A DNA stretch of 64,000 nt from an uncultured Candidatus Saccharibacteria bacterium (lineage in GTDB: Bacteria > Patescibacteriota > Minisyncoccia > Phycocordibacterales > UBA9973): contig CAYZYV010000003.1 of the NCBI GenBank assembly GCA_964482735.1, positions 63,097 to 127,096 on the forward strand. The letters run 5' to 3'. Shown here piece by piece: positions 1 to 64,000 of the stretch. The notes below the pieces were generated by a model, which had not been told where the DNA came from, ran no database searches, and was given only the letters and a program-made list of their open reading frames with translations. Position numbers and translations under genes: made by a program. Numbering within the stretch: position 1 is the first letter of the stretch; every line of letters begins with the position of its first letter.

Positions 1-1676
1 CAGAAGTTCACAAAGAAGGAGGCAAATACATTCAAGAATATTCACAAGGTAAGAAAAAATCTCCAGTTAAAAAAGTTGGTACAACAAAAGAACATGGTAC
101 TATCATTTTATTTAGACCAGACGAGGAAATTTTTAAAGAAGTTAAATTTAATATAGATACAGTAATAAATCACTTAAGACAGCAAGCATATTTGGTTAAA
201 GGATTGAGAATAGATATTATAGATGCTCGAGAATGGGATCCTATAACTGGTGGCAAAGAGAAAAAAGATTTAAATGATACTTTTTGGTTTAAGGATTTAG
301 AGCTAGAAGTTCCTTCCACATCTTTTTATTTTGAAGGTGGGCTAATTTCTCTTGTAAGATTTTACAATAAACTCGAAAAGCCTATTCATCCAAGTATCTT
401 TTATGTAGAAAAAGAATTAGATAACGTAGGGGTAGAAGTGGCTTTACAGTATGTTGATGATGTTAATTTTGATATCATTCCTTTTGCTAATAATGTTTAT
501 AACCCAGAAGGCGGTACTCATGTAACCGGATTTAAAACGGCACTAACTAGAGTTTTAAATAACTATGGTAAGAAAAATAATTTGATAAAAGAAGGCGATG
601 GGGGGTTTACAGGAGAAGATGTCTTAGAGGGTCTTACTGCTGTAATATCAGTTAAGTTAAGAGAAATTCAATTTGAAGGACAGACAAAAGCCAAGCTTGG
701 TTCCACAGAAGCTCAGGGTGCCGTTGCCACAGTATTTGGAGATGCTCTTGCTACATTTCTAGAAGAGAATCCAGATGAAGCTAAATCTATCATTAATAAA
801 TCATTGCTTGCTCTTAGAGCTAGAAAAGCAGCTAAGGCGGCGAAGGATTCAGTTCTTCGAAAAGGTGCACTAGAGGGGATGACCTTGCCAGGTAAGCTAG
901 CAGACTGTCAGGTAAAAGATGCGGAAAATGCAGAATTGTTTATTGTGGAGGGGGATTCAGCTGGAGGTACAGCTAAAATGGGAAGAGATAGGAAAACTCA
1001 GGCGATACTACCGCTTAGGGGAAAAATTTTGAATGTTGAAAGAGCTAGGCTGGATAGGATGCTCGGAAGTGAGCAAATTAAAAATCTAGTTATCGCTATG
1101 GGTACATCTATAGGAGAAACTTTTGATATTACTAAAATGCGATATCATAAAATAATTATTGCAACAGATGCCGATGTGGATGGAGCTCACATTTCAACCC
1201 TTATTCTAACTTTGATGTATCGTTACTTTAGACCAGTGTTGGATGCTGGATATGTTTATATCGCACAACCACCTCTATTTAAGATCAAAAAAGGTAAAGA
1301 AGTATTTTATGCATATTCAGACGAAGAAAGAGATAGGATCTTGGGTAAAGATGCTCCAAAATTAGAAGAATTATTACAGGAAAGTGAGACGGGTGCAGAT
1401 GAGAACGAAGAGAGCGAGAATGAACAAAATGAAACGAAAGAAGGAGACAAGAAACAATCAAAAATCCACGTTCAAAGATATAAAGGTCTCGGAGAAATGA
1501 ACGCTGAAGAATTGTGGGAGACAACAATGGATCCAAACAATCGTGTCTTAAAACAAGTTTCAATTAAAGACATCGAAATTGCAAACCAAGTATTTGATAC
1601 CTTAATGGGTTCAGAAGTTGCCCCAAGAAAGGCCTTTATTCAGTCTAATGCCAAAATGGCAAACCTCGACATATAA
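1..1676 (+). CDS. gyrB: DNA gyrase subunit B, C-terminal ~555 aa (5' end upstream of window)
   Basis: Open frame continuous from base 3 with no stops. TOPRIM motifs EGDSAGG and ATDADVDGAHI are present, with the GyrB tail ...FIQSNAKMANLDI. An acidic low-complexity insert (ENEESENEQNETKE) lies near the C-terminus. Confidence 0.9.
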   Translation, partial: EVHKEGGKYIQEYSQGKKKSPVKKVGTTKEHGTIILFRPDEEIFKEVKFNIDTVINHLRQQAYLVKGLRIDIIDAREWDPITGGKEKKDLNDTFWFKDLELEVPSTSFYFEGGLISLVRFYNKLEKPIHPSIFYVEKELDNVGVEVALQYVDDVNFDIIPFANNVYNPEGGTHVTGFKTALTRVLNNYGKKNNLIKEGDGGFTGEDVLEGLTAVISVKLREIQFEGQTKAKLGSTEAQGAVATVFGDALATFLEENPDEAKSIINKSLLALRARKAAKAAKDSVLRKGALEGMTLPGKLADCQVKDAENAELFIVEGDSAGGTAKMGRDRKTQAILPLRGKILNVERARLDRMLGSEQIKNLVIAMGTSIGETFDITKMRYHKIIIATDADVDGAHISTLILTLMYRYFRPVLDAGYVYIAQPPLFKIKKGKEVFYAYSDEERDRILGKDAPKLEELLQESETGADENEESENEQNETKEGDKKQSKIHVQRYKGLGEMNAEELWETTMDPNNRVLKQVSIKDIEIANQVFDTLMGSEVAPRKAFIQSNAKMANLDI

Positions 1677-1686
1677 AAACAATAAA

Positions 1687-1722
1687 ACACTCCCCGAATC
1701 ATTCGGAGAGTGTTTTATTGTT
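1687..1722. terminator. Bidirectional intrinsic terminator between convergent gyrB and thrS
   Basis: 12/13-bp stem acactccccgaat / attcggagagtgt with a 1-nt loop, followed by tttattgtttt. Confidence 0.6.
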
Positions 1723-3459
1723 TTATCCTAATTTTCTTTCTTTAATATCCGATTTTATCTTTTCGATAAAACTTTCTATTGTAATGTTTTCTAGCTTTTC
1801 ATTTCTCCCCTCAACAGTTATGACTTTTGCATCACGTTCTTTATCTCCAACAACAATCATATACGGAATTTTTTGCATTTTTGCATTTCGAATTCTTTTT
1901 CCTAGAGATTCATTGGTGTCATCTAGTTCTATGCGAATATTTTCTTTGTTAATTTTTTCTAAAATTTCTTTTGCATATTCTTTCTGGTGTTCAGAGACAG
2001 GTAAAATTATTACTTGAACAGGGGCAAGCCAAACAGGAAAAGCCCCAGCAAAATGTTCAATCATAACTCCCATAAACCTTTCAAGTGATCCAGATATTGC
2101 CCTGTGAATAACAACAGGTCTTTCGTCTTCACCTTTTTCATTTTTAAAGGAAAGATTAAATCTTTCTGGAAGATTAAAATCACATTGAATTGTTGCTAAT
2201 TGCCACTCGCGTCCGATTGCGTCTTTAAACATAAAGTCTAATTTTGGTCCATAGAAGGCTGCTTCTCCAACTCCGAGCTTGTAATTTAATTCATTTTCTT
2301 TAGCTGCTGTTTCAAGAGCGTCTTCTGCTTTTTGCCAAACTTCGTCACTGCCGAGATATTTACTCTTGTCTTCACCCCTGGTTGAAAATCTTACCCAGTA
2401 ACCATTCATCATTCCCATTGTGTTGTAGAAATCTTTAATAATTTTTACAATCGTTCCGACCTCTTCTCCGATTTGAGAAACTCGACAGAATAGGTGTCCA
2501 TCATCTTGAGTAATCGATCGAACTCGAGTAAGTCCTGAAAGTTGACCAGCTTTTTCATAACGATACACAGTTGCAGGTTCAAAATATCGAATCGGCATAT
2601 CCCTGTAAGAGAATTGATTGTCGGCAAATATTTGCATGTGATGAGGACAGTTCATTGGCTTCATGAAGAATTCTTCATCTCCGCCCTTAACGCGGAATAA
2701 TTCATCTCCAAATTTTGCAGCATGCCCTGATGTTTGATATAAATCTTGTTTCGCTAGGTGAGGGGACCAAATACGAAGATAGCCTTTGTTTTTATGTAAT
2801 TCCCAAAGATAATCCTCGATCTCTTTTCGGATGGTCATCCCTTTTGGTTGAAGAAGGGGAAGGCCAGCACCGACAAGGTCAGATAGGGTAAAGAGTTTTA
2901 ATTCTTTTCCTAGTTTGCGATGGTCTCTTTTTTTGGCTTCTTCTTGTTGAAAGACATATTGATCCAGCTCTTCTTTTGTTTCGAAAGCTAACCCGTAAAC
3001 TCGCGTGAGCATTTTGTTCAACTCATTCCCTCGCCAATATGCACCAGCAATTTTTTCTAATTTAAACGAACCATCTTTGATGTCTTTTACATTTTCAATA
3101 TGCCCTCCTCGGCAAAGGTCAACAAAGTTTCCTGATTGATAAACTGTGATTTCTTCGTTTTTTCCACTTATTTCATTTATGAGTTCCAGCTTATATTCAT
3201 TATCTTTAAAAATTTCTAAAGCTTCTTCTTTTGTTAAAACTCTTTTTTCAAAAGTTGACCAAGTTTTTATGATTTCTTTCATCTTGTTTTCTATTTCTTC
3301 AAGATTAGCATCGGTTATCTTTCCATTGACATCAACATCATAATAAAAACCATGCTCAATAGCTGGCCCAAGGGTTATTTTTGACCCAGGATATAATTCT
3401 AATATTGAAGCCCCCAGAAGGTGAGCTAGAGAATGTCTTATTTTTTCTATTTTTTCCAT
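1723..3459 (-). CDS. thrS: Threonyl-tRNA synthetase (lacks N-terminal TGS domain; begins at N2-like domain)
   Basis: MEKIEKIRHSLAHLLGASILELYP...GFYYD matches the ThrRS N2/editing region. Class II catalytic core and anticodon-binding C-terminus are present. Start set at the internal Met (MEKIEK) because the upstream Mets lie inside the T-box leader. Confidence 0.88.
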   Translation of the reverse strand: MEKIEKIRHSLAHLLGASILELYPGSKITLGPAIEHGFYYDVDVNGKITDANLEEIENKMKEIIKTWSTFEKRVLTKEEALEIFKDNEYKLELINEISGKNEEITVYQSGNFVDLCRGGHIENVKDIKDGSFKLEKIAGAYWRGNELNKMLTRVYGLAFETKEELDQYVFQQEEAKKRDHRKLGKELKLFTLSDLVGAGLPLLQPKGMTIRKEIEDYLWELHKNKGYLRIWSPHLAKQDLYQTSGHAAKFGDELFRVKGGDEEFFMKPMNCPHHMQIFADNQFSYRDMPIRYFEPATVYRYEKAGQLSGLTRVRSITQDDGHLFCRVSQIGEEVGTIVKIIKDFYNTMGMMNGYWVRFSTRGEDKSKYLGSDEVWQKAEDALETAAKENELNYKLGVGEAAFYGPKLDFMFKDAIGREWQLATIQCDFNLPERFNLSFKNEKGEDERPVVIHRAISGSLERFMGVMIEHFAGAFPVWLAPVQVIILPVSEHQKEYAKEILEKINKENIRIELDDTNESLGKRIRNAKMQKIPYMIVVGDKERDAKVITVEGRNEKLENITIESFIEKIKSDIKERKLG

Positions 3460-3574
3460 AATAAATTTGTATATAAAACGAAGCAAATTATTTTATGAAA
3501 AAATGTCTGGCCCCTCGTCCTCCCTCATCCGAGGACTTTTTTCAAAATATAATTTGCGAAGTTTTATTTTAATT

Positions 3575-3790
3575 AGCTAAAATAAAATCGCCCCGACGAA
3601 ATGTGAAAAATTCACTTTCCGTCGGGGCGAGTCTAATCGCGGTTCCACCCAACATTTATAACTTCATTAACATTATAGATTAGCCCCATGAGGTCCAGAT
3701 TATTACCTAGATTATGGTTGGTAGCCATAACAATCTCTATACATAGAATAATACAATGAATGTTTTTAAAACACAAGCACTTTCTACTTC
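3575..3790 (-). promoter_or_regulatory. T-box riboswitch leader of thrS (Thr specifier ACC)
   Basis: The minus strand reads ...aaatgttGGGTGGAACCGCGattagactCGCCCCGACGgaaagtgaatttttcacatttCGTCGGGGCGattttatttt. This is the T-box consensus (GGGUGGNACCGCG) overlapping the 5' arm of a 10-bp terminator hairpin followed by a U-run. A Stem I-like hairpin ttatgg-CUACCAA-ccataa carries an ACC Thr codon, with an AGAGA motif nearby. Confidence 0.65.
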
Positions 3791-3880
3791 GACCACTTAG
3801 AAGCTCAGCTCCTAAGTGAAAAGGGATAAAAATCTGGACAAATACTGGTTTTCTAAATATAGGAGTGATACAATAAAATC

Positions 3881-4714
3881 ATGTTCAAGAAACATCAAAA
3901 TTCCAAAATTAAAGCTTTCACCCCCACACCTACTTTTAGAAAGCAACATAGTTGCGCGTCTACGACGCATTCTGAAAGTGGGTGTAGGGGGTTTACTCTC
4001 ATCGAACTCCTCGTCGTTGTCGCCATCATCGGCATACTCTCCGGAGTAGTCATTGCATCACTAAACAGTGCACGAGAGAAAGGAAAAATCGCAGCCATCA
4101 AGTCTACTCTCAAGAACATGCAATCTCAAGCCGAAATCACATATACTGATACAGGAAGCTATGCTTCACTATACAACTCTTCCACCTACGATTGTATCGG
4201 TCCATTAGCTAACATGGCTTCTAGCCTCACAGACAAAGGAGTAACAGTTAAATGTTATTCTAGAAACGATTCATCCCGTAATGATGTTTACTTAAGATTC
4301 GGCGCTACTGCTATCATCTACGATGCCAACGATTTCAAAGCATGGTCCACAGACCAAAACGGAGTAGTGACTTGGGATCAGAAAGGAGTAAATACTACTG
4401 GTGCTTATGTAGATACAGATGTATATTCAGGTATGACATATTCTGTTTCAACTACTGCGTGTACTACTGCCGGAGGAAGGTTGCCATCTTTGGAACAACT
4501 ATTTACTTTGGCAAGAGCTTATGGATCAGCTTCACTAGCTGCGACTGGTACCACTACCTACAAGCCTACAAGTGCAGGCTTCGTGGCGCACTACTATTGG
4601 TCTTCTACCATCGTCCCGTCTGATGGTTCGCTGGCTTACAGTGTGAGCTTTAGCAGTGGTAACGCCGTCACGCACTCTACTGCGAGCTCCGACTATGTCC
4701 GTTGTGTCCGGTAG
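3881..4714 (+). CDS. Type IV pilin-like protein (N-terminal GFTLIELLVV prepilin motif) fused to a C-terminal DUF1566/Lcl-like domain
   Basis: G|FTLIELLVVVAIIGILSGVVIAS is a class III signal / N-methylation motif. The C-terminus RLPSLEQLFTL...YWSST...AYSVSFSSG...YVRCVR resembles DUF1566. RBS aggagtg lies 13 nt upstream. Confidence 0.7.
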   Translation: MFKKHQNSKIKAFTPTPTFRKQHSCASTTHSESGCRGFTLIELLVVVAIIGILSGVVIASLNSAREKGKIAAIKSTLKNMQSQAEITYTDTGSYASLYNSSTYDCIGPLANMASSLTDKGVTVKCYSRNDSSRNDVYLRFGATAIIYDANDFKAWSTDQNGVVTWDQKGVNTTGAYVDTDVYSGMTYSVSTTACTTAGGRLPSLEQLFTLARAYGSASLAATGTTTYKPTSAGFVAHYYWSSTIVPSDGSLAYSVSFSSGNAVTHSTASSDYVRCVR

Positions 4715-4744
4715 TTAGTTAATAGATAGGGATTGTTTTTCTGG

Positions 4745-4772
4745 TTGCATTTTGGCTTAAAATCAGTATACT
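4745..4772 (+). promoter_or_regulatory. Sigma70-like promoter (TTGCAT-N16-TATACT) for rpmF; only 7 nt to the ATG (leaderless)
   Basis: Hexamers read directly from sequence. Confidence 0.35.
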
Positions 4773-4779
4773 AGTTATT

Positions 4780-4986
4780 ATGGTAATACGAATGAGACAT
4801 ACCCGTGCACATACGGGAAATAGAAGATCACACCATGCCCTAGAAGCAAAGGTCTTTACTACTTGTACAAACTGTGGGGAAAAGAAAGAAACTCACATTG
4901 TTTGCAAGAAATGCGGATTTTACAGAGGACGCAAGGTAATTGATGTGGTTAAGAAAGTAGAGAAAAAACAAGCAAAAAAGAAATAG
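4780..4986 (+). CDS. rpmF: 50S ribosomal protein L32
   Basis: N-terminal ...GNRRSHHAL motif, CxxC...CxxC zinc ribbon (CTNCGEKK...CKKCGFY), basic tail. Confidence 0.8.
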   Translation: MVIRMRHTRAHTGNRRSHHALEAKVFTTCTNCGEKKETHIVCKKCGFYRGRKVIDVVKKVEKKQAKKK

Positions 4987-5045
4987 TCTAAAAACTATTC
5001 TTTTTGATTTATTAGTTCTTTATTGTTTAAAGCTATTTTTATATT

Positions 5046-5951
5046 ATGGCAAACAGGCACCTTTCAAGATCAATTGTTCTTCAGACACTCTTTGAGTGGG
5101 ATTTCGCGGTTTCTAAAGACAGTGACCCAAAAGAGATGCTCGAAAGGAACATTGAAGAATTTGGTCCAGGATTAGATGACAATCAGTTTATGTCTGAACT
5201 CTTTAACGGTGTCATAAAAAAGAAACAAATTATTGATGAAATTATCGAAAAAGCTGCTCCAGATTGGCCAATAGACAAAATATCTGTAGTTGATAGAAAC
5301 GTCCTAAGAATAGGTCTATATGAATTGATATTTGCTGATAGAGGACAGGTTCCTCCTAAGGTTGCTATCAACGAGGCCATAGAGCTTGCTAAAACTTTTG
5401 GTGGAGAAAATTCTAGTAGATTTGTTAACGGAGTCTTGGGTGGTGTTTACAAAGAAATGGGTGAACCCGGAAAAGATGATGTTCATCCAAAGAAGAAAGC
5501 TTTTGAAACAGACCCAGCAAAGTTTCCTATTGAAAAAAAGGCAGGAGCTGTTGTTTATGCTCATCATGAGGATAAATTGTATTTTGCTTTTGTTCATGAT
5601 GTTTTTGGATACTGGACTCTGTCTAAAGGTAGTATAGAAGAAGGCGAAAACGAAGAAGAAGGAGCTATTCGAGAAATCAAAGAAGAAATGGGCCTAGATA
5701 TAAAAATAAAAGAACTTTTAGGACGTAACGAATATATCGCTACTCATCCAGAAAAGGGAAAGATTAGGAAACAGGTAGTATTTTTCTTGGCGGAATCAGA
5801 TTATAGAGAAATAGTCTTAGAGGAGGGAACTGGAGGTTTAGATGATGCTAGATGGTTTACAATAGACGAAATACCAAATTTAAGAATGTATGATAATATG
5901 ATTCCGCTTCTAACCAAGACGATCGATATTCTTAGTAAAGATAATGGGTAA
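5046..5951 (+). CDS. nusB: NusB antitermination factor fused to a C-terminal Nudix hydrolase domain
   Basis: Residues 1-145 align with NusB (VAINEAIELAKTFGGENSSRFVNGVLGGV). Residues ~165-301 carry a Nudix box (GSIEEGENEEEGAIREIKEEMGL). Single uninterrupted ORF. Confidence 0.8.
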   Translation: MANRHLSRSIVLQTLFEWDFAVSKDSDPKEMLERNIEEFGPGLDDNQFMSELFNGVIKKKQIIDEIIEKAAPDWPIDKISVVDRNVLRIGLYELIFADRGQVPPKVAINEAIELAKTFGGENSSRFVNGVLGGVYKEMGEPGKDDVHPKKKAFETDPAKFPIEKKAGAVVYAHHEDKLYFAFVHDVFGYWTLSKGSIEEGENEEEGAIREIKEEMGLDIKIKELLGRNEYIATHPEKGKIRKQVVFFLAESDYREIVLEEGTGGLDDARWFTIDEIPNLRMYDNMIPLLTKTIDILSKDNG

Positions 5952-5956
5952 AAAAC

Positions 5957-6652
5957 ATGATAGATTTCTCTTTGTTTGAAAAAAAAATAAATATACATTT
6001 TAAAAATAAAAAGCTTCTAGAACAAGCTTTTATTCACCGATCATACATAAACGAAAACGGCGGAACCAAACTAGAACACAACGAAAGACTAGAATTTTTA
6101 GGAGATGCAGTTTTGGAACTTATTGTTACTGATTATTTATATAATAAATACGGAGATAAAGATGAAGGTGAGTTAACCGCTTATAGATCATCCCTTGTTA
6201 ATGCTACTATTTGTGGAGAGATTGCTAGTGAGCTAGGAATGAATGAATATCTACTATTGTCAAAAGGTGAAGCAAAAGATATTGGTAAAGCTCGTGGCTA
6301 TATATTGGCAAACACCTATGAAGCTTTTGTGGGTGCTGTTTACTTGGATCAAGGATACGAAACAGCTAAAGATTTTATTTATAAAACAATCCTAAGCAAA
6401 ATAGATACAATAATAGCTAAAAAACTTTGGAGAGATTCAAAGAGTTTGGTTCAAGAAAAAGCTCAAGAATATGTAAACGTTACTCCGTCATACAAAGTCT
6501 TACACGAATCAGGTCCTGATCATGACAAAAGTTTTACAACAGGTATCTATTTTGGAGACATACTAGTAGCAGAAGGAAAAGGTAAGTCAAAACAGGAATC
6601 AGAACAAGATGCTGCACATAAAGCATTAGAAATTAAAGAGTGGTTGGAGTAA
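5957..6652 (+). CDS. rnc: Ribonuclease III
   Basis: RNase III signature ERLEFLGDAVLELIV plus a C-terminal dsRBD. Starts 6 nt after nusB. Confidence 0.9.
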   Translation: MIDFSLFEKKINIHFKNKKLLEQAFIHRSYINENGGTKLEHNERLEFLGDAVLELIVTDYLYNKYGDKDEGELTAYRSSLVNATICGEIASELGMNEYLLLSKGEAKDIGKARGYILANTYEAFVGAVYLDQGYETAKDFIYKTILSKIDTIIAKKLWRDSKSLVQEKAQEYVNVTPSYKVLHESGPDHDKSFTTGIYFGDILVAEGKGKSKQESEQDAAHKALEIKEWLE

Positions 6653-6658
6653 AAGAAA

Positions 6659-8920
6659 ATGACTCTCAAATCAATAGAGCTTATAGGTTTTAAGTCGTTT
6701 GGCAAAAAAAGTGTTGTTAATTTTACGACGCCTGTTACTTGTATAGTGGGTCCCAACGGCTCTGGTAAATCAAACATAGTTGAAGCAATAAGGTTTGTAT
6801 TGGGGGAGCAGTCAATGAAATCTCTTAGAGGTAAAGGTGGAGTAGATTTGATATTTAAGGGTTCAAAACATTTGTCTTCATCTAATCGCGCTCAAGTAAC
6901 AATAACTTTTGATAATAGCGATAAAGTTTTTTCTTTTACAAATAGCGGCCTAGGTGTCTCTCTCGATTATGATGAGATAACTATTGGAAGAGAAGTTTTT
7001 GCTGATGGCTCAAATAAATATACTATAAACAAAACTGAAGTTCGTCTTAAAGATGTTGTCGATTTACTTGCCTCGGTTAACATAGGAAGTTCTGGACACC
7101 ATATAATTTCGCAAGGAGAAGCTGATCGCGTTTTGAATGCGTCAAACAAAGAAAGAAGAGGAATGATAGAAGATGCGCTAGGTCTTCGAGTCTATCAATA
7201 TAGAATTAAGGAAGCAGAAAAGAAGCTCGAGAAAACAATCGAAAATATCAAAGATGTTCAATCGTTGAGAAGAGAAATAGCTCCTCATTTAGCATTCTTA
7301 AAAAAACAAGTTCAAATAATCGAAAAATCTCGAGAAATGAGAGAAGAGCTTAGAGAAATGTACCGCTCTTACTTGTCTATAGAGAATACTTATATTAAAA
7401 AAGAAGACTCTCGTTTGTCTAATTGGTCTGCCGAATTAAACACCAAAAAGATAGAAGTAGAAAATAAATTACAAGAAATAGAAAAACAAAAAGCAGAAAC
7501 TCAAACCGAAAGTTTGTATAGAAAAGAAATCCTAGACAAGGAAGGAGAAATATCCAAAATACGATCTGATAAAAATGAATTTATTAGAAAATTAGGTAGA
7601 ATAGAAGGAATTATAGAGGGAATCGAATCTCATTTCAATAAAAAAACTGAATCTAATACTAGGGTCATTAGTGAAGACGAATGGAAAACTTTTGTGCTTG
7701 ATATTTCTACAAGGATAGATGAAGCTATTAAAATAGAGGATCTTTCTAATGTGAAAGATGTTCTTGTTTCTATCAAAAATAAAATAAAGGATTTCTATAA
7801 AGAGTCTAGCGAAGAAGAGAATAAGGTTATCACAATAGAAGATAATGCAGAATATCGCGAAATGCAGGTTGCAAAGAATGAAATTTTATCTTCAATTGAA
7901 AGTCTTAATAATCAAGAGAAAGAAGTTTTTGAAAAGATTAACGATCTTCGAAGAAAAGAAAAGGAAGAGGAAGACAAATACAGAGACAGTGAAAAAATCC
8001 TTTATGAACTTGTTCATCAAAAAAATGATATTAATTCAAAAATTCAATCATTAGGATACGAACAAGAAAAACTAGAAATTGTTAAAAATGCCTTTAATAT
8101 GGAATTGACAGAGGCAGGCGTTTTGATTGGTAGAGAAATAATATCATTCGCTGAAACAGTTTTTGAAGGAGAAATAAATCGAGACACTCAAGAAGATATC
8201 AGAAGAAAAATAGAAAGAATAAAAATTAAAATAGAGGATGCTGGAAGTGGAAGTGGTAACGAAGTGATGAAAGAGTACGAAGACACATTAGAGAGGGATA
8301 GTTTTCTAGCAAAAGAAATAGACGATTTGAATAAGAGCATGAAGGATTGTAGTATCTTAATCCAAGACTTAAAAGAAAAATTAGATTCTGAATTTAAGAC
8401 GGGTATAGAGAAAATCAATAAACAATTCCAAGAATTTTTTGCTCTAATGTTTGGAGGGGGAGGAGCATTCCTTTCAATTACTATGGAGAATAAAAAGCCA
8501 AAGAAAAATTCTGACACAGAAGTAATGGAAGAGGAAGAGTCAGAAGAAAGCGAAGTTGGTTTTGAAAGAGGTATAGAGATAAATGTCAGCTTGCCACAAA
8601 AGAAAGTTAAAGATTTACACATGTTGTCAGGAGGGGAAAGGTCTTTGACTTCTATTGCTCTCTTGTTCGCTATATCTCAAGTTAATCCTCCACCATTCTT
8701 GGTTTTGGATGAGACAGATGCTGCCTTAGATGAAGCTAATTCAAAGAAGTATGGAAATATGCTAGAAAACCTTTCCAAATATTCAGAACTTATTGTGGTT
8801 ACCCACAATAGAGAAACAATGTCCAGAGCCCAAGTTCTTTACGGAGTAACTATGAGTGCTGAGGGCGCATCTACTCTGTTATCTATACACTTAGAAGAAG
8901 CTGCAAACTACGCTAAATAG
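6659..8920 (+). CDS. smc: SMC-family chromosome segregation ATPase, short (753 aa) with no recognisable hinge domain
   Basis: N-terminal Walker A IVGPNGSGKSNIVEAIRFVLGEQS. C-terminal signature/Walker B LSGGERSLTSIALLFAI...FLVLDETDAALD. Long coiled-coil middle. Conserved rnc-smc synteny. Confidence 0.75.
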   Translation: MTLKSIELIGFKSFGKKSVVNFTTPVTCIVGPNGSGKSNIVEAIRFVLGEQSMKSLRGKGGVDLIFKGSKHLSSSNRAQVTITFDNSDKVFSFTNSGLGVSLDYDEITIGREVFADGSNKYTINKTEVRLKDVVDLLASVNIGSSGHHIISQGEADRVLNASNKERRGMIEDALGLRVYQYRIKEAEKKLEKTIENIKDVQSLRREIAPHLAFLKKQVQIIEKSREMREELREMYRSYLSIENTYIKKEDSRLSNWSAELNTKKIEVENKLQEIEKQKAETQTESLYRKEILDKEGEISKIRSDKNEFIRKLGRIEGIIEGIESHFNKKTESNTRVISEDEWKTFVLDISTRIDEAIKIEDLSNVKDVLVSIKNKIKDFYKESSEEENKVITIEDNAEYREMQVAKNEILSSIESLNNQEKEVFEKINDLRRKEKEEEDKYRDSEKILYELVHQKNDINSKIQSLGYEQEKLEIVKNAFNMELTEAGVLIGREIISFAETVFEGEINRDTQEDIRRKIERIKIKIEDAGSGSGNEVMKEYEDTLERDSFLAKEIDDLNKSMKDCSILIQDLKEKLDSEFKTGIEKINKQFQEFFALMFGGGGAFLSITMENKKPKKNSDTEVMEEEESEESEVGFERGIEINVSLPQKKVKDLHMLSGGERSLTSIALLFAISQVNPPPFLVLDETDAALDEANSKKYGNMLENLSKYSELIVVTHNRETMSRAQVLYGVTMSAEGASTLLSIHLEEAANYAK

Positions 8921-8924
8921 AACA

Positions 8925-8960
8925 CTTGACTTTTATTTCTAATATGATATAATATATTAA
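8925..8960 (+). promoter_or_regulatory. Orphan consensus promoter (TTGACT-N16-TATAAT), followed by a perfect AAGGAGG and then a terminator with no ORF
   Basis: Hexamers and the SD-like sequence read directly. Only a GTG-TAA dicodon follows. Confidence 0.3.
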
Positions 8961-9025
8961 AATAAGTGATTTAAAAAAGGAGGATATTGTGTAAAACCCC
9001 ATTGGTCGTGTTGACTGATGGGTTT

Positions 9026-10651
9026 TTATTTTAAGTATTCAGTAAGGGTTAATCCTGATTCTTTTATTTTTTTAGCTAAATCTTGTCCTACGTAGCGATA
9101 GTGCCAAGGCTCATATTTATATCCTGTTATACTTTCTTTTTCATAGGGGTAACTTAATATAAAGCCATATCTGTAAGCATTGTCTCTTAGCCACAACTCT
9201 TCTTTTGTGTTATCAAACAATATCGTTGCTGAAGCATAATTGATAGATTCTCCAGAGAGATCAACGGTTGTTCCTAATTGGTGTTCAGAGTACCCAGGTT
9301 TAGCAACTGATATCAGTGGATTTTTTAAATCCGAAAGTGCATTATTAAAGATATTTTTTTGATAAGCATAATCTCGAAAAGCAGAAGTTGCTTTGATTTT
9401 TAGATTTTCACTAGACGCATTGTCAATCATTAGATTTAGATATTTTTTTGCTTCTTGTGTTAGACAGGTATTTTTATTGGTAGATAAAATACCAAGTTCT
9501 ACTAAATCCTTTGGAATATAGCTTTTGTCCGGTAATCCAGTTTCCTGACCAATGTTTAGAAACGACATATCGTTGTATTCTTTGCTAGGTTTAGGACATT
9601 TTGAATTCGAAGCTTCCTCCATCTTTGCAAGCTCGTCTTCTTCAAAGAGTCCTGTTATTTGGTATTTTTTATTCTGAACACTAATTAAGTGTTTAATTTC
9701 TTTTATTTCTTTGCCTTCAAAAGTAGCCATCACGACCATTCCTCTCATTGTTTCTTTTGAAAAATATTGATCAAAAATAAAGTTACCTAAAGAATAAAAT
9801 ATTGGTTTATTTTTATAATACTCTACATCTTCTATCACATGAGGATGATGTCCGATTACCATGTCCGCCCCATAGTCTATGGCAAGATGGGCAACTTTTT
9901 CTTGTCTTTTGTTGTGAATTTTTTCATATTCTTCACCAAAGTGAATTGAAACGATTAAAACGTCAACCGATTCTTTGGCTTTAGCAATGATGCTAGAAAA
10001 ATTAGGATCATCTACTAGAAGTATTCCACTTTTATTTTTGCCCGCTTCCATCCATTTAGGACCCACATCTGAAAATCCAAGAAAACCAAAATTAACCCCA
10101 TTTTTGTTTATGATAACGGGTTTTTCTGCTTCTTCTCTAGTAGATCCGGCTCCTACAAAAGCTAAGTCATTCTCCTTTAGTCTTAGAAGCGTGTCGTTAA
10201 AAGCTTTGACATTCCAATCACCAACGTGGTTATTGGCAAATGATAATACTTTAAAACCAAAGTCTTTGATAGCGGGTAAGACCTCGGGATTCATTCGAAA
10301 AGAATATTTACTGCCAACATTGTTACCAACAGTAGATACTGGGCCTTCTAAATTTCCAAAGAGGATATCTGCTTCTTTTAATTGTGAGGCATTTTTGAAT
10401 AGCTCAGAAAAGTTTCCGTTAAAGTTTTTTTCGACAGAGCTTTGAACACCTCGGGTGAGCATGATATCTCCAACAAAATAAATTTTTGTGTGAGGGATAG
10501 CTTCGGTGATGGGGGTTTTTATATCCAATGACTCTACATTATTTGTATCACCACCTTTATTTTTGATAGGGAATAAGACAACAACTAAAAGAGAAATAAC
10601 CAAGGCTACTAAAGAAAAAATTATTTGAATTTTTGATCCTTTGTTTTCCAT
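9026..10651 (-). CDS. Membrane-anchored fusion of a PGA_cap/CapA-family metallophosphatase-like domain and a VanY/LdcB-type (M15B) D-Ala-D-Ala carboxypeptidase
   Basis: N-terminal TM helix; YFVGDIMLTRGV...GNLEGP...ANNHVGDW (CapA/PGA_cap). C-terminal SEHQLGTTVDL and EPWHYRYVG (VanY zinc ligands). Confidence 0.7.
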   Translation of the reverse strand: MENKGSKIQIIFSLVALVISLLVVVLFPIKNKGGDTNNVESLDIKTPITEAIPHTKIYFVGDIMLTRGVQSSVEKNFNGNFSELFKNASQLKEADILFGNLEGPVSTVGNNVGSKYSFRMNPEVLPAIKDFGFKVLSFANNHVGDWNVKAFNDTLLRLKENDLAFVGAGSTREEAEKPVIINKNGVNFGFLGFSDVGPKWMEAGKNKSGILLVDDPNFSSIIAKAKESVDVLIVSIHFGEEYEKIHNKRQEKVAHLAIDYGADMVIGHHPHVIEDVEYYKNKPIFYSLGNFIFDQYFSKETMRGMVVMATFEGKEIKEIKHLISVQNKKYQITGLFEEDELAKMEEASNSKCPKPSKEYNDMSFLNIGQETGLPDKSYIPKDLVELGILSTNKNTCLTQEAKKYLNLMIDNASSENLKIKATSAFRDYAYQKNIFNNALSDLKNPLISVAKPGYSEHQLGTTVDLSGESINYASATILFDNTKEELWLRDNAYRYGFILSYPYEKESITGYKYEPWHYRYVGQDLAKKIKESGLTLTEYLK

Positions 10652-10652
10652 T

Positions 10653-12611
10653 TTAAACTAACTGATAATCTATAGTTTTTCTGTTTTGATCAGTATTTTT
10701 TACTGAGAATTTAATCTTGTCTCCAAGTGTGTATTTTCTATGAGTTCTTTTGCCTATTATACTCATTCCTTTTTTATCGAACACGAAAAAATCAGCTCCC
10801 AATTCTCGAATAGGAATCATGCCTTCGCATCTCGATTCTTTTTCTTCAACGTACAAACCCCATTCGGTGACTCCAGTAATAGTTCCTTCAAACTTTTGTC
10901 CTATACGGCTAGACATATATTCTACCTGCTTATACTTAATAGAATTTCTTTCAGCTTCTTGGGCTTCTTTTTCACGTGCTGAAGATTGTAAACTAATCTT
11001 TTCATATTCTTGCCACTTTTCTTTTGGAATAGATCTCTTTTCTAAGGCTTCAAGTAACAATCTGTGGACTACGACATCCGGATATCTTCTAATAGGGGAT
11101 GTGAAGTGTGTGTAATGTTTAAAACCGAGACCAAAATGCCCGATGTTTTTTGTAGAGTAAATTGCTTTAGACATCGTACGTATTATGGCCGTGTTGACTG
11201 TATCTTTAATAGGACTATTTTCTAGAAGGCTGGCAAGTCTATTTATTTCTTGGGAAGTAATCAATCCGTCTTTAAGATTTATTTTGTAACCAAGTTTTTT
11301 TAAGAAAGAAACAAGGTCTTGAACTTTTTCTTTATTTGGTAAATCGTGAATTCTGTATAAAAACACGCCTGCCTCTTTTTTCATTTTCTTAGAAATAAAT
11401 TCTGCAACCTCTCGGTTAGCCAAAAGCATTAATTCTTCTATCATCTTATTGGAATCTCCTCTTTCTTTGACGTAGACAGAAATAGGCAAGCCTTTATCAT
11501 CTAAAACGAATCTAACCTCATCTTGTTCTAGCGAAATAGCCCCCTCCTCGAATCTTTTTTTGTGTAATTTCTTAGCAATCTGATTTAAGACAACCAACTC
11601 TTCACTAAATTCTCCATTCTTACTTTTGATTACTTCTTCGGCTTCTTCATACGTAAATCTTTTGTCTGAATGAATAATGGTTTTACCAAACCATCTTTTA
11701 ATTACAATTCCATTTTTATCCATTTCAAATAGGGCAGAGAAGGCCAATCTGTCTTCTCCTGGTTTCAAACTACAAATATCGTTTGATAATTCTTCTGGAA
11801 GCATTGGTATGGTTCTATCTACTAAGTAAACAGAGGTTCCTCTTTCTCTAGCTTCTTTATCAAGTACTCCTCCTTTTGTAACAAAATGAGAAACATCTGC
11901 GATGTGAACTCCAATTTCAAAATGACCATTTGGAAGTTTGCTAAAAGAAATAGCATCATCGAAATCTTTTGCATCTACTGGGTCTATTGTGACGGTTGTA
12001 ACACTTCTTAAATCTTTTCTCTTGCTAAGTTCCTTTTCGTTAATTTCTATTTTTGCGACTTTCTTAGCCTCATTAGAAACTATATCTGGAAAGTTATTAT
12101 CAAAACCTTTTTCTAGTGCAATAGCTTGCATCTCAGCTTCATTTTCAAAAGGTTTACCTAGCACCTTTTTAATTTCCCCAACAGGTGGTCGTTCACTATT
12201 TTTCCAATTAGTAATAACTCCAAACACTTTCTGTCCAACGGTAGCCCCGTTTAGCTTATCCTTAGGAATAACTATGTCGACGTAAGTTTTTGTGTCGCTT
12301 GGATTAAGGTAGAAAATCCCATTTTCTTCTTCGAGTATACCGGCATGACCCTTTTTTGCTCTTGATACAATTTCTATAACTTCACCGCTTTGATTTGATT
12401 CAGGTTTTTTAGGGTGCAACAAAACCATTACAGTATCACCATTTAGGGCTGTTCCTAAAAATTCTCTAGCTATCTCTATAATTTCATCAGATTCAGGTAT
12501 TCTGATTATCCCTTCTTTTTTATGAGTTATTATAATGTTACCAAGAAGGGTATTTTTACTGTCTTTTTTTTCTTGTTTTTTCACTTTATGAGTATAACAT
12601 ACAACTTGCAA
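10653..12611 (-). CDS. rnr: Ribonuclease R / RNase II family exoribonuclease
   Basis: RNB catalytic motif TIDPVDAKDFDDAISF, N-terminal cold-shock-like region, C-terminal S1 domain. Exact start is uncertain; the 5' end abuts the divergent rpsP start. Confidence 0.85.
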   Translation of the reverse strand: MQVVCYTHKVKKQEKKDSKNTLLGNIIITHKKEGIIRIPESDEIIEIAREFLGTALNGDTVMVLLHPKKPESNQSGEVIEIVSRAKKGHAGILEEENGIFYLNPSDTKTYVDIVIPKDKLNGATVGQKVFGVITNWKNSERPPVGEIKKVLGKPFENEAEMQAIALEKGFDNNFPDIVSNEAKKVAKIEINEKELSKRKDLRSVTTVTIDPVDAKDFDDAISFSKLPNGHFEIGVHIADVSHFVTKGGVLDKEARERGTSVYLVDRTIPMLPEELSNDICSLKPGEDRLAFSALFEMDKNGIVIKRWFGKTIIHSDKRFTYEEAEEVIKSKNGEFSEELVVLNQIAKKLHKKRFEEGAISLEQDEVRFVLDDKGLPISVYVKERGDSNKMIEELMLLANREVAEFISKKMKKEAGVFLYRIHDLPNKEKVQDLVSFLKKLGYKINLKDGLITSQEINRLASLLENSPIKDTVNTAIIRTMSKAIYSTKNIGHFGLGFKHYTHFTSPIRRYPDVVVHRLLLEALEKRSIPKEKWQEYEKISLQSSAREKEAQEAERNSIKYKQVEYMSSRIGQKFEGTITGVTEWGLYVEEKESRCEGMIPIRELGADFFVFDKKGMSIIGKRTHRKYTLGDKIKFSVKNTDQNRKTIDYQLV

Positions 12612-12644
12612 TATGTAACTTGGTGTGATAATATGATTTCACAT

Positions 12645-12950
12645 ATGTTAAAGATAAGACTACAAAGAACTGGTCGCAAAAATAATGCCGCTTTTCGGGT
12701 GGTTTTGACTGATTCTAAGAATTCTGCTAAAAGTGGAAAATTTAAAGAGATTTTAGGATCTTATGATTTAAAGAAAGGGGAAGTGATATTTAAACAAGAT
12801 AGAATTTCCTACTGGATGTCAAACGGAGCACAAGTTTCAGATACCGTTCATAATTTCTTGGTTAAAGAAAAGATGATAGAAGGTAAAAAGAAAAACGTTT
12901 TACCTAAGAAAGCTCCAACCAAACCCCGCAAAGAATTGAAAAAGGCTTAA
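12645..12950 (+). CDS. rpsP: 30S ribosomal protein S16
   Basis: MLKIRLQRTGRKNNAAFRVVLTDS... matches S16. Start chosen at MLKIRL (alternative ATG at 12633). A TTGCAA...TGATAAT promoter lies immediately upstream (leaderless). Confidence 0.85.
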   Translation: MLKIRLQRTGRKNNAAFRVVLTDSKNSAKSGKFKEILGSYDLKKGEVIFKQDRISYWMSNGAQVSDTVHNFLVKEKMIEGKKKNVLPKKAPTKPRKELKKA

Positions 12951-12961
12951 TTTTCGAACTT

Positions 12962-12988
12962 AAAAGACCCGTATAGTACGGGTCTTTT
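12962..12988 (+). terminator. Intrinsic terminator after rpsP
   Basis: aaaagacccgtatagtacgggtctttt: 7-bp GC-containing stem plus a T-run. Confidence 0.6.
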
Positions 12989-13085
12989 AAGTTGCAACTG
13001 GTTGTCTTAATATGATATAATATACAATAGAGCAGTTTGTAGTCGTACGCTGCGAAAGATTAAGAATAATACTTATTAAGAATAT

Positions 13086-13412
13086 ATGGCAGACGATAAA
13101 GCATTTTTAGAATACATCGTGAAATCATTGGTTGATAATCCAGAGGATGTAAAAATTGACCGAGTGGTAGACGAAATGGGTGTGCTTATAACTATGACAG
13201 TCAATAAGAACGACATGGGAAAGATTATTGGTCGTCAAGGAAATACAGCAAAAGCTATCAGAACTCTACTTCGAGTTATTGGAATGAAAAACAATGCTCG
13301 CGTAAATCTAAAGATTAACGAACCAGAAGGAAGCGAAAAGGAATCTCCTGTAACTCAGAGCGAATCTTCAAAGTCAGTAGAGGATGCTCTAGAAGACCTA
13401 AAAGGAATCTAA
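13086..13412 (+). CDS. KH-domain RNA-binding protein (YlqC/UPF0109-like)
   Basis: KIIGRQGNTAKAIRTLL KH motif. Conserved rpsP-KH-trmD synteny. A TTGCAA-N18-TATAAT promoter lies upstream at ~12994-13024. Confidence 0.75.
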   Translation: MADDKAFLEYIVKSLVDNPEDVKIDRVVDEMGVLITMTVNKNDMGKIIGRQGNTAKAIRTLLRVIGMKNNARVNLKINEPEGSEKESPVTQSESSKSVEDALEDLKGI

Positions 13413-13477
13413 ATAATAAAAATTAAAAGTCCTCCGTTATGGAGGACTTTTAATTTTGTGATAAAATGAAAGGGTAT

Positions 13478-14182
13478 ATGAAATATCACATAATTACATT
13501 ATTTCCGGAGATGTTTGACTCATATTTAAATGAGTCTATTTTGGGGCGGGCGATTAAAAATAAAAAAATATCTGTTTCGTTTACTAACCCCCGAAAATTT
13601 GTTAGTGGAAAATATAAAAAAGTTTGGCCAGATGGAAATGTTTCTTTGCAAATAGATGAAAGGCCCTACGGTGGTGGTCCAGGAATGGTCATGATGGCTG
13701 AACCAGTTATCAAGGCGGTTTTATCTATTACGAAAAAGATTTCTAAGGATAAAAAAACAAGAAAAGTTTTGATAATTAATTTCATGCCAAACGCAAAAAA
13801 GTTTGATACCAAGAAGGCTAAGGGAATATCCAAAAAATACACAGATATAATAATGATTTGTGGACGGTACGAAGGTATTGATTCTAGAGTTAATAAGGTA
13901 ATCAAAAAAGAAGGTTATAAAATAGAAAACATTTCAGTGGGGGACTATGTTTTGACAGGTGGAGAAATTCCAGCAATGATATTGGTAGATTCTATTTCAA
14001 GGCAGATAGAAGGAGTTCTCGGTAATTTTAATTCACGAGAGGAAGAGAGGGTTTCATCTAGTGAAATATATACACGACCGGAAGTTTTAGCTTTTAATGG
14101 AAAAAAATATAAAGTTCCAAAAGTTTTACTTTCCGGTAATCACAAAAATATAGATAGTTGGAAAAGCAAAAATAAAAAATAG
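13478..14182 (+). CDS. trmD: tRNA (guanine37-N1)-methyltransferase
   Basis: MKYHIITLFPEMFDSYL...GRYEGIDSRV (TrmD/SPOUT). Start at the second Met, preceded by gaaaggg. Confidence 0.85.
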   Translation: MKYHIITLFPEMFDSYLNESILGRAIKNKKISVSFTNPRKFVSGKYKKVWPDGNVSLQIDERPYGGGPGMVMMAEPVIKAVLSITKKISKDKKTRKVLIINFMPNAKKFDTKKAKGISKKYTDIIMICGRYEGIDSRVNKVIKKEGYKIENISVGDYVLTGGEIPAMILVDSISRQIEGVLGNFNSREEERVSSSEIYTRPEVLAFNGKKYKVPKVLLSGNHKNIDSWKSKNKK

Positions 14183-14205
14183 CTAAACCGTGTTAAAATA
14201 AAAAA

Positions 14206-14811
14206 GTGAAAAAAGAATTTCTAAAATCTAATAAAGCATTTACCCAGATAGTAGATTTTGATGAAGTTTCGATTACATCGAAACGTTCTAAAGAACCATC
14301 ATCAAAATTCACTACGGGGTTCACCCTAATTGAACTTCTGGTTGTTATTGCTATTATTGGAATACTTTCTTCGGTAGTTATAGCTTCGTTGGGAAGTGCT
14401 AGAGATAAAGGAAATGACACTAAAAGAAAAGCTGATTTACATCAAATACAAAATGCCCTTGAGTTATATTATAGCGAGTGTGGAACTTTTTTGGTTGCTC
14501 CAAGTTGTAATGGAACACCCTATGGTGGAGATTGGAGTGGAATTTTTGGTGGTTGGTTTAATGTTAATTATGGGACTGGAGCGGTATCTCAAGGATTAAT
14601 CACTTTAGGTTTGGTTGGTGGTGAAATTAAAGAACCATCCAATGTTGCAAATAAAAGATATATGATATCTTTAAATAAGGATCACTATACAATTTGGGCG
14701 ACACTTTCATCCCCGTCTTCACAAGATTTAAGTACTCTTAATAAATGCTACTTCAGTAATTGGGACAATTATGCAGGGGCCAGCTATCAGAATTATTGCC
14801 TTAGTAACTAA
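14206..14811 (+). CDS. Type IV pilin-like protein (prepilin motif G|FTLIELLVVIAIIGIL) with a long N-terminal leader
   Basis: KFTTGFTLIELLVVIAIIGILSSVVIAS. ~38-aa region precedes the cleavage-site Gly. Confidence 0.7.
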   Translation: MKKEFLKSNKAFTQIVDFDEVSITSKRSKEPSSKFTTGFTLIELLVVIAIIGILSSVVIASLGSARDKGNDTKRKADLHQIQNALELYYSECGTFLVAPSCNGTPYGGDWSGIFGGWFNVNYGTGAVSQGLITLGLVGGEIKEPSNVANKRYMISLNKDHYTIWATLSSPSSQDLSTLNKCYFSNWDNYAGASYQNYCLSN

Positions 14812-14916
14812 AGGTTTTTAACAGATTTGCAAACAATATACAGAAGAGATATAATAATTTCGTGGTAGAGTGTAAATAAAACAATAACGCATACTAGGCT
14901 TTTTAGCTGTAAACGC

Positions 14917-14945
14917 TTGACAAGCCATTGTTTTTTGTATATACT
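14917..14945 (+). promoter_or_regulatory. Consensus sigma70 promoter TTGACA-N17-TATACT upstream of rpoB (leader ~150 nt)
   Basis: Hexamers read directly. Confidence 0.4.
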
Positions 14946-15101
14946 CCTTTTTAGATTGAAAAAGATTGAGTTATGGATCAATCCTCATTTATTAGACAAA
15001 ATAGGCTCTTGTGTTAAAAAATAACATTGCCATTAATTATCAATAAGTTAAAGCAATAGGGTTTTGACCGACCTTAGTGTTTTTTTGTTATAAATTTTTA
15101 T

Positions 15102-18100
15102 ATGAAAAAAACTGCGATAAGAGAGAAGAAGTATTTTAGTCGATATAAAAAACCATTGATTCCGTTGCCCAATCTAATAGAAAACCAATTGATGTCTTTT
15201 AATTGGTTAGTTGAACAGGGGCTCAAAGAGGTTTTTAAAGAATTTTCACCTATAAATGATTATTCTGAGAAAAAGTTTCAACTTGATTTTACATCATTTG
15301 TTTTGTCTGAGCCAAAATTTGATGAGGAGTATGCAAAAATAAATAAATTAACTTATGAAGGTAATTTAAAGGCAAGAGTAAAACTTCTTAACAAAACTAT
15401 TGGTACAACAAAAGAGCAAGAAATTTTTATGGCAGACGTTCCAATGATGACTCGTCATGGAACTTTCATAATTAACGGAGTAGAAAGAGTTATCGTTCCA
15501 CAACTAACTCGATCTTTTGGAGTTTTCTTTACAGAATTAGAAATAAAAGCCAAAAGGTTATTTGGAGCAAAAATAATTCCTGCACGAGGAGTTTGGATTG
15601 AAATAGAATCAGATAACGATGGAGCAATCTATGTGAGAGTTGATAAAAAGAGAAAATTCTCAGTCGCTTCTCTTTTGAGAGTTTTGGGACTTGAAAAAGA
15701 CGAAGATATCTTAAAGGCTTTTGAAGGCAATGAAGAGGCAGTTAAGACAATAAAAATTTCTATTGAAAAAGATCCAGCAAAATCAGCGCTCGAATCTTAT
15801 ATTGAAATATATAAGAGACTAAGAGATGGAGATTTAGCTACACCAGAAAATGCTAGAGATTTCATTACATCATTATTCTCACCAGAAAGATACGACATTT
15901 CTCCGGTTGGAAGATTTAGATTTAATAAGCGTTTCGGTATGGGGATGACAGACAAAGAATTGGAATTAAGAACGATAACTAACGCAGACATCGTGGCTAT
16001 GATTAAGAATATAGTTCTATTGAACGGAGATCCAAATGCAAAAGCTGATGATATTGACCACTTGGGACAAAGAAGAGTTCGTTTCGTAGGTGAAATGCTT
16101 CAGCAAAAGTTTAGAGTTGGTATGACTCAAATCAAGAGAAACATTCAAGACAAAATGTCTGTTATAGATGTTGGTACAACAATGCCTATCCAGGTTATCA
16201 ACCAAAGACCATTACAGGCTAGAGTGAAAGAATTTTTTACTGCAAACCAGCTTTCACAATTCATGAACCAAGAAAACGTGGTTGCAGAAGTAGAACACTT
16301 GAGAACTTTATCCGCACTTGGTCCTGGAGGTTTAACAAGAGAAAGAGCTGGCTTGGAAGTTCGAGACGTGCACACTTCTCACTATGGTAGAGTTTGTCCT
16401 ATTCACACACCTGAAGGTCCAAACATTGGATTGATAGTTCACTTGGCTACTTATGCGAGAATCAATGAATTTGGAATAATAGAAACTCCATATGTTAAAG
16501 TAAAGAATGGAAAAATTACAAACGAAGTTGTTTACCTAAATGCTCTAGAAGAAGAAAAGAGTAACATTGCTCATGCCGGAGTAGCTTATGATGACAATGG
16601 AAATATAATCAAAGATAAGGTAGAAGCTAGAATAAAAACAAAACCAGGTATTATTCCTAGAGAAGAAGTTGAATATATAGATGTAGCTACAACTCAAGCT
16701 TTCTCATTGGCGACTTCGATGATTCCTTTCTTGGAACATAACGATGCACACAGAGCACTCATGGGAAGTAACATGCAGAAACAAGCATTACCTTGTGTAA
16801 ACCCAGAAGCCCCATTAGTTGCCACAGGAATAGAAGAAAGAGTCAGTCGTGATTCAGGAAGATTAATAATCTCAGAAGTGAACGGAGAGGTTGTTTTTGT
16901 GGATGCAAAAAAGATAACAGTTAAAGATGATAAAGGAAAAGATCATAATTATCCGTTAGTTATTTTCTCAAGAACAAACAATTTCTCAGTATTTCACCAA
17001 AGACCATCTGTTTCATTGGGGGATAAGGTTAAAAAGGGAGACGTGCTTGCAGATACAAGTACTACTGTTGGAGGGCAAACAGCTTTGGGGCAAAATGTTC
17101 TTGTTGGATTTATGTCTTGGGCAGGTGCTAACTATGAGGACGCCATAATTCTTTCAGAAAGATTGGTTAAAGATAGTAAATTTACAAGTATATATGTCAC
17201 AGAATTCGTATGTAATGTTCGTGATACAAAACTTGGACCAGAAATAACTACTAGAGATATTCCAAACGTTGGAGAAAATAAATTAAAAGATTTGGATGAA
17301 GACGGAATAATTGTTGTCGGAGCAGAAGTTAAAGAAAACGATATCTTGGTTGGTAAGATTACACCAAAAGGGGAAACAGAACTTACTCCAGAAGAAAGAT
17401 TGTTGAGATCTATTTTCACCGAAAAAGCTCGAGACGTTAAAGATACTTCTCTTAGACTAGAACATGGTAAAAGAGGAAGAGTTATAGGAGTAAAGATATT
17501 CTCTAGAGATCAAGGTCACAACCTAGAATCAGGAATAATAAAGAGGATCGTTGTTGAAATTGCTCAATTAAGAAATATCTCAGTTGGAGACAAACTATCA
17601 GGACGCCACGGTAACAAAGGTGTTATCTCTTTGATATTGCCAGAAGAAGATATGCCTTACATGGCAGATGGTACACCACTGGATGTTATCTTGACACCAC
17701 TTGGAGTTCCTTCACGTATGAACCTAGGACAGATTTTGGAAATGCACTTGGGATATGCAGCTAACACTCTAGGATACCAAGCTATCGTTCCTCCATTCAC
17801 TTCCGCAACAGTTCCAGAAATTAAAGAAGAATTAGTAAAAGCAGGATTACCAGAAAGTGGAAAAGTAACATTATTTGATGGAAGAACAGGAGATGCTTTT
17901 GACCAAGACATTGCAATTGGTTATATGTACCTATTGAAACTTCACCACATGGTTGAAGATAAATTACACATGCGTTCTATCGGACCATACTCTTTGATTA
18001 CTCAACAACCACTAGGAGGAAAAGCACAAGGCGGAGGACAGAGATTCGGAGAAATGGAGGTCTGGGCACTCGAAGGACATGGAGCTGCTTATACACTAAG

Positions 18101-18281
18101 AGAAATGTTAACTATTAAGTCTGATGATATTATGGGTCGTTCACAGGCTTTTGACTCAATAATTAAAGGAAATCCTATTGGTGAGCCAAACATCCCAGCA
18201 TCCTTTAATGTTTTGTTAAATTATTTGAGAGGTTTAGCATTAGATGTAGAGCTTAAGAAATCTACGGAAAATAAAGATTAA
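15102..18281 (+). CDS. rpoB: DNA-directed RNA polymerase subunit beta (compact, 1059 aa)
   Basis: Full-length collinear match to the RpoB core, e.g. GRHGNKGV, GGQRFGEMEVWALE, the rifampicin-region motifs. Confidence 0.95.
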   Translation: MKKTAIREKKYFSRYKKPLIPLPNLIENQLMSFNWLVEQGLKEVFKEFSPINDYSEKKFQLDFTSFVLSEPKFDEEYAKINKLTYEGNLKARVKLLNKTIGTTKEQEIFMADVPMMTRHGTFIINGVERVIVPQLTRSFGVFFTELEIKAKRLFGAKIIPARGVWIEIESDNDGAIYVRVDKKRKFSVASLLRVLGLEKDEDILKAFEGNEEAVKTIKISIEKDPAKSALESYIEIYKRLRDGDLATPENARDFITSLFSPERYDISPVGRFRFNKRFGMGMTDKELELRTITNADIVAMIKNIVLLNGDPNAKADDIDHLGQRRVRFVGEMLQQKFRVGMTQIKRNIQDKMSVIDVGTTMPIQVINQRPLQARVKEFFTANQLSQFMNQENVVAEVEHLRTLSALGPGGLTRERAGLEVRDVHTSHYGRVCPIHTPEGPNIGLIVHLATYARINEFGIIETPYVKVKNGKITNEVVYLNALEEEKSNIAHAGVAYDDNGNIIKDKVEARIKTKPGIIPREEVEYIDVATTQAFSLATSMIPFLEHNDAHRALMGSNMQKQALPCVNPEAPLVATGIEERVSRDSGRLIISEVNGEVVFVDAKKITVKDDKGKDHNYPLVIFSRTNNFSVFHQRPSVSLGDKVKKGDVLADTSTTVGGQTALGQNVLVGFMSWAGANYEDAIILSERLVKDSKFTSIYVTEFVCNVRDTKLGPEITTRDIPNVGENKLKDLDEDGIIVVGAEVKENDILVGKITPKGETELTPEERLLRSIFTEKARDVKDTSLRLEHGKRGRVIGVKIFSRDQGHNLESGIIKRIVVEIAQLRNISVGDKLSGRHGNKGVISLILPEEDMPYMADGTPLDVILTPLGVPSRMNLGQILEMHLGYAANTLGYQAIVPPFTSATVPEIKEELVKAGLPESGKVTLFDGRTGDAFDQDIAIGYMYLLKLHHMVEDKLHMRSIGPYSLITQQPLGGKAQGGGQRFGEMEVWALEGHGAAYTLREMLTIKSDDIMGRSQAFDSIIKGNPIGEPNIPASFNVLLNYLRGLALDVELKKSTENKD

Positions 18282-18301
18282 TAATTTATTTATTTAAAAT
18301 T

Positions 18302-21300
18302 ATGAAAACTATTGATACAACAAATTTTGATTCAATCTCTCTTAAGCTAGCATCACCAGAAGCCATTCGTGAATGGTCTTATGGAGAGGTTACAAAACCT
18401 GAAACAATTAACTATCGAACAGGAAGATCCGAAAGAAACGGATTGTTCGACGAGAGAATCTTTGGTCCAGAAAAAGACTATGAATGTTACTGTGGTAAAT
18501 ATCGAAGAATTAGATATAAAGATATCGTTTGTGAAAAATGTGGAGTTGAGGTAACTAAATCAATTGTTAGACGAGAGAGAATGGGCCACATTGAATTATC
18601 TTCACCTGTTGCTCATATCTGGTTTTTGAGAGGAGTTCCTTCCAGGATGTCTATTCTTTTAAACATAACAGTTAGCGACCTAGAAAAAGTAATTTATTTT
18701 GCTGGTTATATAATCACTAATGTATACGAAGAAGAAAAAGAAAGCATAATCAAGAATCTTGAAAGTGAATTTAAATCAAAAATAAAAAGCACTAACTCAG
18801 AAGAAGATAAAGAAAAACTAAAAGAACTTTTGCTTAATGCGAAGAAGGAAATAGGAGAAATAGTACCTGGAAAAGTTCTAAATGAAATTGCATATCACCA
18901 TTTTGGACTAAAATATGGTAGTTGTTTTGAGGCTAATATTGGAGCTGAGGCAATTTACTCTTTGTTCAAAAATATGGATCTTGAAAAGGTTAAAGAAGAA
19001 ACAGAAACTCTGATAAAGAAGGCTTCTAGAATAGACAAGGAAAAACTAGAAAAGAGATTATCTTTAATTCGATCTATGATTAGATCTTCTATTAGGCCTG
19101 AGTGGATGTTCTTAACAGCAATTCCTGTTATACCTCCAGCTCTCCGCCCTATGGTGGCACTTGATGGTGGAAGACACGCCACTTCAGACTTGAATGATCT
19201 TTATCGAAGAGTAATCAACAGAAATAATCGTTTGAGAAAATTAAAAGAGATAGGAGCACCTGATGTTATCTTGAGAAACGAGAAAAGAATTCTTCAAGAA
19301 GCTGTTGATGCTTTAATAGATAACTCAATCGCTAAACAAAATGACTCTCAGGCAATTTCTTCTTCTCAAAAGAGGGCGTTGAAATCATTGTCTGATAACT
19401 TAAAGTCAAAACAAGGTTTGTTCAGACAAAATCTTCTTGGTAAACGTGTAGACTATTCTGGACGTTCTGTAATTGTTGTTGGACCAAAACTAAAATTGGA
19501 TCAATGTGGTTTGCCAAAACACATGGCACTAGAATTGTTTAGACCTTTCATTATTTCAAAACTATTAGAAACAGAGTTAGCCTTTAACATAAGAGGAGCT
19601 AACCGTTTGATAGAAGAAGGAATTCCAGAAGTTTGGGCAATATTGGAAGAAGTAATTAAGGGTAAATATGTTCTTTTGAACAGAGCTCCTACCTTGCACA
19701 GACTAGGTATCCAAGCTTTCAAACCTGTTTTAATTGAAGGAAATGCAATTCAAATACACCCACTTATCTGTAAAGGTTTCAACGCTGACTTCGACGGAGA
19801 CCAAATGGCAGTTTATGTTCCTCTTTCAGAAAAAGCACAATGGGAATCTAAAAACTACATGGCTTCCAATAAAAACCTTCTAAACCCACAAGATGGAGCA
19901 CCGATTGCTGTTCCTCGTTTGGATATTGTTCTAGGTTGTTACTGGATGACAAAAACAATGGAAGGAGAAAAAGGAGAAGGTATGTCATTTTCAAGTCCTA
20001 ACCAGGCCATCACTGCTTATGATTTAGGAGCGATTACCTTTAGAGCAAAAATAAAAGTAATTGGAAGTGAAGACAAAATAAAATATCAAGTTTTTGAAGG
20101 TAAACCTTTTGAAACTACAGTAGGACGATTATTCTTTAACAGTGTTCTTCCTGATGATTTTCCTTATATCAACGAAGAGATAACAGCAAAGAGAATCCAA
20201 AACTTAGTTGATGAAGTTGTTGCTAAATATGGAATAGATCGAACTCCTCAAATTCTAGACAAGATTAAAGACTTCGGATACAAATATCTAACTCTTTCTG
20301 GAATCACATGGGGTATTGATAATGTAAAAATATCAAAAGAAAAACCAGACATAGTAGCAAGATACAAAAAAGAAGAAGAAAACATAAGAGAAAAATATGA
20401 AGAGGGATTATTGTCTGAAAGTGAAAAGAGCCAAAAAATAATTGAAGTTTGGGAACAAGCACAAAAGGAATTAGAAAAACTAGCCCCTAAGAGTTTGGAT
20501 ATTAGAAGTTCCACGTACGATTTGATCATTTCAGGAGCAAGAGGTAATAGTTCTCAACTAGCTCAAATGTGCGGAATGAAAGGTATTATTATTAACACCT
20601 CTGGAGAAAGAATCGACTTTCCAATTATCCCATCTTATATTGAAGGATTATCTCCACTTGAATATTTCATTACCACCCACGGTGCTAGAAAAGGTACAGC
20701 CGACACAGCTTTGAACACAGCTAAAGCGGGTTACTTAACTCGTCGTTTGGTAGACGTTGCTCAAGATGTCGTAGTTACCGACGAAGACTGTGGAACAAAG
20801 AAAGGTAAAAGAATCTATTCAGAAGATGGTAATTTTGCAAAACTTATTAATGGAAGAGTTCTACTAGAGGACATCAAAGGATCGGATGGAAAAGTTTTGT
20901 ACAAAAAAGGAGAAATGATTAATAAGGAAGCTTCAAAAATAATCGAAAAAGAAGGAATAAAAGAAGCTTTTGTTAGAACTCCTTTAACTTGTGAGACAAT
21001 CCACGGTGTATGTCAAAAATGTTATGGTTTGGATATGGGGAGAAATACGATGATTGAAAAAGGCCAAGCTGTCGGTATTATTGCGGCTCAAGCTATCGGA
21101 GAACCTGGAACACAGCTTACACTTAGAACTTTCCACTCAGGAGGAGTTGCTACTGTTGACATCACGACAGGTCTTCCAAGAGTTGAGGAAATTTTTGAAA
21201 GAAGAATTCCTAAAAATCCAGCCGTTGTTGCTATGACAGATGGAGAAGTTATAGACATTAAAAGCGATGGAAAAGAAAAAATAATTAAAGTTTTATCTGA

Positions 21301-21940
21301 TTTAAAGGCAGACAATAAAGCAGGAACAAAAGCAGGAAACGAAGTTGAATATATTGTTCCTCCAAGAAGACAACCACTAGTAAAAATTGGGTCAAAAGTT
21401 CTAAAAGGAGATTTGTTAACAGATGGTTCTGCTGATATAAATGAAATTGTGAAATATGGCGGAGCAGAAAAAGCTGAGGAATACATAATAGATGAGGTTA
21501 ACAAGGTTTATGATCTTCAAGGTGTTTCTATTTGTCAAAAACACTTGGAAATTATTATCAGACAAATGTTTTCTAGAAAGAAAATAAAAGAAGCTGGTGA
21601 TACAACATTCTCTCCTGGAGAAATAGTTGAAAACGTAGAACTTATTGACGAAAATTCTCGAGTAGAAAAAGAAGGTGGTAAAAAAGCAGAAGCTGGAACT
21701 ATCGTTTTGGGTATATCAGAAGTTTCTCTAACAACCAAGAGCTGGTTATCAGCCGCTTCATTCCAAAATACAAACAGAGTCTTGATAAATAACGCTGTAA
21801 GAGGAGGAGTAGACAACCTAAGAGGGTTAAAAGAAAATGTTATTGTTGGAGGATTGATTCCAGCAGGTACTGGTTTTGGAATAAAAAGAATAGTTGAAAA
21901 AGAAGAAGTATATGAAGATGGTGAGTCGTTTGAAGAATAA
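18302..21940 (+). CDS. rpoC: DNA-directed RNA polymerase subunit beta'
   Basis: Zn-finger [23 protein letters not shown], catalytic [11 protein letters not shown], trigger-loop/bridge-helix regions. Confidence 0.95.
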
Positions 21941-21957
21941 TTCAAACAAAAATAAAA

Positions 21958-23721
21958 ATGAACGACCTTGTTCAAAAAATTAAAGAAAGACTATCTATAG
22001 TAGACGTCGCTTCTTCTTACCTAAAACTGGAAAAAGCAGGTAAGAACTATAAAGCCAGGTGTCCTTTTCATAATGAAAAAACACCATCCTTTTTCATCTC
22101 TCCAGAAAGAAACTCGTACTACTGTTTTGGCTGTAATGCAAAAGGGGATATCTTTTCCTTCGTAGAACATTTTGAGGGCACTGATTTTATCGGTGCCCTC
22201 AAAGTGTTGGCCGAAAGAGCAGGTTTGCCGTTTAGCTTAAATAACAGCAACGATGAGACTTCTGTTCTTTACAAAATAATGGATGAGGCTACAAAGTTTT
22301 TTGAAGATAATTTATCAAAAAATAAAGAGGCATTAGATTATTTAATTAAAAGAGGTTTGAAAAAAAATTCAATTTCAAACTTTCGTATAGGTTACGCCAA
22401 AGAAGAGTGGGGAAGTTTGAATGATTATTTGCTGAAAAAAGGTTTTAAAACCAAAGACCTTGAATCGGTTGGTCTAATTAAAAAGAGTCAAAGTGGAAAT
22501 CGATATTATGACAGATTTAGAGGGCGAATTATGTTTCCGATTAGTGATTCGTCTGGCAGAGTCATAGCTTTCTCGGGGAGATTCTTTAAAAAGGTAAATG
22601 AAGGTTCGGAGATAGAAGAAGCAAAGTATATAAATAGCCCAGACACACCTCTTTATAACAAATCGAATGTTCTTTATGGTTTGGATAAAGCCAAGAGTAC
22701 TATCCGTAGTCGAGACTATACTATTGTCGTAGAAGGGCAAATGGATCTTATCTTGTCTCATCAGATAGGTTTTACTAATACTGTAGCAGTTTCCGGTACT
22801 GCTTTTACTGACTCAACAAAAAACAATGAAGATAAAATTAATAATCTTGGACTAGTTAAAAGATTATCTTCCAATGTAATTTTTGCCTACGACGGAGACG
22901 ATGCAGGGATAAGGGCAGCTTATAGATCCAGTATGATTGCTTTATCTTTGGATATGCAAGTCAAAATAGCTTTTACTAGAGATGGTAAGGATCCAGCCGA
23001 TACTATTTTAGAGGGTCAAGAAAAGTGGAAGAATATAATAAAAAATTCTACAGACACTATCCATTTTATTTTGAAAGATATTTGTGAAAAAACAGACAAT
23101 AAAGAAAAAAGACGCAACCAGATAGAAGAGAAAATTTTTCCATTTCTAGTAATGATAACTAGCTCAATCAAAAGGTCTAATTATATAAAAGATATATATG
23201 AAAAAACAGGGATTCAAGAGGAGGCTATAATTAGAGATTTTAGAGATTATGAAAAAAAACAAGGGAATAAGGTTATCTTAGAAAACGGGGTAATACAAGA
23301 AAAAGATAAACCAAATTCTAGACAAGATAGTTTAAGCAAGAGATTATTCGCTATTTTGTTTTGGGAAGGGGAAAGCGAAGTAGATAAAGAGGTAATTAAA
23401 AAAACAAAGAATGATTTTATTAAATCGATTGGACAGGAAGAGTTTGAAAAAATGCAAAATCTTTACGAACCATTTTCAGAAAATTTGATCTATGAAGCTG
23501 AAAAATGGTATGAAAATAAGGACAATTTGCTAGATAAGGATATAGAGGAAATTGTTTTAAATCTTGAAGAAGAAATTTTAAATAATCAGTTGTATCTATT
23601 ATTTATAAATATAAAAGAAAAAGAAAAAAGTGGTAAAAAAGAAGAGTTAGAACAAGAACTTATTAATTATCAAAAAATAGTCGAAAAAATAGAAAGTATT
23701 AAAAACCTTCGTATAAAATAA
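21958..23721 (+). CDS. dnaG: DNA primase
   Basis: CHC2 zinc finger [25 protein letters not shown]; TOPRIM EGQMDLI...DGDDAG. Confidence 0.9.
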
Positions 23722-23725
23722 AAAT

Positions 23726-25069
23726 ATGCCAAACAAAAAAACTCAAACTAAAAAATCGAAATCTAAGACAACAAAAAAAGTTACAAAGACTATAAAAAAG
23801 CCTGTAAAAAAACCAGTTGCTAAGAAAAAAATTGTTAAGGTAAAAAAAGTTAAAAAGGTTACACCTAAAAAGGTTGTATTAAAAAAGGTAAAAAAACCAG
23901 TCCTTAAAACAAAAAAAAGTGTTACAAAACAAAAAGCTAAGCCGGCCGTAATTAAAAAGGCCGTTGAGCCAAAAACCAAAATTTCGGCTGACAAGAAGGC
24001 TTTAGAAATGGAAGCCAAATCAAATCTTATAATTGAAAAAGGTAAAAAGAGAGGTTTTATTACTTATGATGAAATAATAAAAATCTTCCCTGATATTGAA
24101 GATAACGTTTTATTCTTAGATGAACTTTATGAGAAATTAACAGTGGCAGGTATCGATGTCTTGGAAGGAGGAAATTTATTAGATATAGATGAAGATTTAA
24201 ATAAGATAGCTCAGAAATACAGCAAGGACTCTCCTTCTTATGATTCTATTCAGATTTATTTAAAAGAAATAGGGCAATATCCTCTTATTCCTGCTAGCGA
24301 AGAAAGAAGCTTGGCTTATAGAATAGAAAAAGGAGATCAAGAAGCAAAAAATTTATTAGCAAGAGCTAACTTAAGATTGGTAGTTGCAATAGCTAAAAAG
24401 TATGTAGGGAGAAGCTCTGATTTAACACTGCTTGATTTAATTCAAGAGGGGAACTTGGGTTTGTTTAAGGCCGTAGAAAAATTCGATTGGTCCAAAGGAT
24501 TTAAATTTTCTACATATGCGACTTGGTGGATTAGACAATCTATCACTAGAGCATTAGCAGATCAATCTAGAACAATCAGAATTCCTGTTCACATGGTGGA
24601 AACAATTTCCAAATATAAACAGGTAGTTAGAAGACTGTCTCAGGATCTAGGAAGAGAACCATTAATAGAAGAAATAGCTTCTGAGATGAACCTTGATATA
24701 GAGAAAATTCATGTCATAGAACAAATTAATCAAGATACTGTTTCTTTGGAACAACCTATTGGAGATGATGATGAAAAGTCTACTCGTGGAGAATTAATTG
24801 CTGATGATAAAATCTTGAGACCAGATCAAGAAACTTCTAGACGAATTTTGTCAGATCAAATAAAAGAAGTCTTAGACACTCTTAATCCAAAAGAAAGAAA
24901 AATACTCGAATTACGCTATGGTTTAAATGATGGAATTCAACATACCCTTGAAGAAGTTGGCCAAGAGTTTGGGGTGACAAGAGAAAGAATAAGACAAATA
25001 GAAGCAAAGGTGCATGAAAAACTAAGAAATAATGATAAGATAATTAGGCTTAGAAATTATTTTGATTAG
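23726..25069 (+). CDS. rpoD: RNA polymerase sigma-70 factor with a lysine-rich (KKV/KKP repeat) N-terminal extension
   Basis: Regions 2-4 present: [36 protein letters not shown]. Conserved dnaG-rpoD synteny. Confidence 0.9.
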
Positions 25070-25080
25070 CATTAAATTAA

Positions 25081-25104
25081 AAAACCCTCGATTGAGGGTT
25101 TTTT
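25081..25104. terminator. Bidirectional terminator between rpoD and the convergent dsbA-like gene
   Basis: aaaaccctcgattgagggtttttt hairpin with flanking A/T runs. Confidence 0.7.
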
Positions 25105-25116
25105 AATTTAATGTTT

Positions 25117-25815
25117 TTATAAACTTTCAGTAAAGGATTTTTGCTCTGCTGGTTTGTTCGAATCAAAAATTAGTTTAGAGTATTTCCAAAAGGCGTCATT
25201 ACCTTTTATTTTAGCTACACATTCACCAACCATAGCTTTAGTCAAAGAGTCTTGTCCTAGTATAGGCATGTGTCTGAATGTCCATGAGACTTGTCCTTCT
25301 GATTCATTAACCACCTGCTCTAAGATAGAGTGAACTTTATTACAATAGCCACACTGATAGTCTGAGTATTCAATAATTTTAATAGGAGCTTTAGGGTTTC
25401 CATAAACGTGATCTCCTTCTTCATTTAACTCGATACCGCCTTCGTATGGTGTAGCTACACTTCCATTAGACATGTCGCTAATTATTTGTTTGAAATGTTC
25501 ATAAGTTTCAGCTCCTCGTACTTCAGTTTTGAGTCCATTGTCTGAAGCTATAACCATATAAGGAGTACCAAAACCTTCTAGATTGGTTGCTTTTGAGACA
25601 CTTGCAACAAACTTATTAGAAAGTTCCTCAGCGTTTAATCCCGTTAAACACTCAGTAATCTTTTCCTTAGAAATACCTAATTGTTGAGAAAGAGTTTTTT
25701 CTTTTTTCTCCACATTAACACCTCCTGATAATATTATTCCCACCATGACTAAAAACCCTGCAACTATAATAGCCATAGGGGTAGTTATTTTTACTTGTTT
25801 TTCTTCTTTTTGCAT
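25117..25815 (-). CDS. Membrane-anchored DsbA-like thiol:disulfide oxidoreductase (CGYC active site), possibly circularly permuted
   Basis: N-terminal TM; APIKIIEYSDYQCGYCNKVH thioredoxin-fold active site. The GTPYMVIASDNG (cis-Pro strand-like) segment lies N-terminal to the CxxC. Confidence 0.65.
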   Translation of the reverse strand: MQKEEKQVKITTPMAIIVAGFLVMVGIILSGGVNVEKKEKTLSQQLGISKEKITECLTGLNAEELSNKFVASVSKATNLEGFGTPYMVIASDNGLKTEVRGAETYEHFKQIISDMSNGSVATPYEGGIELNEEGDHVYGNPKAPIKIIEYSDYQCGYCNKVHSILEQVVNESEGQVSWTFRHMPILGQDSLTKAMVGECVAKIKGNDAFWKYSKLIFDSNKPAEQKSFTESL

Positions 25816-25862
25816 TCCTTAATTTTAACACATATTAAAAATAAAGCTAATTTGTTAGGGCA

Positions 25863-27176
25863 TTGAAAAATAAGCATAAATATGGTATATTTGAATTCGT
25901 AATGAACGGGGTTTATAGCACAATTTTTTATGTTTTTTCCTTTATAGCTGTATATATACAGATATTTTTTTTAGTGACATTTTTAGAAAAAAGAAAAAAG
26001 ATATATAAAAATCCTCCCGTTTTAGAGCTCAAATCTTACCCAACCGTTACTGTAGTTGTGCCTTGTTATAACGAAGCAGCGACAATCGACAAAACTGTTG
26101 CATCCTTATTAGAAATGGATTATCCAAAAGATAAGCTTAAACTCTTTTTGATTGATGATGGTAGTAAGGATAACACATGGGAAATAATAAAAAAATATGA
26201 CAATGGAGAAAACATTTTTTCATTTACCAAGCAAAACGGTGGTAAACACACTGCTCTAAATTTTGCTTTAGAAAAGCAAAATTCTGAATTTTTTGGTTGT
26301 CTAGATTCTGACTCACTAGTTCATCCTCAAGCTTTAAAAAGAATAATGGGATATTTTGAAAGAGATCCTAGAACTATGGCTGTTTGCCCATCGATAATAG
26401 TTTATAACCCAAAAAACTTTATTCAACATGCTCAAAGTATAGAATATGACATGAGTATTTATACAAAAAAGATGCTCGGTTTTATGGGTGGAATACACGT
26501 TACTCCTGGACCGTTTTCTATTTTTAAAACTAAGGTTTTTGACGAACTAGGTCCATATCGAAAAGCTCACAATACTGAAGATCAAGAGATAGCACTTCGA
26601 ATGCAGGAGCATGGTTACAAGATAGATCATTGTCCAGATGCCTATGTATACACAAGTACCCCAAATACTGTTGTGAAGTTGTACAAGCAAAGATTAAGAT
26701 GGATATACGGTTTTATTAAGAATTTAATAGACTATAGACGTTTATTATTTAAAAAGAAATATGGAACAGTTGCACTCTTTACTCTTCCGTCAGGACTTGT
26801 TGGGGTTATAGGGGTTGTCTTTCTTTTTGTAAATGTTACTTGGAATATAATTAGATTTTTCAGGGAGAAAATTATAGAAATTCAAACTGTAGGGTGGGGT
26901 AATCTCTTTAAGTTTGGTGGCTTTAATTTTGATTGGTTTTTCTTTAATACAAAAGCAGTGTTGTTCTTTTCTCTAACAATGTATATACTAATAGTGATAT
27001 CATTGCTGTTGGGTAGAAAGTTGGCTGAAAACAAAACTGGCTTTCCGGTATCAATATTTTATTATTTTATAATTTATAGTGTTGTCGCTCCTTTTTGGAT
27101 GTTGAGGGCTTTATATAATGCCATCATATCTAAGGAATCAAGCTGGACGCTTGAAAGAAGAGTGAAAACAAAATAG
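25863..27176 (+). CDS. Processive family-2 glycosyltransferase (PgaC/IcaA/NodC-like, QxxRW motif), integral membrane
   Basis: VVVPCYNEA...LIDDGSKDNT, D-x-D LDSDS, QRLRW; TM helices at both ends; 437 aa. Confidence 0.75.
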   Translation: MKNKHKYGIFEFVMNGVYSTIFYVFSFIAVYIQIFFLVTFLEKRKKIYKNPPVLELKSYPTVTVVVPCYNEAATIDKTVASLLEMDYPKDKLKLFLIDDGSKDNTWEIIKKYDNGENIFSFTKQNGGKHTALNFALEKQNSEFFGCLDSDSLVHPQALKRIMGYFERDPRTMAVCPSIIVYNPKNFIQHAQSIEYDMSIYTKKMLGFMGGIHVTPGPFSIFKTKVFDELGPYRKAHNTEDQEIALRMQEHGYKIDHCPDAYVYTSTPNTVVKLYKQRLRWIYGFIKNLIDYRRLLFKKKYGTVALFTLPSGLVGVIGVVFLFVNVTWNIIRFFREKIIEIQTVGWGNLFKFGGFNFDWFFFNTKAVLFFSLTMYILIVISLLLGRKLAENKTGFPVSIFYYFIIYSVVAPFWMLRALYNAIISKESSWTLERRVKTK

Positions 27177-27183
27177 TTTTTAT

Positions 27184-27891
27184 ATGGAAAACACAGAACA
27201 TCATCACGAACCAAATGATTGGAAAAAATATACGATAGTCTTATTTATAACGCTTACGATTTTTATATCTGGACTATGGTTTTCAAATCATTTAAATAGC
27301 AAGAAAATAGCTCAGTTGAAATCTATAGAAAGTACGATATCTTTAGACTTGCTTTCTTCTGAAGTGCAGTATTCGTTGCTTGAGGAACAGTCTTGTAAAG
27401 ATATTTCAAACTCAGTTCTATCCAAAGAGTTGAACTCATTAGCAGATAAAATTTCTTACAGTGAAAGTAATATCGGAGTAGACAACACTGATGTAGTTAG
27501 TCTAAAGAAATACTATTCTCTACTAGAGATTAAAGATTATCTTTTAATGAAAAAGATAACAGAGAGATGTGGAGAGAAATCTATTTTTGTTCTCTATTTC
27601 TATAAAAATGACAACTGTGAAGAATGTACTAAACAAGGATATGTATTAACTACCTTAAGAGAAAAATATCCTAACTTACGCGTATATTCTTTTGACTACA
27701 AACTAGATAATCCTGCAATTAAGGCTATGATTTCTATATATAAAGTTCCAGATAATCTCCCAGCCTTGGTTATTAATGGTAAGGTTCATAGTGGATTTAA
27801 GAGTATAGAAGAAATAGAAAAGACCTTTCCTGAACTTGAAAAAAGCGCCAAAGATACATCTTCTAAGGTGAAGACAACAACTAAAAAATAA
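27184..27891 (+). CDS. Membrane-anchored thioredoxin-like protein with a CEEC motif
   Basis: N-terminal TM. YFYKNDNCEECTKQGY...LPALVINGKVHSGF resembles a Trx/Grx fold with a CxxC. Confidence 0.45.
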   Translation: MENTEHHHEPNDWKKYTIVLFITLTIFISGLWFSNHLNSKKIAQLKSIESTISLDLLSSEVQYSLLEEQSCKDISNSVLSKELNSLADKISYSESNIGVDNTDVVSLKKYYSLLEIKDYLLMKKITERCGEKSIFVLYFYKNDNCEECTKQGYVLTTLREKYPNLRVYSFDYKLDNPAIKAMISIYKVPDNLPALVINGKVHSGFKSIEEIEKTFPELEKSAKDTSSKVKTTTKK

Positions 27892-27898
27892 AAAAATG

Positions 27899-27930
27899 AA
27901 AACCCTCAATACTGAGGGTTTTCATTTTTT
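27899..27930 (+). terminator. Intrinsic terminator
   Basis: aaaaccctcaatactgagggttttcatttttt. Confidence 0.65.
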
Positions 27931-27939
27931 ATGTATAGT

Positions 27940-28163
27940 CGCCTTAGAGACTCGAACGTGAGGAAGCCTCTTCGCTTTAGTTATGCTTTGACATAACCTA
28001 TATGTTTAATAATGAACTGCTTAACAGGCTTAAACAGAGAAGCCCTTCACTTTAGTTATGCTTTGACATAACCTATATACTTGTTATTGAGCCGCTTCAG
28101 AGACTCGAAGGTGAGGAAGCACTTCGCTTTAGTTATGCTTTGACATAACCTATATTTTTTTAC
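27940..28163 (-). repeat. Three tandem ~75-bp direct repeats. Each is a ~37-nt copy of the tRNA-Thr 3' half (T-arm plus acceptor 3' strand) joined to a conserved hairpin gttatg-ctttga-cataac
   Basis: The units begin at 27940, 28013 and 28088. The motif cgctttagttatgctttgacataacctata recurs with period 75/77/72 and continues in register into the intact tRNA. Confidence 0.8.
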
Positions 28164-28238
28164 TGAGCCGCTTCTCAGACTCGAACTGAGGACCTTCGCT
28201 TTACAAAAGCGTTGCTCTACCAACTGAGCTAAAGCGGC
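28164..28238 (-). tRNA. tRNA-Thr (anticodon UGU)
   Basis: Cloverleaf folded by hand: acceptor gccgctt/aagcggc, D-arm agctcagttggtagagc, anticodon loop tt-tgt-aa, T-arm ctcag-ttcgagt-ctgag, discriminator U then CA. Confidence 0.85.
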
Positions 28239-28288
28239 ATAATTTTTAATTCGTTTATATATTAACCGAATTAAAAATTTTTTTCAAG

Positions 28289-28681
28289 TTAATCGTCACT
28301 TACTTCCTTTTCTATTCTTTCTTTTATCCTGCGTATTTTAATTTTGGATTCAAGGATTGCTTTGCCTACAAAAGTTTTCTTTGTGCTCTCTTTCTTCTCA
28401 AAGAATTTGTGTATTCTAGGAGAATTTTTTTGAATCCATTTGTTAGTCTTTGCTTTTATTTTGAACCAACATTTAGCTCCGGATAAGATCAACCATTGAA
28501 CTATATGCTTGGTCAAATATAGCATAATCTTTTCAATATGTCGAAAATATAGTTCAGGTGGTAATTTTCTCTGAGCAGAAAACTTATCCTTTTCAGCTTT
28601 GTCTATTTGCCAAGCTCTATAATATAGCATACCAGCTAGAGCCACGGTAGATAGAATGAAGATTACGATTAAAATAGTCAT
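28289..28681 (-). CDS. Hypothetical small membrane protein
   Basis: N-terminal TM; no recognisable domain. Followed by a 13-bp perfect inverted repeat (28241-28279). Confidence 0.4.
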   Translation of the reverse strand: MTILIVIFILSTVALAGMLYYRAWQIDKAEKDKFSAQRKLPPELYFRHIEKIMLYLTKHIVQWLILSGAKCWFKIKAKTNKWIQKNSPRIHKFFEKKESTKKTFVGKAILESKIKIRRIKERIEKEVSDD

Positions 28682-28686
28682 ATTGC

Positions 28687-29469
28687 TTAGTTTATAGCTT
28701 CAGCTATAAAAGAATTTAGTTTAGCGTTATTTGTTTCTAGGAGCTTTTCTACCGTTATTTCGCTATTCTTTATATATGACTGGCTCATTAATGTGATTTC
28801 AGAGAAATAAGTGTTGATTTTACCGTCTAACATTTTTTTCTTTATCTCTTCTGGTTTGTCTGAAGAAGCAACTTCTTTTTCGTATACTTCTATAACTTTC
28901 TTTTTGTCTTCCTCTGTAATATCTTCTTTTTTAATATAAACAGGTTTCATTGCTGCGATATGCATTGCTATATCTCTAGCTAGTTCTTTGCTTCCTCCAG
29001 TAAGAGATACAACAACTGCGTTTTTTGTACTGTGAGCGTAAACGCCGATAACTTCTCCGGTAATTTCCTCAATTTTTCCGAGTTCAATTTTTTCTCCAAC
29101 TTTTTGTACAACCTCACTAATTATTTCAGGAGATTTTGCTTTCATACTTTCGACTCCTTCTGACATTGCCATATCTGCTAATTTGTTAGCAAGATTAATA
29201 AAATCTTCGTTTTTGGCCACAAAGTCAGTTTCAGTTCTAAGGCTAAACAAAAGGGCTTTTCCGTCTGACTCTTTAACTAAAACCAATCCATCCTTAGCAT
29301 TTCTTTCTTCTTTTTTTAGGGCGATACTGCTAGATTTATTCTTAAGAATAATCAAAGCTTTTTCCATGTCTCCCTCTGCTTCTTCTAAGGCATTTTTACA
29401 TTGCATAACAGAAACTCCTGTTCTGTCTCTTAATTCTTTAACTAATTCTGCGGTTATTTGTATAGTCAT
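28687..29469 (-). CDS. tsf: Elongation factor Ts
   Basis: MTIQITAELVKELRDRTGVSVMQCKNALEEAEGDMEKA: UBA-like N-terminus of EF-Ts. Confidence 0.9.
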   Translation of the reverse strand: MTIQITAELVKELRDRTGVSVMQCKNALEEAEGDMEKALIILKNKSSSIALKKEERNAKDGLVLVKESDGKALLFSLRTETDFVAKNEDFINLANKLADMAMSEGVESMKAKSPEIISEVVQKVGEKIELGKIEEITGEVIGVYAHSTKNAVVVSLTGGSKELARDIAMHIAAMKPVYIKKEDITEEDKKKVIEVYEKEVASSDKPEEIKKKMLDGKINTYFSEITLMSQSYIKNSEITVEKLLETNNAKLNSFIAEAIN

Positions 29470-29494
29470 ATTTTTTAAAAATTAACTAATAATT

Positions 29495-30187
29495 CTATTT
29501 TAAACCTTGAGAACCTTTTGTATAAGCTTCTTTAATTTTATTTAAAAAGAAAGTTATACTTGAAACAGAAGCATCGTTAGCTACGATAGGGTAACCAACT
29601 TCTCTTAAGTTGCAGTCAGTATTTAATATAGCAATTACTGGCAATCCCATTTTTTGAGCCTCAGTAACAGCGATTGCTTCTTTTTTAGGATCTATAACAA
29701 CTACAGCATCAGGGGTTTTGGTAATAGAAGTAAGACCTTGGAAATTCTTTGTCATATCTTCCATTTCTTTTGCGATAAGTAACTTTTCTTTTTTTGTATA
29801 TTTATCTAAATCTCCTTTTTCTTTTTGAGATCTTAAATCTAGCAATTTAGTGATTCTTTTTCTAATTTCTGGATAATTAGTTAAAGTTCCACCAACCCAT
29901 CTTTCAGAGATGTATGGCATGTTAAGAGACAATGCTGTCTCTACTATTTGTTGTCTAGCTTCAGGTTTTGTACCGATAAATAAAATAGTTTTACCAGAAG
30001 AAGCTAGCCCTGATATAAATTCAGTTGCTTTATCAAGTAAGATTTCTGTTTTTTCGATATTTATTATATCTACTCCATTTTTAGTAGTGAAGATATAAGG
30101 TAAAACAGAAGGGTGTCGACGACTTTTGGAGTATCCATAGTGTACTCCTGATTGAAACATTTCTTCTACAATATTTTGTGAACTCAT
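29495..30187 (-). CDS. rpsB: 30S ribosomal protein S2
   Basis: VEEMFQSGVHYGYSKSRRHPS...; conserved rpsB-tsf operon. Confidence 0.9.
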   Translation of the reverse strand: MSSQNIVEEMFQSGVHYGYSKSRRHPSVLPYIFTTKNGVDIINIEKTEILLDKATEFISGLASSGKTILFIGTKPEARQQIVETALSLNMPYISERWVGGTLTNYPEIRKRITKLLDLRSQKEKGDLDKYTKKEKLLIAKEMEDMTKNFQGLTSITKTPDAVVVIDPKKEAIAVTEAQKMGLPVIAILNTDCNLREVGYPIVANDASVSSITFFLNKIKEAYTKGSQGLK

Positions 30188-30385
30188 ATTTTATGATTAA
30201 TTAATTACCCTAGTTAAAGGGGTGTTTATAATAGTCCGTTTTGAAGCATTCCAGCTCGCCCCTTCCTAAAAGGGTCGGTTTTATCTCCAAAAAAGAGGGG
30301 ATAAAACATTTACAGCCCGATAAATCGGACCACGGAACTGAGAAATATAATAACAGAAAAACCATTATTTTGCAACCTTGTATTT

Positions 30386-30414
30386 TTGACTAGTCCTGTT
30401 TTTTAAGGTAAGAT
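30386..30414 (+). promoter_or_regulatory. TTGACT-N17-TAAGAT promoter 7 nt upstream of the proS ATG (leaderless)
   Basis: Hexamers read directly. Confidence 0.35.
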
Positions 30415-30421
30415 AGGTTTT

Positions 30422-31867
30422 ATGGAACAATCTAAGTTTGAGAACAAAAAAATTACAACACGAGCCGAAGATTATAGTCTTTGGTATCAAGATGTTATAG
30501 AAGCTGCTGATTTGGCTGAGAGTGCCCCAGTTAAAGGATGTATGATAATAAAGCCAGGAGGTTATGCTCTTTGGGAGAAAACTCAAAAGATTTTAGATGA
30601 AAAATTTAAATCAACGGGTGTTGAAAATGCTTATTTCCCGATGTTGATACCTGAAAAATTATTAAAAAGAGAGGAAGAGCACGTTGAAGGATTCGCACCT
30701 GAAGTTGCAGTTGTTACTCATGCTGGTGGAAAGAAACTTGAGGAACCTCTAATTCTTAGACCAACATCAGAAACAATAATGTATGAAGTCTTTTCTAAGT
30801 GGGTGCGTTCGCATCGAGACTTGCCTTTGTTAATAAATCAATGGGCTAATGTTATAAGATGGGAAATGAGAACCAGACTTTTCTTGAGGACAACTGAATT
30901 CTTGTGGCAAGAAGGTCACACGGTTCATGCTACATATGAGGAAGCAGAGGCGAGAGTTCTGCAAATGCTAGAAATTTATCGAGACTTTGCAGAAAACTAC
31001 ATGGCCATACCTGTAATCCCAGGAAAGAAATCAGAAGCAGAAAAATTCGCTGGCGCTAGTGGAACTTATACCATTGAAGCAATGATGCAAGACGGAAAGG
31101 CATTACAGTTTGCTACTTCACACAACTTAGGACAAAACTTTTCCAAGGTTTTTGACGTTACTTTTCTAGATGATAAAAGTCAAAAACAATATGCTTGGCA
31201 AACAAGTTGGGGTCTATCTACTCGAGTTATTGGAGGATTGATTATGACTCATAGTGATGATAAAGGTTTGGTACTACCACCTAAGATCGCTCCAATTCAA
31301 GTAGTAATAATACCTATAATTCCAAAAGAATGGGATAAACAACTAGTAGACGAAGAGACAAAGACTATCCACGCTAATTTATTGTCAAAAGGCATAAGTG
31401 TCAAAATAGATGATAGAGATTTGAGACCTGGAGAAAAATTCTATGAATGGGAGAAAAAGGGTATCCCTGTTCGAATAGAAATAGGTCCAAAAGACTTAGC
31501 AAATAACAGTGTAGTTATGGCTAGAAGAGATACAGGGGAAAAGAAGTCTGTAAGTTTGCCAGATTTGTCTGAGACGGTAGAAAGTACTTTGGAAATGATA
31601 CAAAACAGTCTTTATGAAAAAGCCAAAAATAGACTCAATGATAATACTGTAAGAGTGGATTCTTGGGAAGATTTCAAGAAAGCTATAGATGATAATAAGT
31701 TTGTTATGGCACATTGGTCTGGCGATCAAGATGTTGAAATGGCGATCAAGGAAGAAACAGGAGCAACAGTACGTTGTTTTCCAATAGGACAAGAATCAGA
31801 AGAAGGAAAATGTGTTAAGTCGGGTAAAAAATCAATAGGACGAGTTTTGTTCGCAAAATCATATTAA
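30422..31867 (+). CDS. proS: Prolyl-tRNA synthetase (short archaeal/eukaryote-like type, ~480 aa)
   Basis: Class II motifs; YSLWYQDVIEAADLAE...MIIKPGGYALWE; no bacterial-type insertion domain. Confidence 0.9.
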   Translation: MEQSKFENKKITTRAEDYSLWYQDVIEAADLAESAPVKGCMIIKPGGYALWEKTQKILDEKFKSTGVENAYFPMLIPEKLLKREEEHVEGFAPEVAVVTHAGGKKLEEPLILRPTSETIMYEVFSKWVRSHRDLPLLINQWANVIRWEMRTRLFLRTTEFLWQEGHTVHATYEEAEARVLQMLEIYRDFAENYMAIPVIPGKKSEAEKFAGASGTYTIEAMMQDGKALQFATSHNLGQNFSKVFDVTFLDDKSQKQYAWQTSWGLSTRVIGGLIMTHSDDKGLVLPPKIAPIQVVIIPIIPKEWDKQLVDEETKTIHANLLSKGISVKIDDRDLRPGEKFYEWEKKGIPVRIEIGPKDLANNSVVMARRDTGEKKSVSLPDLSETVESTLEMIQNSLYEKAKNRLNDNTVRVDSWEDFKKAIDDNKFVMAHWSGDQDVEMAIKEETGATVRCFPIGQESEEGKCVKSGKKSIGRVLFAKSY

Positions 31868-31870
31868 ATT

Positions 31871-32917
31871 ATGTTAAAAAAATTTTACAGAATGTTTTCT
31901 AATGATATCGGAATTGACCTAGGGACAGCAAATACTCTAGTTTATTTGAGAGGTCATGGAATAGTAATAAGTGAACCTTCTGTAGTGGTAGTAAATCAAA
32001 AAACAGGTCAAATCGTGGCTGTAGGGAATGAAGCAAAACAAATGCTAGGACGTACTCCTGGACATATTAGAGCCGTGAGACCAATTGTAGATGGTGTTAT
32101 TTCGGATTTTGAAGTAACAGAAGAAATGATTACTTATCTAATAAATAAAACAGAAAAAATTTCTAAAAAAATTATTCACCCTCGAGTAGTGGTTGGAGTT
32201 CCTACTGGGATTACCAATGTTGAAATCAGAGCGGTAGAAGATGCGGCTAGATCTGCAGGGGCTAGAGAAGTTTATATAGTAGAGGAACCAATGGCTGCAG
32301 CAATTGGGATAAGATTGCCGGTAAAAGAAGCCGTAGGATCAGTGATAGTTGATATTGGAGGAGGAACGACGGATGTTGCTGTAATATCACTTTCTGGAGT
32401 TGTTTGTTCAAAGAATATAAAAGTAGCGGGGGATCTTTTAAACTCTGACATTGCCAATTACATGAAGGACGAGTTTAAACTTCTTATCGGAGAAAGGACA
32501 GCAGAAAACGTAAAAATTGCGATAGGAACAGTAATAGAAAGTGAACCAATGGAAGCTGAAGTTCGGGGTAGAGATTTGGTTACAGGATTGCCTCGACAAG
32601 TTATTGTCACAGATTCTGATATAAGAGAAGCTATCATGCCTTCAATTATGACACTGCTCGATGGAATAAAAGAAGTTCTTGAAACAACACCACCTGAATT
32701 ATTGTCTGATATTATCAATCGAGGTTTGGTATTGTCTGGTGGGGGAGCACTTATAAGAGGATTTGATGTTTTGTTGAGAAATACACTTAAAATACCTGTT
32801 TATTCAGCAGAAGATCCATTAACAGCCGTAGCGAGAGGTGCTGGAATAATTTTAGATGACTTTGATTCGTATAAGGAAGTATTGTTAAACACAGATGATG
32901 CTCAAGTACCAAGATAA
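31871..32917 (+). CDS. mreB: Rod shape-determining actin homologue MreB
   Basis: GIDLGTANTLVY...DIGGGTTDVAVISL actin-fold motifs. Confidence 0.9.
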   Translation: MLKKFYRMFSNDIGIDLGTANTLVYLRGHGIVISEPSVVVVNQKTGQIVAVGNEAKQMLGRTPGHIRAVRPIVDGVISDFEVTEEMITYLINKTEKISKKIIHPRVVVGVPTGITNVEIRAVEDAARSAGAREVYIVEEPMAAAIGIRLPVKEAVGSVIVDIGGGTTDVAVISLSGVVCSKNIKVAGDLLNSDIANYMKDEFKLLIGERTAENVKIAIGTVIESEPMEAEVRGRDLVTGLPRQVIVTDSDIREAIMPSIMTLLDGIKEVLETTPPELLSDIINRGLVLSGGGALIRGFDVLLRNTLKIPVYSAEDPLTAVARGAGIILDDFDSYKEVLLNTDDAQVPR

Positions 32918-33692
32918 AAATAAAATAAGAAAAAATAAAAAATCTATTACCGGTATAATAGTTTTGGTTTTATTTTTCTTAGTTACAGCTTTGGGTGCAT
33001 GGAGTTTTATCCGTGGCCCTATTAATTTTGTTAGTCGTCCGTTTTTAATGATTGGTGACTGGTTTTCTCGTGGTTTTAATAATATAGAATTTTATTTTGA
33101 TTCAAAAAAAGAATTGTCCAATCAAAATGTTTTACTAAATGAAGAAAACTTATCTCTAAAAGCTAAACTAGAAGATTATTCAATTTTGGAAAATGAAAAT
33201 GAAGAATTAAAAAATATCTTAAATAGAACTAAAAAAATAAATAATTATGTGCTTGCTAATATCTTAACTAAACCAAACCGTTCTTTGTACGATTCAGTAA
33301 TTTTGGATATAGGTAAAAAGGATAGTTTAGAGATAGGGGATATGGCCTATGCTTATGGAGAAATTCCAGTAGGAAAAATATCCGAAGTCTATGAAAATTC
33401 ATCTCTCCTAACCTTTTTCTCAAGTCCTGGATTGAAAACAGAAGGTTTTATTAATGAAGTAAACGCAACCATTGAATTGGTGGGTAGAGGGGGAGGTAAT
33501 TTTGAAGCAATAATTCCTGTAGACTTGAGCCTAGAAAAAGACACCATTATTTATTTTCCAGAATACAATTCTCAGGTTTTAGCTAAAATAGTTGAAACAA
33601 TTTCTAATCCTAGTGACCCATTTAAAAAAGTAATTTTAGTATCTCCTGTAAGTTTAGAAAGTTTAAAATGGGTTCAAGTTAAGACGGAGTAG
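32895..33692 (+). CDS. mreC: Rod shape-determining protein MreC (probable)
   Basis: N-terminal TM, coiled-coil, C-terminal beta-rich domain; overlaps mreB by 23 nt. Confidence 0.6.
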   Translation: MMLKYQDKNKIRKNKKSITGIIVLVLFFLVTALGAWSFIRGPINFVSRPFLMIGDWFSRGFNNIEFYFDSKKELSNQNVLLNEENLSLKAKLEDYSILENENEELKNILNRTKKINNYVLANILTKPNRSLYDSVILDIGKKDSLEIGDMAYAYGEIPVGKISEVYENSSLLTFFSSPGLKTEGFINEVNATIELVGRGGGNFEAIIPVDLSLEKDTIIYFPEYNSQVLAKIVETISNPSDPFKKVILVSPVSLESLKWVQVKTE

Positions 33693-33704
33693 TAGAAATA
33701 TATC

Positions 33705-36700
33705 ATGAATTATATAGAACAAATTCAAAAGTATTATAAAGATGAGAATAGTAGTGAGATGTCATACAGGACACCTTTTCAAAATTTTCTAGAAAGTATT
33801 TTTACGAAAGAGGATAAATATTTTGTTCAACATGACCAAAAAGCGATAGATGGTAATAAGCCAGATTTTATTATTTTGAAAAACAATATTCCTGTTTTAT
33901 ATATAGAAGTTAAAAAAGTAGGAGAAGATTTAGATAAAATAGAGAAGTCAAACCAAGCTGATAGATACTTCGGATATGACAACTTGATAATTAGTGATTA
34001 TATAAATTTTCGATTTTATAGATATGGGAAAAGATATGAAGAGGAAATTTCACTTGGTAAACTAAATAAAAATGAAAAAAGTATAGAAGAAGGGAATAAA
34101 GAAGAAGTACTTATTAAAACTATTCTAGATTTTACCAATTCTCATAAAGAGGAGATTAAATCAGGACGACACTTAGCAGAAATAATGGGTGGTAAAGCTC
34201 TTCGTATAAGGGAGAATATTTTTTACATGCTTTCATCTCAGAGTGATAGATTTGAAGAGTTGAATAAAATTAAAGAAGTTGTTAAGGAAAATCTTATTAG
34301 TAATATTTCTGATGAAGATTTTGCTGATATGTATTCTCAAACCCTCGTTTATGGTCTTTTTGCTTCTAGATATAATGACAAAACTGAAGATACTTTTTCT
34401 AGACATGAAGCGATAGATTTAGCACCAAAGACAAACCCATTTCTTAAAAAGTTTTTTGGACATATTGCAGGCGAATCTTTTCCAGACAGGCTTCGCTTTA
34501 TTGTGGATGAGCTTTGCGAGGTTTTTTCTCATGCGGATGTTCATAAACTTCTTACGGATTTCTATGGAAAAGAGAAGGACAATAAGGATCCAATTATTCA
34601 TTTTTACGAAGATTTCTTGAAAGAATATGACAGTAAAAAGAAAATGGATATGGGCGTTTTCTATACCCCGAAGCCAGTTGTGGATTTTATAATTCGTGGA
34701 GTTGATTATATTTTAAAAAATGATTTTAGCTTATCTGATGGTTTGGTAAGCAAAGAGAAAATAAAATTGGAGAAAAAGATAATAGACGAGAAAACTGGTA
34801 AAGATAAAAAAATTGAAGAAGAATATCACAAAGTCCAAATCTTAGATATAGCCACAGGTACAGGGACTTTCTTAAACGAAACAATTTCTTTTATTTATAA
34901 TTCTTTTAAAGAAAAAGGACAGCTTGGCGGGTGGGATAGTTATGTAAATGAACATTTACTTCCACGACTTCACGGTTTTGAAATAATGATGGCTTCCTAT
35001 ACTATCGCTCACTTGAAGCTTGGAATGACTTTAGAAGATACAGGTATAGATACAGATAAACTAAATAAAAGATTAGGGGTTTATCTTACTAATACCCTTG
35101 AAGAAGCGAAAGATTATTCTAACCAAGGGACACTTTTTGGTTTTATGGACTCTATTGCTGAAGAAGCAAAAAGTGCTTCAAAGATAAAGAAAGAATATCC
35201 AATAATGTGTGTGATAGGCAATCCTCCTTATTCTATTTCTTCACAGAACAAAGGTGAATGGATTTTAAAATTGATAGATGATTATAAAAAAGATTTAAAT
35301 GAAAAGAAAATAAATATAGATGATGATTATATAAAGTTTATTCGTTTTGGACAATATATGGTAGATAAAAATGGAGGAGGAATTCTTGCATATATTTCTA
35401 ATAATTCTTTTATTTCTGGTGTTACTCACAGGAAGATGCGTGAATCTTTATTAAAATCTTTTGATAAAATTTATGTTTTAGATTTACATGGGAATGCTAG
35501 ATTAAAGGAAGTTTGTCCAGATGGAAGCAAAGACCAAAATGTTTTTGATATTATGCAAGGAGTCTCTATAAATATTTTTGTTAAAAGTGAAAATAAAAAA
35601 GAAGGACTTGGAAAAGTTTATCATAGAGATTTATATGGGAATAGAAAAGATAAATTTGAATTTTTATTTAATACAAAATTTGAAGATACAAAATGGAAAG
35701 AATTAGAATACTTTGAGCCTTATTATTTCTTTGTACCCAAAGATTTTGGACTAAAAGATGAATATGATAAAGGATTTAAAATAGATGATTTTTTTATGGA
35801 ATATAATTCTGGAATTCAAACAAAAAGAGATGACTTAGCAATTTCTTTTGAAAAAAAAGAAATGGATATCAAAATTAATGATATTTTAAATTTAAACAGC
35901 CTAGAACTTAAATACAAATACAAATTACCAGAAGATGGGAGAGATTGGAAAATTGATTGGGCAAAAAAGGATTTAAAAATTGACTATCAAATAATAAATA
36001 TTTTATATAGGCCATTTGACATAAGATATGTTGCATACACGAGAAGATCTAAGGGCTTGATTGCATACCCAAGAGAAAAAATAAATCAATATATTGTTAA
36101 TAAAGATAATTTATCATTGTTAACTTGCAGAAATCAAGATTTTAATGATATTTGTTTGATAACAGATAAAATTTCTGATCTTAGGACATATTCTAATCCA
36201 GGGTCGCTTGGAACTGATTATGTTTTTCCTCTTTGTCTTTATAAAAATCAAGAAAAAATTCCAAACTTAAATAAAGAAATTTGGGGGAAAATAAATGAGG
36301 AAGTTGGGGAAACCACACCAGAAAACATTTTGGATTATATTTATGCTGTTTTACATAGCCCCAAATACAGAGAAAAATACAAAGAATTTTTGAAAATTGA
36401 TTTTCCGCGAGTTCCTTATCCAGAAGGCAAAGAAAAATTTTGGAATTTGGTAAAAATTGGCGAGAAATTACGAGGCTTACATTTGATGATAGATAAATCT
36501 ATTAGTGATTTTATCACTACTTATGCTGTGTTGGGTAACAACTTGGTAGATAAAATTTCTTATAAAGATGGAAATGTTTATATAAACAAAGATCAGTATT
36601 TTGGAAATGTTCCCGAAATTGCTTGGAATTTCTACATAGGTGGTTATCAGCCAGCTCAAAAATATCTTAAAGATAGAAAAGGTAGAATTCTCACAAGTGA

Positions 36701-36782
36701 CGAAATAGAACACTATCAGAAAATCATAAAAGTTCTCGTTGAGACGGATAAAATAATGAGGGGAATAGATAAAATAAGATAA
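33705..36782 (+). CDS. MmeI-family Type IIL (IIG) restriction-modification enzyme: PD-ExK endonuclease, gamma-class N6-adenine methyltransferase and target-recognition domain in one polypeptide
   Basis: The N-terminus KPDFIILKNNIPVLYIEVKKVGEDLDKIEKSNQADRYF parallels the MmeI D...EXK nuclease and DLDKA...DYF region. Methyltransferase motif I ILDIATGTGTFL and motif IV VIGNPPYS. 1025 aa. Confidence 0.8.
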   Translation: MNYIEQIQKYYKDENSSEMSYRTPFQNFLESIFTKEDKYFVQHDQKAIDGNKPDFIILKNNIPVLYIEVKKVGEDLDKIEKSNQADRYFGYDNLIISDYINFRFYRYGKRYEEEISLGKLNKNEKSIEEGNKEEVLIKTILDFTNSHKEEIKSGRHLAEIMGGKALRIRENIFYMLSSQSDRFEELNKIKEVVKENLISNISDEDFADMYSQTLVYGLFASRYNDKTEDTFSRHEAIDLAPKTNPFLKKFFGHIAGESFPDRLRFIVDELCEVFSHADVHKLLTDFYGKEKDNKDPIIHFYEDFLKEYDSKKKMDMGVFYTPKPVVDFIIRGVDYILKNDFSLSDGLVSKEKIKLEKKIIDEKTGKDKKIEEEYHKVQILDIATGTGTFLNETISFIYNSFKEKGQLGGWDSYVNEHLLPRLHGFEIMMASYTIAHLKLGMTLEDTGIDTDKLNKRLGVYLTNTLEEAKDYSNQGTLFGFMDSIAEEAKSASKIKKEYPIMCVIGNPPYSISSQNKGEWILKLIDDYKKDLNEKKINIDDDYIKFIRFGQYMVDKNGGGILAYISNNSFISGVTHRKMRESLLKSFDKIYVLDLHGNARLKEVCPDGSKDQNVFDIMQGVSINIFVKSENKKEGLGKVYHRDLYGNRKDKFEFLFNTKFEDTKWKELEYFEPYYFFVPKDFGLKDEYDKGFKIDDFFMEYNSGIQTKRDDLAISFEKKEMDIKINDILNLNSLELKYKYKLPEDGRDWKIDWAKKDLKIDYQIINILYRPFDIRYVAYTRRSKGLIAYPREKINQYIVNKDNLSLLTCRNQDFNDICLITDKISDLRTYSNPGSLGTDYVFPLCLYKNQEKIPNLNKEIWGKINEEVGETTPENILDYIYAVLHSPKYREKYKEFLKIDFPRVPYPEGKEKFWNLVKIGEKLRGLHLMIDKSISDFITTYAVLGNNLVDKISYKDGNVYINKDQYFGNVPEIAWNFYIGGYQPAQKYLKDRKGRILTSDEIEHYQKIIKVLVETDKIMRGIDKIR

Positions 36783-36785
36783 TTT

Positions 36786-37358
36786 ATGGAAGAAAATAAA
36801 CAAAAAATTGTATATGTGTTTATTGATGCTTCAAACCTTTGGCAAGCACAAAAAGTAAAAGGTAGATTATTTGATTTTGAAAAACTTAAATTTTATTTAA
36901 AGAAAAATTTTAATGCATTAGAATTTCAAGTATTTTATTACACAGCTTATCCCAAAGAAGGAACTAGGGAAAACAGTCAAGATGGAAAACATAAATTTTT
37001 TACTTATCTAAAAAAGGGTTTAGGTTTTATTGTTAGAAAAAAAGAATTAAAGAGAATTGTAGAACATAACGAGCAGGGAGACATAATACAAGAAAAAGGA
37101 AATATGGATGTTGAGATGACAATAGATGCAATCCATTTTTGTAAAAAATACGATATTGCTGTTTTGTTTACGGGAGATTCTGACTTTTTAGCATTGGTGA
37201 ATTATATAAGAAATGGAAGTAAGAAAGTTTTTATATTTTCGTCTAAAAACAATGTATCTCAAGAGCTGAGGACTGGAGGAGATGGATATTTTGATGTATT
37301 AGATATAAAAGAAGATATATGGGGGAGAGAACTAAAACATAGAGATGATAAATCTTAA
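36786..37358 (+). CDS. NYN-domain (LabA-like, PIN-fold) nuclease
   Basis: VYVFIDASNLW...AVLFTGDSDFLALVNYIR...KVFIFS matches the NYN/PF01936 pattern. Starts 4 nt after the RM gene stop. Confidence 0.75.
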   Translation: MEENKQKIVYVFIDASNLWQAQKVKGRLFDFEKLKFYLKKNFNALEFQVFYYTAYPKEGTRENSQDGKHKFFTYLKKGLGFIVRKKELKRIVEHNEQGDIIQEKGNMDVEMTIDAIHFCKKYDIAVLFTGDSDFLALVNYIRNGSKKVFIFSSKNNVSQELRTGGDGYFDVLDIKEDIWGRELKHRDDKS

Positions 37359-37493
37359 ATAAAAGTAGCCCTCCTTGCGGAGGGCTACCCTTGGATGTAA
37401 TACCCTTAAAGTTTTATGACTAAAACCCTAAGACAAGTTAAATATAGCATATTTGTAATTTGTGTGCAATACTTATCGTTATGTGTAAAAAAT

Positions 37494-38759
37494 ATGGAAA
37501 AAATTTTTAATTTTAAAATAGAAAAAAAAATAGAAGGGGCTTTAGGGCGGGCTGGTGTTTTATCTACACCGCACGGAGATATACTGACGCCTTCTTTTGT
37601 GGTTGTTGGAACGAAGGCAACCGTTAAGAGTGTTTTGCCTGAAAAATTAATAGAAAATAAAATCCAAGTAGTTCTCGCAAATACTTACCATCTTTATCTT
37701 CAACCTGGAGATGAATTAATAAAAAAAGCTGGTGGGTTACATCAGTTTATGAATTGGCATGGCCCTATGATGACAGATTCTGGAGGGTTTCAAGTTTTTT
37801 CTTTAGGAGTAGCTTATGGTAAAGAATTATCCAAAGTTGTTTCTATTAGTGATCCAAGCTTGCTTATTACAGAGAGATCTTCGGCGGATGACGGAGTTCC
37901 TAAGCTAGCTACAGTTGGTAATGACGGAGTTTCTTTTAGATCTCACATAGATGGTTCTTTGCACTATATTACCCCTGAAAAATCAATAGAAATACAACAT
38001 AATTTAGGGGCCGATATAATGTTTGCTTTTGATGAATGTACTTCACCTGTAGAAAACAATAGGTATCAAGAAGAGGCTTTGTTTCGCACTCATGCATGGG
38101 CAAAGAGGAGCCTAAAAAAGCATTTAGAATTGGAAAATGAAAAGATTTTACAGAGAGAAGGTAATGATATTTCTATGACAAAACAACAAGCCCTTTTTGG
38201 TATTGTTCAAGGTGGAAGGAATGAGGAACTTCGTAAAAAGTCAGCAAAAGAGATATCTGAAATGCAAATAGACGGGAAGGGGTTTGATGGTTTTGGAATA
38301 GGAGGAAGTTTTGCTAAAGAAGATATGTCGACAGCATGTAAATGGGTTAATGAAATTTTACCAGAAGATAAACCAAGGCATTTGCTTGGTATAGGGGAGC
38401 CAGAAGATTTATTTATGGGAGTAGAAAATGGAGTAGATCTTTTTGACTGTGTGGGTCCAACAAGAATAGCTAGAAATGGAAGTTTATTTACACGATTCGG
38501 GAAAATAAATTTGCTAAATGAAAAATATAAAAATGATTTTTCTCCTATTGAAGAGGGTTGTAAATGCAGTACTTGTAAAAATTATACAAAAGCATATTTG
38601 TCACACTTATTTAGATCTAAAGAAATGTTAGGAGCGACGTTAGCTACTATTCATAATGTTTATTTTATAAACAAGCTCGTTCAAGATATGCGAACGTCCA
38701 TATTAGAAAATAGATTTACTGAGTTTAAAAATAGTTTTTTAAAAGATTATCAGAAATAA
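37494..38759 (+). CDS. tgt: Queuine tRNA-ribosyltransferase
   Basis: GDILTPSFVVVGTKA, MTDSGGFQVFSLG, zinc site CKCSTCKNYTKAYLSHL. Start at MEKIFNF (alternative upstream ATG at 37416). Confidence 0.85.
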   Translation: MEKIFNFKIEKKIEGALGRAGVLSTPHGDILTPSFVVVGTKATVKSVLPEKLIENKIQVVLANTYHLYLQPGDELIKKAGGLHQFMNWHGPMMTDSGGFQVFSLGVAYGKELSKVVSISDPSLLITERSSADDGVPKLATVGNDGVSFRSHIDGSLHYITPEKSIEIQHNLGADIMFAFDECTSPVENNRYQEEALFRTHAWAKRSLKKHLELENEKILQREGNDISMTKQQALFGIVQGGRNEELRKKSAKEISEMQIDGKGFDGFGIGGSFAKEDMSTACKWVNEILPEDKPRHLLGIGEPEDLFMGVENGVDLFDCVGPTRIARNGSLFTRFGKINLLNEKYKNDFSPIEEGCKCSTCKNYTKAYLSHLFRSKEMLGATLATIHNVYFINKLVQDMRTSILENRFTEFKNSFLKDYQK

Positions 38760-39023
38760 AAAAAGATCGTACACACAGCACGAGGCGTACGATCCTGGGG
38801 AACTTGGGTGGGCCTGCGCTTATAACTGGCCCTATTTTGTAAAACATACAGTAGTTTTGTAAAAAGGAAAACCTCAAGGAAATAAAGAACATTCAGCACC
38901 TATAACTACTTAAGAACAAATTCAAAACTACTGTAGTTTGTTGATATAATTATAGCAAATTAAGTTTAAAAAGTCAAATAGAAAATGAAAGCAAAAATTA
39001 CCCTTATATGCTAAGATATTATT

Positions 39024-39080
39024 AGTTTTATGTCCAAAAACATTTTCAAACTTAAGAGTTCATACTCTCCGGCTGGAGAC
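39024..39080 (+). repeat. Duplicated copy of the uvrB 5' end (RBS region plus the first 17 codons)
   Basis: tagttttATGTCCAAAAACATTTTCAAACTTAAGAGTTCATACTCTCCGGCTGGAGAC differs from 39150-39207 by two substitutions, tat/tac and gat/gac, both synonymous. Confidence 0.85.
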
Positions 39081-39156
39081 CCCAGAAGTAAAACAAAAAA
39101 TCGGATGCATTTTTTGTTTACTACGGGGCGGGAAGTGGTAGTATAGTTTTATCTTT
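39081..39156 (+). mobile_element. Miniature imperfect-palindrome element (copy 1), immediately upstream of the uvrB ATG
   Basis: CCCCAGAAGTAAAACAAAAAAT-cggatgc-ATTTTTTGTTTACTACGGGG (20-bp stem) followed by the tail cgggaagtggtagtatagttttatcttt. Confidence 0.6.
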
Positions 39157-41316
39157 ATGTCCAAAAACATTTTCAAACTTAAGAGTTCATATTCTCCGGC
39201 TGGAGATCAGCCGAAAGCTATTTCAGAGTTACTCAGTGGTCTAAATAGGGGGATGGAAAAGCAAACTTTATTAGGGGCAACAGGAACAGGTAAGACTTTT
39301 ACCGTAGCAAATGTAATAGAAAAATGGAATAAACCAGTTTTGGTCATTGCACACAACAAAACTCTTGCAGCCCAACTCGCTCAAGAATTTAAAGAATTTT
39401 TTCCAGATGCAGCAGTTCACTATTTCGTTTCCTATTATGATTATTATCAACCGGAGGCGTATATGCCAATATCAGATACATATATAGAGAAAGATGCCCA
39501 GATTAATAAAGAGATAGATCGTTTAAGACATGCCACAACCCAATCTCTCTTAACAAGAAAAGATGTGATTATTGTGGCTTCTGTGTCTTGTATTTACGGG
39601 CTTGGTTCTCCTTCGGAATATGAGAAGGTAAATTTAAGATTAGAAAAAGGAATGACTTTGGATCGATTAGGATTAATGCGAAAGCTTATTGAGATTCATT
39701 TTGAAAGAACTAATGCAGATTTAAATCCAGGTTCTTTTAGATCTATTGGTTCAAAAGTAGAGATAATGCCTGTTTCAGATAATTTTATTTTTCAAGTTGA
39801 ATTTTCTGGTAATAAAATTTCAAAAATATCAAAAGTGGACCCTGTTTCTTCAAAAGTTTTGGATGAACCAGAAAACATTTTTGTCTTTCCAGCAAAGCAT
39901 TTTATAACAGAGAAAAAACAAGTTGAGATTGCTATTAAAGACATTAAAAAAGAGTTAAATGATCAGGTTAAAAAATTTGAAAAAAAAGGAAAACTTTTAG
40001 AGGCTGAAAGAATAAAAAGGCGTACTAACTACGACTTGGCAATGATTAGAGAAGTAGGTTATTGTAATGGAATTGAAAACTATTCTCGGCATTTGTCTGG
40101 CAAGAAAGAAGGAGAACCTCCTGAGACACTCCTTTCCTATTTCAAAGAAGATTTTTTAACTGTAATAGATGAATCACATGTTAGTTTACCTCAGCTTCAA
40201 GGTATGTATAGGGGTGACGCTTCGAGAAAAAATACCTTGGTGGAATATGGTTTTAGGTTACCATCTGCTAAAGATAATCGGCCTCTAAAATATCCTGAAT
40301 TTGAAGAAAGGGTTGGCCAGGTAATATATGTATCTGCTACTCCAAGCGACGAAGAAAAGAAATCGAGTGGTCAAATAGTAGAGCAAATCATTCGCCCAAC
40401 AGGCCTTGTGGATCCAGAGGTTATCGTAAGACCTGTGAGTGCAGGTAAAGATTTTTCAGCCAAATCATCAGTAGATGATCGCTCGACTCATTTGAGTACA
40501 AATGAGTCGAGGGGACAAATACAAGATTTTATCTTAGAGGCAGAAGAAACAATTAAAAAAGGTTATCGTGTTTTAGCAACTACTCTTACTAAAAAAATGG
40601 CAGAAGACCTGTCTAACTATTTAAAAGAAAAAGGATTAAAAGCCGAATATCTACACAGTGAGATTAAAACAATAGAGAGGATTCAAGTCTTAACCTCATT
40701 TAGAAAAGGTGATATAGACATTTTGGTTGGAGTAAACCTGCTTAGAGAAGGTTTGGATTTGCCAGAAGTGGCATTGATAGGGATATTAGATGCAGATAAA
40801 GAAGGTTTTTTAAGATCGGAAACTTCTTTAATTCAAACCATAGGACGAGCAGCAAGAAATGCCGAGGGGCGAGTGATTCTGTATGCTGATGAAATGACGA
40901 AGTCGCTTAGTAAGGCAATAGAAGAAACAAATCGTCGTAGATCTATCCAGTTGGACTATAATAAGAAAAATAACATTACCCCAAAAACTATAATTAAAAA
41001 TATAAAAGATATCACAGACGATCTCGAAAATAAACACGAAAAAGTTGTAAACGCAGAACTTGGTTTTGATTTAGAGTTATTTAAAAAAGCTTTTGATAAA
41101 AGCAAGTCAAACCTAGATAAAACTGAAACTGAAAGCTTGAGAAATTTAAAAATTTCTGACGAAGAAAGAAGTCTAAAAGTCTTTGAGAAGATTATTAAGA
41201 TAAAAGAGAAGGAAATGAATCGAGCTGTAAAAAATTTAGATTTTGAAACAGCAGCTATTTTGAGAGATGAAATAATCAGTCTAAGGGGTTTATTAGGAGA
41301 AAAAAACAATAAATGA
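39157..41316 (+). CDS. uvrB: Excinuclease ABC subunit B
   Basis: LLGATGTGKTFTVANVIE helicase motif I, beta-hairpin region, C-terminal UVR domain. Confidence 0.9.
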   Translation: MSKNIFKLKSSYSPAGDQPKAISELLSGLNRGMEKQTLLGATGTGKTFTVANVIEKWNKPVLVIAHNKTLAAQLAQEFKEFFPDAAVHYFVSYYDYYQPEAYMPISDTYIEKDAQINKEIDRLRHATTQSLLTRKDVIIVASVSCIYGLGSPSEYEKVNLRLEKGMTLDRLGLMRKLIEIHFERTNADLNPGSFRSIGSKVEIMPVSDNFIFQVEFSGNKISKISKVDPVSSKVLDEPENIFVFPAKHFITEKKQVEIAIKDIKKELNDQVKKFEKKGKLLEAERIKRRTNYDLAMIREVGYCNGIENYSRHLSGKKEGEPPETLLSYFKEDFLTVIDESHVSLPQLQGMYRGDASRKNTLVEYGFRLPSAKDNRPLKYPEFEERVGQVIYVSATPSDEEKKSSGQIVEQIIRPTGLVDPEVIVRPVSAGKDFSAKSSVDDRSTHLSTNESRGQIQDFILEAEETIKKGYRVLATTLTKKMAEDLSNYLKEKGLKAEYLHSEIKTIERIQVLTSFRKGDIDILVGVNLLREGLDLPEVALIGILDADKEGFLRSETSLIQTIGRAARNAEGRVILYADEMTKSLSKAIEETNRRRSIQLDYNKKNNITPKTIIKNIKDITDDLENKHEKVVNAELGFDLELFKKAFDKSKSNLDKTETESLRNLKISDEERSLKVFEKIIKIKEKEMNRAVKNLDFETAAILRDEIISLRGLLGEKNNK

Positions 41317-41328
41317 TATAATAATTTT

Positions 41329-42180
41329 ATGGATAAGGACTATTTTGAAACAACAAAAAAGAGTTTATTTGTAACTCTTTCTTTGGTGGTTTTAGTTGTT
41401 TTGATCGCTTTAATTTTTAGTGGACAAAAAGAAGCAAGAATTCCAAAAGTGATTACCAACAAACCACTTATCTCAGAAGAAGAAAATGTAGTACTAGGGA
41501 CGTTTGAGACCAGATCAATAAAAAAAACCGATAGATATGTTAATTTCGATATAAAATATCCTTATTTCTTTTATGCTAGCCCAGAATTTAATACAGAAAT
41601 TAAAGATTTCTTAGAAACCCAAGCAGATGCTCATAGTGTAAATAGTAAAGAGGCGTGGCTAGCGAGATATAATACAAGAACAGAAGGTGAAAATATATCT
41701 GAATACCCAACAGGCGAGGAAGACAAGTTTTACTTTTTCTCTGATTTTGAGATTGTTCAAAGCAACTCATCTTACATAAGTGTAATTGTTCACTATGGAG
41801 GTTTCAGTGGAGGAGCTCATGGTTATGAGAATAAAGTTTCTTATGCTTACAACCTAATAGATAAAAAAGAAATACAGCTAACTGATTTGTTTATGGGTGA
41901 TCCGGACTATTTGGTTAAAATTTCTGATTATTCTAAGGAGTATTTTAAAACAATACTAGAGAAAAAAGTTAAAGAAAATTTTACCGAAGAAGACGATCCT
42001 CAAGCTGTACAAGATTATGTAAGCAATTCAATGATGATGATAGAAAATGGTACCAAACCATTAGCTGATAATTTTTCTGTCTTTTCATTTACTAAAGACA
42101 AAATAACTGTTTATTTTGGACAATATCAAGTAGGGCCTTATTCAGACGGAATGCAACAAGTCGAAATTTCTAGACAATAA
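41329..42180 (+). CDS. Membrane-anchored DUF3298/DUF4163-family protein (RsiV/PdaC-C-terminal-like)
   Basis: N-terminal TM; YGGFSGGAHGYENKVSYAYNLIDKKEIQLTDLF matches the GGAHP/G hallmark of DUF3298. Confidence 0.5.
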   Translation: MDKDYFETTKKSLFVTLSLVVLVVLIALIFSGQKEARIPKVITNKPLISEEENVVLGTFETRSIKKTDRYVNFDIKYPYFFYASPEFNTEIKDFLETQADAHSVNSKEAWLARYNTRTEGENISEYPTGEEDKFYFFSDFEIVQSNSSYISVIVHYGGFSGGAHGYENKVSYAYNLIDKKEIQLTDLFMGDPDYLVKISDYSKEYFKTILEKKVKENFTEEDDPQAVQDYVSNSMMMIENGTKPLADNFSVFSFTKDKITVYFGQYQVGPYSDGMQQVEISRQ

Positions 42181-42282
42181 TTTTTTACATTGCTAAATAA
42201 TTTTAGTGTGTTATTATTGCTTTACATCTAAATAACTTTATACCCCCAGAGTGTGTCAAAATAAGGGGGATTTTGAATTGAT

Positions 42283-45021
42283 ATGAAAAAAAATGAAGCT
42301 GATAAAATAATAGTAAAAGGAGCTAGAACTCACAATCTAAAAAATATAGATGTGGAAATGCCAAGAAATAAGATGGTGGTTATTACTGGTATGTCTGGTA
42401 GTGGAAAGTCTTCTTTGGCTTTCGATACTATTTTTGCTGAGGGGCAGAGGAGGTATGTTGAATCTTTATCTTCTTATGCTCGTCAGTTTTTAAACCAAAT
42501 GCCTAAACCTGACGTGGATGAGATCTCAGGGCTTTCACCAGCTATTTCTATAGACCAAAAGTCTCGTTCAAACAATCCTCGCTCCACTGTTGCTACGATA
42601 ACAGAAATATATGATTACTTGAGAGTCTTGTATTCTAGAATTGGACATCCTCATTGTCCTATTTGTGGAAATGAAATTAAAAAACTTTCTAATGAAGAGA
42701 TAATTAATTTTATTTTGTCCAAGATAAAAACTTTTGAAAAAAATCCCAATAAGAGAAAAATAGTAGGAGTAGAGTGGGACGAGACGCCTGTGACTATACT
42801 TTCTCCTGTAATAAAAGGAAGAAAAGGCGAATATTATCAATTACTTTATGATTTGTTAAATAAAGGTTTTACTGAAATAAGACTAGATGGAGAAACAAAA
42901 AACTTAAGAGAAAGGATAGAAATGTCAAAAACCAAAGTTCACGATATTGATTTAGTGGTTGATAGATTTCAAGTTCATGAGTTTAAAGATAATCCTGGAG
43001 ATGCTAGAATGAGAATATCAGAAGCTGTAGAGAGGGCCTTAATAGAATCAGAGGGGTTGGTTATTGTTGCTTTTGGAAACATTAATTTAGATAAAAAAAC
43101 AAAAAGGGGTTCAAGATATACATCAGAAAATCTATATGAATTTGACGCTTCTTCTGTTGGAGCACCTTTTTCGAATGAAGAATATTTACTGTCTTCAAAA
43201 TTTTCTTGTCCAAGAGATGGTTTTGCTTTCCCTGAAATAGAACCAAGGTTATTTTCTTTTAATTCACCATATGGAGCTTGCCCGAGCTGTAATGGTCTAG
43301 GAACAAAATATTTTGGAGGAACAGAGGCGTGTGATGACTGTCATGGAAAAAGATTACGTCCCGAGGCTCTAAATGTTTTTATCGGAGAAAAGATAGACAA
43401 TAAAAATCTAGGAGCTAAAAAAATAAAAGAAGAAACATTAGGTTTCAAGTCTATGAATATAGTTGATTTGACAGCTCTCACAATTGATCAAGTTGCTGAC
43501 TTTTTTGTTTCATTAGAGCTAACAGATCAAGAAAAAGAAATATCAAGAGTGGTTATTAAAGAAATAGAATCAAGATTACAATTTTTATTAAACGTAGGTT
43601 TAGATTATTTATCATTAGATCGTCGAGCAGGAACTTTGTCCGGTGGGGAATCTCAAAGAATCCGCCTTGCTAGTCAATTGGGATCTAGACTTGTAGGTTC
43701 TCTATATGTTCTAGACGAACCAACAATAGGATTACACCAAAGGGATAATGATAAACTAATAAAAACTTTAAAGTCTCTAAGAGATTTGGGTAATTCAATA
43801 ATTATAGTTGAGCATGATGAAGATACAATTTATGCTTCTGATTATATCGTGGATATAGGTCCAAAAGCGGGTGTCCATGGTGGGGAAGTCATAGTTGCTG
43901 ATTATTTGGAAAAACTATTGGATGCTCCGAAGAATAACTCAATGTCTCGAACGTTGTCTTATTTGAGAGGAGAAGAAAAAATTCCTATACCAGAGAAGAG
44001 AAGAACTGCAGAAAAGGGTTCTATAAAAATAGTTGGAGGAAAAGTTTTTAATATTAAAAACATGAATGTTGAAATACCTTTGGGCAAAATGGTCTGTGTG
44101 ACAGGAGTATCTGGATCAGGAAAGAGTTCTCTTGTCTATGAAATTCTCCATAGGAATTTACAAGCAAGGTATGAGAGAAAACACCGAAGTGCACAAGTCT
44201 TTAATTGTGCCTCATTTTCTGGTACAGAGTATCTTTCTAGAGAAATACTCATAGATCAGTCTCCTATAGGTAGAACTCCGAGGTCTAACATTGCTACTTA
44301 TACAGGAGCTTTCACTTTTATTCGAGATTTATTTTCTAGTACAAATGAAGCTAAATTAAGAGGGTGGGGAGCAAATCGTTTTTCTTTTAATGTAAAAGGA
44401 GGAAGATGTGAGGCTTGTGAAGGTAATGGAGAAGTCGCTGTAGAAATGCACTTCCTTCCAACGGTTTATGTTAAATGTGACGTTTGCGGTGGAAAAAGAT
44501 TTGATAAAGAGACTTTAACTGTAAAGTATAAAAAGAAAAATATACATGATGTTTTAAATATGACCATAGAAGAAGGGTGTAAGTTTTTTGAGGATATTCC
44601 TAGCGTTCACGATAGGCTAAAAACCTTAATGGATGTGGGTTTGGGTTATGTTAAATTAGGTCAATCAGCCACTACTTTGTCTGGAGGAGAAGCTCAGCGA
44701 GTAAAAATTGCATCTGAACTTTATCGTCCTAACTTAGAAAAAACAATATATCTATTGGACGAACCAACTGTTGGATTACATTATGATGATGTGGCCAAGC
44801 TTCTGGAGGTCCTTAACAAATTGGTAGATAAGGGGAATACAGTTCTTCTGATAGAACACAATATGGATATTATAAAGAGTGCTGACTATCTGATAGACAT
44901 TGGCCCAGAAGGTGGTTTTGGAGGTGGAGAAATAGTTGCCAAAGGTACTCCAGAAGAGGTAGCTAATAATAAAAATTCTTACACTGGAAAATATTTATAC
45001 AAGGTTTTAAGACGAAAATAA
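42283..45021 (+). CDS. uvrA: Excinuclease ABC subunit A
   Basis: Two ABC modules (GMSGSGKSSL, GVSGSGKSSL) and zinc fingers (CPICGNE..., CEACEGNG...CDVCGG). Confidence 0.95.
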   Translation: MKKNEADKIIVKGARTHNLKNIDVEMPRNKMVVITGMSGSGKSSLAFDTIFAEGQRRYVESLSSYARQFLNQMPKPDVDEISGLSPAISIDQKSRSNNPRSTVATITEIYDYLRVLYSRIGHPHCPICGNEIKKLSNEEIINFILSKIKTFEKNPNKRKIVGVEWDETPVTILSPVIKGRKGEYYQLLYDLLNKGFTEIRLDGETKNLRERIEMSKTKVHDIDLVVDRFQVHEFKDNPGDARMRISEAVERALIESEGLVIVAFGNINLDKKTKRGSRYTSENLYEFDASSVGAPFSNEEYLLSSKFSCPRDGFAFPEIEPRLFSFNSPYGACPSCNGLGTKYFGGTEACDDCHGKRLRPEALNVFIGEKIDNKNLGAKKIKEETLGFKSMNIVDLTALTIDQVADFFVSLELTDQEKEISRVVIKEIESRLQFLLNVGLDYLSLDRRAGTLSGGESQRIRLASQLGSRLVGSLYVLDEPTIGLHQRDNDKLIKTLKSLRDLGNSIIIVEHDEDTIYASDYIVDIGPKAGVHGGEVIVADYLEKLLDAPKNNSMSRTLSYLRGEEKIPIPEKRRTAEKGSIKIVGGKVFNIKNMNVEIPLGKMVCVTGVSGSGKSSLVYEILHRNLQARYERKHRSAQVFNCASFSGTEYLSREILIDQSPIGRTPRSNIATYTGAFTFIRDLFSSTNEAKLRGWGANRFSFNVKGGRCEACEGNGEVAVEMHFLPTVYVKCDVCGGKRFDKETLTVKYKKKNIHDVLNMTIEEGCKFFEDIPSVHDRLKTLMDVGLGYVKLGQSATTLSGGEAQRVKIASELYRPNLEKTIYLLDEPTVGLHYDDVAKLLEVLNKLVDKGNTVLLIEHNMDIIKSADYLIDIGPEGGFGGGEIVAKGTPEEVANNKNSYTGKYLYKVLRRK

Positions 45022-45024
45022 AAT

Positions 45025-46305
45025 ATGAAAAAGTCAGATTTAAAAAAGTTTAAATTACCTCAAAAACCAGGTGTTTACTTTTTTACAAAAAGTAACTCTT
45101 CTATGAGTAAATCTTCTATGAAAAAGGAAGATGTTTTGTATATTGGCAAGGCGACTAATTTGTCTGATAGAGTCAAAAGTTATTTCTCAAGTGATTTAAT
45201 CAATACTAGAGGCCCTATGATATTAGACATGGTCACACAGTCCAAGTTCATTAAATATCAAGAAACAGATAGTGTTTTAGAGGCTTTGATATTGGAGGCT
45301 AGCTTAATCAAAAAATATCAACCAAAATACAATACAAAAGAGAAAGACAATAAAAGCTTTAACTATGTTTGTATTACCAATGAAGACATACCAAAAGTTT
45401 TGATTAAAAGGGGAAGAAATTTAAAGATGATCCAAGAAAAAGAGTTGCCTGTTTGTAATAATTTTCCTCACTCTATATACCAAAAAACTTTTGGTCCGTT
45501 TCCGAGTGGAACGCAACTAAAAGAGGCGATGAAAATTATTCGTCGTATTTTTCCATATGTAGATGAACAGTCTATTAAGAAAAATAATTCAGAGTTTTAT
45601 TTACAATTAGGTTTATCTCCTAATATAAAAAACAGAGAAATTGATAAGATTAGTTATCACAAGAATATAAAAAATTTAATCCTGTTTTTTCAAGGTAAGA
45701 AAAAAGATATTATAAAAAATCTTAAAAAAGAGATGATGGTTTTTGCAAAAAATAGAGAATTTGAAAGGGCTAATGAAATAAAAAAGAAGATTTTTGCACT
45801 TAACCACATAAACGATATTGCTTTAATTAAAAGTGATACAGCTGACGAGCATTCATCAAATTACAGGATAGAAGCTTATGATGTGGCACACATGTCCGGT
45901 AAAAATATGGTCGGGGTTATGGTTGTGATAGAGAACCAAGAATTGAACAAAAAAGAATATAAGAAATTTATAATCAAAACAGTAGATACTGTAAATGATC
46001 CTAAGGCTCTAGCTGAAATTTTGGGCAGAAGATTTTCTCATAATGAATGGAGGAAACCAGACTTAATCGTTGTAGACGGTGGAGTGATTCAAGTGAATGC
46101 CGCAAAAAATGTCTTATCAAAATTAAAAATTAAAATACCAGTTGTTTCAGTATTAAAAGATGAAAGACACAAAGCAAAGGCTATTTTAGGAGATAATAAA
46201 ATTATTGAAAAAAATAAGAAAAATATCCTTTTAGCCAATGCTGAATCTCATCGTTTTGCTATAGCTTTTCATAAGAAAAAAAGGGAACAGAAATTCTTGA
46301 TCTAA
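45025..46305 (+). CDS. uvrC: Excinuclease ABC subunit C, short form (426 aa) lacking the C-terminal (HhH)2 domain
   Basis: GIY-YIG (PGVYFF...YIGKATNLSDRVKSYF), UVR-like helix (REFERANEIKKKIFAL), RNase H-like endonuclease region (EAYDVAHMSGK). The protein ends before any HhH motif. Confidence 0.8.
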   Translation: MKKSDLKKFKLPQKPGVYFFTKSNSSMSKSSMKKEDVLYIGKATNLSDRVKSYFSSDLINTRGPMILDMVTQSKFIKYQETDSVLEALILEASLIKKYQPKYNTKEKDNKSFNYVCITNEDIPKVLIKRGRNLKMIQEKELPVCNNFPHSIYQKTFGPFPSGTQLKEAMKIIRRIFPYVDEQSIKKNNSEFYLQLGLSPNIKNREIDKISYHKNIKNLILFFQGKKKDIIKNLKKEMMVFAKNREFERANEIKKKIFALNHINDIALIKSDTADEHSSNYRIEAYDVAHMSGKNMVGVMVVIENQELNKKEYKKFIIKTVDTVNDPKALAEILGRRFSHNEWRKPDLIVVDGGVIQVNAAKNVLSKLKIKIPVVSVLKDERHKAKAILGDNKIIEKNKKNILLANAESHRFAIAFHKKKREQKFLI

Positions 46306-46340
46306 TCCCTTCCTTTAAATAATTATGTTATAATACAGTT

Positions 46341-47336
46341 ATGTTAAGAATTGGCGTATTAAGAGGTGGAGCAGATGAGAGATACAAAGCTTCCATTGAT
46401 AATGGAGCCAATATTTTGGGGTGTTTAAGGGGGGAAACATTGTCTCAAAAATATAAAGCGGTAGATATTTTTATAGACGAGGACGGAATCTGGCATATCA
46501 ACGGTATCCCCGTCACTATGGCTACAGTTAAAGAAAAAGTGGATTTAGTTATAAATGCTTTGCTTGGTAAGTATGCAGAAAACGGAAAAATACAAGAGAG
46601 GTTAGAAGAATATAATATCCCTTACACTAGCTCCGATTCAAAATCTTCATTTGTTTGTCACAATAAAGTATTAACAAAAGAAGAGTTTAAGAAATTAGGA
46701 ATCAAGACCCCAAACTTTATTTATTTTAAGTCATACAAAGAAGGGGAGATAGATAAAAATAGATATGCTACGAACAGAGCTCGATCTGTTTGGGAAAAAA
46801 TGTCTCCACCTTGGATAATAAAGCCGGTCACTAATGGTTCTTCTGTTGGTGTTGTTTTATGTAAAACTTTTAATGACCTCACAGAAGCGATCAAAAAAAT
46901 AGCTGACACGGAAGATGAAGTTCTTGTTGAAGAATACATTCGAGGTAAAGAAGCTACGGTTGGCGTAATAAATAACTTTAGGAGAAAAGAAATATACACA
47001 TTACCACCGGTAGAAATAAGATTAAATCCTGGAGAAAGTATTTTTGGCTATAAAGAAAAAAGAGACAATCTTGCACAAATAATATGCCCGGGTACTTTTT
47101 CGTCTAAAGAAAAAGAAGAGATGGAGAGAATTGCCGCTCTCGTGCACAAATCTTTTGGTCTAACGTTTTATTCAAAAATAGACTTTATTGTTCACCCACA
47201 AAAAGGAATATATGCATTAGAAGTAAATTCACAATCTGAATTTATGGAAAAATCTCAAATACCTGTTGCTCTTGAAGCTGTCGGCTCTAGTTTAGAAGAA
47301 TTTATAGATCATTTAATAAAGGAAGCTATAAAATAA
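46341..47336 (+). CDS. ddl: D-alanine--D-alanine ligase
   Basis: ATP-grasp: MLRIGVLRGG..., IKPVTNGSSVGV, LVEEYIRGKEATVGVI. Confidence 0.85.
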   Translation: MLRIGVLRGGADERYKASIDNGANILGCLRGETLSQKYKAVDIFIDEDGIWHINGIPVTMATVKEKVDLVINALLGKYAENGKIQERLEEYNIPYTSSDSKSSFVCHNKVLTKEEFKKLGIKTPNFIYFKSYKEGEIDKNRYATNRARSVWEKMSPPWIIKPVTNGSSVGVVLCKTFNDLTEAIKKIADTEDEVLVEEYIRGKEATVGVINNFRRKEIYTLPPVEIRLNPGESIFGYKEKRDNLAQIICPGTFSSKEKEEMERIAALVHKSFGLTFYSKIDFIVHPQKGIYALEVNSQSEFMEKSQIPVALEAVGSSLEEFIDHLIKEAIK

Positions 47337-47366
47337 AAAATCCCGCAATTCGCGGGATTTTTTATT
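47334..47366. terminator. Bidirectional terminator between ddl and the convergent channel gene
   Basis: aaaaaatcccgcaattcgcgggatttttt. Confidence 0.7.
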
Positions 47367-47993
47367 TTACTTTTTTCTAAACAAATCAACCACATAGAAC
47401 ATATATTTTGTTCCATTTTTTGAAAGGTTAAATAGAATTGCAACAGTGTAGAAGAATATAGCTATCTTTGTGCTATAGAAAGAAACAGCAATTGCTATAA
47501 GCGCAGAAATAACAGGTACGAGTATGTGAGCCATTGCATGTTCGTTTTCTATTTTTGTGTAGGGCATATTTTCTATTGTATTTGATTTGATCGCATATCT
47601 TCTCATTTTATACAAAGATAAACCTATCATTATAATGTTTAAGGCGAAAAATATCACTGCTGTTTTTGAGTACATGTATTTACCGAGAAGGTGAGAAGAA
47701 AACGGAACTAGCGCAACAAAAAAGAAAAAGAATCCGTTAATGTTTGAGAATGGTATATCTATATTTTTTGCAAAAACTGAGGCGGTTAAGTGGTGGGATC
47801 TCCAGTATGTGAATAATAAAGAAAAACTCAATATATAACTTATAAGAATAGGGTACATCCCCATTAAATAATTTATTAGAGTGTGCTCGTTTATAATGCC
47901 GACATATTCAGGAACTCTAATTTCAAAAATTAAAACGGTCATCACGATTGCGAAGATGCCGTCTGAAAGCTGGTCTAATCTTTGTTGTTTCAT
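47367..47993 (-). CDS. TMEM175/DUF1211-family membrane protein (putative K+ channel)
   Basis: RLDQLSDGIFAIVMTVLIFEI matches the DUF1211 signature (RxxxFSDGVFAIAxTLLVLE). About six TM segments. Start set at MKQQRL (the ORF extends to 48083). Confidence 0.6.
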   Translation of the reverse strand: MKQQRLDQLSDGIFAIVMTVLIFEIRVPEYVGIINEHTLINYLMGMYPILISYILSFSLLFTYWRSHHLTASVFAKNIDIPFSNINGFFFFFVALVPFSSHLLGKYMYSKTAVIFFALNIIMIGLSLYKMRRYAIKSNTIENMPYTKIENEHAMAHILVPVISALIAIAVSFYSTKIAIFFYTVAILFNLSKNGTKYMFYVVDLFRKK

Positions 47994-48134
47994 TTCTATA
48001 TTATAACAATTAAACCACAGAATATCCAAACTTGACAATGTACTAAAACTTGTGTTTTGGTGTTTTTTATGATATAATTGCATAGAAATAGTTAATTCAA
48101 ATTAAATAAACAAACAAAACAAACAAAAACAGAA

Positions 48135-48911
48135 ATGGAAAACAAAGAGAAAGATCTAGAAAAGATCATGGCTGAGAATCAGCAATTAAGAGTGGAAAAT
48201 GTACAGAGTGCCTTTATGCTAAAAAAATTTAAGTCTCTAGCTAGAGTGTTGGGGCACGATCTTAGATCTCCTATCGCGAGTTCTATTACCTGCCTTGAAC
48301 TTTGCCTAGAAATGTTGCGTGAAGAAAATCTAGCAAATAAGGACGTGATGATGTTCTTAACCATGGCAGCAGAGCAAAATCGTAATCTGCTAGGTTTAGT
48401 TGATAACCTTTTAGTTTGGTCAAGAATGCAGATAGACGGAGTTAAGATAAACCAGGAAAAAATAAACTTGAAAAGCACCTTGGCGGATACAATTTCACCA
48501 TATATGTTTTCTTGTTTGTCAAAAGGTATAAATGTCAGATTTAACGTGGATGATGTTTCTATCATAACAGATAAAAGTATTTTTCAGTTTATCGTTAGAA
48601 ATATTTTCACTAACGCGATGAAATTTACCCCTAAAAATGGCGATATTACTATCGTTGCCAAGAAATACAATGATTGTATTAGCGTGGTAATTAAGGACAA
48701 TGGTATAGGTATGTCGCCGGAAAAAATTAGGAAAATTTTTGAAAGCGTCGGGGAAAGCTCTTCTGGCACAGAAGGAGAAAAAGGAACAGGTCTAGGGTTA
48801 TCTATGTGTCAAGAACTAGCCGAAAAATCAGGCTTTTTGATTTCTGTAGAAAGTGAAGGTGAGGGAAAAGGATCGTCTTTTACGATTTCTCTTCCTAAGC
48901 ATAAAAAATAA
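48135..48911 (+). CDS. Cytoplasmic histidine kinase (HisKA + HATPase_c) with no TM/sensor domain and no adjacent response regulator
   Basis: H-box LGHDLRSPIASS; N, G1 and G2 boxes (NAMKFTPKNG, DNGIGM, GTGLGLSM). Confidence 0.7.
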   Translation: MENKEKDLEKIMAENQQLRVENVQSAFMLKKFKSLARVLGHDLRSPIASSITCLELCLEMLREENLANKDVMMFLTMAAEQNRNLLGLVDNLLVWSRMQIDGVKINQEKINLKSTLADTISPYMFSCLSKGINVRFNVDDVSIITDKSIFQFIVRNIFTNAMKFTPKNGDITIVAKKYNDCISVVIKDNGIGMSPEKIRKIFESVGESSSGTEGEKGTGLGLSMCQELAEKSGFLISVESEGEGKGSSFTISLPKHKK

Positions 48912-48931
48912 ACATAATAAAAAATAGAAAG

Positions 48932-48961
48932 AGCCGGCAATTAGCCGGCTTTATTATTTTT
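48932..48961 (+). terminator. Intrinsic terminator
   Basis: agccggcaattagccggct followed by ttattattttt. Confidence 0.65.
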
Positions 48962-48984
48962 GTAGTCAGGGATATTTTGCTCGT

Positions 48985-49125
48985 CGCCACTCGCAAAATT
49001 CCACGACCCTGGCTCGTGATTTTGCTTGCTAGCAAAATTATCACTCCGCCTTCCACAGCTAAAAAACAGCATGCAGATGCTGTTTTTCTTAACGCTTGTG
49101 GACCCTACAGGAGTCTCTCCTTCGA
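48985..49125 (-). repeat. Partial direct copy (unit 1) of the tRNA-Ala 3' end, its trailer, a terminator hairpin and ~100 nt of flank
   Basis: tttcttaacgcttgtggaccctacagga is identical at 49095-49122 and 49353-49380. The flanks ccttccacagctaaaa / ctttccacaagctaaaa are similar. The hairpin sequence differs but stays self-complementary. Confidence 0.75.
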
Positions 49126-49366
49126 CTAAAACCTTTTCGTCAAAAAGTTTTGTCTAGGCACCAGCTCGTCTGTTTTTTGAGACAGTTATGGAATGCTTTG
49201 CATGCTAAAACCATGTGTGTCACAAGTCACTAAATATTTTGCTCCAGGTATTCGCAAAATATGTAAGTGCTCGCGACCCCAGCTCGGCAATTTTTCTGCT
49301 GAAAAATTATGCCTGTGCTTTCCACAAGCTAAAAGCCTCCAGCAGTGGAGGCTTTCTTAACGCTTG

Positions 49367-49439
49367 TGGACCCTACAGGACTCGAACCTGCCACCCCCTC
49401 ATTGCAAATGAGGTGCTCTACCAGATGAGCTAAGGGCCC
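49367..49439 (-). tRNA. tRNA-Ala (anticodon UGC) with G3:U70
   Basis: gggccct/agggtcc acceptor with the G3-U70 identity pair, anticodon stem cctca/tgagg, loop tt-tgc-aa, T-loop ttcgagt. Confidence 0.85.
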
Positions 49440-49610
49440 ATATTCTTTTTTAATCTACTTTGCCTTTAGTTTATACTGTTGCTTCCATGAAGCGCTACAG
49501 ATGAGCTAAGGGCCTATAAAACATAATCTTGAAACACTATTATATTAACTTATTTTAAAAAAATTGCAAGTAAAATTAACTATTTTCCTTTAAAATGATA
49601 CAATGTTGCT

Positions 49611-50978
49611 ATGCCATTAAACAAAGGAAATAAAATACAAACCGTTAAGTATTCTCCTCCTCCTCCAAATCTTCCAATGCTTGGGAAGGTAGATCCTAGC
49701 CAAGCTGTTTTTATTGGAAGAACAAATTATGTAGCAGCCTTGGAAGAAAAGAGGTTTGTTTTTGGTATTAATCAAAACGATAGAAGACGTCATGTTTATA
49801 TTGTAGGTAAATCTGGGGTAGGTAAATCAAAATTAGAAGAAGTAATGATTCGTCAGGATATTGCTTATGGCAGAGGTGTATGTGTTATCGATCCGTACGG
49901 AGAATTAGTAGAAGAGATATTAAATTTTATTCCTAAAAATAGAGTAAATGATGTTTGTATCTTTAATCCTGAAGATGTTAATTTTCCTGCATCCTTTAAT
50001 CCATTTTCAAGGGTAGAACCGACATTCAGACACCAATTTACTCAAAGTATCGTAGAAATTTTACAGAAACAATTTGGAAATGATTGGAGTCCTAGAATAG
50101 AGCATGTGATTCGTTTTTCAGTATTAGCTTTGCTTGATTGTGAAAATTCAAACATGCGAGGGATGATTCGTATTTTGATTGATAAAAAATATCGAGAAAA
50201 GGTTATAGATAATATAAAAGACGACATGGTTCGTCATTTCTGGAAAGAAGAGTTTGAAGAGTGGTCTAAGAAGTTTGATTCTGAAGTAATAATTCCTATC
50301 GTGAACAAGTTGTGGCAATTTCTTTCTAACCCGATGCTTACCAACATATTTGGTCAAAAGGAAAACAAAATAGATTTTGAAAAAATAATGAATAATAAAA
50401 AAATTATTCTTGTTAACTTAGCTAAGGATAAAATCGGAGATGAAAATGCTTCATTCTTGGGTGCCTTGTTTATGACAAAAATTAGACAAGCAGGTATGTC
50501 TCGAGCAAAGTTGAATCCTTCAGAAAAGAATGATTTTTATCTTTATATTGATGAATTTAATAATATAATAACTGATGGTTTTGAAAACATTTTATCTGAG
50601 TCTAGAAAATATGGAATTAATTTAACTATTGCCCATCAATATATCGGTCAATTGTCTCAAAAAATAGAACAAGCAGTTTTAGGTAATATAGGAACTATAA
50701 TTTTGTTTAGGGTTGGGGGAGACGATGCTACCAAGTTGCGATCTGAATTCGCTCCTATTTTTGATGTTAAAGATATGATTAATTTAGGAACAGGAGAGTT
50801 TTACATTAAGATGATAATAAATGGTGAAAGTTATGACCCATTTTCATCAGAAACCTTAGAAGTTTTACCGACACCACACACATCTTTTAGAGAAGAAGTT
50901 TTAGGTTCTTCTAGAAGATTCTATGCTACCACAGAAGAAAACGCTTCTAAAATTATGGCTGAAGATGAATCTTCTTAA
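49611..50978 (+). CDS. Soluble FtsK/HerA-superfamily P-loop ATPase resembling T4SS coupling-protein (VirD4/TraG/TrwB) DNA-binding ATPase domains; paralogue 1
   Basis: Walker A VYIVGKSGVGKS, Walker B LYIDEFNNI, arginine finger and sensor SESRKYGINLTIAHQY. No TM segments. Confidence 0.55.
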   Translation: MPLNKGNKIQTVKYSPPPPNLPMLGKVDPSQAVFIGRTNYVAALEEKRFVFGINQNDRRRHVYIVGKSGVGKSKLEEVMIRQDIAYGRGVCVIDPYGELVEEILNFIPKNRVNDVCIFNPEDVNFPASFNPFSRVEPTFRHQFTQSIVEILQKQFGNDWSPRIEHVIRFSVLALLDCENSNMRGMIRILIDKKYREKVIDNIKDDMVRHFWKEEFEEWSKKFDSEVIIPIVNKLWQFLSNPMLTNIFGQKENKIDFEKIMNNKKIILVNLAKDKIGDENASFLGALFMTKIRQAGMSRAKLNPSEKNDFYLYIDEFNNIITDGFENILSESRKYGINLTIAHQYIGQLSQKIEQAVLGNIGTIILFRVGGDDATKLRSEFAPIFDVKDMINLGTGEFYIKMIINGESYDPFSSETLEVLPTPHTSFREEVLGSSRRFYATTEENASKIMAEDESS

Positions 50979-51026
50979 AATAAAGCTTTTTAGTTTGTTT
51001 TAAATAAGGTATAATAAAAGTAATTT

Positions 51027-53111
51027 ATGGATAACGAAATTCCTAATAATAAAGATATCACTTATTTTGCGAAGACTAATTTTCGTAATACAAATACTGT
51101 TTTTGGAATAAAAAGAAAAGATCGTCGTCAGCACATGTATGTCCTCGGTAAATCTGGTACCGGTAAATCTGTTTTGTTGCATAATTTAATAACTCAAAAC
51201 ATTAAAAATGGAGAGGGCGTTTGTGTAATAGATCCTCACGGAGAACTTGCTGAAGAAATACTAGAATTGATACCAGAAAATCGCATAAAAGATGTTATTT
51301 ATTTTAACCCGGCAGATCCTGATTTTCATATAGGTTTTAACGTTCTACAGATTGATGACCCTAAGCTTAAGCACTTAGTTGCTTCTGGTATTATGGGTAT
51401 TTTTACTAAAATTTGGGCAAATGCTTGGAGCTCTCGTATGGAGTACATTTTAAACAATGCTATTTTGGCCCTCTTAGATACGCCAGGAACTACACTTTTG
51501 GGGATACCTCGTCTTTTAGTCGATAAAGAGTATCGTCAAATGATTATAGGCAATCTAAAAGATCCAATTGTTAAATCTTTTTGGTTGCACGAATACGAGG
51601 AATGGAGAGACCAATTTAGAAATGAAGCGATTGCCCCTATTCAAAATAAAGTTGGACAATTTTTGTCTACTTCTATCATTAGAAATGTGGTTGGTCAATC
51701 AAAATCAACAATTGATATCTTCAAAATAATGAACGAAGGTAAAATCTTTATTGTTAATGTTTCAAAAGGAAGAATAGGGGAAGATAACTCAGCTTTGCTT
51801 GGAGGTATGATTATTACCAAGCTTCAATTGGCAGCTATGGAGAGAGTTCGTATTCCTGAAAACGAGAGAAGAGATTTCTATCTTTATGTTGATGAATTTC
51901 AGAACTTTGCTACTGAATCTTTTGCCAACATTCTTTCTGAAGCGAGAAAGTATCGTTTAAATTTAATTATTGCTCACCAATATATAGCTCAAATAGCAAA
52001 CTCTGAAGGTTCCAAAGTTTCTGATGCAGTTTTTGGTAACGTTGGAACAATGATTATTTTTAGAGTAGGAGCAGAAGATGCCCAGTTTTTGGAAAAAGAA
52101 TTTGAACCAGAATTTACAGCTCAAGACTTGGTTAGCTTACCAAATTACAATATCTATTTGAAATTAATGGTAGATGGTGTAACTAGTCGTCCTTTTTCAG
52201 CAATAACTTTACCACCAATGGTTTCTGTTGATCCTGACAATGATACTAAAGAAAGAATCATAGAGTCCTCAAGGGTCTTGTATGCACGATCACGAACCGA
52301 AGTAGAATCAGAGATAACCAAATGGAGTACCACTCTTCAGACAAACGAAGGTGAAGCTAAATATAAAGTAGAGTGTACAAACTGTAAAAAGCAAACTACT
52401 GTTCCTTTTGAACCAAAGGAAGGAAAACCCGTTTACTGCAAGGAGTGTTTAATAAAAATAAAAAGCGGGGAGTTAAAACCAGAAAAAGGATTTTTTGTAC
52501 CAAAGACCAACAATCAAGAAAATAAAGAAGCTGTAGCTTCTCTCGCTTCTTTAGGTATAGAATTCAAATCAGATATTAATCATAATAACAGAGATAATTT
52601 TTCTAGAAGACAAGAACAAAAAACAAACCCAGATCACAATCAACCAAAAAATAGTCATTCTTTTAATCCAAAAGAAAATCCAAGAAATAATAATGATTTT
52701 GAAAGAAGAAAAAGTTCTGGGCCATCACCACTTCTTCGTGGTTTGTTGGAAAAAATAAAATCAGGACAAGTTTCAGAGATAAAAGAAGAAAAAATAGATC
52801 TAGTAGAAGAGAAAGTAAAAACACCTGAACCTGTTTCTTTAGCTACTCTTAAATCAGATAATCCTAGCGATAAAAACACAATGATTTCAACTAAAGAAAT
52901 TTCAGATGCTCATTTATCGACCTTGAAAGACGCTTTAAGTAAAATCACAGACAAGCAAAACTCATTTGATAACTCAAAAAAAGAGCCAATTCAAAATAAT
53001 ACTGAAGTAAAGGCCGAAGATAATCAAAACGACACCTCTGCCCCTTCGTGGCAAAACAAAAAAACTGTCAAAGAAGTCCCCGAAGAAGTATTGAGAAAAG
53101 TTCTAGAATAA
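51027..53111 (+). CDS. Paralogue 2 of the same ATPase family, with a C-terminal CxxC...CxxC zinc ribbon and a ~230-aa low-complexity (N/K/E-rich) tail
   Basis: MYVLGKSGTGKS, LYVDEFQNF, SEARKYRLNLIIAHQY; ECTNCKKQ...CKEC. Confidence 0.55.
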   Translation: MDNEIPNNKDITYFAKTNFRNTNTVFGIKRKDRRQHMYVLGKSGTGKSVLLHNLITQNIKNGEGVCVIDPHGELAEEILELIPENRIKDVIYFNPADPDFHIGFNVLQIDDPKLKHLVASGIMGIFTKIWANAWSSRMEYILNNAILALLDTPGTTLLGIPRLLVDKEYRQMIIGNLKDPIVKSFWLHEYEEWRDQFRNEAIAPIQNKVGQFLSTSIIRNVVGQSKSTIDIFKIMNEGKIFIVNVSKGRIGEDNSALLGGMIITKLQLAAMERVRIPENERRDFYLYVDEFQNFATESFANILSEARKYRLNLIIAHQYIAQIANSEGSKVSDAVFGNVGTMIIFRVGAEDAQFLEKEFEPEFTAQDLVSLPNYNIYLKLMVDGVTSRPFSAITLPPMVSVDPDNDTKERIIESSRVLYARSRTEVESEITKWSTTLQTNEGEAKYKVECTNCKKQTTVPFEPKEGKPVYCKECLIKIKSGELKPEKGFFVPKTNNQENKEAVASLASLGIEFKSDINHNNRDNFSRRQEQKTNPDHNQPKNSHSFNPKENPRNNNDFERRKSSGPSPLLRGLLEKIKSGQVSEIKEEKIDLVEEKVKTPEPVSLATLKSDNPSDKNTMISTKEISDAHLSTLKDALSKITDKQNSFDNSKKEPIQNNTEVKAEDNQNDTSAPSWQNKKTVKEVPEEVLRKVLE

Positions 53112-53114
53112 TAT

Positions 53115-54545
53115 ATGGGCAAGATTATCAAAAAAACACTTTTTATTCTCCCAATAATAGTGTTTTTTGTTTTTGGAGTAAAAGAAGCTTTTGCTAAGAT
53201 AGTTATAAATGAAATACAAATAGCGCCTACCGTAGATCGTTTTGTTGAGTTATACAATGATTCTGGATCAGAAGTAGATTTGACCGGACACTATCTCCAA
53301 AGGAAGACAAATACAAGCGAAAAATATACTTCTTTTGTTACAAGTACAAAATTGGCTGGTAAGAAAATATCTGCCAATGGATTATTCTTGATATCTAAAG
53401 AATCTCTTGGGTTAGAATCTTTAACTATAACAGAAAATAATTCTATTCAACTAAAAAACAGTAAACAGGAAATTGTTTATAAAATCGGATTAGGGGATTC
53501 TGATGATTGTGGAAATATCTGCATTTCTAATCCCGAAGACGGTAAAAGTGTTCAAAGGGTGAATGATAATGAATGGATAATGGGCAGCCCGACACCGGGA
53601 GACGATAATATAAGAGAAGAGCAGGAAAATAATGGAGAAAGTGAAGAAGAAAGTTCTTCTAGTTATTCAGGAAAAAGTGAAAAAGAAAAAATAGTTTTGA
53701 ACCCTTCAATAGCTACCAAAATAATTTCCCCTAAGGTTGTAGTTGCAGGTGTCCCGTTCGTTATCAATCACAATACTATAGGTTATAAAAACGAGAAGAT
53801 TATACACGATCGTTTTGTTTGGAATTTTGGAGATGGTAATTTTAAAGAAATGGATCCATGTTTACCTTTTAGTTATACTTATCAATATCCTGGAGATTAT
53901 GTCTTAAGCCTGTCTTACTATGAGACAACTTTTAGTGAAATACCTGAGGCGACAGATAGGCTAAATATAAAAGTTATCCCTTCTGGTATAAAAATTTCTT
54001 CGATTGGAGGCATTGAAGATCCTTATGTCGAATTAGAAAACAGTTCCAGTCATGAAATGGTTTTAAACAAATGGTCCATAGTAGGAGATGGACATATATT
54101 TACAATACCTGACGGAACCACTATTTTACCAAATAAAAAAATAAAATTTTCATCAAAAACGACCGGTTTTAAATTAGAAAATTTAATGCATCTAAAAATA
54201 ATTGATACTGAGGGTACTCTATTTGCAACATACCCTAAATTTGAAAATTTTAAAATAAATAAAAATGTTTCTAATTCTAAAAATACTCAATCTCAAGAAA
54301 AAGTCATTGAAAATAAGCAGGGTGTAACTTTTGATAAAGAAGAAAAAGTCGTTAACCTCAACTCTCTTTCTTCTTCTGCTTATAACTCAAATAGACGAGA
54401 CGACAAAATAATCTTTTATTTTGGGCTATTTTTGGTGGTAGCTTTGGGTGTAATGGCTATTATAACTATCAAAAAATCGGATAATGGTAAAAACAGAGAA
54501 CTAGAAGAAGAATTAAGTGCCAAAGATTTCAAAATCACAGAATAA
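53115..54545 (+). CDS. Secreted, C-terminally membrane-anchored surface protein with two lamin-tail (LTD) domains flanking a PKD-like domain
   Basis: Signal peptide. LTD: VINEIQIAPTVDRFVELYNDSGSEVDLTGHYL and a second PYVELENSSSHEMVLNKWSI. PKD: WNFGDGNF...YTYQYPGDYVLSL. C-terminal TM: LFLVVALGVMAIITI. Confidence 0.65.
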   Translation: MGKIIKKTLFILPIIVFFVFGVKEAFAKIVINEIQIAPTVDRFVELYNDSGSEVDLTGHYLQRKTNTSEKYTSFVTSTKLAGKKISANGLFLISKESLGLESLTITENNSIQLKNSKQEIVYKIGLGDSDDCGNICISNPEDGKSVQRVNDNEWIMGSPTPGDDNIREEQENNGESEEESSSSYSGKSEKEKIVLNPSIATKIISPKVVVAGVPFVINHNTIGYKNEKIIHDRFVWNFGDGNFKEMDPCLPFSYTYQYPGDYVLSLSYYETTFSEIPEATDRLNIKVIPSGIKISSIGGIEDPYVELENSSSHEMVLNKWSIVGDGHIFTIPDGTTILPNKKIKFSSKTTGFKLENLMHLKIIDTEGTLFATYPKFENFKINKNVSNSKNTQSQEKVIENKQGVTFDKEEKVVNLNSLSSSAYNSNRRDDKIIFYFGLFLVVALGVMAIITIKKSDNGKNRELEEELSAKDFKITE

Positions 54546-54721
54546 TTTGACTATTAATCGTTTTTGATATATAATATAGGTAAGTTAGATTAATTTAATT
54601 TTGTTGTTATAGAATCTTTTGATTCTATAACATACAATAATATAAATTTTTTAACTTTTAAGAGCACTCTTCGGAGAGCTCGCCCAATAAACGGGGGTCT
54701 GCTTTTGCAGATAGCCGTTTT

Positions 54722-55309
54722 TTATTTATGCTCAATTTTTTCTAAGGCCACTTTTATTTTCTTAAAATCTTTAATCAATGTTTCTCTCATCCCGCCATTG
54801 TATAAAGCGGCTGCTGGATGGTATAAAGGCATGAAAGCTTGTTTACCAAATTCATCTGTGTTTTTTATCAAAAGCTTTCCGTGTATTTCAGATATTTTTT
54901 CAGTAGGGAAGAAACGTGTCATAGAATGTCTTCCTAAAAACACTATTAATTTTGGAGAAATAATTTTAATTTCATTAATTAGCCACTCGTTGCACAATTC
55001 CTTTTCTTCAGGTAGTGGATCGCGGTTATTAGGCGGTCTGTATTTAACTATGTTTGTGATATAAATATCTTCTCTTTTTAATCCTATACTATTAAGCATT
55101 TCAGCTAGGAATTTACCAGCTGCTCCAACAAATGGGACACCTTGTTCATCTTCACTTTTTCCAGGTGCTTCTCCTATAAAGATAATCTGACTATCTGGAT
55201 TTCCTTTGCCAAAAACAGCCCTTGTTGCAGTTTTTCTAAGCTCACATTTACAATTCTCTTGCCAGTACTTATTTAATTCATCCAGTCTCTCTTTTTTTGA
55301 CATAACCAC
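54722..55309 (-). CDS. Uracil-DNA glycosylase, family 4
   Basis: IFIGEAPGKSEDEQGVPFVGAAGKFL motif and an N-terminal Cys cluster. Confidence 0.8.
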   Translation of the reverse strand: MVMSKKERLDELNKYWQENCKCELRKTATRAVFGKGNPDSQIIFIGEAPGKSEDEQGVPFVGAAGKFLAEMLNSIGLKREDIYITNIVKYRPPNNRDPLPEEKELCNEWLINEIKIISPKLIVFLGRHSMTRFFPTEKISEIHGKLLIKNTDEFGKQAFMPLYHPAAALYNGGMRETLIKDFKKIKVALEKIEHK

Positions 55310-55332
55310 ATTGTAACAAAAAATTAAGAATA

Positions 55333-55590
55333 TTGTATAATACCAATATGAAGAAAAACAAAATTATCGAATTAGTGGGGTGGTATGGTGTTGTTGCCAT
55401 CTTGGCAGCCTATATGCTATTGAGTTTTGGATTTATTGCTTCTAACAGTTTAATATACCAAATTTTAAATGGAACAGGAGCTTTGGGAATTGTTTTTGAT
55501 GCCCTAAAAGACAAAAATTATCAGCCTGCTGTGTTGAATACAATCTGGGCACTAGTTGCTATTTTTGCCTTATTTAAAATTTTAATCTAA
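55333..55590 (+). CDS. Hypothetical small two-TM membrane protein
   Basis: Two hydrophobic helices; no recognisable domain. Confidence 0.4.
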   Translation: MYNTNMKKNKIIELVGWYGVVAILAAYMLLSFGFIASNSLIYQILNGTGALGIVFDALKDKNYQPAVLNTIWALVAIFALFKILI

Positions 55591-55620
55591 AAAATAAACA
55601 GTCTAAACTGTTTGTTAATG

Positions 55621-55702
55621 TGCCGGAGAGAGGACTTGAACCTCCATCCCTTTCGAGACGCGATTTTGAGTCGCGCGCGTATACCAATTCCGCCACTCCG
55701 GC
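55621..55702 (-). tRNA. tRNA-Leu (anticodon CAA), type II with a long variable arm
   Basis: Acceptor gccggag/ctccggc, anticodon stem cgcga/tcgcg, loop ct-caa-aa, variable arm tctcgaaagggatg, T-loop ttcaagt. A terminator hairpin lies immediately 3' of it (55575-55620, minus strand). Confidence 0.85.
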
Positions 55703-55784
55703 ATGAGTAAGACTAGTATACCAAATTATCATAAAAAATCCAGGATATTGCATTTTTAACCATTTTATAGTAGTATAACCGTAT

Positions 55785-55943
55785 ATGTCACAAGATAGAC
55801 TTTTCAAATTAGCCTGTACTGAGTGCAAACGCATTAATTACTGGTCAAGCAAGAACAAAAAACTCGTCACTAAAAAGATTGAGCTTAATAAGTATTGCAA
55901 GTGGTGTAAGAAAAATACAAAACATAAAGAAGCTAAAAAATAA
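55785..55943 (+). CDS. rpmG: 50S ribosomal protein L33 (52 aa; below the ORF-track cutoff)
   Basis: Hand translation: [52 protein letters not shown]. CxxC...CxxC zinc ribbon typical of L33. Confidence 0.8.
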
Positions 55944-55970
55944 AACCCCAAATTGGGGTTTTATTTTTTT
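55942..55970 (+). terminator. Intrinsic terminator after rpmG
   Basis: aaaaccccaaattggggttttattttttt. Confidence 0.75.
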
Positions 55971-55981
55971 AGCTATTTTAC

Positions 55982-55998
55982 CTGCGGGCGATGGAGGA
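55982..55998 (-). repeat. 17-bp direct repeat of the tRNA-Trp 3' end (attR-like)
   Basis: ctgcgggcgatggagga is identical at 55982-55998 and 56768-56784. Confidence 0.8.
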
Positions 55999-56246
55999 CC
56001 GTGATTACACTTATCGCCTATTACATAGGCAGGTACTTTTCCACCTCTCTTCACTCGTACGGAAAAGTCTTTCGATTCCTCCACGCACATGAAGCAATTC
56101 ATGTGCTATCGCCCAATATTAAAAACAGCTTACGCTGTTTTTAATCTGCGGAGACACTCGTGTTAGAACCTTTCACTGACAAGCCCTGTAACGTTATTTC
56201 TAATAATTTTATTATATCAAATTGACGTACCTTGTGCGATCTTATT

Positions 56247-56735
56247 TTATTCAATAAAATTTAATATTTTTTCTGGAGACGAAACATTATTATCTACAAA
56301 ATCGTTAATTTTTTGCCAATCCTTAAACAAAAATTTGTTAGGATTTTGAGTTTCGATTTTTAGTGGAATTTCAATATAAGAATCTGCTTGTATTTCTCTA
56401 GGGACTATATAGTTACCTTTTTCTATATCCATATCTTTAGTATTTTCTAAAATTGAAGCATCATAATTTTTCAAATCAGCTAATGGTATTCTAATTGTAA
56501 TTATTGAACCATTTGTTGATCTTGTTTTAATGTAATTCTTTAAATCTTGTATATTATCAGTAAACCAATTTCCTATAATTTCTTTTTTTGAGACTACATT
56601 TTCACGTTTTTCATCATATTCAGTATTCGGGGTATCATAACGATATAAAGAAGTATACTCATTATTATGATAGAGTTGTTTTAATTTTTCTTTTCTTTCA
56701 AATTTATTATTTAACTGTAGGTTTTCTAATGACAT
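56247..56735 (-). CDS. Hypothetical protein (162 aa), the only ORF between tRNA-Trp and its downstream direct repeat
   Basis: No recognisable motifs; not hydrophobic. Confidence 0.4.
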   Translation of the reverse strand: MSLENLQLNNKFERKEKLKQLYHNNEYTSLYRYDTPNTEYDEKRENVVSKKEIIGNWFTDNIQDLKNYIKTRSTNGSIITIRIPLADLKNYDASILENTKDMDIEKGNYIVPREIQADSYIEIPLKIETQNPNKFLFKDWQKINDFVDNNVSSPEKILNFIE

Positions 56736-56768
56736 ATTAATTATCTAATATCTTGTGCTATCACGACT

Positions 56769-56841
56769 CTGCGGGCGATGGAGGAATCGAACCCCCGCCA
56801 AAAGTTTTGGAGACTTTTGTTCTACCACTAAACTAATCGCC
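56769..56841 (-). tRNA. tRNA-Trp (anticodon CCA)
   Basis: Acceptor gggcgat/atcgccc, anticodon stem aaagt/acttt, loop ct-cca-aa, T-loop ttcgatt, discriminator G then CA. Confidence 0.85.
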
Positions 56842-56867
56842 CTTGAATTGCAGTATACTATAAAAAT

Positions 56868-57779
56868 CTATTTTTTCAAAAAGGTTACAATTTCTTTCTC
56901 AGCTCTCTTCAAGTCTGTCTTTTTGGTGGGATTTATCCAGATAGTGTCTTTATCTCTCTTAAACCAAGTATTTTGTCTTTTTGCGAAATGCCATATTTGA
57001 GAAAACAGTTTTTCTACCATTTCTTCTTTACTGATTTTTCCTTGTAAATAAAAAGCTGAATATCTGTATTCGAGTCCAAAGGATTCCATTTTTTTCCAAG
57101 AAACCCCTTCTTTGTGTAGTCTTTCCATTTCTTTTAACATACCCATTTTAATCCTTCTAATGAGCCTTATATAAATTCTTTCTTTTAATTTTTCACTAGG
57201 GAAGCCCAGTCCAATTTTTATTATGTTAAAAGAACTTTCGCTGATACATGGTTTAGGAACTTTCCCAAGTATTTTTGCGATTTCAATAGCTCTAATGACT
57301 CTCACTCTGTTGTTCTTGTCGATGTTATGAGCTCTCTCCTTGTCGAGTTTTAATAGATATTTAAATAAATAATCCGTTGTCTTTGAATTAAGTTGTTCTC
57401 TTAGTTTTTTGTTAGGGGGAACTTCAGGGAATGACGTCCCGTTAATTATAGAGTCTATGTAATATCCTGTACCCCCACAAATTATTGGAATTTTTCCATT
57501 GCTTAAAATATCTTTTATTTTTTTACTAGCCAACTTTTGATAGTCACTAACAGAAAAAGTTTTATTTTTTGGCGAAATTATATCAAGTATATAGTGGGGA
57601 ATACCTCGCATTTCTTTTTTTGTTATTTTCCCAGTGCCTAAATCCATTCCTTTGTACACTTGCCTAGAATCCGCAGAGATAATCTCTCCATTAAACTTCT
57701 TAGCTACATCCACGGCAAAATCACTTTTGCCAGTGGCTGTTTGTCCAAGTATTATGATGATTTTTGGTTTCTTTTCCAT
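56868..57779 (-). CDS. miaA: tRNA dimethylallyltransferase
   Basis: P-loop GQTATGKSDFAVDVAKKFNGEIISADSRQVYKGMDLGTGK. Start set at MEKKPKIIII. Confidence 0.85.
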   Translation of the reverse strand: MEKKPKIIIILGQTATGKSDFAVDVAKKFNGEIISADSRQVYKGMDLGTGKITKKEMRGIPHYILDIISPKNKTFSVSDYQKLASKKIKDILSNGKIPIICGGTGYYIDSIINGTSFPEVPPNKKLREQLNSKTTDYLFKYLLKLDKERAHNIDKNNRVRVIRAIEIAKILGKVPKPCISESSFNIIKIGLGFPSEKLKERIYIRLIRRIKMGMLKEMERLHKEGVSWKKMESFGLEYRYSAFYLQGKISKEEMVEKLFSQIWHFAKRQNTWFKRDKDTIWINPTKKTDLKRAEKEIVTFLKK

Positions 57780-57811
57780 GTCATTATATATTCGCATAAA
57801 AAAGACTTTTT

Positions 57812-57820
57812 TGCTATAAT
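57812..57820 (+). promoter_or_regulatory. Extended -10 (TGcTATAAT) 6 nt upstream of the ATG (leaderless)
   Basis: ttgctataatacaaacATG; the same tgctataataca box precedes leuS at 63619-63627. Confidence 0.35.
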
Positions 57821-57826
57821 ACAAAC

Positions 57827-58519
57827 ATGAAAACACCATTCGTTTTCTTGTCTGGTTTAGTAGTCTTATTGGCAATTATTATTATATACGATAACCCAAT
57901 AACGGGTAGAGAAAAGGGGCAAATTAAACCTTTTATAGATAAAGAGACAACTATTATAGGGGATTTTGTTGAATTAGATTTTTCACAATCTGATTTTGTG
58001 GTTCGCACCGAGAACGGAAAACTTTATCAAATAACAGGAGATAAATTACAAGAAATTATAACCCTTAATAATGTTCAGAGTATTAACAAGATAGAAGTTA
58101 CAGGAAAGTTATTTAGTCGGAAGGTGACAACCTTTGGTGCTAGAGACTCTGCTGAATTTATGATAGATGCAACCTCATACAAAATTCTTGGTTATAAAAA
58201 CAATAAAATCGAAGAACCGTTTGTGCCCAAAATAGTTACAGTACAGGGTTCCCTTATTAGATTACAGCACCCTTTTTGTTGTTTTTCTATTAGACTTGAA
58301 GACGATGGAGATTATGAGATGGAGGAGTATTTATTAGAGGGTGATAAGATACAAGGAATTCTTCTCTCCCTTGATTCTTTTGATAGTATAGATGAAATAA
58401 AAGTTACAGGGTTGTTATCTGAAGAAAAAAGAAGAATTCCTGAGGCTGGTGGTTTTGCTGATTGGAAAACAAAAGTAATTAACGTAACTTCTTTTGAAAT
58501 TATCAGTTATAAAGAATAA
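57827..58519 (+). CDS. Hypothetical membrane-anchored (N-terminal TM) protein
   Basis: N-terminal TM; beta-rich remainder; no motif recognised. Confidence 0.4.
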   Translation: MKTPFVFLSGLVVLLAIIIIYDNPITGREKGQIKPFIDKETTIIGDFVELDFSQSDFVVRTENGKLYQITGDKLQEIITLNNVQSINKIEVTGKLFSRKVTTFGARDSAEFMIDATSYKILGYKNNKIEEPFVPKIVTVQGSLIRLQHPFCCFSIRLEDDGDYEMEEYLLEGDKIQGILLSLDSFDSIDEIKVTGLLSEEKRRIPEAGGFADWKTKVINVTSFEIISYKE

Positions 58520-58587
58520 AGTTGGTTTTAGTTTTACAAAATAACAACATTCTTATACAAAAAATACTATAAGAATTTTTATACATT

Positions 58588-58890
58588 ATGTCATTCAAAT
58601 CATTTATTACGAAAAAAGCACTTCAGATGAAAGGTGTGTCTGCTGATCAAGCTGAAGAAATTGCAAAAAAATTAGAAGAAAATCCAGAAATGGTTGCGAG
58701 TATGAAGTCATTAGAAGACAATAAAGAAGTAAAAGCCTTGTTTGATAAAATTACAAAAGAAATTGAAGAAAAGAAAAAAGGCGGACTTGCAGAACAGTAC
58801 GCAGCGGTTTTAGTTATGGGGAAGTATAAGAATGAAATAATGAAATACAGAGAAGAACTTGAGCCTCTTCTTCGTTTAATGCAGAAATAA
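58588..58890 (+). CDS. Hypothetical small helical protein
   Basis: Charged and helical; no motif recognised. Confidence 0.35.
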   Translation: MSFKSFITKKALQMKGVSADQAEEIAKKLEENPEMVASMKSLEDNKEVKALFDKITKEIEEKKKGGLAEQYAAVLVMGKYKNEIMKYREELEPLLRLMQK

Positions 58891-58898
58891 TTTATCTT

Positions 58899-59426
58899 TT
58901 GTTTATGAAAAATAATTTTAAAAAGAAAATTATAATCGTAAACGACTTGATGCAAAAGAATTATCGGTACGAATTATCTGAACCAGAAGGCAGGAATTTT
59001 GACAAGGATTTCAAACCCGATCTAACTCCTAAACAAATGTTAGCGCTGGGTGTTTTTGGTGGAAAGTATATGACAGATTGTAAAAAAGAATTTCCTAAAG
59101 AATGGTGGGTAAAAACTAAACTTTGTCATGACTTTCATGACCCAAAACTTAATTATTTTGGAGTGAATGCAAGCCAACCACTTAGCGTATGGAGAAAGAA
59201 GGGATGGATTTACAAAGATGATCCAAGGGGTTGGTTCCAGTGGTATTGTAGATATTATATGGGGCGAAGACTAGGCGAAGAAGATAAGAGACAGATAAAA
59301 AGATGGAAAGCCATGAGTAGACACGTTGCTCAAGTTGTCAAAAACTGCCAAGTGGGTGATATTTATTGTCGCAGGGTTCAACGTCAGGCTTTGTTACATT
59401 GGGCGTATGACAGTAGAAAATTTTAA
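58899..59426 (+). CDS. Hypothetical conserved-looking protein (Trp/Cys-rich motifs GWFQWYCRYYMGRR)
   Basis: No family recognised from sequence alone. Confidence 0.35.
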   Translation: MFMKNNFKKKIIIVNDLMQKNYRYELSEPEGRNFDKDFKPDLTPKQMLALGVFGGKYMTDCKKEFPKEWWVKTKLCHDFHDPKLNYFGVNASQPLSVWRKKGWIYKDDPRGWFQWYCRYYMGRRLGEEDKRQIKRWKAMSRHVAQVVKNCQVGDIYCRRVQRQALLHWAYDSRKF

Positions 59427-59464
59427 AAATGATATAATAATTATATTGAAGTGATCGGTTTTGT

Positions 59465-59935
59465 TTGGTTTTTAAGGTTTATTATAAAAATAATTTATTT
59501 AAAAATATGAAAAATTTAAAAAGTTTTAAAGTGTTCTTTATGATAATGTCGTCGGCAGGAGTTTTGTTTTCGGGATATATGAGCGGAGTTAAATTGTTTT
59601 CTGATACTTGTGCTTTTGGTGAGACCTGCCCGTTATTTTTGGGTATGCCAGCGTGTTATATTGGGTTTATTTTATTCCTATCACTCTTCTTGATTTCTTT
59701 AGCTTTTATATTAAACAAAAAAGATGCAAAAACAATTTCCAAAAAGCTACTCCTTATTTCATTACTAGGGGTTATTTATTCTCTAAATTTTGCTATTCCA
59801 GAATTGCCATCGCTTTTCAAAAATGGATTTAGCGCTTATTTACTAGGTTTGCCTACCTGTGTAATGGGAAGCTTATTCTTCATAGCAATCTTTATTGGAG
59901 CAATAATTTTTTACAAGAAAGTTAAAATGCAATAA
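59465..59935 (+). CDS. Small polytopic membrane protein with a loop Cys pair (CAFGETC); possible VKOR/DsbB-like thiol-redox protein
   Basis: 4 TM segments; Cys pair in the first loop; weak inference. Confidence 0.35.
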   Translation: MVFKVYYKNNLFKNMKNLKSFKVFFMIMSSAGVLFSGYMSGVKLFSDTCAFGETCPLFLGMPACYIGFILFLSLFLISLAFILNKKDAKTISKKLLLISLLGVIYSLNFAIPELPSLFKNGFSAYLLGLPTCVMGSLFFIAIFIGAIIFYKKVKMQ

Positions 59936-59960
59936 TGTCTTTCTCAAAATAAAAACCCAC

Positions 59961-60581
59961 TTAGTGGGTTTTTATTTTCTTTGATTTATATATTTTTACA
60001 AAACAATAAGCTATACCAACCAAGGATAATATTATTAAAATTTCTTTATAGTATTTTGTAAATAATTCTTGATTCATGCCAATAAAATATCCCAGACCAG
60101 CTAATATGGTAACCCAAATAAACGAACCCAATGTTGTATATACCAAAAAAGAAGTAAAATTCATTTTACAAAAACCAGCAGGAATTGAAATTAATTGTCT
60201 AATAACCGGGACTAGTCTACCAATAAAAGTAGCTGATTTAGAATTTTTTAGAAAATATTTTTCTGCTCTCTCCATTTTTTCTCTGTTTATAAAAATAAAT
60301 TTAGCATACTTATGTTCTGAAAGTTTATAGACAATGGGTCTACCCAAGTAGTAACCAATTACATAGTTAAAGATTGCTCCAATTAAACTTCCTAACGTTC
60401 CAACTATGATAATAATAAAAATATTCATTTTCCCTAGGCTGGCTAAATAAGCAGCGGGAGGCACTATTATTTCAGAAGGCATAGGAATAAAAGAGCTCTC
60501 TATGGTCATTAGAATCATAACGCCTGTGTACCCAAGGCCTTCGGTGATAGATATAAAAAAGTTAAAAAGACTGGTTAACAT
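59961..60581 (-). CDS. dedA: DedA/SNARE-associated (TVP38/TMEM64) family membrane protein
   Basis: GYTGVMILMTIESSFIPMPSEIIVPPAAYLASLG...GRLVPVIRQLISIPAG. Confidence 0.75.
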   Translation of the reverse strand: MLTSLFNFFISITEGLGYTGVMILMTIESSFIPMPSEIIVPPAAYLASLGKMNIFIIIIVGTLGSLIGAIFNYVIGYYLGRPIVYKLSEHKYAKFIFINREKMERAEKYFLKNSKSATFIGRLVPVIRQLISIPAGFCKMNFTSFLVYTTLGSFIWVTILAGLGYFIGMNQELFTKYYKEILIILSLVGIAYCFVKIYKSKKIKTH

Positions 60582-60682
60582 GATATTAATACTATCTTAA
60601 CTTATACTTTTAATCAAATAATAATATTGGTGCATTTTTAAACAAATTCTGATAATATAACGATTATGAGTTTATTAATCGG

Positions 60683-60791
60683 CCCCAGAAGTAAAAATTT
60701 AAATCGTTTGCACTTAAATTTTACTACGGGGTAAAAGGTGATATTTATTAAGTTTTTTATCAAATTAGATATTTAGTAGACAATTAATGTT
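60683..60791 (+). mobile_element. Miniature palindrome element (copy 2) immediately upstream of the ychF ATG, preceded by a 19-nt duplicate of the ychF start (60664-60682)
   Basis: CCCCAGAAGTAAAAATTTAA-atcgtttgcac-TTAAATTTTACTACGGGG, then the tail taaaaggtgatatttattaagttttttat... The upstream ttATGAGTTTATtAATCGG matches ttATGAGTTTATcAATCGG at 60790-60808. Confidence 0.6.
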
Positions 60792-61904
60792 ATGAGTTTA
60801 TCAATCGGCATTGTAGGGCTTCCAAATGTTGGGAAAAGCACATTATTTAATGCTTTAACAAAAAAGGGGGTTCCTTCAGAAAATTATCCATTTTGTACAA
60901 TTGACCCATCCGTAGGGATTGTGGCTGTTCCTGATGATCGTCTTTGGAAATTGTCTGATTTTTCCAAGTCTGCAAAAACTATCCCAGCGGCAATAGAATT
61001 CGTAGACATTGCCGGTCTAGTTAAAGGTGCTTCAAAAGGGGAAGGGTTGGGAAATAAGTTTCTCGCAAACATCCGTGAAGTTGATGCTATATTGGAGATG
61101 GTAAGAATATTCCCAGTAAAGACAGAGAGGACAAATGAAATAATTCACGTTTATGGAAACGTGGATCCACTTCGAGATATTGAAGTTATAAACTTAGAAC
61201 TAATTCTTGCTGACTTAGAAACGGTGGTAAAAAGAAGAACTAATTTATCTCATGACTTAAAAAGAGGAGTGAAAGATGCCGTGATAGAGGATAAAGCTCT
61301 TGTAAAATTAGAAATTGCTTTTGAAAAAGCTCAAATGGCAAATACTGTTTCTTTTGATGAAAAAGAGATAGAGAAAATAAAAATGTTGAATCTTTTAACA
61401 ATGAAGCCATTTATCTATGGATTGAATAAAAGAGGTGAAGGTGGAAATTTAGATGAAACTGATCCAGAGACTTTCAAAATGGTGACTGACTATATTAAAA
61501 GTACTGGGTCTACTTATGTAATTGTTGATGCAAAAATTGAAGATGAATTAAAAGATTTTGAAGGAGAGGAAAAAGAAATACTTCGAAAAGAAATGGGGGG
61601 AGATGATGATGGTATTAATAGCCTTATTAAAGAAGGGTACAATCTCCTTGGACTAGAGACTTATTTTACGACAGGAGAAGATGAGACACGTGCTTGGACT
61701 ATCAAGAAGGGAAGCACAGCTCCTGTGGCAGGAATGGCTATACATACAGATTTTAGAGATAAATTTATAAGGGCTGAAGTAGTTAATTGGCAAGAATTAT
61801 TAAACGCTGGAAGCTATGCCGAAGCTCGGGCCAAAGGAAAAATCAGAACAGAAGGTAAAGAATATATCGTTAAGGATGGGGATGTAATAGAATTTAAAAT
61901 ATAA
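60792..61904 (+). CDS. ychF: Ribosome-binding ATPase YchF (Obg family, TGS domain)
   Basis: GIVGLPNVGKSTLFNALT, NYPFCTIDP; C-terminal TGS ...YIVKDGDVIEFKI. Confidence 0.9.
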   Translation: MSLSIGIVGLPNVGKSTLFNALTKKGVPSENYPFCTIDPSVGIVAVPDDRLWKLSDFSKSAKTIPAAIEFVDIAGLVKGASKGEGLGNKFLANIREVDAILEMVRIFPVKTERTNEIIHVYGNVDPLRDIEVINLELILADLETVVKRRTNLSHDLKRGVKDAVIEDKALVKLEIAFEKAQMANTVSFDEKEIEKIKMLNLLTMKPFIYGLNKRGEGGNLDETDPETFKMVTDYIKSTGSTYVIVDAKIEDELKDFEGEEKEILRKEMGGDDDGINSLIKEGYNLLGLETYFTTGEDETRAWTIKKGSTAPVAGMAIHTDFRDKFIRAEVVNWQELLNAGSYAEARAKGKIRTEGKEYIVKDGDVIEFKI

Positions 61905-61992
61905 CTTTATTTAGTCGTAATAAAATAAACAATCACTTCTCGTTCCGTAGTAAACTTTAAAAGTATTTTGTTTTTTAAAGTTTTACTACTGG
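61905..61992 (-). mobile_element. Miniature palindrome element (copy 3, inverted orientation) just after the ychF stop. A diverged duplicate of the last 12 ychF codons follows at 61994-62032
   Basis: Minus strand: CCAGTAGTAAAACTTTAAAA-aacaaaatac-TTTTAAAGTTTACTACGG, then the tail aacgagaagtgattgtttattttat. The duplicate gttaaagatggagacgtaatagaattcaaaatctaa differs from the real end gttaaggatggggatgtaatagaatttaaaatataa at 5 positions, all synonymous. Confidence 0.6.
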
Positions 61993-62033
61993 GATTGTTA
62001 AAGATGGAGACGTAATAGAATTCAAAATCTAAT

Positions 62034-62438
62034 ATGAGCAAAGGAGAAGAAGGGGTAATATTTGTATTATTCAAAGACAACAAAATATTACTGCAACAAA
62101 GAGATAAAAATTGTAAAAAATTTCCATTCAAATGGTGTATTCCTGGTGGAGGAAGAGAAGAAAATGAAAGTTATGAAAAAACTCTTTTGAGAGAAATTAA
62201 AGAAGAGTTTGATATGGATTTGAATGTAGAACAATGTGAATATATAACAGATTATCCAAATAATGAAATTAGAGTGTATTTGTGTAAAATAAACCCAGAC
62301 CAAATACCAACTTTGAATGAGGGAATGGCAATGAAATGGGGGTCCATTCAAGAAATAAAAAATATGGAATTAGGATTTAATCAAGATAAACTAATTTTAT
62401 TATTAGAAAGTTATTTAGAAAAAACCAATGATTACTAA
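62034..62438 (+). CDS. Nudix hydrolase
   Basis: Nudix box GGGREENESYEKTLLREIKEEFDMD. Confidence 0.7.
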   Translation: MSKGEEGVIFVLFKDNKILLQQRDKNCKKFPFKWCIPGGGREENESYEKTLLREIKEEFDMDLNVEQCEYITDYPNNEIRVYLCKINPDQIPTLNEGMAMKWGSIQEIKNMELGFNQDKLILLLESYLEKTNDY

Positions 62439-63030
62439 TTTACAGAAAGTCTATCCGAATCCTTGGATACGGGCAGAAGAAATATTAAAAAAAGATGGGG
62501 TAGTAGTTTTACCCACAGATACACTGTATGGCATTATTGGTAGTGCTTTATCTAAGAAGGCGGTTGAAATGATATATGAAATAAAAGGACGAGATGAAAA
62601 TAAACCTTTTATTGTTTTAATAAATTCGTTTGAACAGTTGAAAATTTTTGGAATTAAGATAACAAAAGAGCAGACCAAAACTTTTCAGAAGTTTTGGCCT
62701 GGTAAGGTAAGTGTTGTTTTGCCGACTCCCTCAAAAAAGTGGGACTATCTTCATCGGGGAGAAAACACTGTCGCTTTTAGAATGGTGGGACAAAAGAATA
62801 AAAATCTTTTTGATTTAATAAATAAAATTGGCCCCGTCGTAGCCCCTAGCGTAAATAAGCAAGGAGAAAAACCAGCAGAAACGATAAAAGAAGCAAAAAA
62901 TTATTTTGAGAACAATGTTGATTTATATATAAATACGGGGGTAAGAAAATCATTGCCTTCGACAATTGTAAAGTTTGAAAATGATAAAATTATAATTTTA
63001 AGGCAAGGACAAACAAAAATAAAAATCTGA
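62428..63030 (+). CDS. tsaC: L-threonylcarbamoyladenylate synthase (YrdC/TsaC family)
   Basis: VVVLPTDTLYGIIGSA YrdC motif; ~200 aa, YrdC-only form. Confidence 0.75.
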   Translation: MITNLQKVYPNPWIRAEEILKKDGVVVLPTDTLYGIIGSALSKKAVEMIYEIKGRDENKPFIVLINSFEQLKIFGIKITKEQTKTFQKFWPGKVSVVLPTPSKKWDYLHRGENTVAFRMVGQKNKNLFDLINKIGPVVAPSVNKQGEKPAETIKEAKNYFENNVDLYINTGVRKSLPSTIVKFENDKIIILRQGQTKIKI

Positions 63031-63042
63031 TTAATCAGATTT

Positions 63043-63591
63043 TTATTTTTGTTTACTATCTTTAGTTTTTTTGAGATGATTTAAGTGCTGTTGTTTTAAA
63101 TCGATTACTTCTTCTATTAGTTTGCCGAGGGTGTCTTCTATTCTAGCTAGCATTAGGTCATCTTTTTTCTCATCCTCATCTTCTTCTTGGATGTCTTCAA
63201 CATCCTCCTGGATATCATCAACGTCTTTTTGAATATCATCAACATCTTTTTGAATCTCATCGACATCACCCTGAATCTCATCAACGTCTTTTTGAATCTC
63301 ATCAACGTCCTCTTGAATTTCTCCAACATCTTTTGCAACCAAATGAAGTTTTCTTGCCTGACGATTAACACTCATTTGTATAAAAATAGATAGGTAAATG
63401 GCCTCGAGGGAAACTATAGTGGTAAGTACCAAAAGAATATCATCGAGGTCTATCCCGTAAAAATACAAAGCAAAAGCAAATATAAAAAGTGCTGTATGTA
63501 CTAAAAGCGAGTTGGTAGATCCAACCCATCTTGTTGCCTTCGTTGATATTTTTTCTATGGTGTCCCCAGATTTTCTTCTTAATTCCTCCAT
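63043..63591 (-). CDS. DUF1003-like two-TM membrane protein with a C-terminal acidic heptad-repeat region (DVDEIQK x7)
   Basis: LVHTALFIFAFALYFYGIDLDDILLVLTTIVSLEAIYLSIFIQMSVNRQARK (DUF1003-like), then 7 x DVDEIQK-type heptads. Confidence 0.5.
   Translation of the reverse strand: MEELRRKSGDTIEKISTKATRWVGSTNSLLVHTALFIFAFALYFYGIDLDDILLVLTTIVSLEAIYLSIFIQMSVNRQARKLHLVAKDVGEIQEDVDEIQKDVDEIQGDVDEIQKDVDDIQKDVDDIQEDVEDIQEEDEDEKKDDLMLARIEDTLGKLIEEVIDLKQQHLNHLKKTKDSKQK
63190..63336. repeat. Seven tandem 21-bp repeats (coding heptads of the 63043..63591 gene)
   Basis: gatatcatcaacgtctttttg / aatatcatcaacatctttttg / aatctcatcgacatcaccctg ... with period 21. Confidence 0.85.
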
Positions 63592-63678
63592 AACTTATTT
63601 TATTATATACCATATTTCTGCTATAATACAAGAATTCAAGGTTAATTATTTTATTAGAGGTAAAATTACTTATAAAAC

Positions 63679-64000
63679 ATGAAGGAATATAATCATTTAG
63701 AAATTGAAAAGAAGTGGCAGAAGAATTGGGAGAAAAAAGATGTCTATAAGACATTGAATAATACGAATGACAAAAAGATGTATGTTCTGGACATGTTTCC
63801 ATATCCGTCAGGTGCAGGTCTTCATGTGGGCCACCCAAGAGGGTATATAGGGAGTGATGTTTATGCCAGGATGAAAAGGATGGAAGGATTTAATGTGCTT
63901 CATCCTATGGGTTATGATGCTTTCGGTTTGCCAGCAGAGCAATATGCCCTTGAACATAAAATCCACCCCAGGAAGGCTGTAGAAGAAAATGTAAAAACAT
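63679..64000 (+). CDS. leuS: Leucyl-tRNA synthetase, N-terminal 107 codons (continues beyond the window)
   Basis: Hand translation: [17 protein letters not shown]...[18 protein letters not shown]...[11 protein letters not shown] (HIGH-region class I LeuRS). An extended -10 TGCTATAAT lies at 63619-63627. Confidence 0.85.

Follow-up and report, generated by a model that had tools for sequence, protein, structure and literature searches.

T4CPs (VirD4, TrwB of R388, TraD, TraG) are among the closest described counterparts of the two ATPases analyzed here, Atp1 and Atp2. The Walker A and B motifs and an RKY..HQ signature are common to both, as is the predicted fold, a nucleotide-binding domain into which an all-alpha domain is inserted. 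However, Atp1 and Atp2 lack the N-terminal TM domain of T4CPs, are only ~15-18% identical to TrwB and are encoded on the chromosome among housekeeping genes, with relaxase and T4SS genes absent from the analyzed stretch of DNA (64 kb in full length; hereafter the window). Furthermore, Atp2 carries a treble-clef zinc ribbon, a flexible tail of ~200 aa and a terminal motif, and the partner of the ATPases in relatives is a DUF8128 protein (hereafter M) rather than a relaxosome. Compared with VirB4/TrwK, which are often fused to VirB3, the motor of Atp1 and Atp2 is closer to VirD4/TrwB (AAA_10 scores of 18-19 bits vs 27.5), and most of the genomes considered here have one gene for the N-terminal domain and another for the motor. 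The HerA/FtsK superfamily (HerA-NurA, SIR2-HerA, the DndH C-domain, FtsK/SpoIIIE, EccC/EccE) likewise consists of RecA-like ring ATPases: the DUF87 profile scores above threshold, HerA and the DndH C-domain are the next-best folds for Atp2, and EccE is the second-best fold for M. What sets Atp1 and Atp2 apart is that a corresponding N-terminal domain is lacking, with the P-loop only ~40-65 residues from the N-terminus, and that a NurA, SIR2 or nuclease partner is missing. The product of the third gene of the locus resembles bacterial LTD surface proteins (ExeM, LTD-ComEC fusions) in being secreted or anchored and in containing lamin-tail (Ig-like) domains but lacks a nuclease, phosphatase or channel domain; its layout (LTD, PKD-like, LTD, TM and conserved cytoplasmic tail) is restricted to Paceibacterota, in which about 200 protein clusters show it. 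Extracellular nucleases and some ComEC proteins contain LTD domains.

A considerable part of bacterial diversity belongs to the Patescibacteria, whose genomes are tiny and which rely on host cells. The exchange of material between these bacteria and their hosts is largely unexplained. The passages of Quinonero-Coronel et al. (2025; PMC12102498) on T4CP/VirD4/TraD, LTD/lamin and TrsD report 5,713 VirD4-type homologues in 2,918 Patescibacteria genomes, ~two per genome and nearly all far from virB4 (only 148 are near it), for which the authors do not rule out exaptation, as well as separate TrsD proteins that remotely resemble the VirB4 N-terminus and mostly adjoin virB4. Atp1 and Atp2 very probably are the same genes as these "T4CP homologues", and this count of possibly exapted proteins is all that the searched literature holds on the ATPase pair. 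In the same passages, neither the absence of a TM anchor nor the pairing and fusion with DUF8128 is mentioned, and they are also silent on the zinc ribbon, the tail motifs, the Atp1/Atp2 split and the link to the LTD gene. The missing anchor, the pairing or fusion with DUF8128 in relatives, and the zinc ribbon and putatively tethered peptide of Atp2 make this a defined, testable system.

The locus and its two ATPases

The region of interest (positions 49611-54545 of the window) consists of three genes, encoding Atp1 (49611..50978; 455 aa), Atp2 (51027..53111; 694 aa) and the LTD protein (53115..54545; 476 aa). All three ORFs, and the protein features mapped within them, are on the + strand, and an ORF check confirmed the three genes exactly as given in an earlier note on this DNA. 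The intergenic gaps are 48 bp (Atp1-Atp2) and 3 bp (Atp2-LTD gene), and no convincing internal terminator was found within this stretch. The rest of the window contains housekeeping genes only, and its G+C content is even, the three-gene region matching the surroundings. The region is flanked by tRNA-Ala and tRNA-Leu, and the DNA upstream of the ATPases contains a tRNA gene and no split-off TM exon. A 19-nt partial copy of the 5' end of tRNA-Ala is found at 49494-49518. The 64-kb window contains no detectable integrase, relaxase, VirB4 or VirB6, nor att repeats or atypical base composition that would support an integrative/conjugative element, and the flanks of related loci, like the window, contain neither relaxase nor mating-pair-formation T4SS genes. 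The region is not a mobile element, and the absence of VirB4, VirB6 and relaxase near the ATPases, pointed out in the earlier note, is borne out within the 64-kb window.

Atp1 and Atp2 are paralogues (45% identity over 398 aa, E 5e-129), and motif reading recovers in both the Walker A, Walker B and RKY..(I)AHQY elements that had been noticed at the outset. In Atp1, Walker A (GKSGVGKS, aa 66-73) is encoded at 49806..49829, and the stretch from Walker B (YLYIDEFNN) through the RKYGINLTIAHQY block at 50538..50642; the columns matching this stretch are invariant in the Atp2 family alignment. The corresponding elements of Atp2 are Walker A (GKSGTGKS, aa 41-48; 51147..51170), which aligns with the TrwB P-loop, and the stretch from Walker B (YLYVDEFQN) through the RKYRLNLIIAHQY block (51879..51983), which is also supported by the family and TrwB alignments. 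The P-loop starts at aa 66 in Atp1 and at aa 41 in Atp2, and a 19-residue hydropathy scan found no hydrophobic 19-mer in either protein, in agreement with the original observation that the TM anchor is missing.

Four Pfam profiles score above their gathering cut-offs in both ATPases, namely TrwB_AAD_bind (40.5 bits in Atp1 and 57.9 in Atp2; cut-off 20.5), T4SS-DNA_transf (37.9 and 38.9; cut-off 20.1), TraG-D_C (31.8 and 33.3; cut-off 22) and DUF87 (27.6 and 41.3), which supports the proposed placement in the VirD4/TrwB/TraD family, with the HerA superfamily behind it. Among the profiles named in the earlier note, TrwB_AAD_bind is matched as above, AAA_10 stays below its cut-off (19.5 and 18.1 bits vs 27.5), and the result for HerA is split, with the DUF87 domain above threshold and NCBIfam HerA_antiphage far below (12.9 bits vs 800). 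The lowest NCBIfam E-values were obtained for TraD/VirD4-like families, with scores of 48-74 bits against equivalog cut-offs of 250-650; equivalog level (TraD / VirD4 / CD1115) is not reached (best 74 bits vs 250, and 71.6 vs 366). TrwB was the best match in a PDB sequence search. The AF2 model of Atp2 (aa 1-430; pLDDT 89.8) predicts a TrwB-like fold, in which helices at about aa 112-236 form an all-alpha insertion within the nucleotide-binding domain. The best Foldseek match of this model is TrwBdeltaN70 (E 4e-12, TM 0.63-0.67, ~410 columns aligned), followed by HerA, Cag-beta, DotL and DndH-C, and no VirB4 chain is among the top 50 matches of the Atp2 core. Judging by the 45% identity, Atp1 is likely to adopt the same fold. 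Other class assignments were rejected: for VirB4, AAA_10 is below cut-off and the N-terminal domain is absent from both proteins; for HerA helicase, the N-terminal barrel is missing, and NurA and SIR2 are absent from the window; for FtsK/SpoIIIE, the FtsK_SpoIIIE profile matches Atp2 only, at 16.9 bits vs 24, and a TM segment and gamma domain are lacking.

Comparison of orthologues identifies Atp1 as the counterpart of the Paceibacteria ATPase that is normally encoded 3' of M and a small TM protein, Hp (60-69% identity), although the protein in the window lacks the C-terminal acidic tail present in relatives. The N-terminal KYSPPPPNLPMLG motif of Atp1 (49647..49685) is similar by eye to the C-terminal end of M and to the linker of M-ATPase fusions. 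Atp2 comprises a motor core, a zinc ribbon, a probably disordered tail and a conserved C-terminal motif. The zinc ribbon, a CxxC-x17-CxxC treble clef (aa 446-476; 52362..52454) found in 54 of the 73 complete Atp2 orthologues, matches zf_Tbcl_2 (49 bits vs cut-off 27, E 4e-13) and TIGR04272 (50 bits vs cut-off 36, E 1e-13), so that the zinc ribbon and long tail ascribed to the second ATPase are both confirmed. The 214 aa that follow are K/N/E/S-rich, and the composition of the low-complexity linker (52467..53072) suggests that it is probably disordered; in comparisons that give 82-86% identity for the core, the linker reaches only 37-43%. Orthologue comparison also points to a putative docking peptide at the very end of the protein, EVPEEVLRKVLE-COOH (53073..53108): the motif EVPE[DE]VL[RKQ]K[IV]LE ends Atp2, at most one residue from the C-terminus, in L004, L006-L011, L014, L016, L018 and L019.

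Conservation and probable partners in related genomes

Homologues of Atp1 number in the thousands, the best 120 being at least 65% identical and labelled Paceibacterota, Nomurabacteria or Patescibacteria, and clustering of the ATPase family at 50% leaves 20,936 representatives. Identity of the Atp2 core ranges from 58 to 86% over 80 GTDB species loci, which include Uhr-, Kerfeld-, Moran-, Magasanik-, Doudna- and Buchananbacteria, and housekeeping genes adjoin the ATPase genes in dozens of genomes. Between the window and L006, Atp2 (84% identity) is more conserved than UvrA (75%), UvrC (62%) and Ddl (51%). Identity of ~60-86% across several lineages, in genomes that have shed most functions, implies that Atp1 and Atp2 probably have an important role. 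The T4CP passages of PMC12102498 report that in Ca. Southlakia epibionticum a T4CP homologue, which may or may not be orthologous to Atp1 or Atp2, is non-essential whereas the T4SS genes are essential, which is awkward beside such extreme conservation.

In relatives, the ATPases adjoin M, an uncharacterised membrane protein (Pfam DUF8128) in which a TM hairpin at the N-terminus precedes a VirB4-like cytoplasmic domain. VirB4 is the best fold match of M, and EccE, a membrane subunit of the T7SS, is a weaker second; sequence similarity of M to any PDB chain was not detected. In 42 of 66 loci, the gene for M is the immediate 5' neighbour of the Atp2-type gene, and it is present somewhere in 57 of 80 loci. 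In a survey of 80 metagenome loci centred on M, Hp is 3' of M in 66 of 70 cases, and an ATPase comes next, in the order M-Hp-ATPase, in 61 of 62 (60 of them of the Atp1 type), with median gaps of 3 bp and 10 bp. Moreover, 70 of the 150 best family representatives are fusions of an M domain with the ATPase, and one protein, P0130, is a fusion of M with two ATPases; its gene has a phage-type integrase/HTH_17 pair on one side and, directly downstream, a Replic_Relax gene on the other. The fused proteins have the VirB3/VirB4 domain order, yet a VirD4-type motor. This adjacency and these fusions suggest that M and the ATPases are partners. The earlier statement that VirB-type partners are lacking accordingly holds for the window but not for the family, in which a VirB4-like DUF8128 membrane protein is encoded beside the ATPases or fused to them. 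An HMM built from M found nothing in the window at E <= 10, and Hp and the sigma4/HARE-HTH gene are also absent from the 64 kb; M may be absent from this lineage.

Two further associations are seen in relatives. The gene order SecD, SecF, sigma4/HARE, M, Atp2 is recurrent, SecDF being present in 35 of the 80 Atp2 loci and SecA nearby in 11. Tandem arrays of cysteine-rich ZnP proteins also adjoin the ATPases; the N-terminal zinc ribbon of ZnP is related to that of Atp2, and no signal peptide or TM segment was found in these proteins.

The LTD surface protein

The ORF, Pfam matches, hydropathy and orthologue alignment indicate that the LTD protein is a type I membrane surface protein, in which a signal peptide of the AxA type (AFA-K site) is followed by an LTD, an acidic linker, a PKD-like domain (53712..53984), a second LTD, a TM anchor (aa 432-452, 54408-54470) and a 24-aa cytoplasmic tail, the anchor and the tail together spanning 54408..54542. 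The LTD profile matches two stretches (62.2 bits vs cut-off 34.3) and, together with the signal peptide and the TM segment, upholds the initial description of a secreted, membrane-anchored protein with two LTDs. In the orthologue alignment, the PKD-like domain is the best conserved part of the protein and its WNFGDG motif is conserved; the Pfam matches are sub-threshold (PKD_4 17.2 bits vs 27, PKD 15.1 vs 23.5), and many orthologues list PKD/PKD_4 (PF00801/PF18911) among their precomputed Pfam families. The tail ends with SAKDFKITE-COOH (54516-54542), and the corresponding motif, [ST]A[KD][DN][MFI][KT]I[ILT]E, is present in 4 of 4 full-length orthologues, at an overall identity of ~35%. Neither a nuclease nor a ComEC channel domain was found in the protein, NF033680 matching only the LTD part (16 bits vs 1300). 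The LTD protein probably is a clade-specific, co-transcribed surface accessory and, as such, is of lesser importance than the ATPases.

Possible functions of the motor

Family, fold, conservation, gene linkages and fusions were computed here. The interpretation to which we give roughly even chances is that Atp1 and Atp2 are a domesticated, relaxase-independent hybrid motor of the VirB4/VirD4 type, with DNA as the favoured substrate. The pair would be the duplicated version, as found in Paceibacteria, of a T4CP-like motor that many Patescibacteria lineages encode on the chromosome and that is untied to conjugation genes. By analogy with the family, each ATPase, with its catalytic motifs intact, most likely forms an ATP-driven ring. 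We infer that, in the source organism, M and Hp are encoded outside the 64-kb window and serve to bring Atp1, possibly along with Atp2, to the membrane. The zinc ribbon, flexible tail and C-terminal peptide of Atp2 would serve as a tethered docking or substrate-recruiting arm, and the conserved cytoplasmic tail of the LTD protein may contact the motor. The motor would move DNA or nucleoprotein without a relaxase; this substrate is favoured by family analogy and by a single mobile-element context, because the fused family member P0130 is encoded in an integrative element directly upstream of the Replic_Relax gene. In that case, the CPR genes would descend from a conjugative motor that became domesticated. 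Protein export would fit the SecD/SecF/SecA synteny and the EccE-like fold match equally well.

It appears rather unlikely that the ATPases are ordinary coupling proteins that dock on a VirB4-type T4SS, encoded elsewhere on the chromosome as in many Patescibacteria, and supply it with DNA or effector proteins destined for the host cell. The T4CP Pfam thresholds are passed and the predicted fold is that of TrwB; T4SS loci are widespread in the phylum, T4CP genes often being far from virB4 (T4CP passages of PMC12102498), and a FEMS review lists VirD4-like components within the Patescibacteria T4SS. However, according to the same passages of PMC12102498, only 148 of the 5,713 homologues are near virB4, and Ca. 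S. epibionticum can do without its homologue but not without the T4SS genes; Wang et al. recognised no coupling protein among the products of the essential T4SS cluster; and the ATPases have no TM anchor, with T4SS genes absent from the 64-kb window. The ATPases also have a VirB4-like partner of their own, fused to them in many relatives, which points to a separate membrane complex.

A further reading, which we put forward only tentatively, is that M, Hp, Atp1 and Atp2 form an autonomous, unrecognised envelope translocation machine, a minimal VirB4/VirD4 hybrid without VirB6, VirB8 or relaxase that is central to the lifestyle of Patescibacteria. Such a machine could, for example, move DNA between symbiont and host or import nucleic acid, and surface modules restricted to particular lineages, among them the LTD / PKD-like / LTD protein, would connect to it via their cytoplasmic tails. 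It might also be an extant form that is intermediate between VirB4 and VirD4 proteins. If autonomous, the motor bears on the divergence of VirB4 and VirD4 among the type IV secretion ATPases and on the uptake or delivery of macromolecules by ultra-small symbionts.

Alternatively, a VirB4- or T7SS-like protein motor could extract, assemble or export envelope proteins, with the LTD protein and, elsewhere, the ZnP proteins as clients. The resemblance of M to VirB4 and, more weakly, EccE, the recurrent SecD, SecF, sigma4/HARE, M, Atp2 order (SecDF in 35 of 80 loci, SecA in 11), the ZnP arrays with their Atp2-related zinc ribbon next to the ATPases, the conserved cytoplasmic tail of the LTD protein and the multi-ATPase fusions reminiscent of EccC are all compatible with this possibility. 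We nevertheless regard it as improbable given that the LTD protein carries a Sec-type signal peptide of its own, that no signal peptide, TM segment or sign of export is seen in the ZnP proteins, that the nearest matches of the motor domain are T4CP and HerA proteins, which handle DNA, and that one family member adjoins a relaxase-like gene.

The earlier note had envisaged the trio as a module for DNA uptake or transfer, or for host interaction; in such a self-contained module, the LTD protein would capture extracellular DNA and the soluble ATPases would pull it in. This now seems very improbable. The spacing of the genes (48 and 3 bp, without a convincing internal terminator) is tight and operon-like, and the Atp2-LTD adjacency is seen in 7 of the 8 clade genomes examined, despite ~35% identity of the LTD proteins: the LTD gene starts 1-19 bp after Atp2 in the window, L006, L007, L008, L087 and L089 and is directly downstream in L004. 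However, the adjacency is confined to one Nomurabacteria-like clade that also keeps the neighbouring housekeeping synteny (UDG and MiaA are syntenic in L087 and L089), and it could be mere general synteny among fairly close genomes. The LTD gene is unlinked from Atp2 in L088 and is 3' of Atp2 in only 2 of the 80 GTDB loci, the ATPases being conserved far past its range; since the LTD gene is not co-conserved with the ATPases, the idea of the trio as a conserved module fails outside this clade. A membrane channel and a nuclease are absent from the trio, and nothing in the sequence shows DNA uptake, the sole link of the LTD protein to nucleases being the ExeM match (16 bits vs 1300).

Finally, the notion that the region is a decayed integrative/conjugative element or an anti-phage HerA/mad8-type defence island between tRNA genes is largely refuted and barely tenable: despite the flanking tRNA-Ala and tRNA-Leu, the partial tRNA-Ala copy, the distant fused relative inside an integrative element and weak PADLOC matches to mad8 (E 4e-17) and HerA, integrase, relaxase, replication and effector genes are absent, the PADLOC matches are at the superfamily level only, the G+C content is that of the surroundings, the neighbours are housekeeping genes in dozens of genomes, and Atp2 is better conserved than UvrA.

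Two coupling-protein-type ATPases without a membrane anchor

The genes for the ATPases Atp1 (49611-50978, 455 aa) and Atp2 (51027-53111, 694 aa) and for a surface protein with lamin-tail domains (LTD protein; 53115-54545, 476 aa) lie where the earlier note had placed them, all on the plus strand and separated by gaps of 48 and 3 bp. The motifs that had been read from the sequence by eye are present in both ATPases, namely Walker A (GKSGVGKS in Atp1, GKSGTGKS in Atp2), Walker B (YLYIDEFNN and YLYVDEFQN, respectively) and the RKY..AHQY block, and the proposed paralogy is borne out by 45% identity over 398 residues (E = 5e-129). In profile searches, both proteins score above the gathering thresholds of the Pfam families TrwB_AAD_bind, T4SS-DNA_transf, TraG-D_C and DUF87; the top NCBIfam E-values belong to TraD and VirD4-like families, with scores far under the equivalog cut-offs. 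Neither protein has a hydrophobic segment, and neither has an N-terminal transmembrane (TM) anchor of its own. Atp2 also carries the zinc ribbon and the long tail ascribed to it, the former of the treble-clef type (CxxC-x17-CxxC, residues 446-476) and the latter 214 residues long and rich in K, N, E and S.

AlphaFold modelled residues 1-430 of Atp2 with confidence (pLDDT 89.8, pTM 0.89). The closest solved structure is TrwBdeltaN70, the coupling protein of R388 (E = 4e-12, TM 0.63-0.67, ~410 aligned columns, 15-18% identity), followed by HerA, Cag-beta (a VirD4), DotL and the C-domain of DndH; VirB4 chains are absent among the top 50 structural matches. On these matches, the motor belongs to the VirD4/TrwB type and has the all-alpha insertion as well (helices at ~112-236).

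In the wider group to which the window belongs, the motif EVPE[DE]VL[RKQ]K[IV]LE is found at the C-terminus of Atp2 or at most one residue from it (the C-terminal peptide in the window is EVPEDVLRKILE); in lineages outside this group, Atp2 ends in ..KPG[EQ]x[IV]xF or in a helix of the LxxLRxxLKE type. Atp1 orthologues (488-543 aa) usually possess an acidic C-terminal extension of ~45 residues that ends in EP[LM]I-COOH and also occurs in fusions of the ATPase with the membrane protein M (see below). Comparison of the end of the Atp1 gene (50934-50978) with the related loci L004-L011 shows that this extension is absent from the Atp1 of the window (455 aa) and from its nearest relatives (455-460 aa); what is likely a docking peptide has been lost from Atp1 in the lineage of the window.

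Homologues of Atp1 number in the thousands; the best 120 are all at least 65% identical, their named sources are Paceibacterota, Nomurabacteria or Patescibacteria, and homologues are annotated as 'type IV secretion system DNA-binding domain-containing protein' or 'DUF87 domain-containing protein'. When the representatives of clusters at 50% identity were searched exhaustively, 20,936 members of the ATPase family were found at E <= 0.001, of which 5,237 reach E <= 1e-30. A scan of GTDB with one genome per species yielded >600 matches, the best 80 of which were analysed as loci; across these 80, the identity of the Atp2 core is 58-86%, and the genomes are Paceibacteria-type MAGs and Doudna-, Uhr-, Kerfeld-, Moran-, Magasanik- and Buchananbacteria. 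Between the window and the related locus L006, identity is 84% for the Atp2 core, 75% for UvrA, 69% for TMEM175, 69% for Atp1, 62% for UvrC and 51% for Ddl, and the motor is therefore under very strong purifying selection.

The DUF8128 membrane protein and its operon in relatives

In loci centred on Atp2, the gene directly 5' of Atp2 encodes M, a membrane protein of 420-580 aa with one or two N-terminal TM helices, across a gap of ~0-100 bp. Among the 66 loci in which the sequence extends far enough, 42 have M directly upstream of Atp2, and 57 of 80 loci contain M at some position, a frequent gene order being SecD, SecF, sigma4/HARE-HTH protein, M and Atp2. M matches Pfam PF26449 (DUF8128), and the literature searched mentions neither name. 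As detected by an HMM built from M, 70 of the top 150 representatives of the family have this domain fused to the N-terminus of the ATPase; by eye, the N-terminal motif of Atp1, KYxPPPPxLPxxG, looks like the end of M and the linker of these fusions.

An M-centred scan of metagenome contigs produced 80 loci with the near-invariant order sigma4/HARE-HTH protein, M, Hp (a small TM protein) and an Atp1-type ATPase, after which come Atp2 or arrays of genes for ZnP (cysteine-rich proteins that begin with a zinc ribbon). Hp is next after M in 66 of 70 loci and an ATPase follows within 1.2 kb of M in 61 of 62 (60 of them of the Atp1 type), with median gaps of 3 and 10 bp. The M-linked Atp1 proteins are ~60% identical to the Atp1 of the window, the same level as Atp1 proteins unlinked to M, and therefore belong to one orthologous group. 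The M-linked paralogue in Paceibacteria is Atp1; in the other lineages sampled, M is directly followed by the zinc-ribbon Atp2 type. Within the data covered, which comprised the 64 kb of the window and, for relatives, flanks of 10 kb, purpose-built HMMs for M, Hp, the sigma4/HARE gene and ZnP matched nothing in the window except RpoD region 4, and tblastn with the N-terminal domains of the fused relatives gave no match there.

The AlphaFold model of M (pLDDT 82.5) comprises three long N-terminal helices, including a TM hairpin, followed by an alpha/beta domain. The top 13 Foldseek matches of this model are all chains of the R388 T4SS entries 7o41, 7o42, 7o43, 8rtb and 8rtd, those naming a protein being TrwK/VirB4, and EccE comes next; a profile of M showed no similarity to any chain among PDB sequences. 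Because M has no P-loop, we infer that the match is to the N-terminal domain of VirB4, which M would thus resemble. The fused M-ATPase would then have the VirB3/VirB4 order (TM, N-terminal domain, ATPase) with a motor of the VirD4 type.

Three independent fusions of tandem ATPases were found (P0130, P0135 and P0266). P0130 (1,227 aa), from a high-G+C, apparently non-Patescibacteria relative, consists of a DUF8128-like domain and two ATPase domains. It is encoded within an integrative element (L090:10001-14444, L091:9616-14059), with a phage-type integrase and HTH_17 upstream, Replic_Relax directly downstream and transposases nearby, and this context is the sole direct link of the ATPase subfamily to DNA transfer. 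P0135, the second double-ATPase fusion, has an uninformative context of ankyrin and response-regulator genes, and another fusion, P0128, has housekeeping-gene surroundings.

Several features of the neighbours of M were observed in passing. Hp (~174 aa; e.g., L012:7996-8529, L015:8108-8641 and L026:2896-3459) has a single TM helix at its N-terminus and, at its C-terminus, a conserved domain bearing the motif AIIEAD..LWRAHRxRNxLVHTPGF, in which the Rx4H spacing is like that of the HEPN motif; searches of Pfam and PADLOC returned no match. The ZnP proteins (~570 aa) are encoded in tandem arrays of up to six paralogues adjoining Atp1 or Atp2 (L009-L011, L014, L017, L018, L026, L084 and many of L094-L173; e.g., L009:12255-14012). 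They begin, and often also end, with the treble-clef zinc ribbon CQNCKKDFxIExEDFxFYxKxxVPPPTFCPxCR and contain no TM segment or signal peptide; the only Pfam match, zf_Tbcl, is above the cut-off only in L084. The gene directly 5' of M (L012:5341-6369; seen in 57 of 60 M-centred loci) encodes a protein of ~340-355 aa with an N-terminal Sigma70 region-4 helix-turn-helix and a HARE-HTH domain, which is not a normal sigma factor and may serve the M-Hp-Atp operon as its dedicated regulator.

The surface protein downstream of Atp2

The architecture proposed for the surface protein largely holds: an AxA signal peptide comes first, two LTD stretches (62 bits) flank a central domain, and the protein ends in a TM segment and a cytoplasmic tail of 24 residues. 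The PKD assignment is less firm, in that the central domain contains WNFGDG and PKD is listed for many orthologues, but the window protein itself scores 17 bits against a threshold of 27. Orthologues form ~200 clusters, all of 445-500 aa and all from Paceibacterota. Overall identity among the LTD proteins is only ~35%, but conservation extends to the PKD-like core, the second LTD, the TM segment and the C-terminal motif [ST]A[KD][DN][MFI][KT]I[ILT]E-COOH, which hints at a cytoplasmic contact.

The idea of a conserved Atp1-Atp2-LTD trio does not extend beyond one clade. The LTD gene is downstream of Atp2 in 2 of the 80 GTDB loci (L007 and L008), the other genes in this position being those for MnmA, AlaRS, Pgk, UppP, ZnP and others. 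Of three loci of distant LTD orthologues, L087 and L089 have genes that run Nramp, Atp1, ..., Atp2, LTD (gaps, 8 and 1 bp), and in the third (L088) the LTD gene is unlinked. Atp2-LTD linkage is accordingly found in seven of eight genomes of this clade (the window, L004, L006, L007, L008, L087 and L089, not L088), and nine further contigs, paired by their identical lengths, appear to hold both Atp1 and LTD orthologues. Because UDG and MiaA are likewise syntenic in the LTD-linked genomes, the adjacency by itself is weak evidence of a functional link; the LTD gene is a local neighbour of the ATPases that would encode a clade-specific surface accessory.

Possible function and genomic setting

The family, fold, missing anchor, conservation, and linkage and fusion statistics come directly from computation, and a mechanism can be proposed on this basis. 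Atp1 and Atp2 would be coupling-protein-type ATPases, presumably assembled into rings, that arose by domestication of a conjugative motor and are encoded today by conserved genes of the chromosome. Having no anchor of their own, they would be brought to the membrane by M (and Hp), presumably also in this organism; the zinc ribbon and the tethered C-terminal peptide of Atp2 would recruit a partner or substrate, and the LTD protein may touch the motor via its conserved tail. DNA is the substrate we favour, tentatively and at well below even confidence, on account of the family to which the ATPases belong, the neighbouring Replic_Relax gene and the zinc ribbon. A motor that handles protein fits just as well, given the synteny with SecDF/SecA, the resemblance of M to EccE and the ZnP arrays.

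Another live alternative is that Atp1 and Atp2 are an ordinary T4CP of a Patescibacteria T4SS. Both would work like T4CPs, to which their profiles and fold correspond, but they are devoid of a TM anchor, a relaxase/T4SS context and equivalog-level scores, the three features that usually define coupling proteins. An essential T4SS cluster without a recognisable coupling protein has been described by Wang et al. (PMC10633639). A survey (PMC12102498) gives 5,713 VirD4-type homologues in 2,918 Patescibacteria genomes, just 148 of them near virB4, and reports that the homologue of Ca. Southlakia epibionticum is non-essential and that exaptation 'cannot be ruled out'. Proteins of the Atp1/Atp2 type have thus been reported in bulk, and the portions of the literature retrieved in our searches do not describe their anatomy and partners. 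The description that fits Atp1 and Atp2 best is that of orphan T4CP-like ATPases that lack an anchor and have DUF8128 as their partner.

The window is an ordinary segment of a low-G+C Patescibacteria chromosome, with genes for GyrB, ThrRS, NusB, RNase III, SMC, RNase R, TrmD, RpoB, RpoC, DnaG, RpoD, EF-Ts, S2, ProRS, MreB, TGT, UvrB, UvrA, UvrC, Ddl, a TMEM175 channel and a histidine kinase, and then, in order, tRNA-Ala, the Atp1-Atp2-LTD genes, UDG, tRNA-Leu, tRNA-Trp, MiaA and YchF; metagenome contigs carry the exact Atp1 protein in the same gene order. The VirB-type partners that the earlier note had reported missing are indeed absent locally, with no integrase, relaxase, VirB4 or VirB6 in the 64 kb. 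A mobile element or defence island was rejected in view of the absence of integrase, relaxase and effector genes, the even G+C along the whole window, the housekeeping synteny and PADLOC matches at the superfamily level only. Rfam and tRNA scans of the window detected nothing except four tRNAs, and promoter and terminator scans inside the operon gave no signal above chance.

Some minor features of the window deserve mention. Between tRNA-Ala (49366-49439, minus strand) and Atp1, ~55 bp beyond the tRNA gene, there is a 19-nt near-copy (17/19 identical) of the tRNA-Ala 5' end (49494-49518), which may have been left behind by a tandem tRNA that decayed or by an old rearrangement junction; the genes before Atp1 in relatives are Nramp or M-Hp instead of tRNA-Ala. 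A Type ISP restriction-modification enzyme (N6_Mtase, Eco57I and Type_ISP_C; 1,025 aa), followed by an NYN-domain protein, is encoded between the MreB region and TGT (33705-37358). Two proteins with a prepilin-type N-terminal methylation motif (3881-4714 and 14206-14811) are candidate type IV pilins or pseudopilins, and one of them bears an Lcl domain at its C-terminus; their genes are the sole pilus-related ones of the window. Five ORFs encoding 160-265 aa are without a match in Pfam (27184-27891, 32895-33692, 56247-56735, 57827-58519 and 58899-59426). The longest possible ORF for MiaA shares its 5' end with the ORF at 57827-58519, and translation of MiaA therefore probably starts at a more downstream position; the metagenome gene call gives a MiaA of 303 aa.

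What the first reader, a model, noticed from the sequence alone, without database searches (positions are those of the whole stretch)
55982..56841. Mini-island at tRNA-Trp: 17-bp direct repeat of the tRNA 3' end 770 bp downstream, enclosing a single 162-aa ORF and tRNA-derived debris
ctgcgggcgatggagga, the tRNA-Trp T-stem and acceptor 3' strand, occurs at 56768-56784 within the gene and again at 55982-55998, in the same orientation. This is the classic attL...attR geometry of an element integrated at a tRNA 3' end. The 770 bp between them hold one ORF (56247-56735) with no recognisable domain and no integrase. Further tRNA-Trp-like fragments sit in both orientations (e.g. ttcgattcctcca at 56075-56087). 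It looks like a decayed or miniature integrated element.
Basis: seen in the sequence. Interest (0 to 1): 0.55.

Follow-up and report, generated by a model that had tools for sequence, protein, structure and literature searches.

The report
Gene cassette and hairpin behind tRNA-Trp
Behind a tRNA-Trp gene of an uncultured Paceibacteria (CPR) bacterium lie two separate add-ons: a mobile one-gene cassette found letter-for-letter behind other tRNA genes, and an older conserved hairpin element built from a copy of the tRNA's own tail, a kind of element that trails many tRNA genes in this group and matches no Rfam family.

Summary
It does not bound a single decayed element. There are two layers.

(1) A 628-bp cassette (56146-56774) carries ORF162. 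It sits between tRNA-Trp and its terminator and is flanked by CCGCAG. The same DNA lies in four other contexts at 100, 98.6, 97.6 and 89% identity, two of them directly behind tRNA-Ser genes. It is cleanly absent from the syntenic relative L137. It has no recombinase of its own. In L162, a variant of its 3' end module lies next to a serine recombinase gene.

(2) A 133-nt hairpin, "unit B" (55982-56114), has the distal 17-mer as its 3' arm and the "inverted debris" as its 5' arm. Homologous units follow tRNA-Trp, Leu, Tyr and Ala genes in many Paceibacteria. Their arms match the local tRNA, their stems covary strongly, and they are more conserved than miaA. No Rfam family matches.

ORF162 belongs to an unannotated family that also occurs inside polyvalent proteins. 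Its predicted fold is weakly ADP-ribosyltransferase-like.

Best reading: a tRNA-anchored insertion hotspot with non-autonomous modules. Whether the hairpin works as DNA or as RNA is unresolved.

The parts
56771..56842 (-). tRNA-Trp (anticodon CCA). No CCA is encoded; the discriminator G is followed by the trailer CAG.
   Evidence: ARAGORN; Rfam tRNA 69.6 bits
56852..56879 (-). Promoter-like site TTGAAA-16-TATACT upstream of tRNA-Trp. It is the likely driver of a tRNA + ORF162 co-transcript (inferred).
   Evidence: Consensus scan, 10 of 12 matches. No terminator lies between the tRNA and ORF162.
56769..56785 (.). Proximal copy of the 17-mer (tRNA T-stem 3' strand, acceptor 3' strand, discriminator and CAG). 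Its first 6 bases, CTGCGG (56769-56774), are also the left flanking repeat of the cassette.
56146..56774 (-). Mobile ORF162 cassette. 628 bp are shared with other contexts, including CCGCAG at both ends. Relative to L137 the net insertion is about 56143-56769.
   Evidence: 100% identity to L004, 98.6% to L015, 97.6% to L014 and 89% to L013, with unrelated flanks. Absent from syntenic L137.
56247..56735 (-). ORF162 (162 aa, 22-26% G+C). Member of an unannotated family; the predicted fold is weakly ADP-ribosyltransferase-like.
56750..56770 (-). Cassette 5' end, AGAGTCGTGATAGCACAAGAT. It forms the right half of a 32-bp imperfect dyad when it abuts a cassette-end module.
   Evidence: Sequence comparison of junctions
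56146..56246 (-). Cassette 3' end module. It holds the GCACAAGG box (56229-56241), the extended -10 TTTGATATAAT (56211-56221) and a degenerate partial tRNA 3' end, GGTTCTAACACGAGTGTCTCCGCAG, that ends at 56146.
   Evidence: The module is conserved on a different cassette in L258 and next to a serine recombinase gene in L162.
56121..56142 (.). Bidirectional terminator-type hairpin AAAAACAGC-GTAA-GCTGTTTTT. In L137 the equivalent hairpin directly follows tRNA-Trp.
55982..56114 (-). 'Unit B', a 133-nt structured tRNA-trailing element. It has a closing helix, an inserted hairpin (P2) and three internal hairpins.
   Evidence: Fold z-scores -4.4 and -6.1. G+C is 41-44% against 33% for the window. 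13 homologues give 91.4% paired cells and 17 pairs with changes on both sides; 0 of 500 shuffles reach this.
56069..56114 (-). 5' arm of unit B: GGGCGAT (56108-56114), hairpin P2 (56085-56107), and GGAGGAATCGAA, which is antisense to the tRNA T-stem 3' strand and T-loop.
55982..55998 (.). 3' arm of unit B, which is the distal copy of the 17-mer.
55785..55969 (+). rpmG (L33, 55785-55943), convergent with the tRNA, and its bidirectional terminator (55935-55969). This is the original downstream neighbour of tRNA-Trp in relatives with an empty site.
   Evidence: Pfam Ribosomal_L33 E=1.9e-16; terminator scan; empty sites in L140, L144 and L151

Best explanation
The tRNA-Trp/rpmG spacer of this Paceibacteria chromosome is a tRNA-anchored insertion hotspot. 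It holds two modules acquired independently, and neither carries a recombinase.

Module 1 is the recent one. It is a 628-bp one-gene cassette that entered exactly after the tRNA discriminator, at CCGCAG, between the tRNA and its terminator. The likely route is site-specific recombination inside the shared CCGCAG. The cassette ends in its own degenerate partial tRNA 3' end. Where that end abuts another cassette's start, the two together form a 32-bp imperfect dyad. I infer three further points. The cassette is moved in trans, and the lead candidate is the CPR large serine recombinase found beside the same end module in L162. ORF162 is transcribed from the tRNA promoter. Its product is a conflict-type effector: a stand-alone copy of a domain also found in polyvalent proteins, possibly an R-S-E ADP-ribosyltransferase.

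Module 2 is older. Unit B is one member of a widespread family of 110-150-nt elements that trail tRNA genes in Paceibacteria. Each is a hairpin. Its 3' arm is a copy of the local tRNA from T-loop position 56 through the discriminator, often with trailer bases. Its 5' arm is the antisense of that copy. The arms enclose conserved hairpins. I read these units as folded attachment sites or landing pads of integrase-less mini-elements that insert at the tRNA 3' end. Their geometry is that of the single-stranded CTX-phi attP, with two inverted target-like sites about 90 nt apart next to one prophage end. Successive insertions push older units away from the tRNA. These units are retained under selection.

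Shown: the two-layer anatomy, the cassette's mobility, and the conservation, covariation and tRNA linkage of the units. Inferred: the recombinase, the DNA-level role of the units, expression of the cassette, and the enzyme activity.
For: Cassette.
- Identical or near-identical DNA lies in five different flanking contexts from independent assemblies: tRNA-Trp here, a tRNA-Ser(act) in L004/L259/L260, tRNA-Ser(tga) in L013, a partial-tRNA-like end in L014, and a different cassette's end module in L258.
- The left flank is always ...CCGCA(G) and the right end is always ...CCGCA(G).
- The cassette is cleanly absent from L137, which is syntenic with the window over 12.9 kb.
- More distant ORF162 homologues also lie right after tRNA genes, with that tRNA's end repeated downstream: L012 after tRNA-Gln, and L011 after a tRNA 3' end at the contig start.
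- An end-module variant lies about 115 nt upstream of, and divergent from, a Resolvase-domain gene in L162. That recombinase family is very abundant in CPR.

Units.
- Covariance model R1 finds them 8-70 nt behind tRNA-Trp, Leu, Tyr and Ala genes. Most end in a 12-28-nt exact copy of that tRNA's 3' end, starting at C56.
- The identity runs past the helix into the trailer and even into the terminator: 28 nt at tRNA-Ala in the window and about 65 nt in L208. This is typical of att duplications.
- The most distal arm is followed by the ancestral flank, the rpmG terminator.
- Arrays vary in composition between relatives.
- Covariation is strong. In A5, 91.4% of cells pair against 44-54% when partners are slid, and 17 pairs change on both sides against 6 or fewer. 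In A3, 19 of 26 pairs have compensatory changes.
- Terminators flank unit B on both sides and no promoter was found for it.
- The CTX-phi precedent for inverted att copies is described in PMC4246890. Islands with partial tRNAs are described in 10.1101/2020.12.28.424599.
Against: - No recombinase lies in or near the island, and none was found among 25 window ORFs scanned.
- The recombinase link rests on one locus, L162, plus an inferred one, L258. The only further look-up of that recombinase family (P0173) landed on an unrelated contig and showed no cassette or module nearby, so the link was not reproduced.
- No free or circular form was found, and no unit or ORF162 relative occurs in viral contigs.
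- Unit B is inherited vertically and is about 10 points more conserved than miaA. A conserved type-A core occurs at different tRNAs. This is what a functional RNA gene would show and is odd for integration scars.
- The strand test (G-U against A-C cells, 54 against 29) is weak and does not separate RNA from single-stranded or double-stranded DNA.
Confidence: 0.5

Rival explanations
1. Unit B and its relatives are genes for a structured non-coding RNA. The closing helix mimics, or is antisense to, the acceptor and T arm of the neighbouring tRNA. Such an RNA could be cut by RNase P or RNase Z like a minihelix, or could act as a decoy or regulator of tRNA 3' end metabolism. On this view the 17-mer identity is kept by selection and not by recombination. 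ORF162 is an unrelated insertion.
For: - Covariation is strong in all helices.
- The units are more conserved than the flanking coding DNA, and their identity tracks species divergence.
- G+C is raised and fold z-scores are -4.4 to -6.1.
- The type-A core has highly conserved unpaired purines.
- The 5' arm changes together with the T-stem of the local tRNA, for example in L207, L208 and L176.
- G-U cells slightly outnumber A-C cells on the tRNA-sense strand.
Against: - There is no room for a promoter. The units sit between bidirectional terminators.
- Identity with the tRNA extends into trailer and terminator sequence that takes no part in the helix.
- The 5' arm pairs with the discriminator and trailer, not as a tRNA 5' strand would.
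- Copy number and unit type vary between relatives, and tandem arrays occur.
- No Rfam family matches.
- The strand bias is weak.
Confidence: 0.3
2. One reading: one decayed or miniature element, 55982-56785, integrated at the tRNA-Trp 3' end, with the two 17-mers as attL and attR and everything between them as its remnant.
For: The direct repeat of the tRNA 3' end is exact and not due to chance. ORF162 is accessory and the site is empty in relatives. The geometry would also fit a CTX-phi-like element consisting of cargo, terminator and folded att site.
Against: - The DNA shared with other contexts stops at 56146, not at 55982.
- The terminator plus unit B is present in L137 at 89% identity without the cassette.
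- In L004 and L015 the same cassette is followed by different units.
- Neither the cassette nor the unit looks decayed.
Confidence: 0.1
3. The repeats have no function and arose from local tandem duplication or replication slippage at the palindromic T arm. The cassette spread by homologous recombination between tRNA-like flanks and not by a dedicated recombinase.
For: Long duplications that include trailer and terminator, as in L208 and at tRNA-Ala in the window, could arise by slippage. No recombinase lies at the locus.
Against: - Slippage does not create an antisense arm. It also does not explain a conserved, covarying core shared by units at different tRNAs in different genera.
- The cassette's flanks share only 5-7 bp, too little for RecA-type exchange.
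Confidence: 0.07

Closest known systems
tRNA-targeting integrative elements and the islands they build (for example tycheposon islands of Prochlorococcus, 10.1101/2020.12.28.424599; cis-mobilisable elements, CIMEs, recalled from my own knowledge)
   Same: Insertion is at the 3' end of a tRNA gene and the gene is restored. Partial tRNA copies separate successive modules, with newer modules next to the tRNA. The cargo is of the conflict or defence type. Remnants without an integrase accumulate (one search compared).
   Different: No tyrosine integrase was seen in any island examined. The modules are tiny, 110-790 bp. Each partial tRNA is paired with an antisense copy to form a conserved, covarying hairpin, which is not described for those systems. 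The cassette itself shares only CCGCAG with its targets.
CTX-phi / IMEX integration through a folded single-stranded attP (PMC4246890)
   Same: Two target-like sites lie in inverted orientation roughly 90 nt apart. Folded, they rebuild the duplex target. After integration, the antisense copy, the spacer and the sense copy lie at one end of the insert and the target is regenerated at the other end. The element has no integrase of its own, integration is irreversible, and tandem arrays form.
   Different: The target here is a tRNA 3' end, not dif. No Xer involvement, ssDNA replicon or Rep gene was found. The spacer here is itself conserved and structured. The units are kept under selection in the chromosome.
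Integron gene cassettes with attC sites (see PMC4792948)
   Same: Single-ORF cassettes are found in different arrays. Each has a conserved site at its 3' end. Expression comes from an upstream promoter outside the cassette. In L162 a recombinase gene is divergent from the first site. The recombination sites are defined by structure.
   Different: There is no IntI and no GTTRRRY core. The candidate recombinase is a serine recombinase. The anchor is a tRNA gene. The end modules carry their own outward-facing -10 element.
Domains of polyvalent proteins of phages and conjugative elements, including ART-PolyVal (PF18760)
   Same: The ORF162 domain occurs inside 700-2263-aa multidomain proteins together with ART-PolyVal, zeta-toxin-like kinase and PD-(D/E)XK domains. 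Neighbouring cassettes carry ART-PolyVal genes, in L013 and L161.
   Different: ORF162 is not detectably similar in sequence to ART-PolyVal and matches no Pfam model.

Membership tests
tRNA-targeting integrative element (integrase type) | Direct repeat of the tRNA 3' end flanking the insert, with the tRNA gene intact | tested here: met
   17-mer at 56769-56785 and 55982-55998; the tRNA scores 69.6 bits
tRNA-targeting integrative element (integrase type) | Integrase gene inside the element | tested here: not met
   The only ORF is ORF162, with no Pfam hit. No integrase was found in the islands of L147, L161 or L013.
tRNA-targeting integrative element (integrase type) | Empty site in related genomes | tested here: met
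   L137 lacks the cassette. L140, L144 and L151 lack both the cassette and the unit.
tRNA-targeting integrative element (integrase type) | Excised or circular form with attP | tested here: inconclusive
   Short contigs show no terminal overlap. Nothing was found in viral contigs. Read-level data are not available.
Integron cassette / attC | IntI tyrosine integrase with attI and Pc next to the array | tested here: not met
   No IntI was seen. The only recombinase next to an end module is a Resolvase-domain protein in L162.
Integron cassette / attC | attC with R''/R' core sites (RYYYAAC / GTTRRRY) | tested here: not met
   Junctions read ...TCTCCGCA(G)|AGTCGTG....
Integron cassette / attC | Single-ORF cassettes that share a 3' recombination site and occur in different arrays | tested here: met
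   The ORF162 cassette lies in 5 contexts. The same end module is found on another cassette in L258 and L162.
IMEX / CTX-phi-type folded attP | Two inverted copies of the target-like site about 90 nt apart at one end of the insert | tested here: met
   The arms of unit B at 56069-56114 and 55982-55998 are separated by about 70 nt. The same layout holds in more than 25 units.
IMEX / CTX-phi-type folded attP | The target is dif and the reaction is catalysed by XerCD | tested here: not met
   The target is a tRNA 3' end. The enzyme is not testable with these tools.
MITE | Terminal inverted repeats | tested here: met
   12-20-bp arms
MITE | Many dispersed near-identical copies with a target-site duplication of fixed length | tested here: not met
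   In 941 kb, most strong hits lie behind tRNA genes and the remainder have none predicted nearby. Copies are diverged and carry compensatory changes. Repeat length varies from 12 to 65 nt.
Any Rfam 15 RNA family | Covariance-model match | tested here: not met
   Only the tRNAs matched, in window 55300-57100 (E up to 10) and in L004, L013, L014 and L015 (E up to 0.1).
R-S-E ADP-ribosyltransferase | ART fold | tested here: inconclusive
R-S-E ADP-ribosyltransferase | Conserved Arg, Ser and Glu on the expected elements | tested here: inconclusive
   R32 is invariant, and S49, D103 and E105 are at least 90% conserved in 32 sequences. S49 lies in a low-confidence loop.
R-S-E ADP-ribosyltransferase | Sequence-profile match to a known ART family | tested here: not met
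   Pfam, PDB profile search and hhalign against ART-PolyVal proteins are all negative.
IS200/IS605 (considered because of the element's size and single small ORF) | HUH/Y1 transposase | tested here: not met
   The ORF162 family has no conserved histidine.

The most novel reading that the evidence does not exclude
Paceibacteria have a tRNA-anchored, integron-like gene-capture system. Hairpin sites are built from a sense and an antisense copy of the tRNA 3' end and fold, in single-stranded DNA or in RNA, into a mimic of the tRNA gene's acceptor and T arm. These sites serve as attachment sites. Small promoterless cassettes such as ORF162 are inserted at the tRNA end by a recombinase acting in trans, possibly a large serine recombinase, and are expressed from the tRNA promoter.
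Probability: 0.2. Interest if true: 0.85.

Novelty: new variant of a known kind. Interest (0 to 1): 0.62.

Why it matters
CPR/Patescibacteria have tiny genomes, and how they gain and swap genes is poorly understood. This locus shows a concrete route. One-gene cassettes without a recombinase land exactly behind tRNA genes, where a strong promoter and a terminator are ready for use. The same locus also exposes a conserved and apparently undescribed class of structured elements. Their stems are copies of the neighbouring tRNA's tail.

If these hairpins are recombination sites, they would extend structure-specific, single-strand-type site recognition to tRNA targets. That type of recognition is known so far from integron attC sites and from CTX-phi. 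If instead they are RNAs, they are a new tRNA-linked RNA family. Either answer can be tested directly.

ORF162 adds an unannotated effector domain, shared with polyvalent proteins, to the list of conflict genes.

Tried and rejected
1. tmRNA, Y RNA, T-box, known ribozymes or any other Rfam family for the 55982-56240 region: only the tRNAs matched.
2. A second tRNA gene with an intron: ARAGORN and Rfam find nothing there, and no D arm or anticodon arm is present.
3. The metagenome scan with the 17-mer mostly returned chance hits in G+C-rich coding DNA. Only L027, L048 and L085 were relevant.
4. ORF162 as an IS200-type transposase: the family has no conserved His.
5. Naming ORF162 by sequence: Pfam, PHROGs, PADLOC, NCBIfam, a PDB profile search and hhalign against ART-PolyVal were all negative.
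6. Looking for free elements: two unit-core patterns gave 41 viral-contig hits, and none is a real unit by model R1. The end-module pattern gave 0 hits. The ORF162 family gave 0 relatives in viral contigs.
7. An integrase in the window: 25 ORFs scanned are housekeeping or pilus/T4SS-like, and none is a recombinase.
8. A supposed co-occurrence of the serine recombinase P0173 with the ORF162 homologue of L016 turned out to be two different contigs of equal length, 8460 bp.
9. The strand test by G-U against A-C counts is too weak to decide.
10. The afdb50 fold library was unavailable.
11. The literature searches that ran (one search failed on a syntax error) found no description of tRNA-trailing hairpin units in Patescibacteria.
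Full report
OBSERVATION. The 17-mer CTGCGGGCGATGGAGGA occurs exactly twice in the window, at 55982-55998 and 56769-56785. With up to 2 mismatches allowed, 100 shuffles gave no match. The proximal copy is the 3' end of tRNA-Trp(CCA), which lies at 56771-56842 on the minus strand: T-stem 3' strand, acceptor 3' strand, discriminator G and the trailer CAG. The only long ORF between the copies is 56247-56735 (162 aa, 'ORF162'), which has no Pfam hit. The inverted 13-mer TTCGATTCCTCCA is at 56071-56083.

ORGANISM AND SETTING. MiaA relatives place the window in Patescibacteria/Paceibacteria, among Nomurabacteria-like MAGs. The window is core chromosome: rpsB, tsf, mreB, rpoD, uvrC, ddl, trmD, rnc and miaA. 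No recombinase was found among 25 ORFs scanned. rpmG (55785-55943) is convergent with the tRNA and ends in a bidirectional terminator at 55935-55969.

LAYER 1, A MOBILE ONE-GENE CASSETTE. The exact ORF162 protein is encoded in two unrelated contexts in independent assemblies. One is the miaA/tRNA-Trp context of the window. The other is a pilM/pilO...dksA context, where the gene follows a tRNA-Ser.
- DNA alignment shows 100% identity from CCGCAG|AGTCGTG... to ...GTGTCTCCGCA, with unrelated flanks.
- By blastn, only window 56147-56774 is shared: L004 at 100%, L015 at 98.6%, L014 at 97.6% and L013 at 89%.
- The left flank is always a tRNA 3' end, or a tRNA-like end, finishing in CCGCAG. These are tRNA-Trp, tRNA-Ser(act), tRNA-Ser(tga) and the remnant ATGGCCCGCAG. 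In L258 the left flank is the end of another cassette.
- L137 is syntenic with the window over 12.9 kb at 74-80% identity. It lacks exactly window 56143-56769. There the tRNA is followed directly by the same terminator hairpin and the same downstream element.
- Homologues at 54-56% identity also lie right behind tRNA genes, with the tRNA end repeated after the gene: L012 after tRNA-Gln, and L011 after a tRNA 3' end at the contig start.
The cassette is therefore mobile, intact and non-autonomous.

The cassette's last 28 nt, GGTTCTAAC-ACGAG-TGTCTCC-G-CAG, have the spacing of a T-loop, a T-stem strand, an acceptor strand and a discriminator. This is a degenerate partial tRNA. The 100 nt after the stop codon form a module made of a GCACRAGG box, TGnTATAAT, about 55 nt of leader, and CCGCAG. 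A second module variant sits upstream of ORF162 in L258 and also occurs in L162. Where a module abuts a cassette start, the junction is a 32-bp imperfect dyad, CTAACACGAGTGT-CTCCGC-AGAGTCGTGATAG (read directly from the sequence). In L162 the module lies about 115 nt upstream of, and divergent from, a gene with a Resolvase N-terminal domain (E=5e-19). Relatives of that gene are large serine recombinases (Resolvase + Recombinase + Zn_ribbon_recom) and are very abundant in CPR. This is a lead from one locus, not a demonstration.

No terminator separates the tRNA from ORF162, and the tRNA has a good promoter at 56879-56852. I therefore infer co-transcription, ending at the hairpin 56121-56142.

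LAYER 2, THE DISTAL 17-MER BELONGS TO A CONSERVED HAIRPIN ELEMENT. On the tRNA-sense strand, 56114->55982 reads: GGGCGAU - hairpin - GGAGGAAUCGAA - three hairpins - CCUCCAUCGCCCGCAG. The distal 17-mer is the 3' strand of a closing helix. The region has 41-44% G+C against 33% for the window, and folds with z-scores of -4.4 and -6.1.

L027 has the same miaA/tRNA-Trp/rpmG locus without ORF162. It holds two such units in tandem, each ending in the 17-mer. Its distal unit is homologous to the window's unit and carries compensatory changes in three hairpins.

Of 67 Paceibacteria loci with tRNA-Trp near miaA, about 20 have one or more units behind the tRNA. Their 3' arm is a copy of the local tRNA end and their 5' arm is its antisense. 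Two core types exist.
- Type A alignment: 26 pairs, 19 with compensatory changes.
- Type B alignment, which includes the window: 91.4% of cells pair against 44-54% when partners are slid. 17 pairs change on both sides against 6 or fewer. 0 of 500 shuffles reach these values.
A covariance model of type A finds units 8-70 nt behind tRNA-Trp, Leu(caa), Tyr and Ala genes. Most end in a 12-28-nt exact copy of that tRNA starting at T-loop C56. No Rfam family matches.

Unit B identity tracks species divergence but runs about 10 points above miaA: 89.6 against 79% for L137, 83.9 against 72% for L027, and 81.6 against 68% for L147. The unit is inherited vertically under constraint. It is not debris.

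WHAT THE UNITS ARE. Several points favour a DNA-level origin by recombination.
- Identity with the tRNA runs on into trailer and terminator sequence outside the helix: CAG here, 28 nt at tRNA-Ala, and about 65 nt in L208.
- The 5' arm pairs with the discriminator and trailer.
- The most distal unit is followed by the ancestral flank, the rpmG terminator. Empty sites exist in L140, L144 and L151.
- Unit type and number vary between relatives, and larger cargo islands lie between the tRNA and a distal unit in L147 and L161.
- The units lie between bidirectional terminators, with no room for a promoter.
The layout of antisense copy, spacer and sense copy at the far end of an insert, with a regenerated target at the near end, is what CTX-phi leaves after its folded single-stranded attP recombines with dif (PMC4246890). 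Serial accumulation of partial tRNAs is known from tycheposon islands.

Other points favour an RNA gene: the strong conservation, the conserved unpaired purines of the type-A core, and a slight excess of G-U over A-C cells on the sense strand (54 against 29). That excess is too weak to decide. No free form was found. I put the recombination-site or landing-pad reading at about 0.4-0.5 and the RNA reading at about 0.3.

VERDICT. It is wrong in treating the region as one decayed element and the inverted fragments as debris. The locus is a new variant of the known tRNA-anchored island theme, with two unusual features. One is a recombinase-less single-gene cassette that recurs behind different tRNAs. 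The other is a conserved family of hairpin elements, matching no Rfam family, built from the tRNA's own 3' end.

Noticed in passing
window 48931-49380 (minus strand): tRNA-Ala(tgc), at 49366-49439, is followed by a terminator hairpin and a long type-A unit (R1 hit 49198-49331). Next comes a 28-nt exact copy of the tRNA-Ala 3' end plus a 12-nt trailer (49085-49112; the original is at 49353-49380). Then follow a second hairpin and a second type-A unit (48931-49066).
   Followed up: partly
window 27935-28160 (minus strand): tRNA-Thr(tgt), at 28165-28238, is followed by three tandem units of about 75 nt of a third, short type (TATAGGTTATGTCAAAGCATAACTAAAG...). The first and third end in a copy of the tRNA-Thr T-loop and 3' end. 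tRNA-Leu(caa), at 55620-55702, has only a terminator.
   Followed up: partly
L004:5878-5965 (also L005, L007, L259, L260): The tRNA in front of the cassette in the second context is a Ser-type tRNA with the unusual anticodon ACT (A34), scoring 56.3 bits in Rfam. It lies head-to-head with a normal tRNA-Ser(gct). The unit behind the cassette (L004:6639-6777) copies the 3' end of tRNA-Ser(gct), which is on the opposite strand, and not the 3' end of the tRNA directly upstream.
   Followed up: no
L162:12155-12865: A large-serine-recombinase gene (Resolvase domain, starting at 12386) is divergent from a cassette-end module that ends in ...TCTCCGCA. Small ORFs without Pfam hits follow. The layout is integron-like, but with a serine recombinase. 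More than 1400 related recombinases exist, mostly on short CPR contigs.
   Followed up: partly
L208:2930-3215: In L208 the direct repeat that flanks the unit is about 65 nt long. It covers the tRNA-Trp 3' end, the trailer and the whole terminator hairpin.
   Followed up: no
L147:6892-9717: The segment from tRNA-Trp through a 2.6-kb island to unit B is inverted relative to miaA and rpmG when compared with the window. The island encodes a 449-aa protein with no Pfam domain.
   Followed up: no
L161:10551-12183; L013:777-2374: Other cargo in tRNA-proximal islands of relatives includes ART-PolyVal-like proteins, a Ham1/ITPase, a methyltransferase and an LMW phosphatase. In L011 the cargo is MazG-like, an SLFN-type helicase with an S24 peptidase domain, and RelB/YafQ. 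This is conflict or defence-type content.
   Followed up: partly
L012:4990-5003, L011:95-111, L013:760-778: Several cassettes have TGnTATAAT only 6-7 nt before the ATG, which suggests leaderless mRNAs. The window's cassette-end module has TTTGATATAAT (56211-56221) pointing towards the CCGCAG junction and the terminator. This would give a short transcript of about 85 nt.
   Followed up: no
L177:7560-8420: Two inverted copies of about 120 bp (...TTCTTGAATTAGTGCGAACCCATTTCGCCGCCGCAGGCGGCGAGAACTCCCCGCG...) flank a small segment next to a Resolvase-domain gene. This may be an invertible or inserted segment.
   Followed up: no
window 49611-53111: Two adjacent TraG/VirD4/HerA-like ATPase genes (TrwB_AAD_bind, DUF87, TraG-D_C) lie next to an LTD-domain protein and close to the tRNA arrays. 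They could be DNA-translocation machinery relevant to uptake of single-stranded DNA.
   Followed up: no

Follow-up and report, generated by a model that had tools for sequence, protein, structure and literature searches.

Hairpin elements with an arm of fixed length at the displaced ends of housekeeping genes in CPR genomes

Hairpins and gene ends in known mobile elements

Among the closest described counterparts of the elements reported here are the REP/REPIN-RAYT and IS200/IS605 PATE systems, short non-autonomous imperfect palindromes with conserved bulges in the stem that are recognised as folded single strands and insert without duplicating their target. REPs, which are mobilised by RAYT transposases (Y1 HUH enzymes of the IS200/IS605 type), are extragenic, often occur as inverted pairs, lack an arm and are not known to carry or displace a gene terminus, and PATEs combine two different hairpins with a fixed target of 4-5 nt. 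IS91/ISCR elements and Helitrons have a terminal hairpin followed by the tetranucleotide CTRR and insert after an A, again without a duplication. In a longer form they take in DNA adjoining the hairpin end, but this capture is of arbitrary length and the elements are kilobases long and encode Rep/Hel. Integron attC sites and the single-stranded hairpin attP of CTX phage (used by the host Xer) rely on structure over sequence: the outer boxes are conserved, the inner stem varies and one strand has extrahelical bases, a layout that recurs in the elements reported here. Their enzyme can be encoded elsewhere and they form head-to-tail arrays; they target attI or dif, and attC is accompanied by intI, attI and ORF cassettes. 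Integrases that target tRNA genes or gene ends are recognised by their exchange of a gene terminus for a copy carried on the element. Tyrosine-integrase islands and CIMEs supply such a replacement and leave the resident terminus as a direct repeat with allele-like differences, each integrase using one site. MITEs have terminal inverted repeats and a target duplication of 2-10 bp.

CPR genomes are tiny and gene-dense and have almost no room for mobile DNA. The family described here lies in such genomes within the opening or closing codons of housekeeping genes, and its layout, in which a gene end is displaced and its replacement ends about 77 bases from a conserved hairpin, is produced by no known mobile element. 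Its copies are single or in direct tandem and many lie inside coding sequence; GTAG, found at the 5′ foot of a REP, is present here on the bottom strand (CCCCGTAGTAAA), within that arm of the hairpin and not at its foot. Where PATEs have two hairpins and a fixed target, there is one hairpin and only an A at -1 and a Y at +1 of the junction. As in Helitrons and IS91 elements a hairpin is followed by a tetranucleotide, CRRG rather than CTRR, and solo insertions make no duplication, but the 5′ end of the core is the other arm of the same hairpin. The adjoining DNA measures 76-77 nt (rarely 28-29) and lands at a homologous gene terminus. The R″/R′ boxes of attC (RYYYAAC/GTTRRRY) are absent, some copies reading GTTTAC, which does not fit GTTRRRY; no IntI is encoded in the window, the 77-nt arms contain no ORF, and many gene termini take the place of attI or dif. 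Islands and CIMEs are 100-1000 times larger, and against their single site stand at least 20 targets, 5′ and 3′, with a fixed arm. In contrast to MITEs, solo cores have no duplication and whole units show 10-72 nt of similarity in a 77-nt arm.

Architecture of the units and their distribution

The window, the whole stretch of 64,000 nucleotides analysed, comes from an uncultured Candidatus Saccharibacteria bacterium. The initial annotation had reported three copies, at the start of uvrB and at the start and end of ychF; all exist at these places, but the uvrB copy, at 39030-39206, falls outside the range that had been assigned to the family. Their parts are as follows.

39009..39029, + strand: native uvrB leader with an extended -10-like sequence (TGCTAAGAT), upstream of the displaced start
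39030..39079, + strand: displaced first 50 nt of uvrB, ATG kept, final A against the hairpin
39080..39128, + strand: hairpin of copy 1, 49 nt, inner stem CAAAAAAT, loop CGGATGC, 83.5 bits
39129..39206, + strand: arm of copy 1, 78 nt, with tail CGGGAAGT, -10-like TGGTAGTAT, 12-nt leader and live uvrB start (39157-39206)
60666..60682, + strand: displaced first 17 nt of ychF (ATGAGTTTATTAATCGG), repeat D16
60683..60731, + strand: hairpin of copy 2, 49 nt, inner stem ATTTAAAT, 73.2 bits
60732..60808, + strand: arm of copy 2, 77 nt, with degenerate tail TAAAAGGT, leader and live ychF start (60792-60808)
61867..61942, - strand: arm of copy 3, 76 nt, with tail CGAGAAGT, spacer and live ychF end with stop codon (61867-61904)
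61943..61994, - strand: hairpin of copy 3, 52 nt, T-A outer pair, long loop, 64.6 bits
61995..62032, - strand: displaced last 38 nt of ychF with its own stop, abutting the Nudix ATG (62034), repeat D8

Each unit consists, in this order, of a displaced copy of a gene terminus adjoining the hairpin, the hairpin, CRRGAAGT with a -10-like box, a leader, the live terminus (start or end) of a housekeeping gene and the rest of that gene. The core is an imperfect DNA palindrome of 31-52 nt followed by CRRG; the arm begins with AAGT, and the -10-like box follows 16 nt after the hairpin TTTACT. At 3′ ends the unit is in inverse orientation and its arm finishes with the copy of the gene end. The unit directly follows the homologous position in the resident gene, which continues without a break from the arm, and the displaced terminus keeps its native leader or terminator alongside it. 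As had been proposed from the three window copies, the duplicate lies 5′ of the element, against the hairpin, and the intact gene 3′ of it, on the side of the tail, in every copy with a recognisable duplicate. The junction logo shows nothing but A at -1 and Y at +1. Since the AAGT tail and the -10 box are common to units at different genes, they are element-borne and not derived from the target. In the window the direct repeats of gene termini measure 71 nt (89% identity) at the uvrB start, 20 nt (95%) at the ychF start and 39 nt (85%) at the ychF end, with spacings of 127, 126 and 128 nt.

The outer arms of the hairpin are conserved (CCCCAGWAGTAAAA ... TTTACTACGGGG) and the bulged A8 and A17 are invariant. 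The outer-arm motif matches five times in the window against 0.8 expected, and everything in the window other than the three hairpins scores at or below 25 bits with the covariance model. The hairpin of copy 1 folds as DNA at -12.2 kcal/mol (z = -3.8). The claim that the inner stems differ and yet stay self-complementary holds for 37 family members, in which 70 cells show double, compensatory changes against 19 in shuffles, and this covariation supports selection on the hairpin itself. There are 20 pairs, 92.6% of cells are paired, G-U is almost absent and one-sided changes number just three; such strict Watson-Crick covariation marks a DNA-type palindrome. The hairpin subtype correlates with the target locus and not with the genome, which fits old insertions inherited vertically or by recombination better than frequent transposition.

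A feature absent from the initial annotation is the fixed length of the arm. In 33 of 35 clear copies the live terminus ends 74-79 nt from the hairpin, typically 76-77 nt, whatever the gene, the length of the hairpin (31-52 nt) or the position of the start codon; rare arms measure 28-29 nt. The ATG may lie anywhere between arm positions 26 and 68 while the end of the duplicate stays fixed. An arm of 77 nt accompanies both a 41-nt hairpin (locus L041) and a 31-nt hairpin (L077), and insertions in tsaD at +16, +32 and +35 all have arms of 76-78 nt. Units are uniform at about 125 nt (totals 118-128), but a constant total length is ruled out because the arm is constant and not the sum of hairpin and arm. 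A length in multiples of three with in-frame read-through is ruled out by the spread of totals and by stop codons within the hairpin, and tandem duplication of a gene start by the lack of a second hairpin after the second copy. Head-to-tail tandem arrays with a period of 125-126 occur, as do nested copies.

About 67 distinct covariance-model matches are found in about 60 CPR contigs, so that the motif recurs well beyond the window. Eight genome loci, all eight CPR, and 65 metagenome loci were collected, and none of the loci searched placed the element outside CPR; the family appears to be restricted to CPR (Patescibacteria, mostly Paceibacteria) genomes. L009, L035, L036, L044, L065 and L071, all six with GGCCAG..., and L021 were set aside as false positives of the text pattern. 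A single hairpin serves the termini of at least 20 different genes, with uvrB, ychF, atpG, clpP, tsaD, rpsT and efp among the hosts, and the earlier suggestion of a new non-autonomous class found at the very ends of conserved genes describes the family fairly. Searched with a limit of E <= 1 as well as at the gathering threshold, Rfam returned four tRNAs and no family matching the hairpin. Viral contigs scanned for this hairpin and for the one linked to tRNA-Thr yielded 0 matches, and a full-text literature search found no description of the family.

Displaced ends, empty sites and turnover

The displaced termini look like functional alleles and not like products of random decay, as the initial annotation had suspected from the window, where seven of eight substitutions were called synonymous. 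That count is reproduced, with one synonymous difference at uvrB, one non-synonymous at the ychF start and 5-6 synonymous at the ychF end. The displaced uvrB start is identical to the live one at 49 of 50 bases, the exception being TAC/TAT, and both versions of the ychF end encode VKDGDVIEFKI* with five synonymous differences. With more copies the bias persists: 61 differing codons are synonymous and 18 non-synonymous, where random changes would give 14% synonymous, and codon position 3 accounts for 77 of 137 differences. Start or stop codons are retained. At the hppA end a by-eye reading of the left-most pair, outside the codon table, gives an identical 21-residue peptide despite about 20 synonymous differences. 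Duplicates range from 10 to 72 nt, and similarity breaks at the start or stop codon, from about 11% mismatch in coding sequence to 58% in the adjoining non-coding sequence.

Empty sites, which the initial annotation had proposed to look for, exist in relatives for ychF (L076, L080-82) and, with no scar, for uvrB (L086-L090). Comparison with these relatives shows that the displaced terminus carries the native leader (p ~0.003 in one test). The leader beside the displaced uvrB start makes up the left portion of direct repeat D3; its orthologue in L086, L087 and L089 is the leader sequence TGCTATATT. The arm leader shows no significant match to native leaders of the empty-site relatives in this AT-rich sequence, except for the displaced leader against that of L077. 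In L074, a 99% relative, the displaced ychF start is still identical to the live one.

Solo cores, consisting of hairpin and CRRG without a duplication, are found in L048 (6580-6645), as a mini-hairpin in L017, and in L068. They usually follow an A, and they change gene C-termini, truncating one in L048 and altering one in L068. Strains swap hairpin subtypes or units at one site. The window and L083 share a left flank of 96-100% identity and an identical displaced terminus and have different hairpin subtypes. The 100% identity of L083 and L085 starts at the first base of the hairpin and runs for 3.2 kb, their sequences left of this point being unrelated.

The enzyme that might act on these hairpins was sought nearby. 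A Pfam search with ten unassigned window ORFs brought up gyrB, RNase R, NYN, two TraG/VirD4-like ATPases and families of that sort but no recombinase or HUH protein, in agreement with the earlier view that the window encodes no integrase or transposase. Clustering of 562 ORFs from all loci gave housekeeping families only, with no RAYT or TnpA among recurrent clusters; the sole recurrent recombinase is an Xer-like gene, which owes its recurrence to conserved xer-xth synteny. The 490 kb of loci contained no full-length integrase-bearing relative or autonomous copy, and no excised form or fresh insertion was seen among the loci examined.

Origin of the units

The best explanation, to which we give a probability of about 45%, is a non-autonomous hairpin element with a ruler-defined arm that carries a replacement gene terminus, is mobilised in trans and is reshuffled by homologous recombination. 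We infer that an enzyme of the HUH or Xer/integron-integrase type would recognise the hairpin in the form of folded single-stranded DNA and cut both at its foot and a ruler-defined distance away, and that the arm would direct or stabilise re-insertion at a homologous terminus. Filled and empty alleles would coexist, natural transformation and homologous recombination would exchange them, and recombination between displaced and live termini would remove units precisely; under such exchange and loss the displaced terminus would keep looking like a functional allele. The apparent preference for gene ends may be no more than a consequence of intergenic spacers that, in these genomes, are shorter than the 77-nt arm beside the hairpin. 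The promoter-like box enriched in 5′-type units agrees with this explanation. Against it count the lack of a recombinase or HUH gene in the window, the lack of excised forms and fresh insertions among the loci examined, the correlation of hairpin subtypes with the target locus, and the capacity of homologous recombination alone to produce much of the pattern after a first event. A by-eye tabulation showed no guide-like covariation of the CRRG tail with the bases before the junction, and a simple promoter scan of the window copies called no promoter in hairpin or tail; both count against it as well.

A stronger version would be a new mode of insertion, in which a hairpin-specific single-strand enzyme moves the hairpin with its arm of about 77 nt as a homology address to the same terminus in another genome or allele, replacing the terminus, and at 5′ copies the promoter too, so that the gene is never broken. 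We regard this as doubtful. If true, it would be a naturally programmable, self-healing cassette for gene-end replacement in ultra-small CPR genomes, of interest to mobile-DNA biology and genome engineering; if the fixed arm addresses insertion, a protein-plus-DNA system would place some 125 nt at a gene end of choice and need no double-strand break.

Duplication of the target in situ is unlikely but the most serious rival. The core would insert with a staggered, ruler-defined cut that duplicates about 70 nt on both sides, in the manner of repeat duplication by Cas1-type integrases but longer, and the later differences between termini and leaders would reflect age and recombination with other alleles. 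A direct repeat of constant length flanking an insert is what a staggered cut produces; the uvrB repeat in the window begins at the -10 box in both copies, the repeat in L010 spans 72 nt, and several leaders are weakly alignable with gaps (L005, L029, L031, L059). However, solo cores insert without duplication, the tail with AAGT and the -10 box is element-borne, and in L016, L008, L057, L072, L046 and L083 the two termini are 100% identical while the adjoining non-coding sequence is unalignable. We know of no bacterial transposition that makes 70-bp duplications.

An immobile regulatory cassette of the host, with hairpin and tail as a portable insulator or promoter and the pseudo-start as a selected leader ORF, is quite improbable. 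It would account for the -35-like TTTACT, for -10-like boxes with at least four of six matches in 24 of 32 5′-type units (background 22%), for the ATG retained in the displaced start and for pseudo-start ORFs that end inside the hairpin or just after it. Such a cassette would not be expected in inverse orientation at 3′ ends, where no promoter is needed, nor to be present or absent among close relatives, to form tandem and nested copies or to truncate and alter C-termini as solo insertions do, and the frames of the leader ORFs differ from locus to locus.

The initial annotation had favoured miniature or decayed site-specific integrative elements whose attP carries a replacement gene end. The replaced termini do resemble the work of tRNA- and gene-end-targeting integrases, and the window also holds terminus duplications of tRNA-Thr and tRNA-Ala. 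This origin is nevertheless very improbable, since one hairpin occurs at at least 20 unrelated termini and at three positions in tsaD, the junctions of these targets have no common core beyond the A and Y, and solo hairpins have no gene-end copy. Units uniform at about 125 nt are also not random deletion remnants, and an integrase is adjacent only through synteny, with no full-length relative in the loci collected.

That the displaced terminus is a guide and the hairpin a scaffold of an RNA-guided system (IscB/Cas9-type or TldR-type) aimed at the start of the same gene is hardly credible: a duplicated gene segment does abut a conserved structured element, and mismatch rises slightly with distance from the hairpin (from 9% at 1-6 nt to 17-18% at 31-42 nt), but the covariation is of DNA type with virtually no G-U pairs, mismatches occur within 6 nt of the hairpin (L006, L007), duplicates vary from 10 to 72 nt, differences track codon structure and not a seed, and no effector gene lies nearby among window ORFs or locus ORF clusters.

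The family illustrates how an element can reside in essential genes without harming them. On a conservative reading too, the elements mark recombination breakpoints and supply predicted promoters to the core genes uvrB, ychF, atpG, clpP, tsaD, rpsT and efp. Gene calling and strain-level comparison in CPR metagenomes will be misled by their pseudo-starts and pseudo-ends.

A palindromic family at the ends of housekeeping genes

The window is a fragment of a low-GC CPR genome. Proteins of Paceibacterota and Nomurabacteria MAGs match its YchF and UvrB at 76-99% identity. The initial annotation placed three palindromic elements at the 5′ end of uvrB and at both ends of ychF, and all three exist:

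39080-39128, plus strand, hairpin copy 1
60683-60731, plus strand, hairpin copy 2
61943-61994, minus strand, hairpin copy 3

Read in its own orientation, each hairpin has a truncated terminus of the neighbouring gene on its 5′ side, followed by a tail, a spacer and the intact terminus, with direct-repeat spacings of 127, 126 and 128 nt. When the window is scanned with a covariance model derived from members of the family, these three copies alone are recovered, and the matches ranked next are ordinary terminators. The window hairpins match no Rfam family, and a literature search found no description of such elements. In 185,579 species genomes an exact-pattern scan finds 8 hairpin loci, each of them in CPR bacteria, while metagenomes yield 65 and viral contigs none; over the fetched loci (relatives and metagenomes, designated L002, L083 and so on) the covariance model recovers 67 distinct copies.

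The hairpin comprises about 20 base pairs. Its outer arms are invariant and its inner stem, as first proposed, is wholly different between copies through paired substitutions (70 compensatory cells vs 19 in shuffles). At the outermost pair, C-G covaries with T-A. Paired substitutions, the near-absence of one-sided G-U changes and conserved imperfections that never switch arms (two bulged A's, one A·A mismatch) are characteristic of a DNA palindrome, recognised either as a folded single strand or by a symmetric protein, and not of an RNA.

Wherever a duplicate can be recognised, the parts follow one another as displaced terminus, hairpin, CRRGAAGT with a -10-like box, leader, live terminus and rest of the gene. 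Of 47 copies, 45 have an A immediately 5′ of the hairpin, and the target resumes with C or T. The targeted genes are housekeeping genes:

5′ ends: uvrB, ychF, atpG, clpB/C-like, rpsT, rplJ, clpP, tsaD, recO, xth, efp, typA, transketolase, epimerase, response regulator
3′ ends: ychF, fusA, secF, hppA, lytic-transglycosylase-like gene

Units at 5′ ends (hairpin plus the DNA up to the end of the live terminus, here called the arm) run along the gene and those at 3′ ends are inverted, so that the arm always faces the live gene. The 5′-type units carry a -10-like hexamer 16 nt past the TTTACT of the right hairpin arm, with at least four of six matches in 24 of 32 units vs 22% background; from this enrichment we infer that the unit probably supplies a promoter. 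A simple promoter scan of the window copies called none in hairpin or tail. At L061 (5345-5434) an inverted, longer hairpin of the family (CCCCGTAGTAA...TTTACTTCGGGG) lies upstream of a displaced tsaD start, with TGGTATAGT after it; the palindrome may therefore present the -35-like TTTACT whichever way it faces. Native leaders, with and without the element, also carry 7-nt repeats (TAATTAG/TAATTAT or ACTAGAA/CCTAGCT) just upstream of many start codons, which place stop codons in all three frames:

L034, ~1090-1150
L006, ~2930-2975
L019, ~4130-4215
L031, ~3715-3760
L004, ~3330-3400

A constant arm and displaced termini that resemble alleles

From the last base of the hairpin to the end of the live terminus the arm measures 74-79 nt in 33 of 35 clear cases (mode 76-77), while the position of the start codon within it varies from 26 to 68. 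An arm of 77 nt is kept with hairpins of 41 nt (L041) and 31 nt (L077), indicating that the length is counted from the hairpin's 3′ foot. Insertions in tsaD at +16, +32 and +35 each have arms of 76-78 nt; a minority class of 28-29 nt occurs at L003, L004, L011 and L063. Units also form tandem arrays with a period of 125-126. Three solo copies consist of the hairpin and CAGG or CAAG, with neither arm nor duplication:

L048, exactly at the hppA junction that the neighbouring unit already uses
L017, within a displaced typA start
L068, 13 nt ahead of a stop codon, with an altered C-terminus

At L002 (6222-7149) two hairpins 860 nt apart around a small kinase-like gene have in common the left flank GAGGA and a different, longer right-hand module (CAGGAACATTTGAACCCTTCGGCA...), indicating that the core combines with other modules. 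The distance from ATG to insertion in 5′-type copies is never a multiple of three (0 of 19 distinct gene/site combinations, including window 39079/39080 and 60682/60683); part of this may come from the A|Y preference and from codon usage.

The bias towards synonymous change first noticed in the window holds across the family: in 36 valid pairs, displaced and live termini differ at 61 codons synonymously and at 18 non-synonymously, with 14% synonymous expected for random hits, and third positions take 77 of 137 nucleotide differences. The ATG or stop codon is kept in the displaced copy, including a TAA/TGA swap, and similarity drops at that codon (~11% mismatch in coding vs 58% in adjoining non-coding sequence). 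Read by eye, the left-most displaced hppA end (a pair outside the codon table) differs from the live end by ~20 synonymous changes, and its 21 encoded residues are unchanged. Displaced termini thus look like functional alleles.

Relatives supply empty sites. Those with ychF at 94% and 87% identity are cleanly empty at both ends, one at 91% carries the insertion at the 3′ end only, and one at 99% is filled at both, as in the window; uvrB relatives at 85-88% are empty. The sequence left of the displaced copy is the native leader: at the empty sites, TGCTATATT aligns to the extended -10 of uvrB (TGCTAAGAT), and the corresponding ychF leader aligns with that of L077 (p ~0.003). Native leader and empty sites together identify the displaced copy as the resident terminus, and hairpin and arm as the inserted side.

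Between the window and L083 (UvrB 98% identical) the left flank is 96-100% identical and the displaced copy identical; the hairpin subtypes are unlike, the leader differs by 19%, and ~850 nt at 84-96% precede a stretch at 100%. L083 and L085 are 100% identical over 3.2 kb from the first hairpin base and unrelated leftward, where L085 has tRNA-Ser and a decayed uvrB-like remnant. Against L074 the window differs most in the ychF 3′ arm. Together these comparisons mark the left foot of the hairpin as a recombination breakpoint. Subtype tracks locus more than genome, which suggests insertions that are old at each locus and exchanged among lineages.

A proposed mode of movement

In its behaviour the core resembles a small palindromic element of the single-strand type, inserting without any duplication, and in the common form it is joined to a ruler-defined arm with a replacement terminus at its end. 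In the model we favour, a trans-acting enzyme would cut at the hairpin foot and ~77 nt away, and the unit would re-insert at a homologous terminus. Filled and empty alleles would coexist, shuffled by transformation and homologous recombination, and crossover between displaced and live copies would remove the unit precisely. We place this scheme as a whole at slightly below even odds (about 0.45). It would keep the displaced copy allele-like, since at an empty site that copy serves as the live terminus, and would account both for the stop of similarity at a codon boundary and for pairs identical near the junction yet diverged distally (L046, L072, L041). The association with gene ends would come from geometry, a 77-nt arm in genomes whose spacers are short, and from selection against the disruption of genes.

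The main rival, an in-situ target duplication of ~70 nt, accounts for the constant repeat length; however, the solo copies lack a duplication, the tail is element-borne and no copy has identical non-coding repeats. Specific tests contradict each of three further readings: a classical integrase remnant, a purely regulatory cassette and an RNA guide.

Other duplicated termini and neighbouring genes

After a tRNA-Thr gene (28165-28238, minus strand) come three tandem units of ~76 nt (whole region 27937-28238), each composed of a 20-nt hairpin (GGTTATGtcaaagCATAAC) and, beyond a spacer, a diverged copy of the tRNA 3′ half from just past the anticodon. The array follows the same logic of hairpin plus displaced terminus, with an unrelated hairpin. 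A tRNA-Ala gene (49366-49439, minus strand; region 49085-49518) has a partial 5′ copy at 49498-49518 and, 268 nt downstream, a 3′-end copy with a terminator-like hairpin (49085-49126). Two TraG/VirD4-like coupling-protein genes come next (49611-53111), so the region may be what is left of an integrated element.

In relatives the genes run VKOR-like, ychF, sua5; to this order the window adds a DedA gene ahead of ychF (59961-60581) and a Nudix gene after it (62034-62438). The Nudix start and the displaced ychF end overlap at TAAtATG, as though both had once belonged to a single operon. A further ORF (63043-63591, minus strand) contains seven 21-nt tandem repeats at 63161-63349 encoding acidic DVDEIQK-like heptads.
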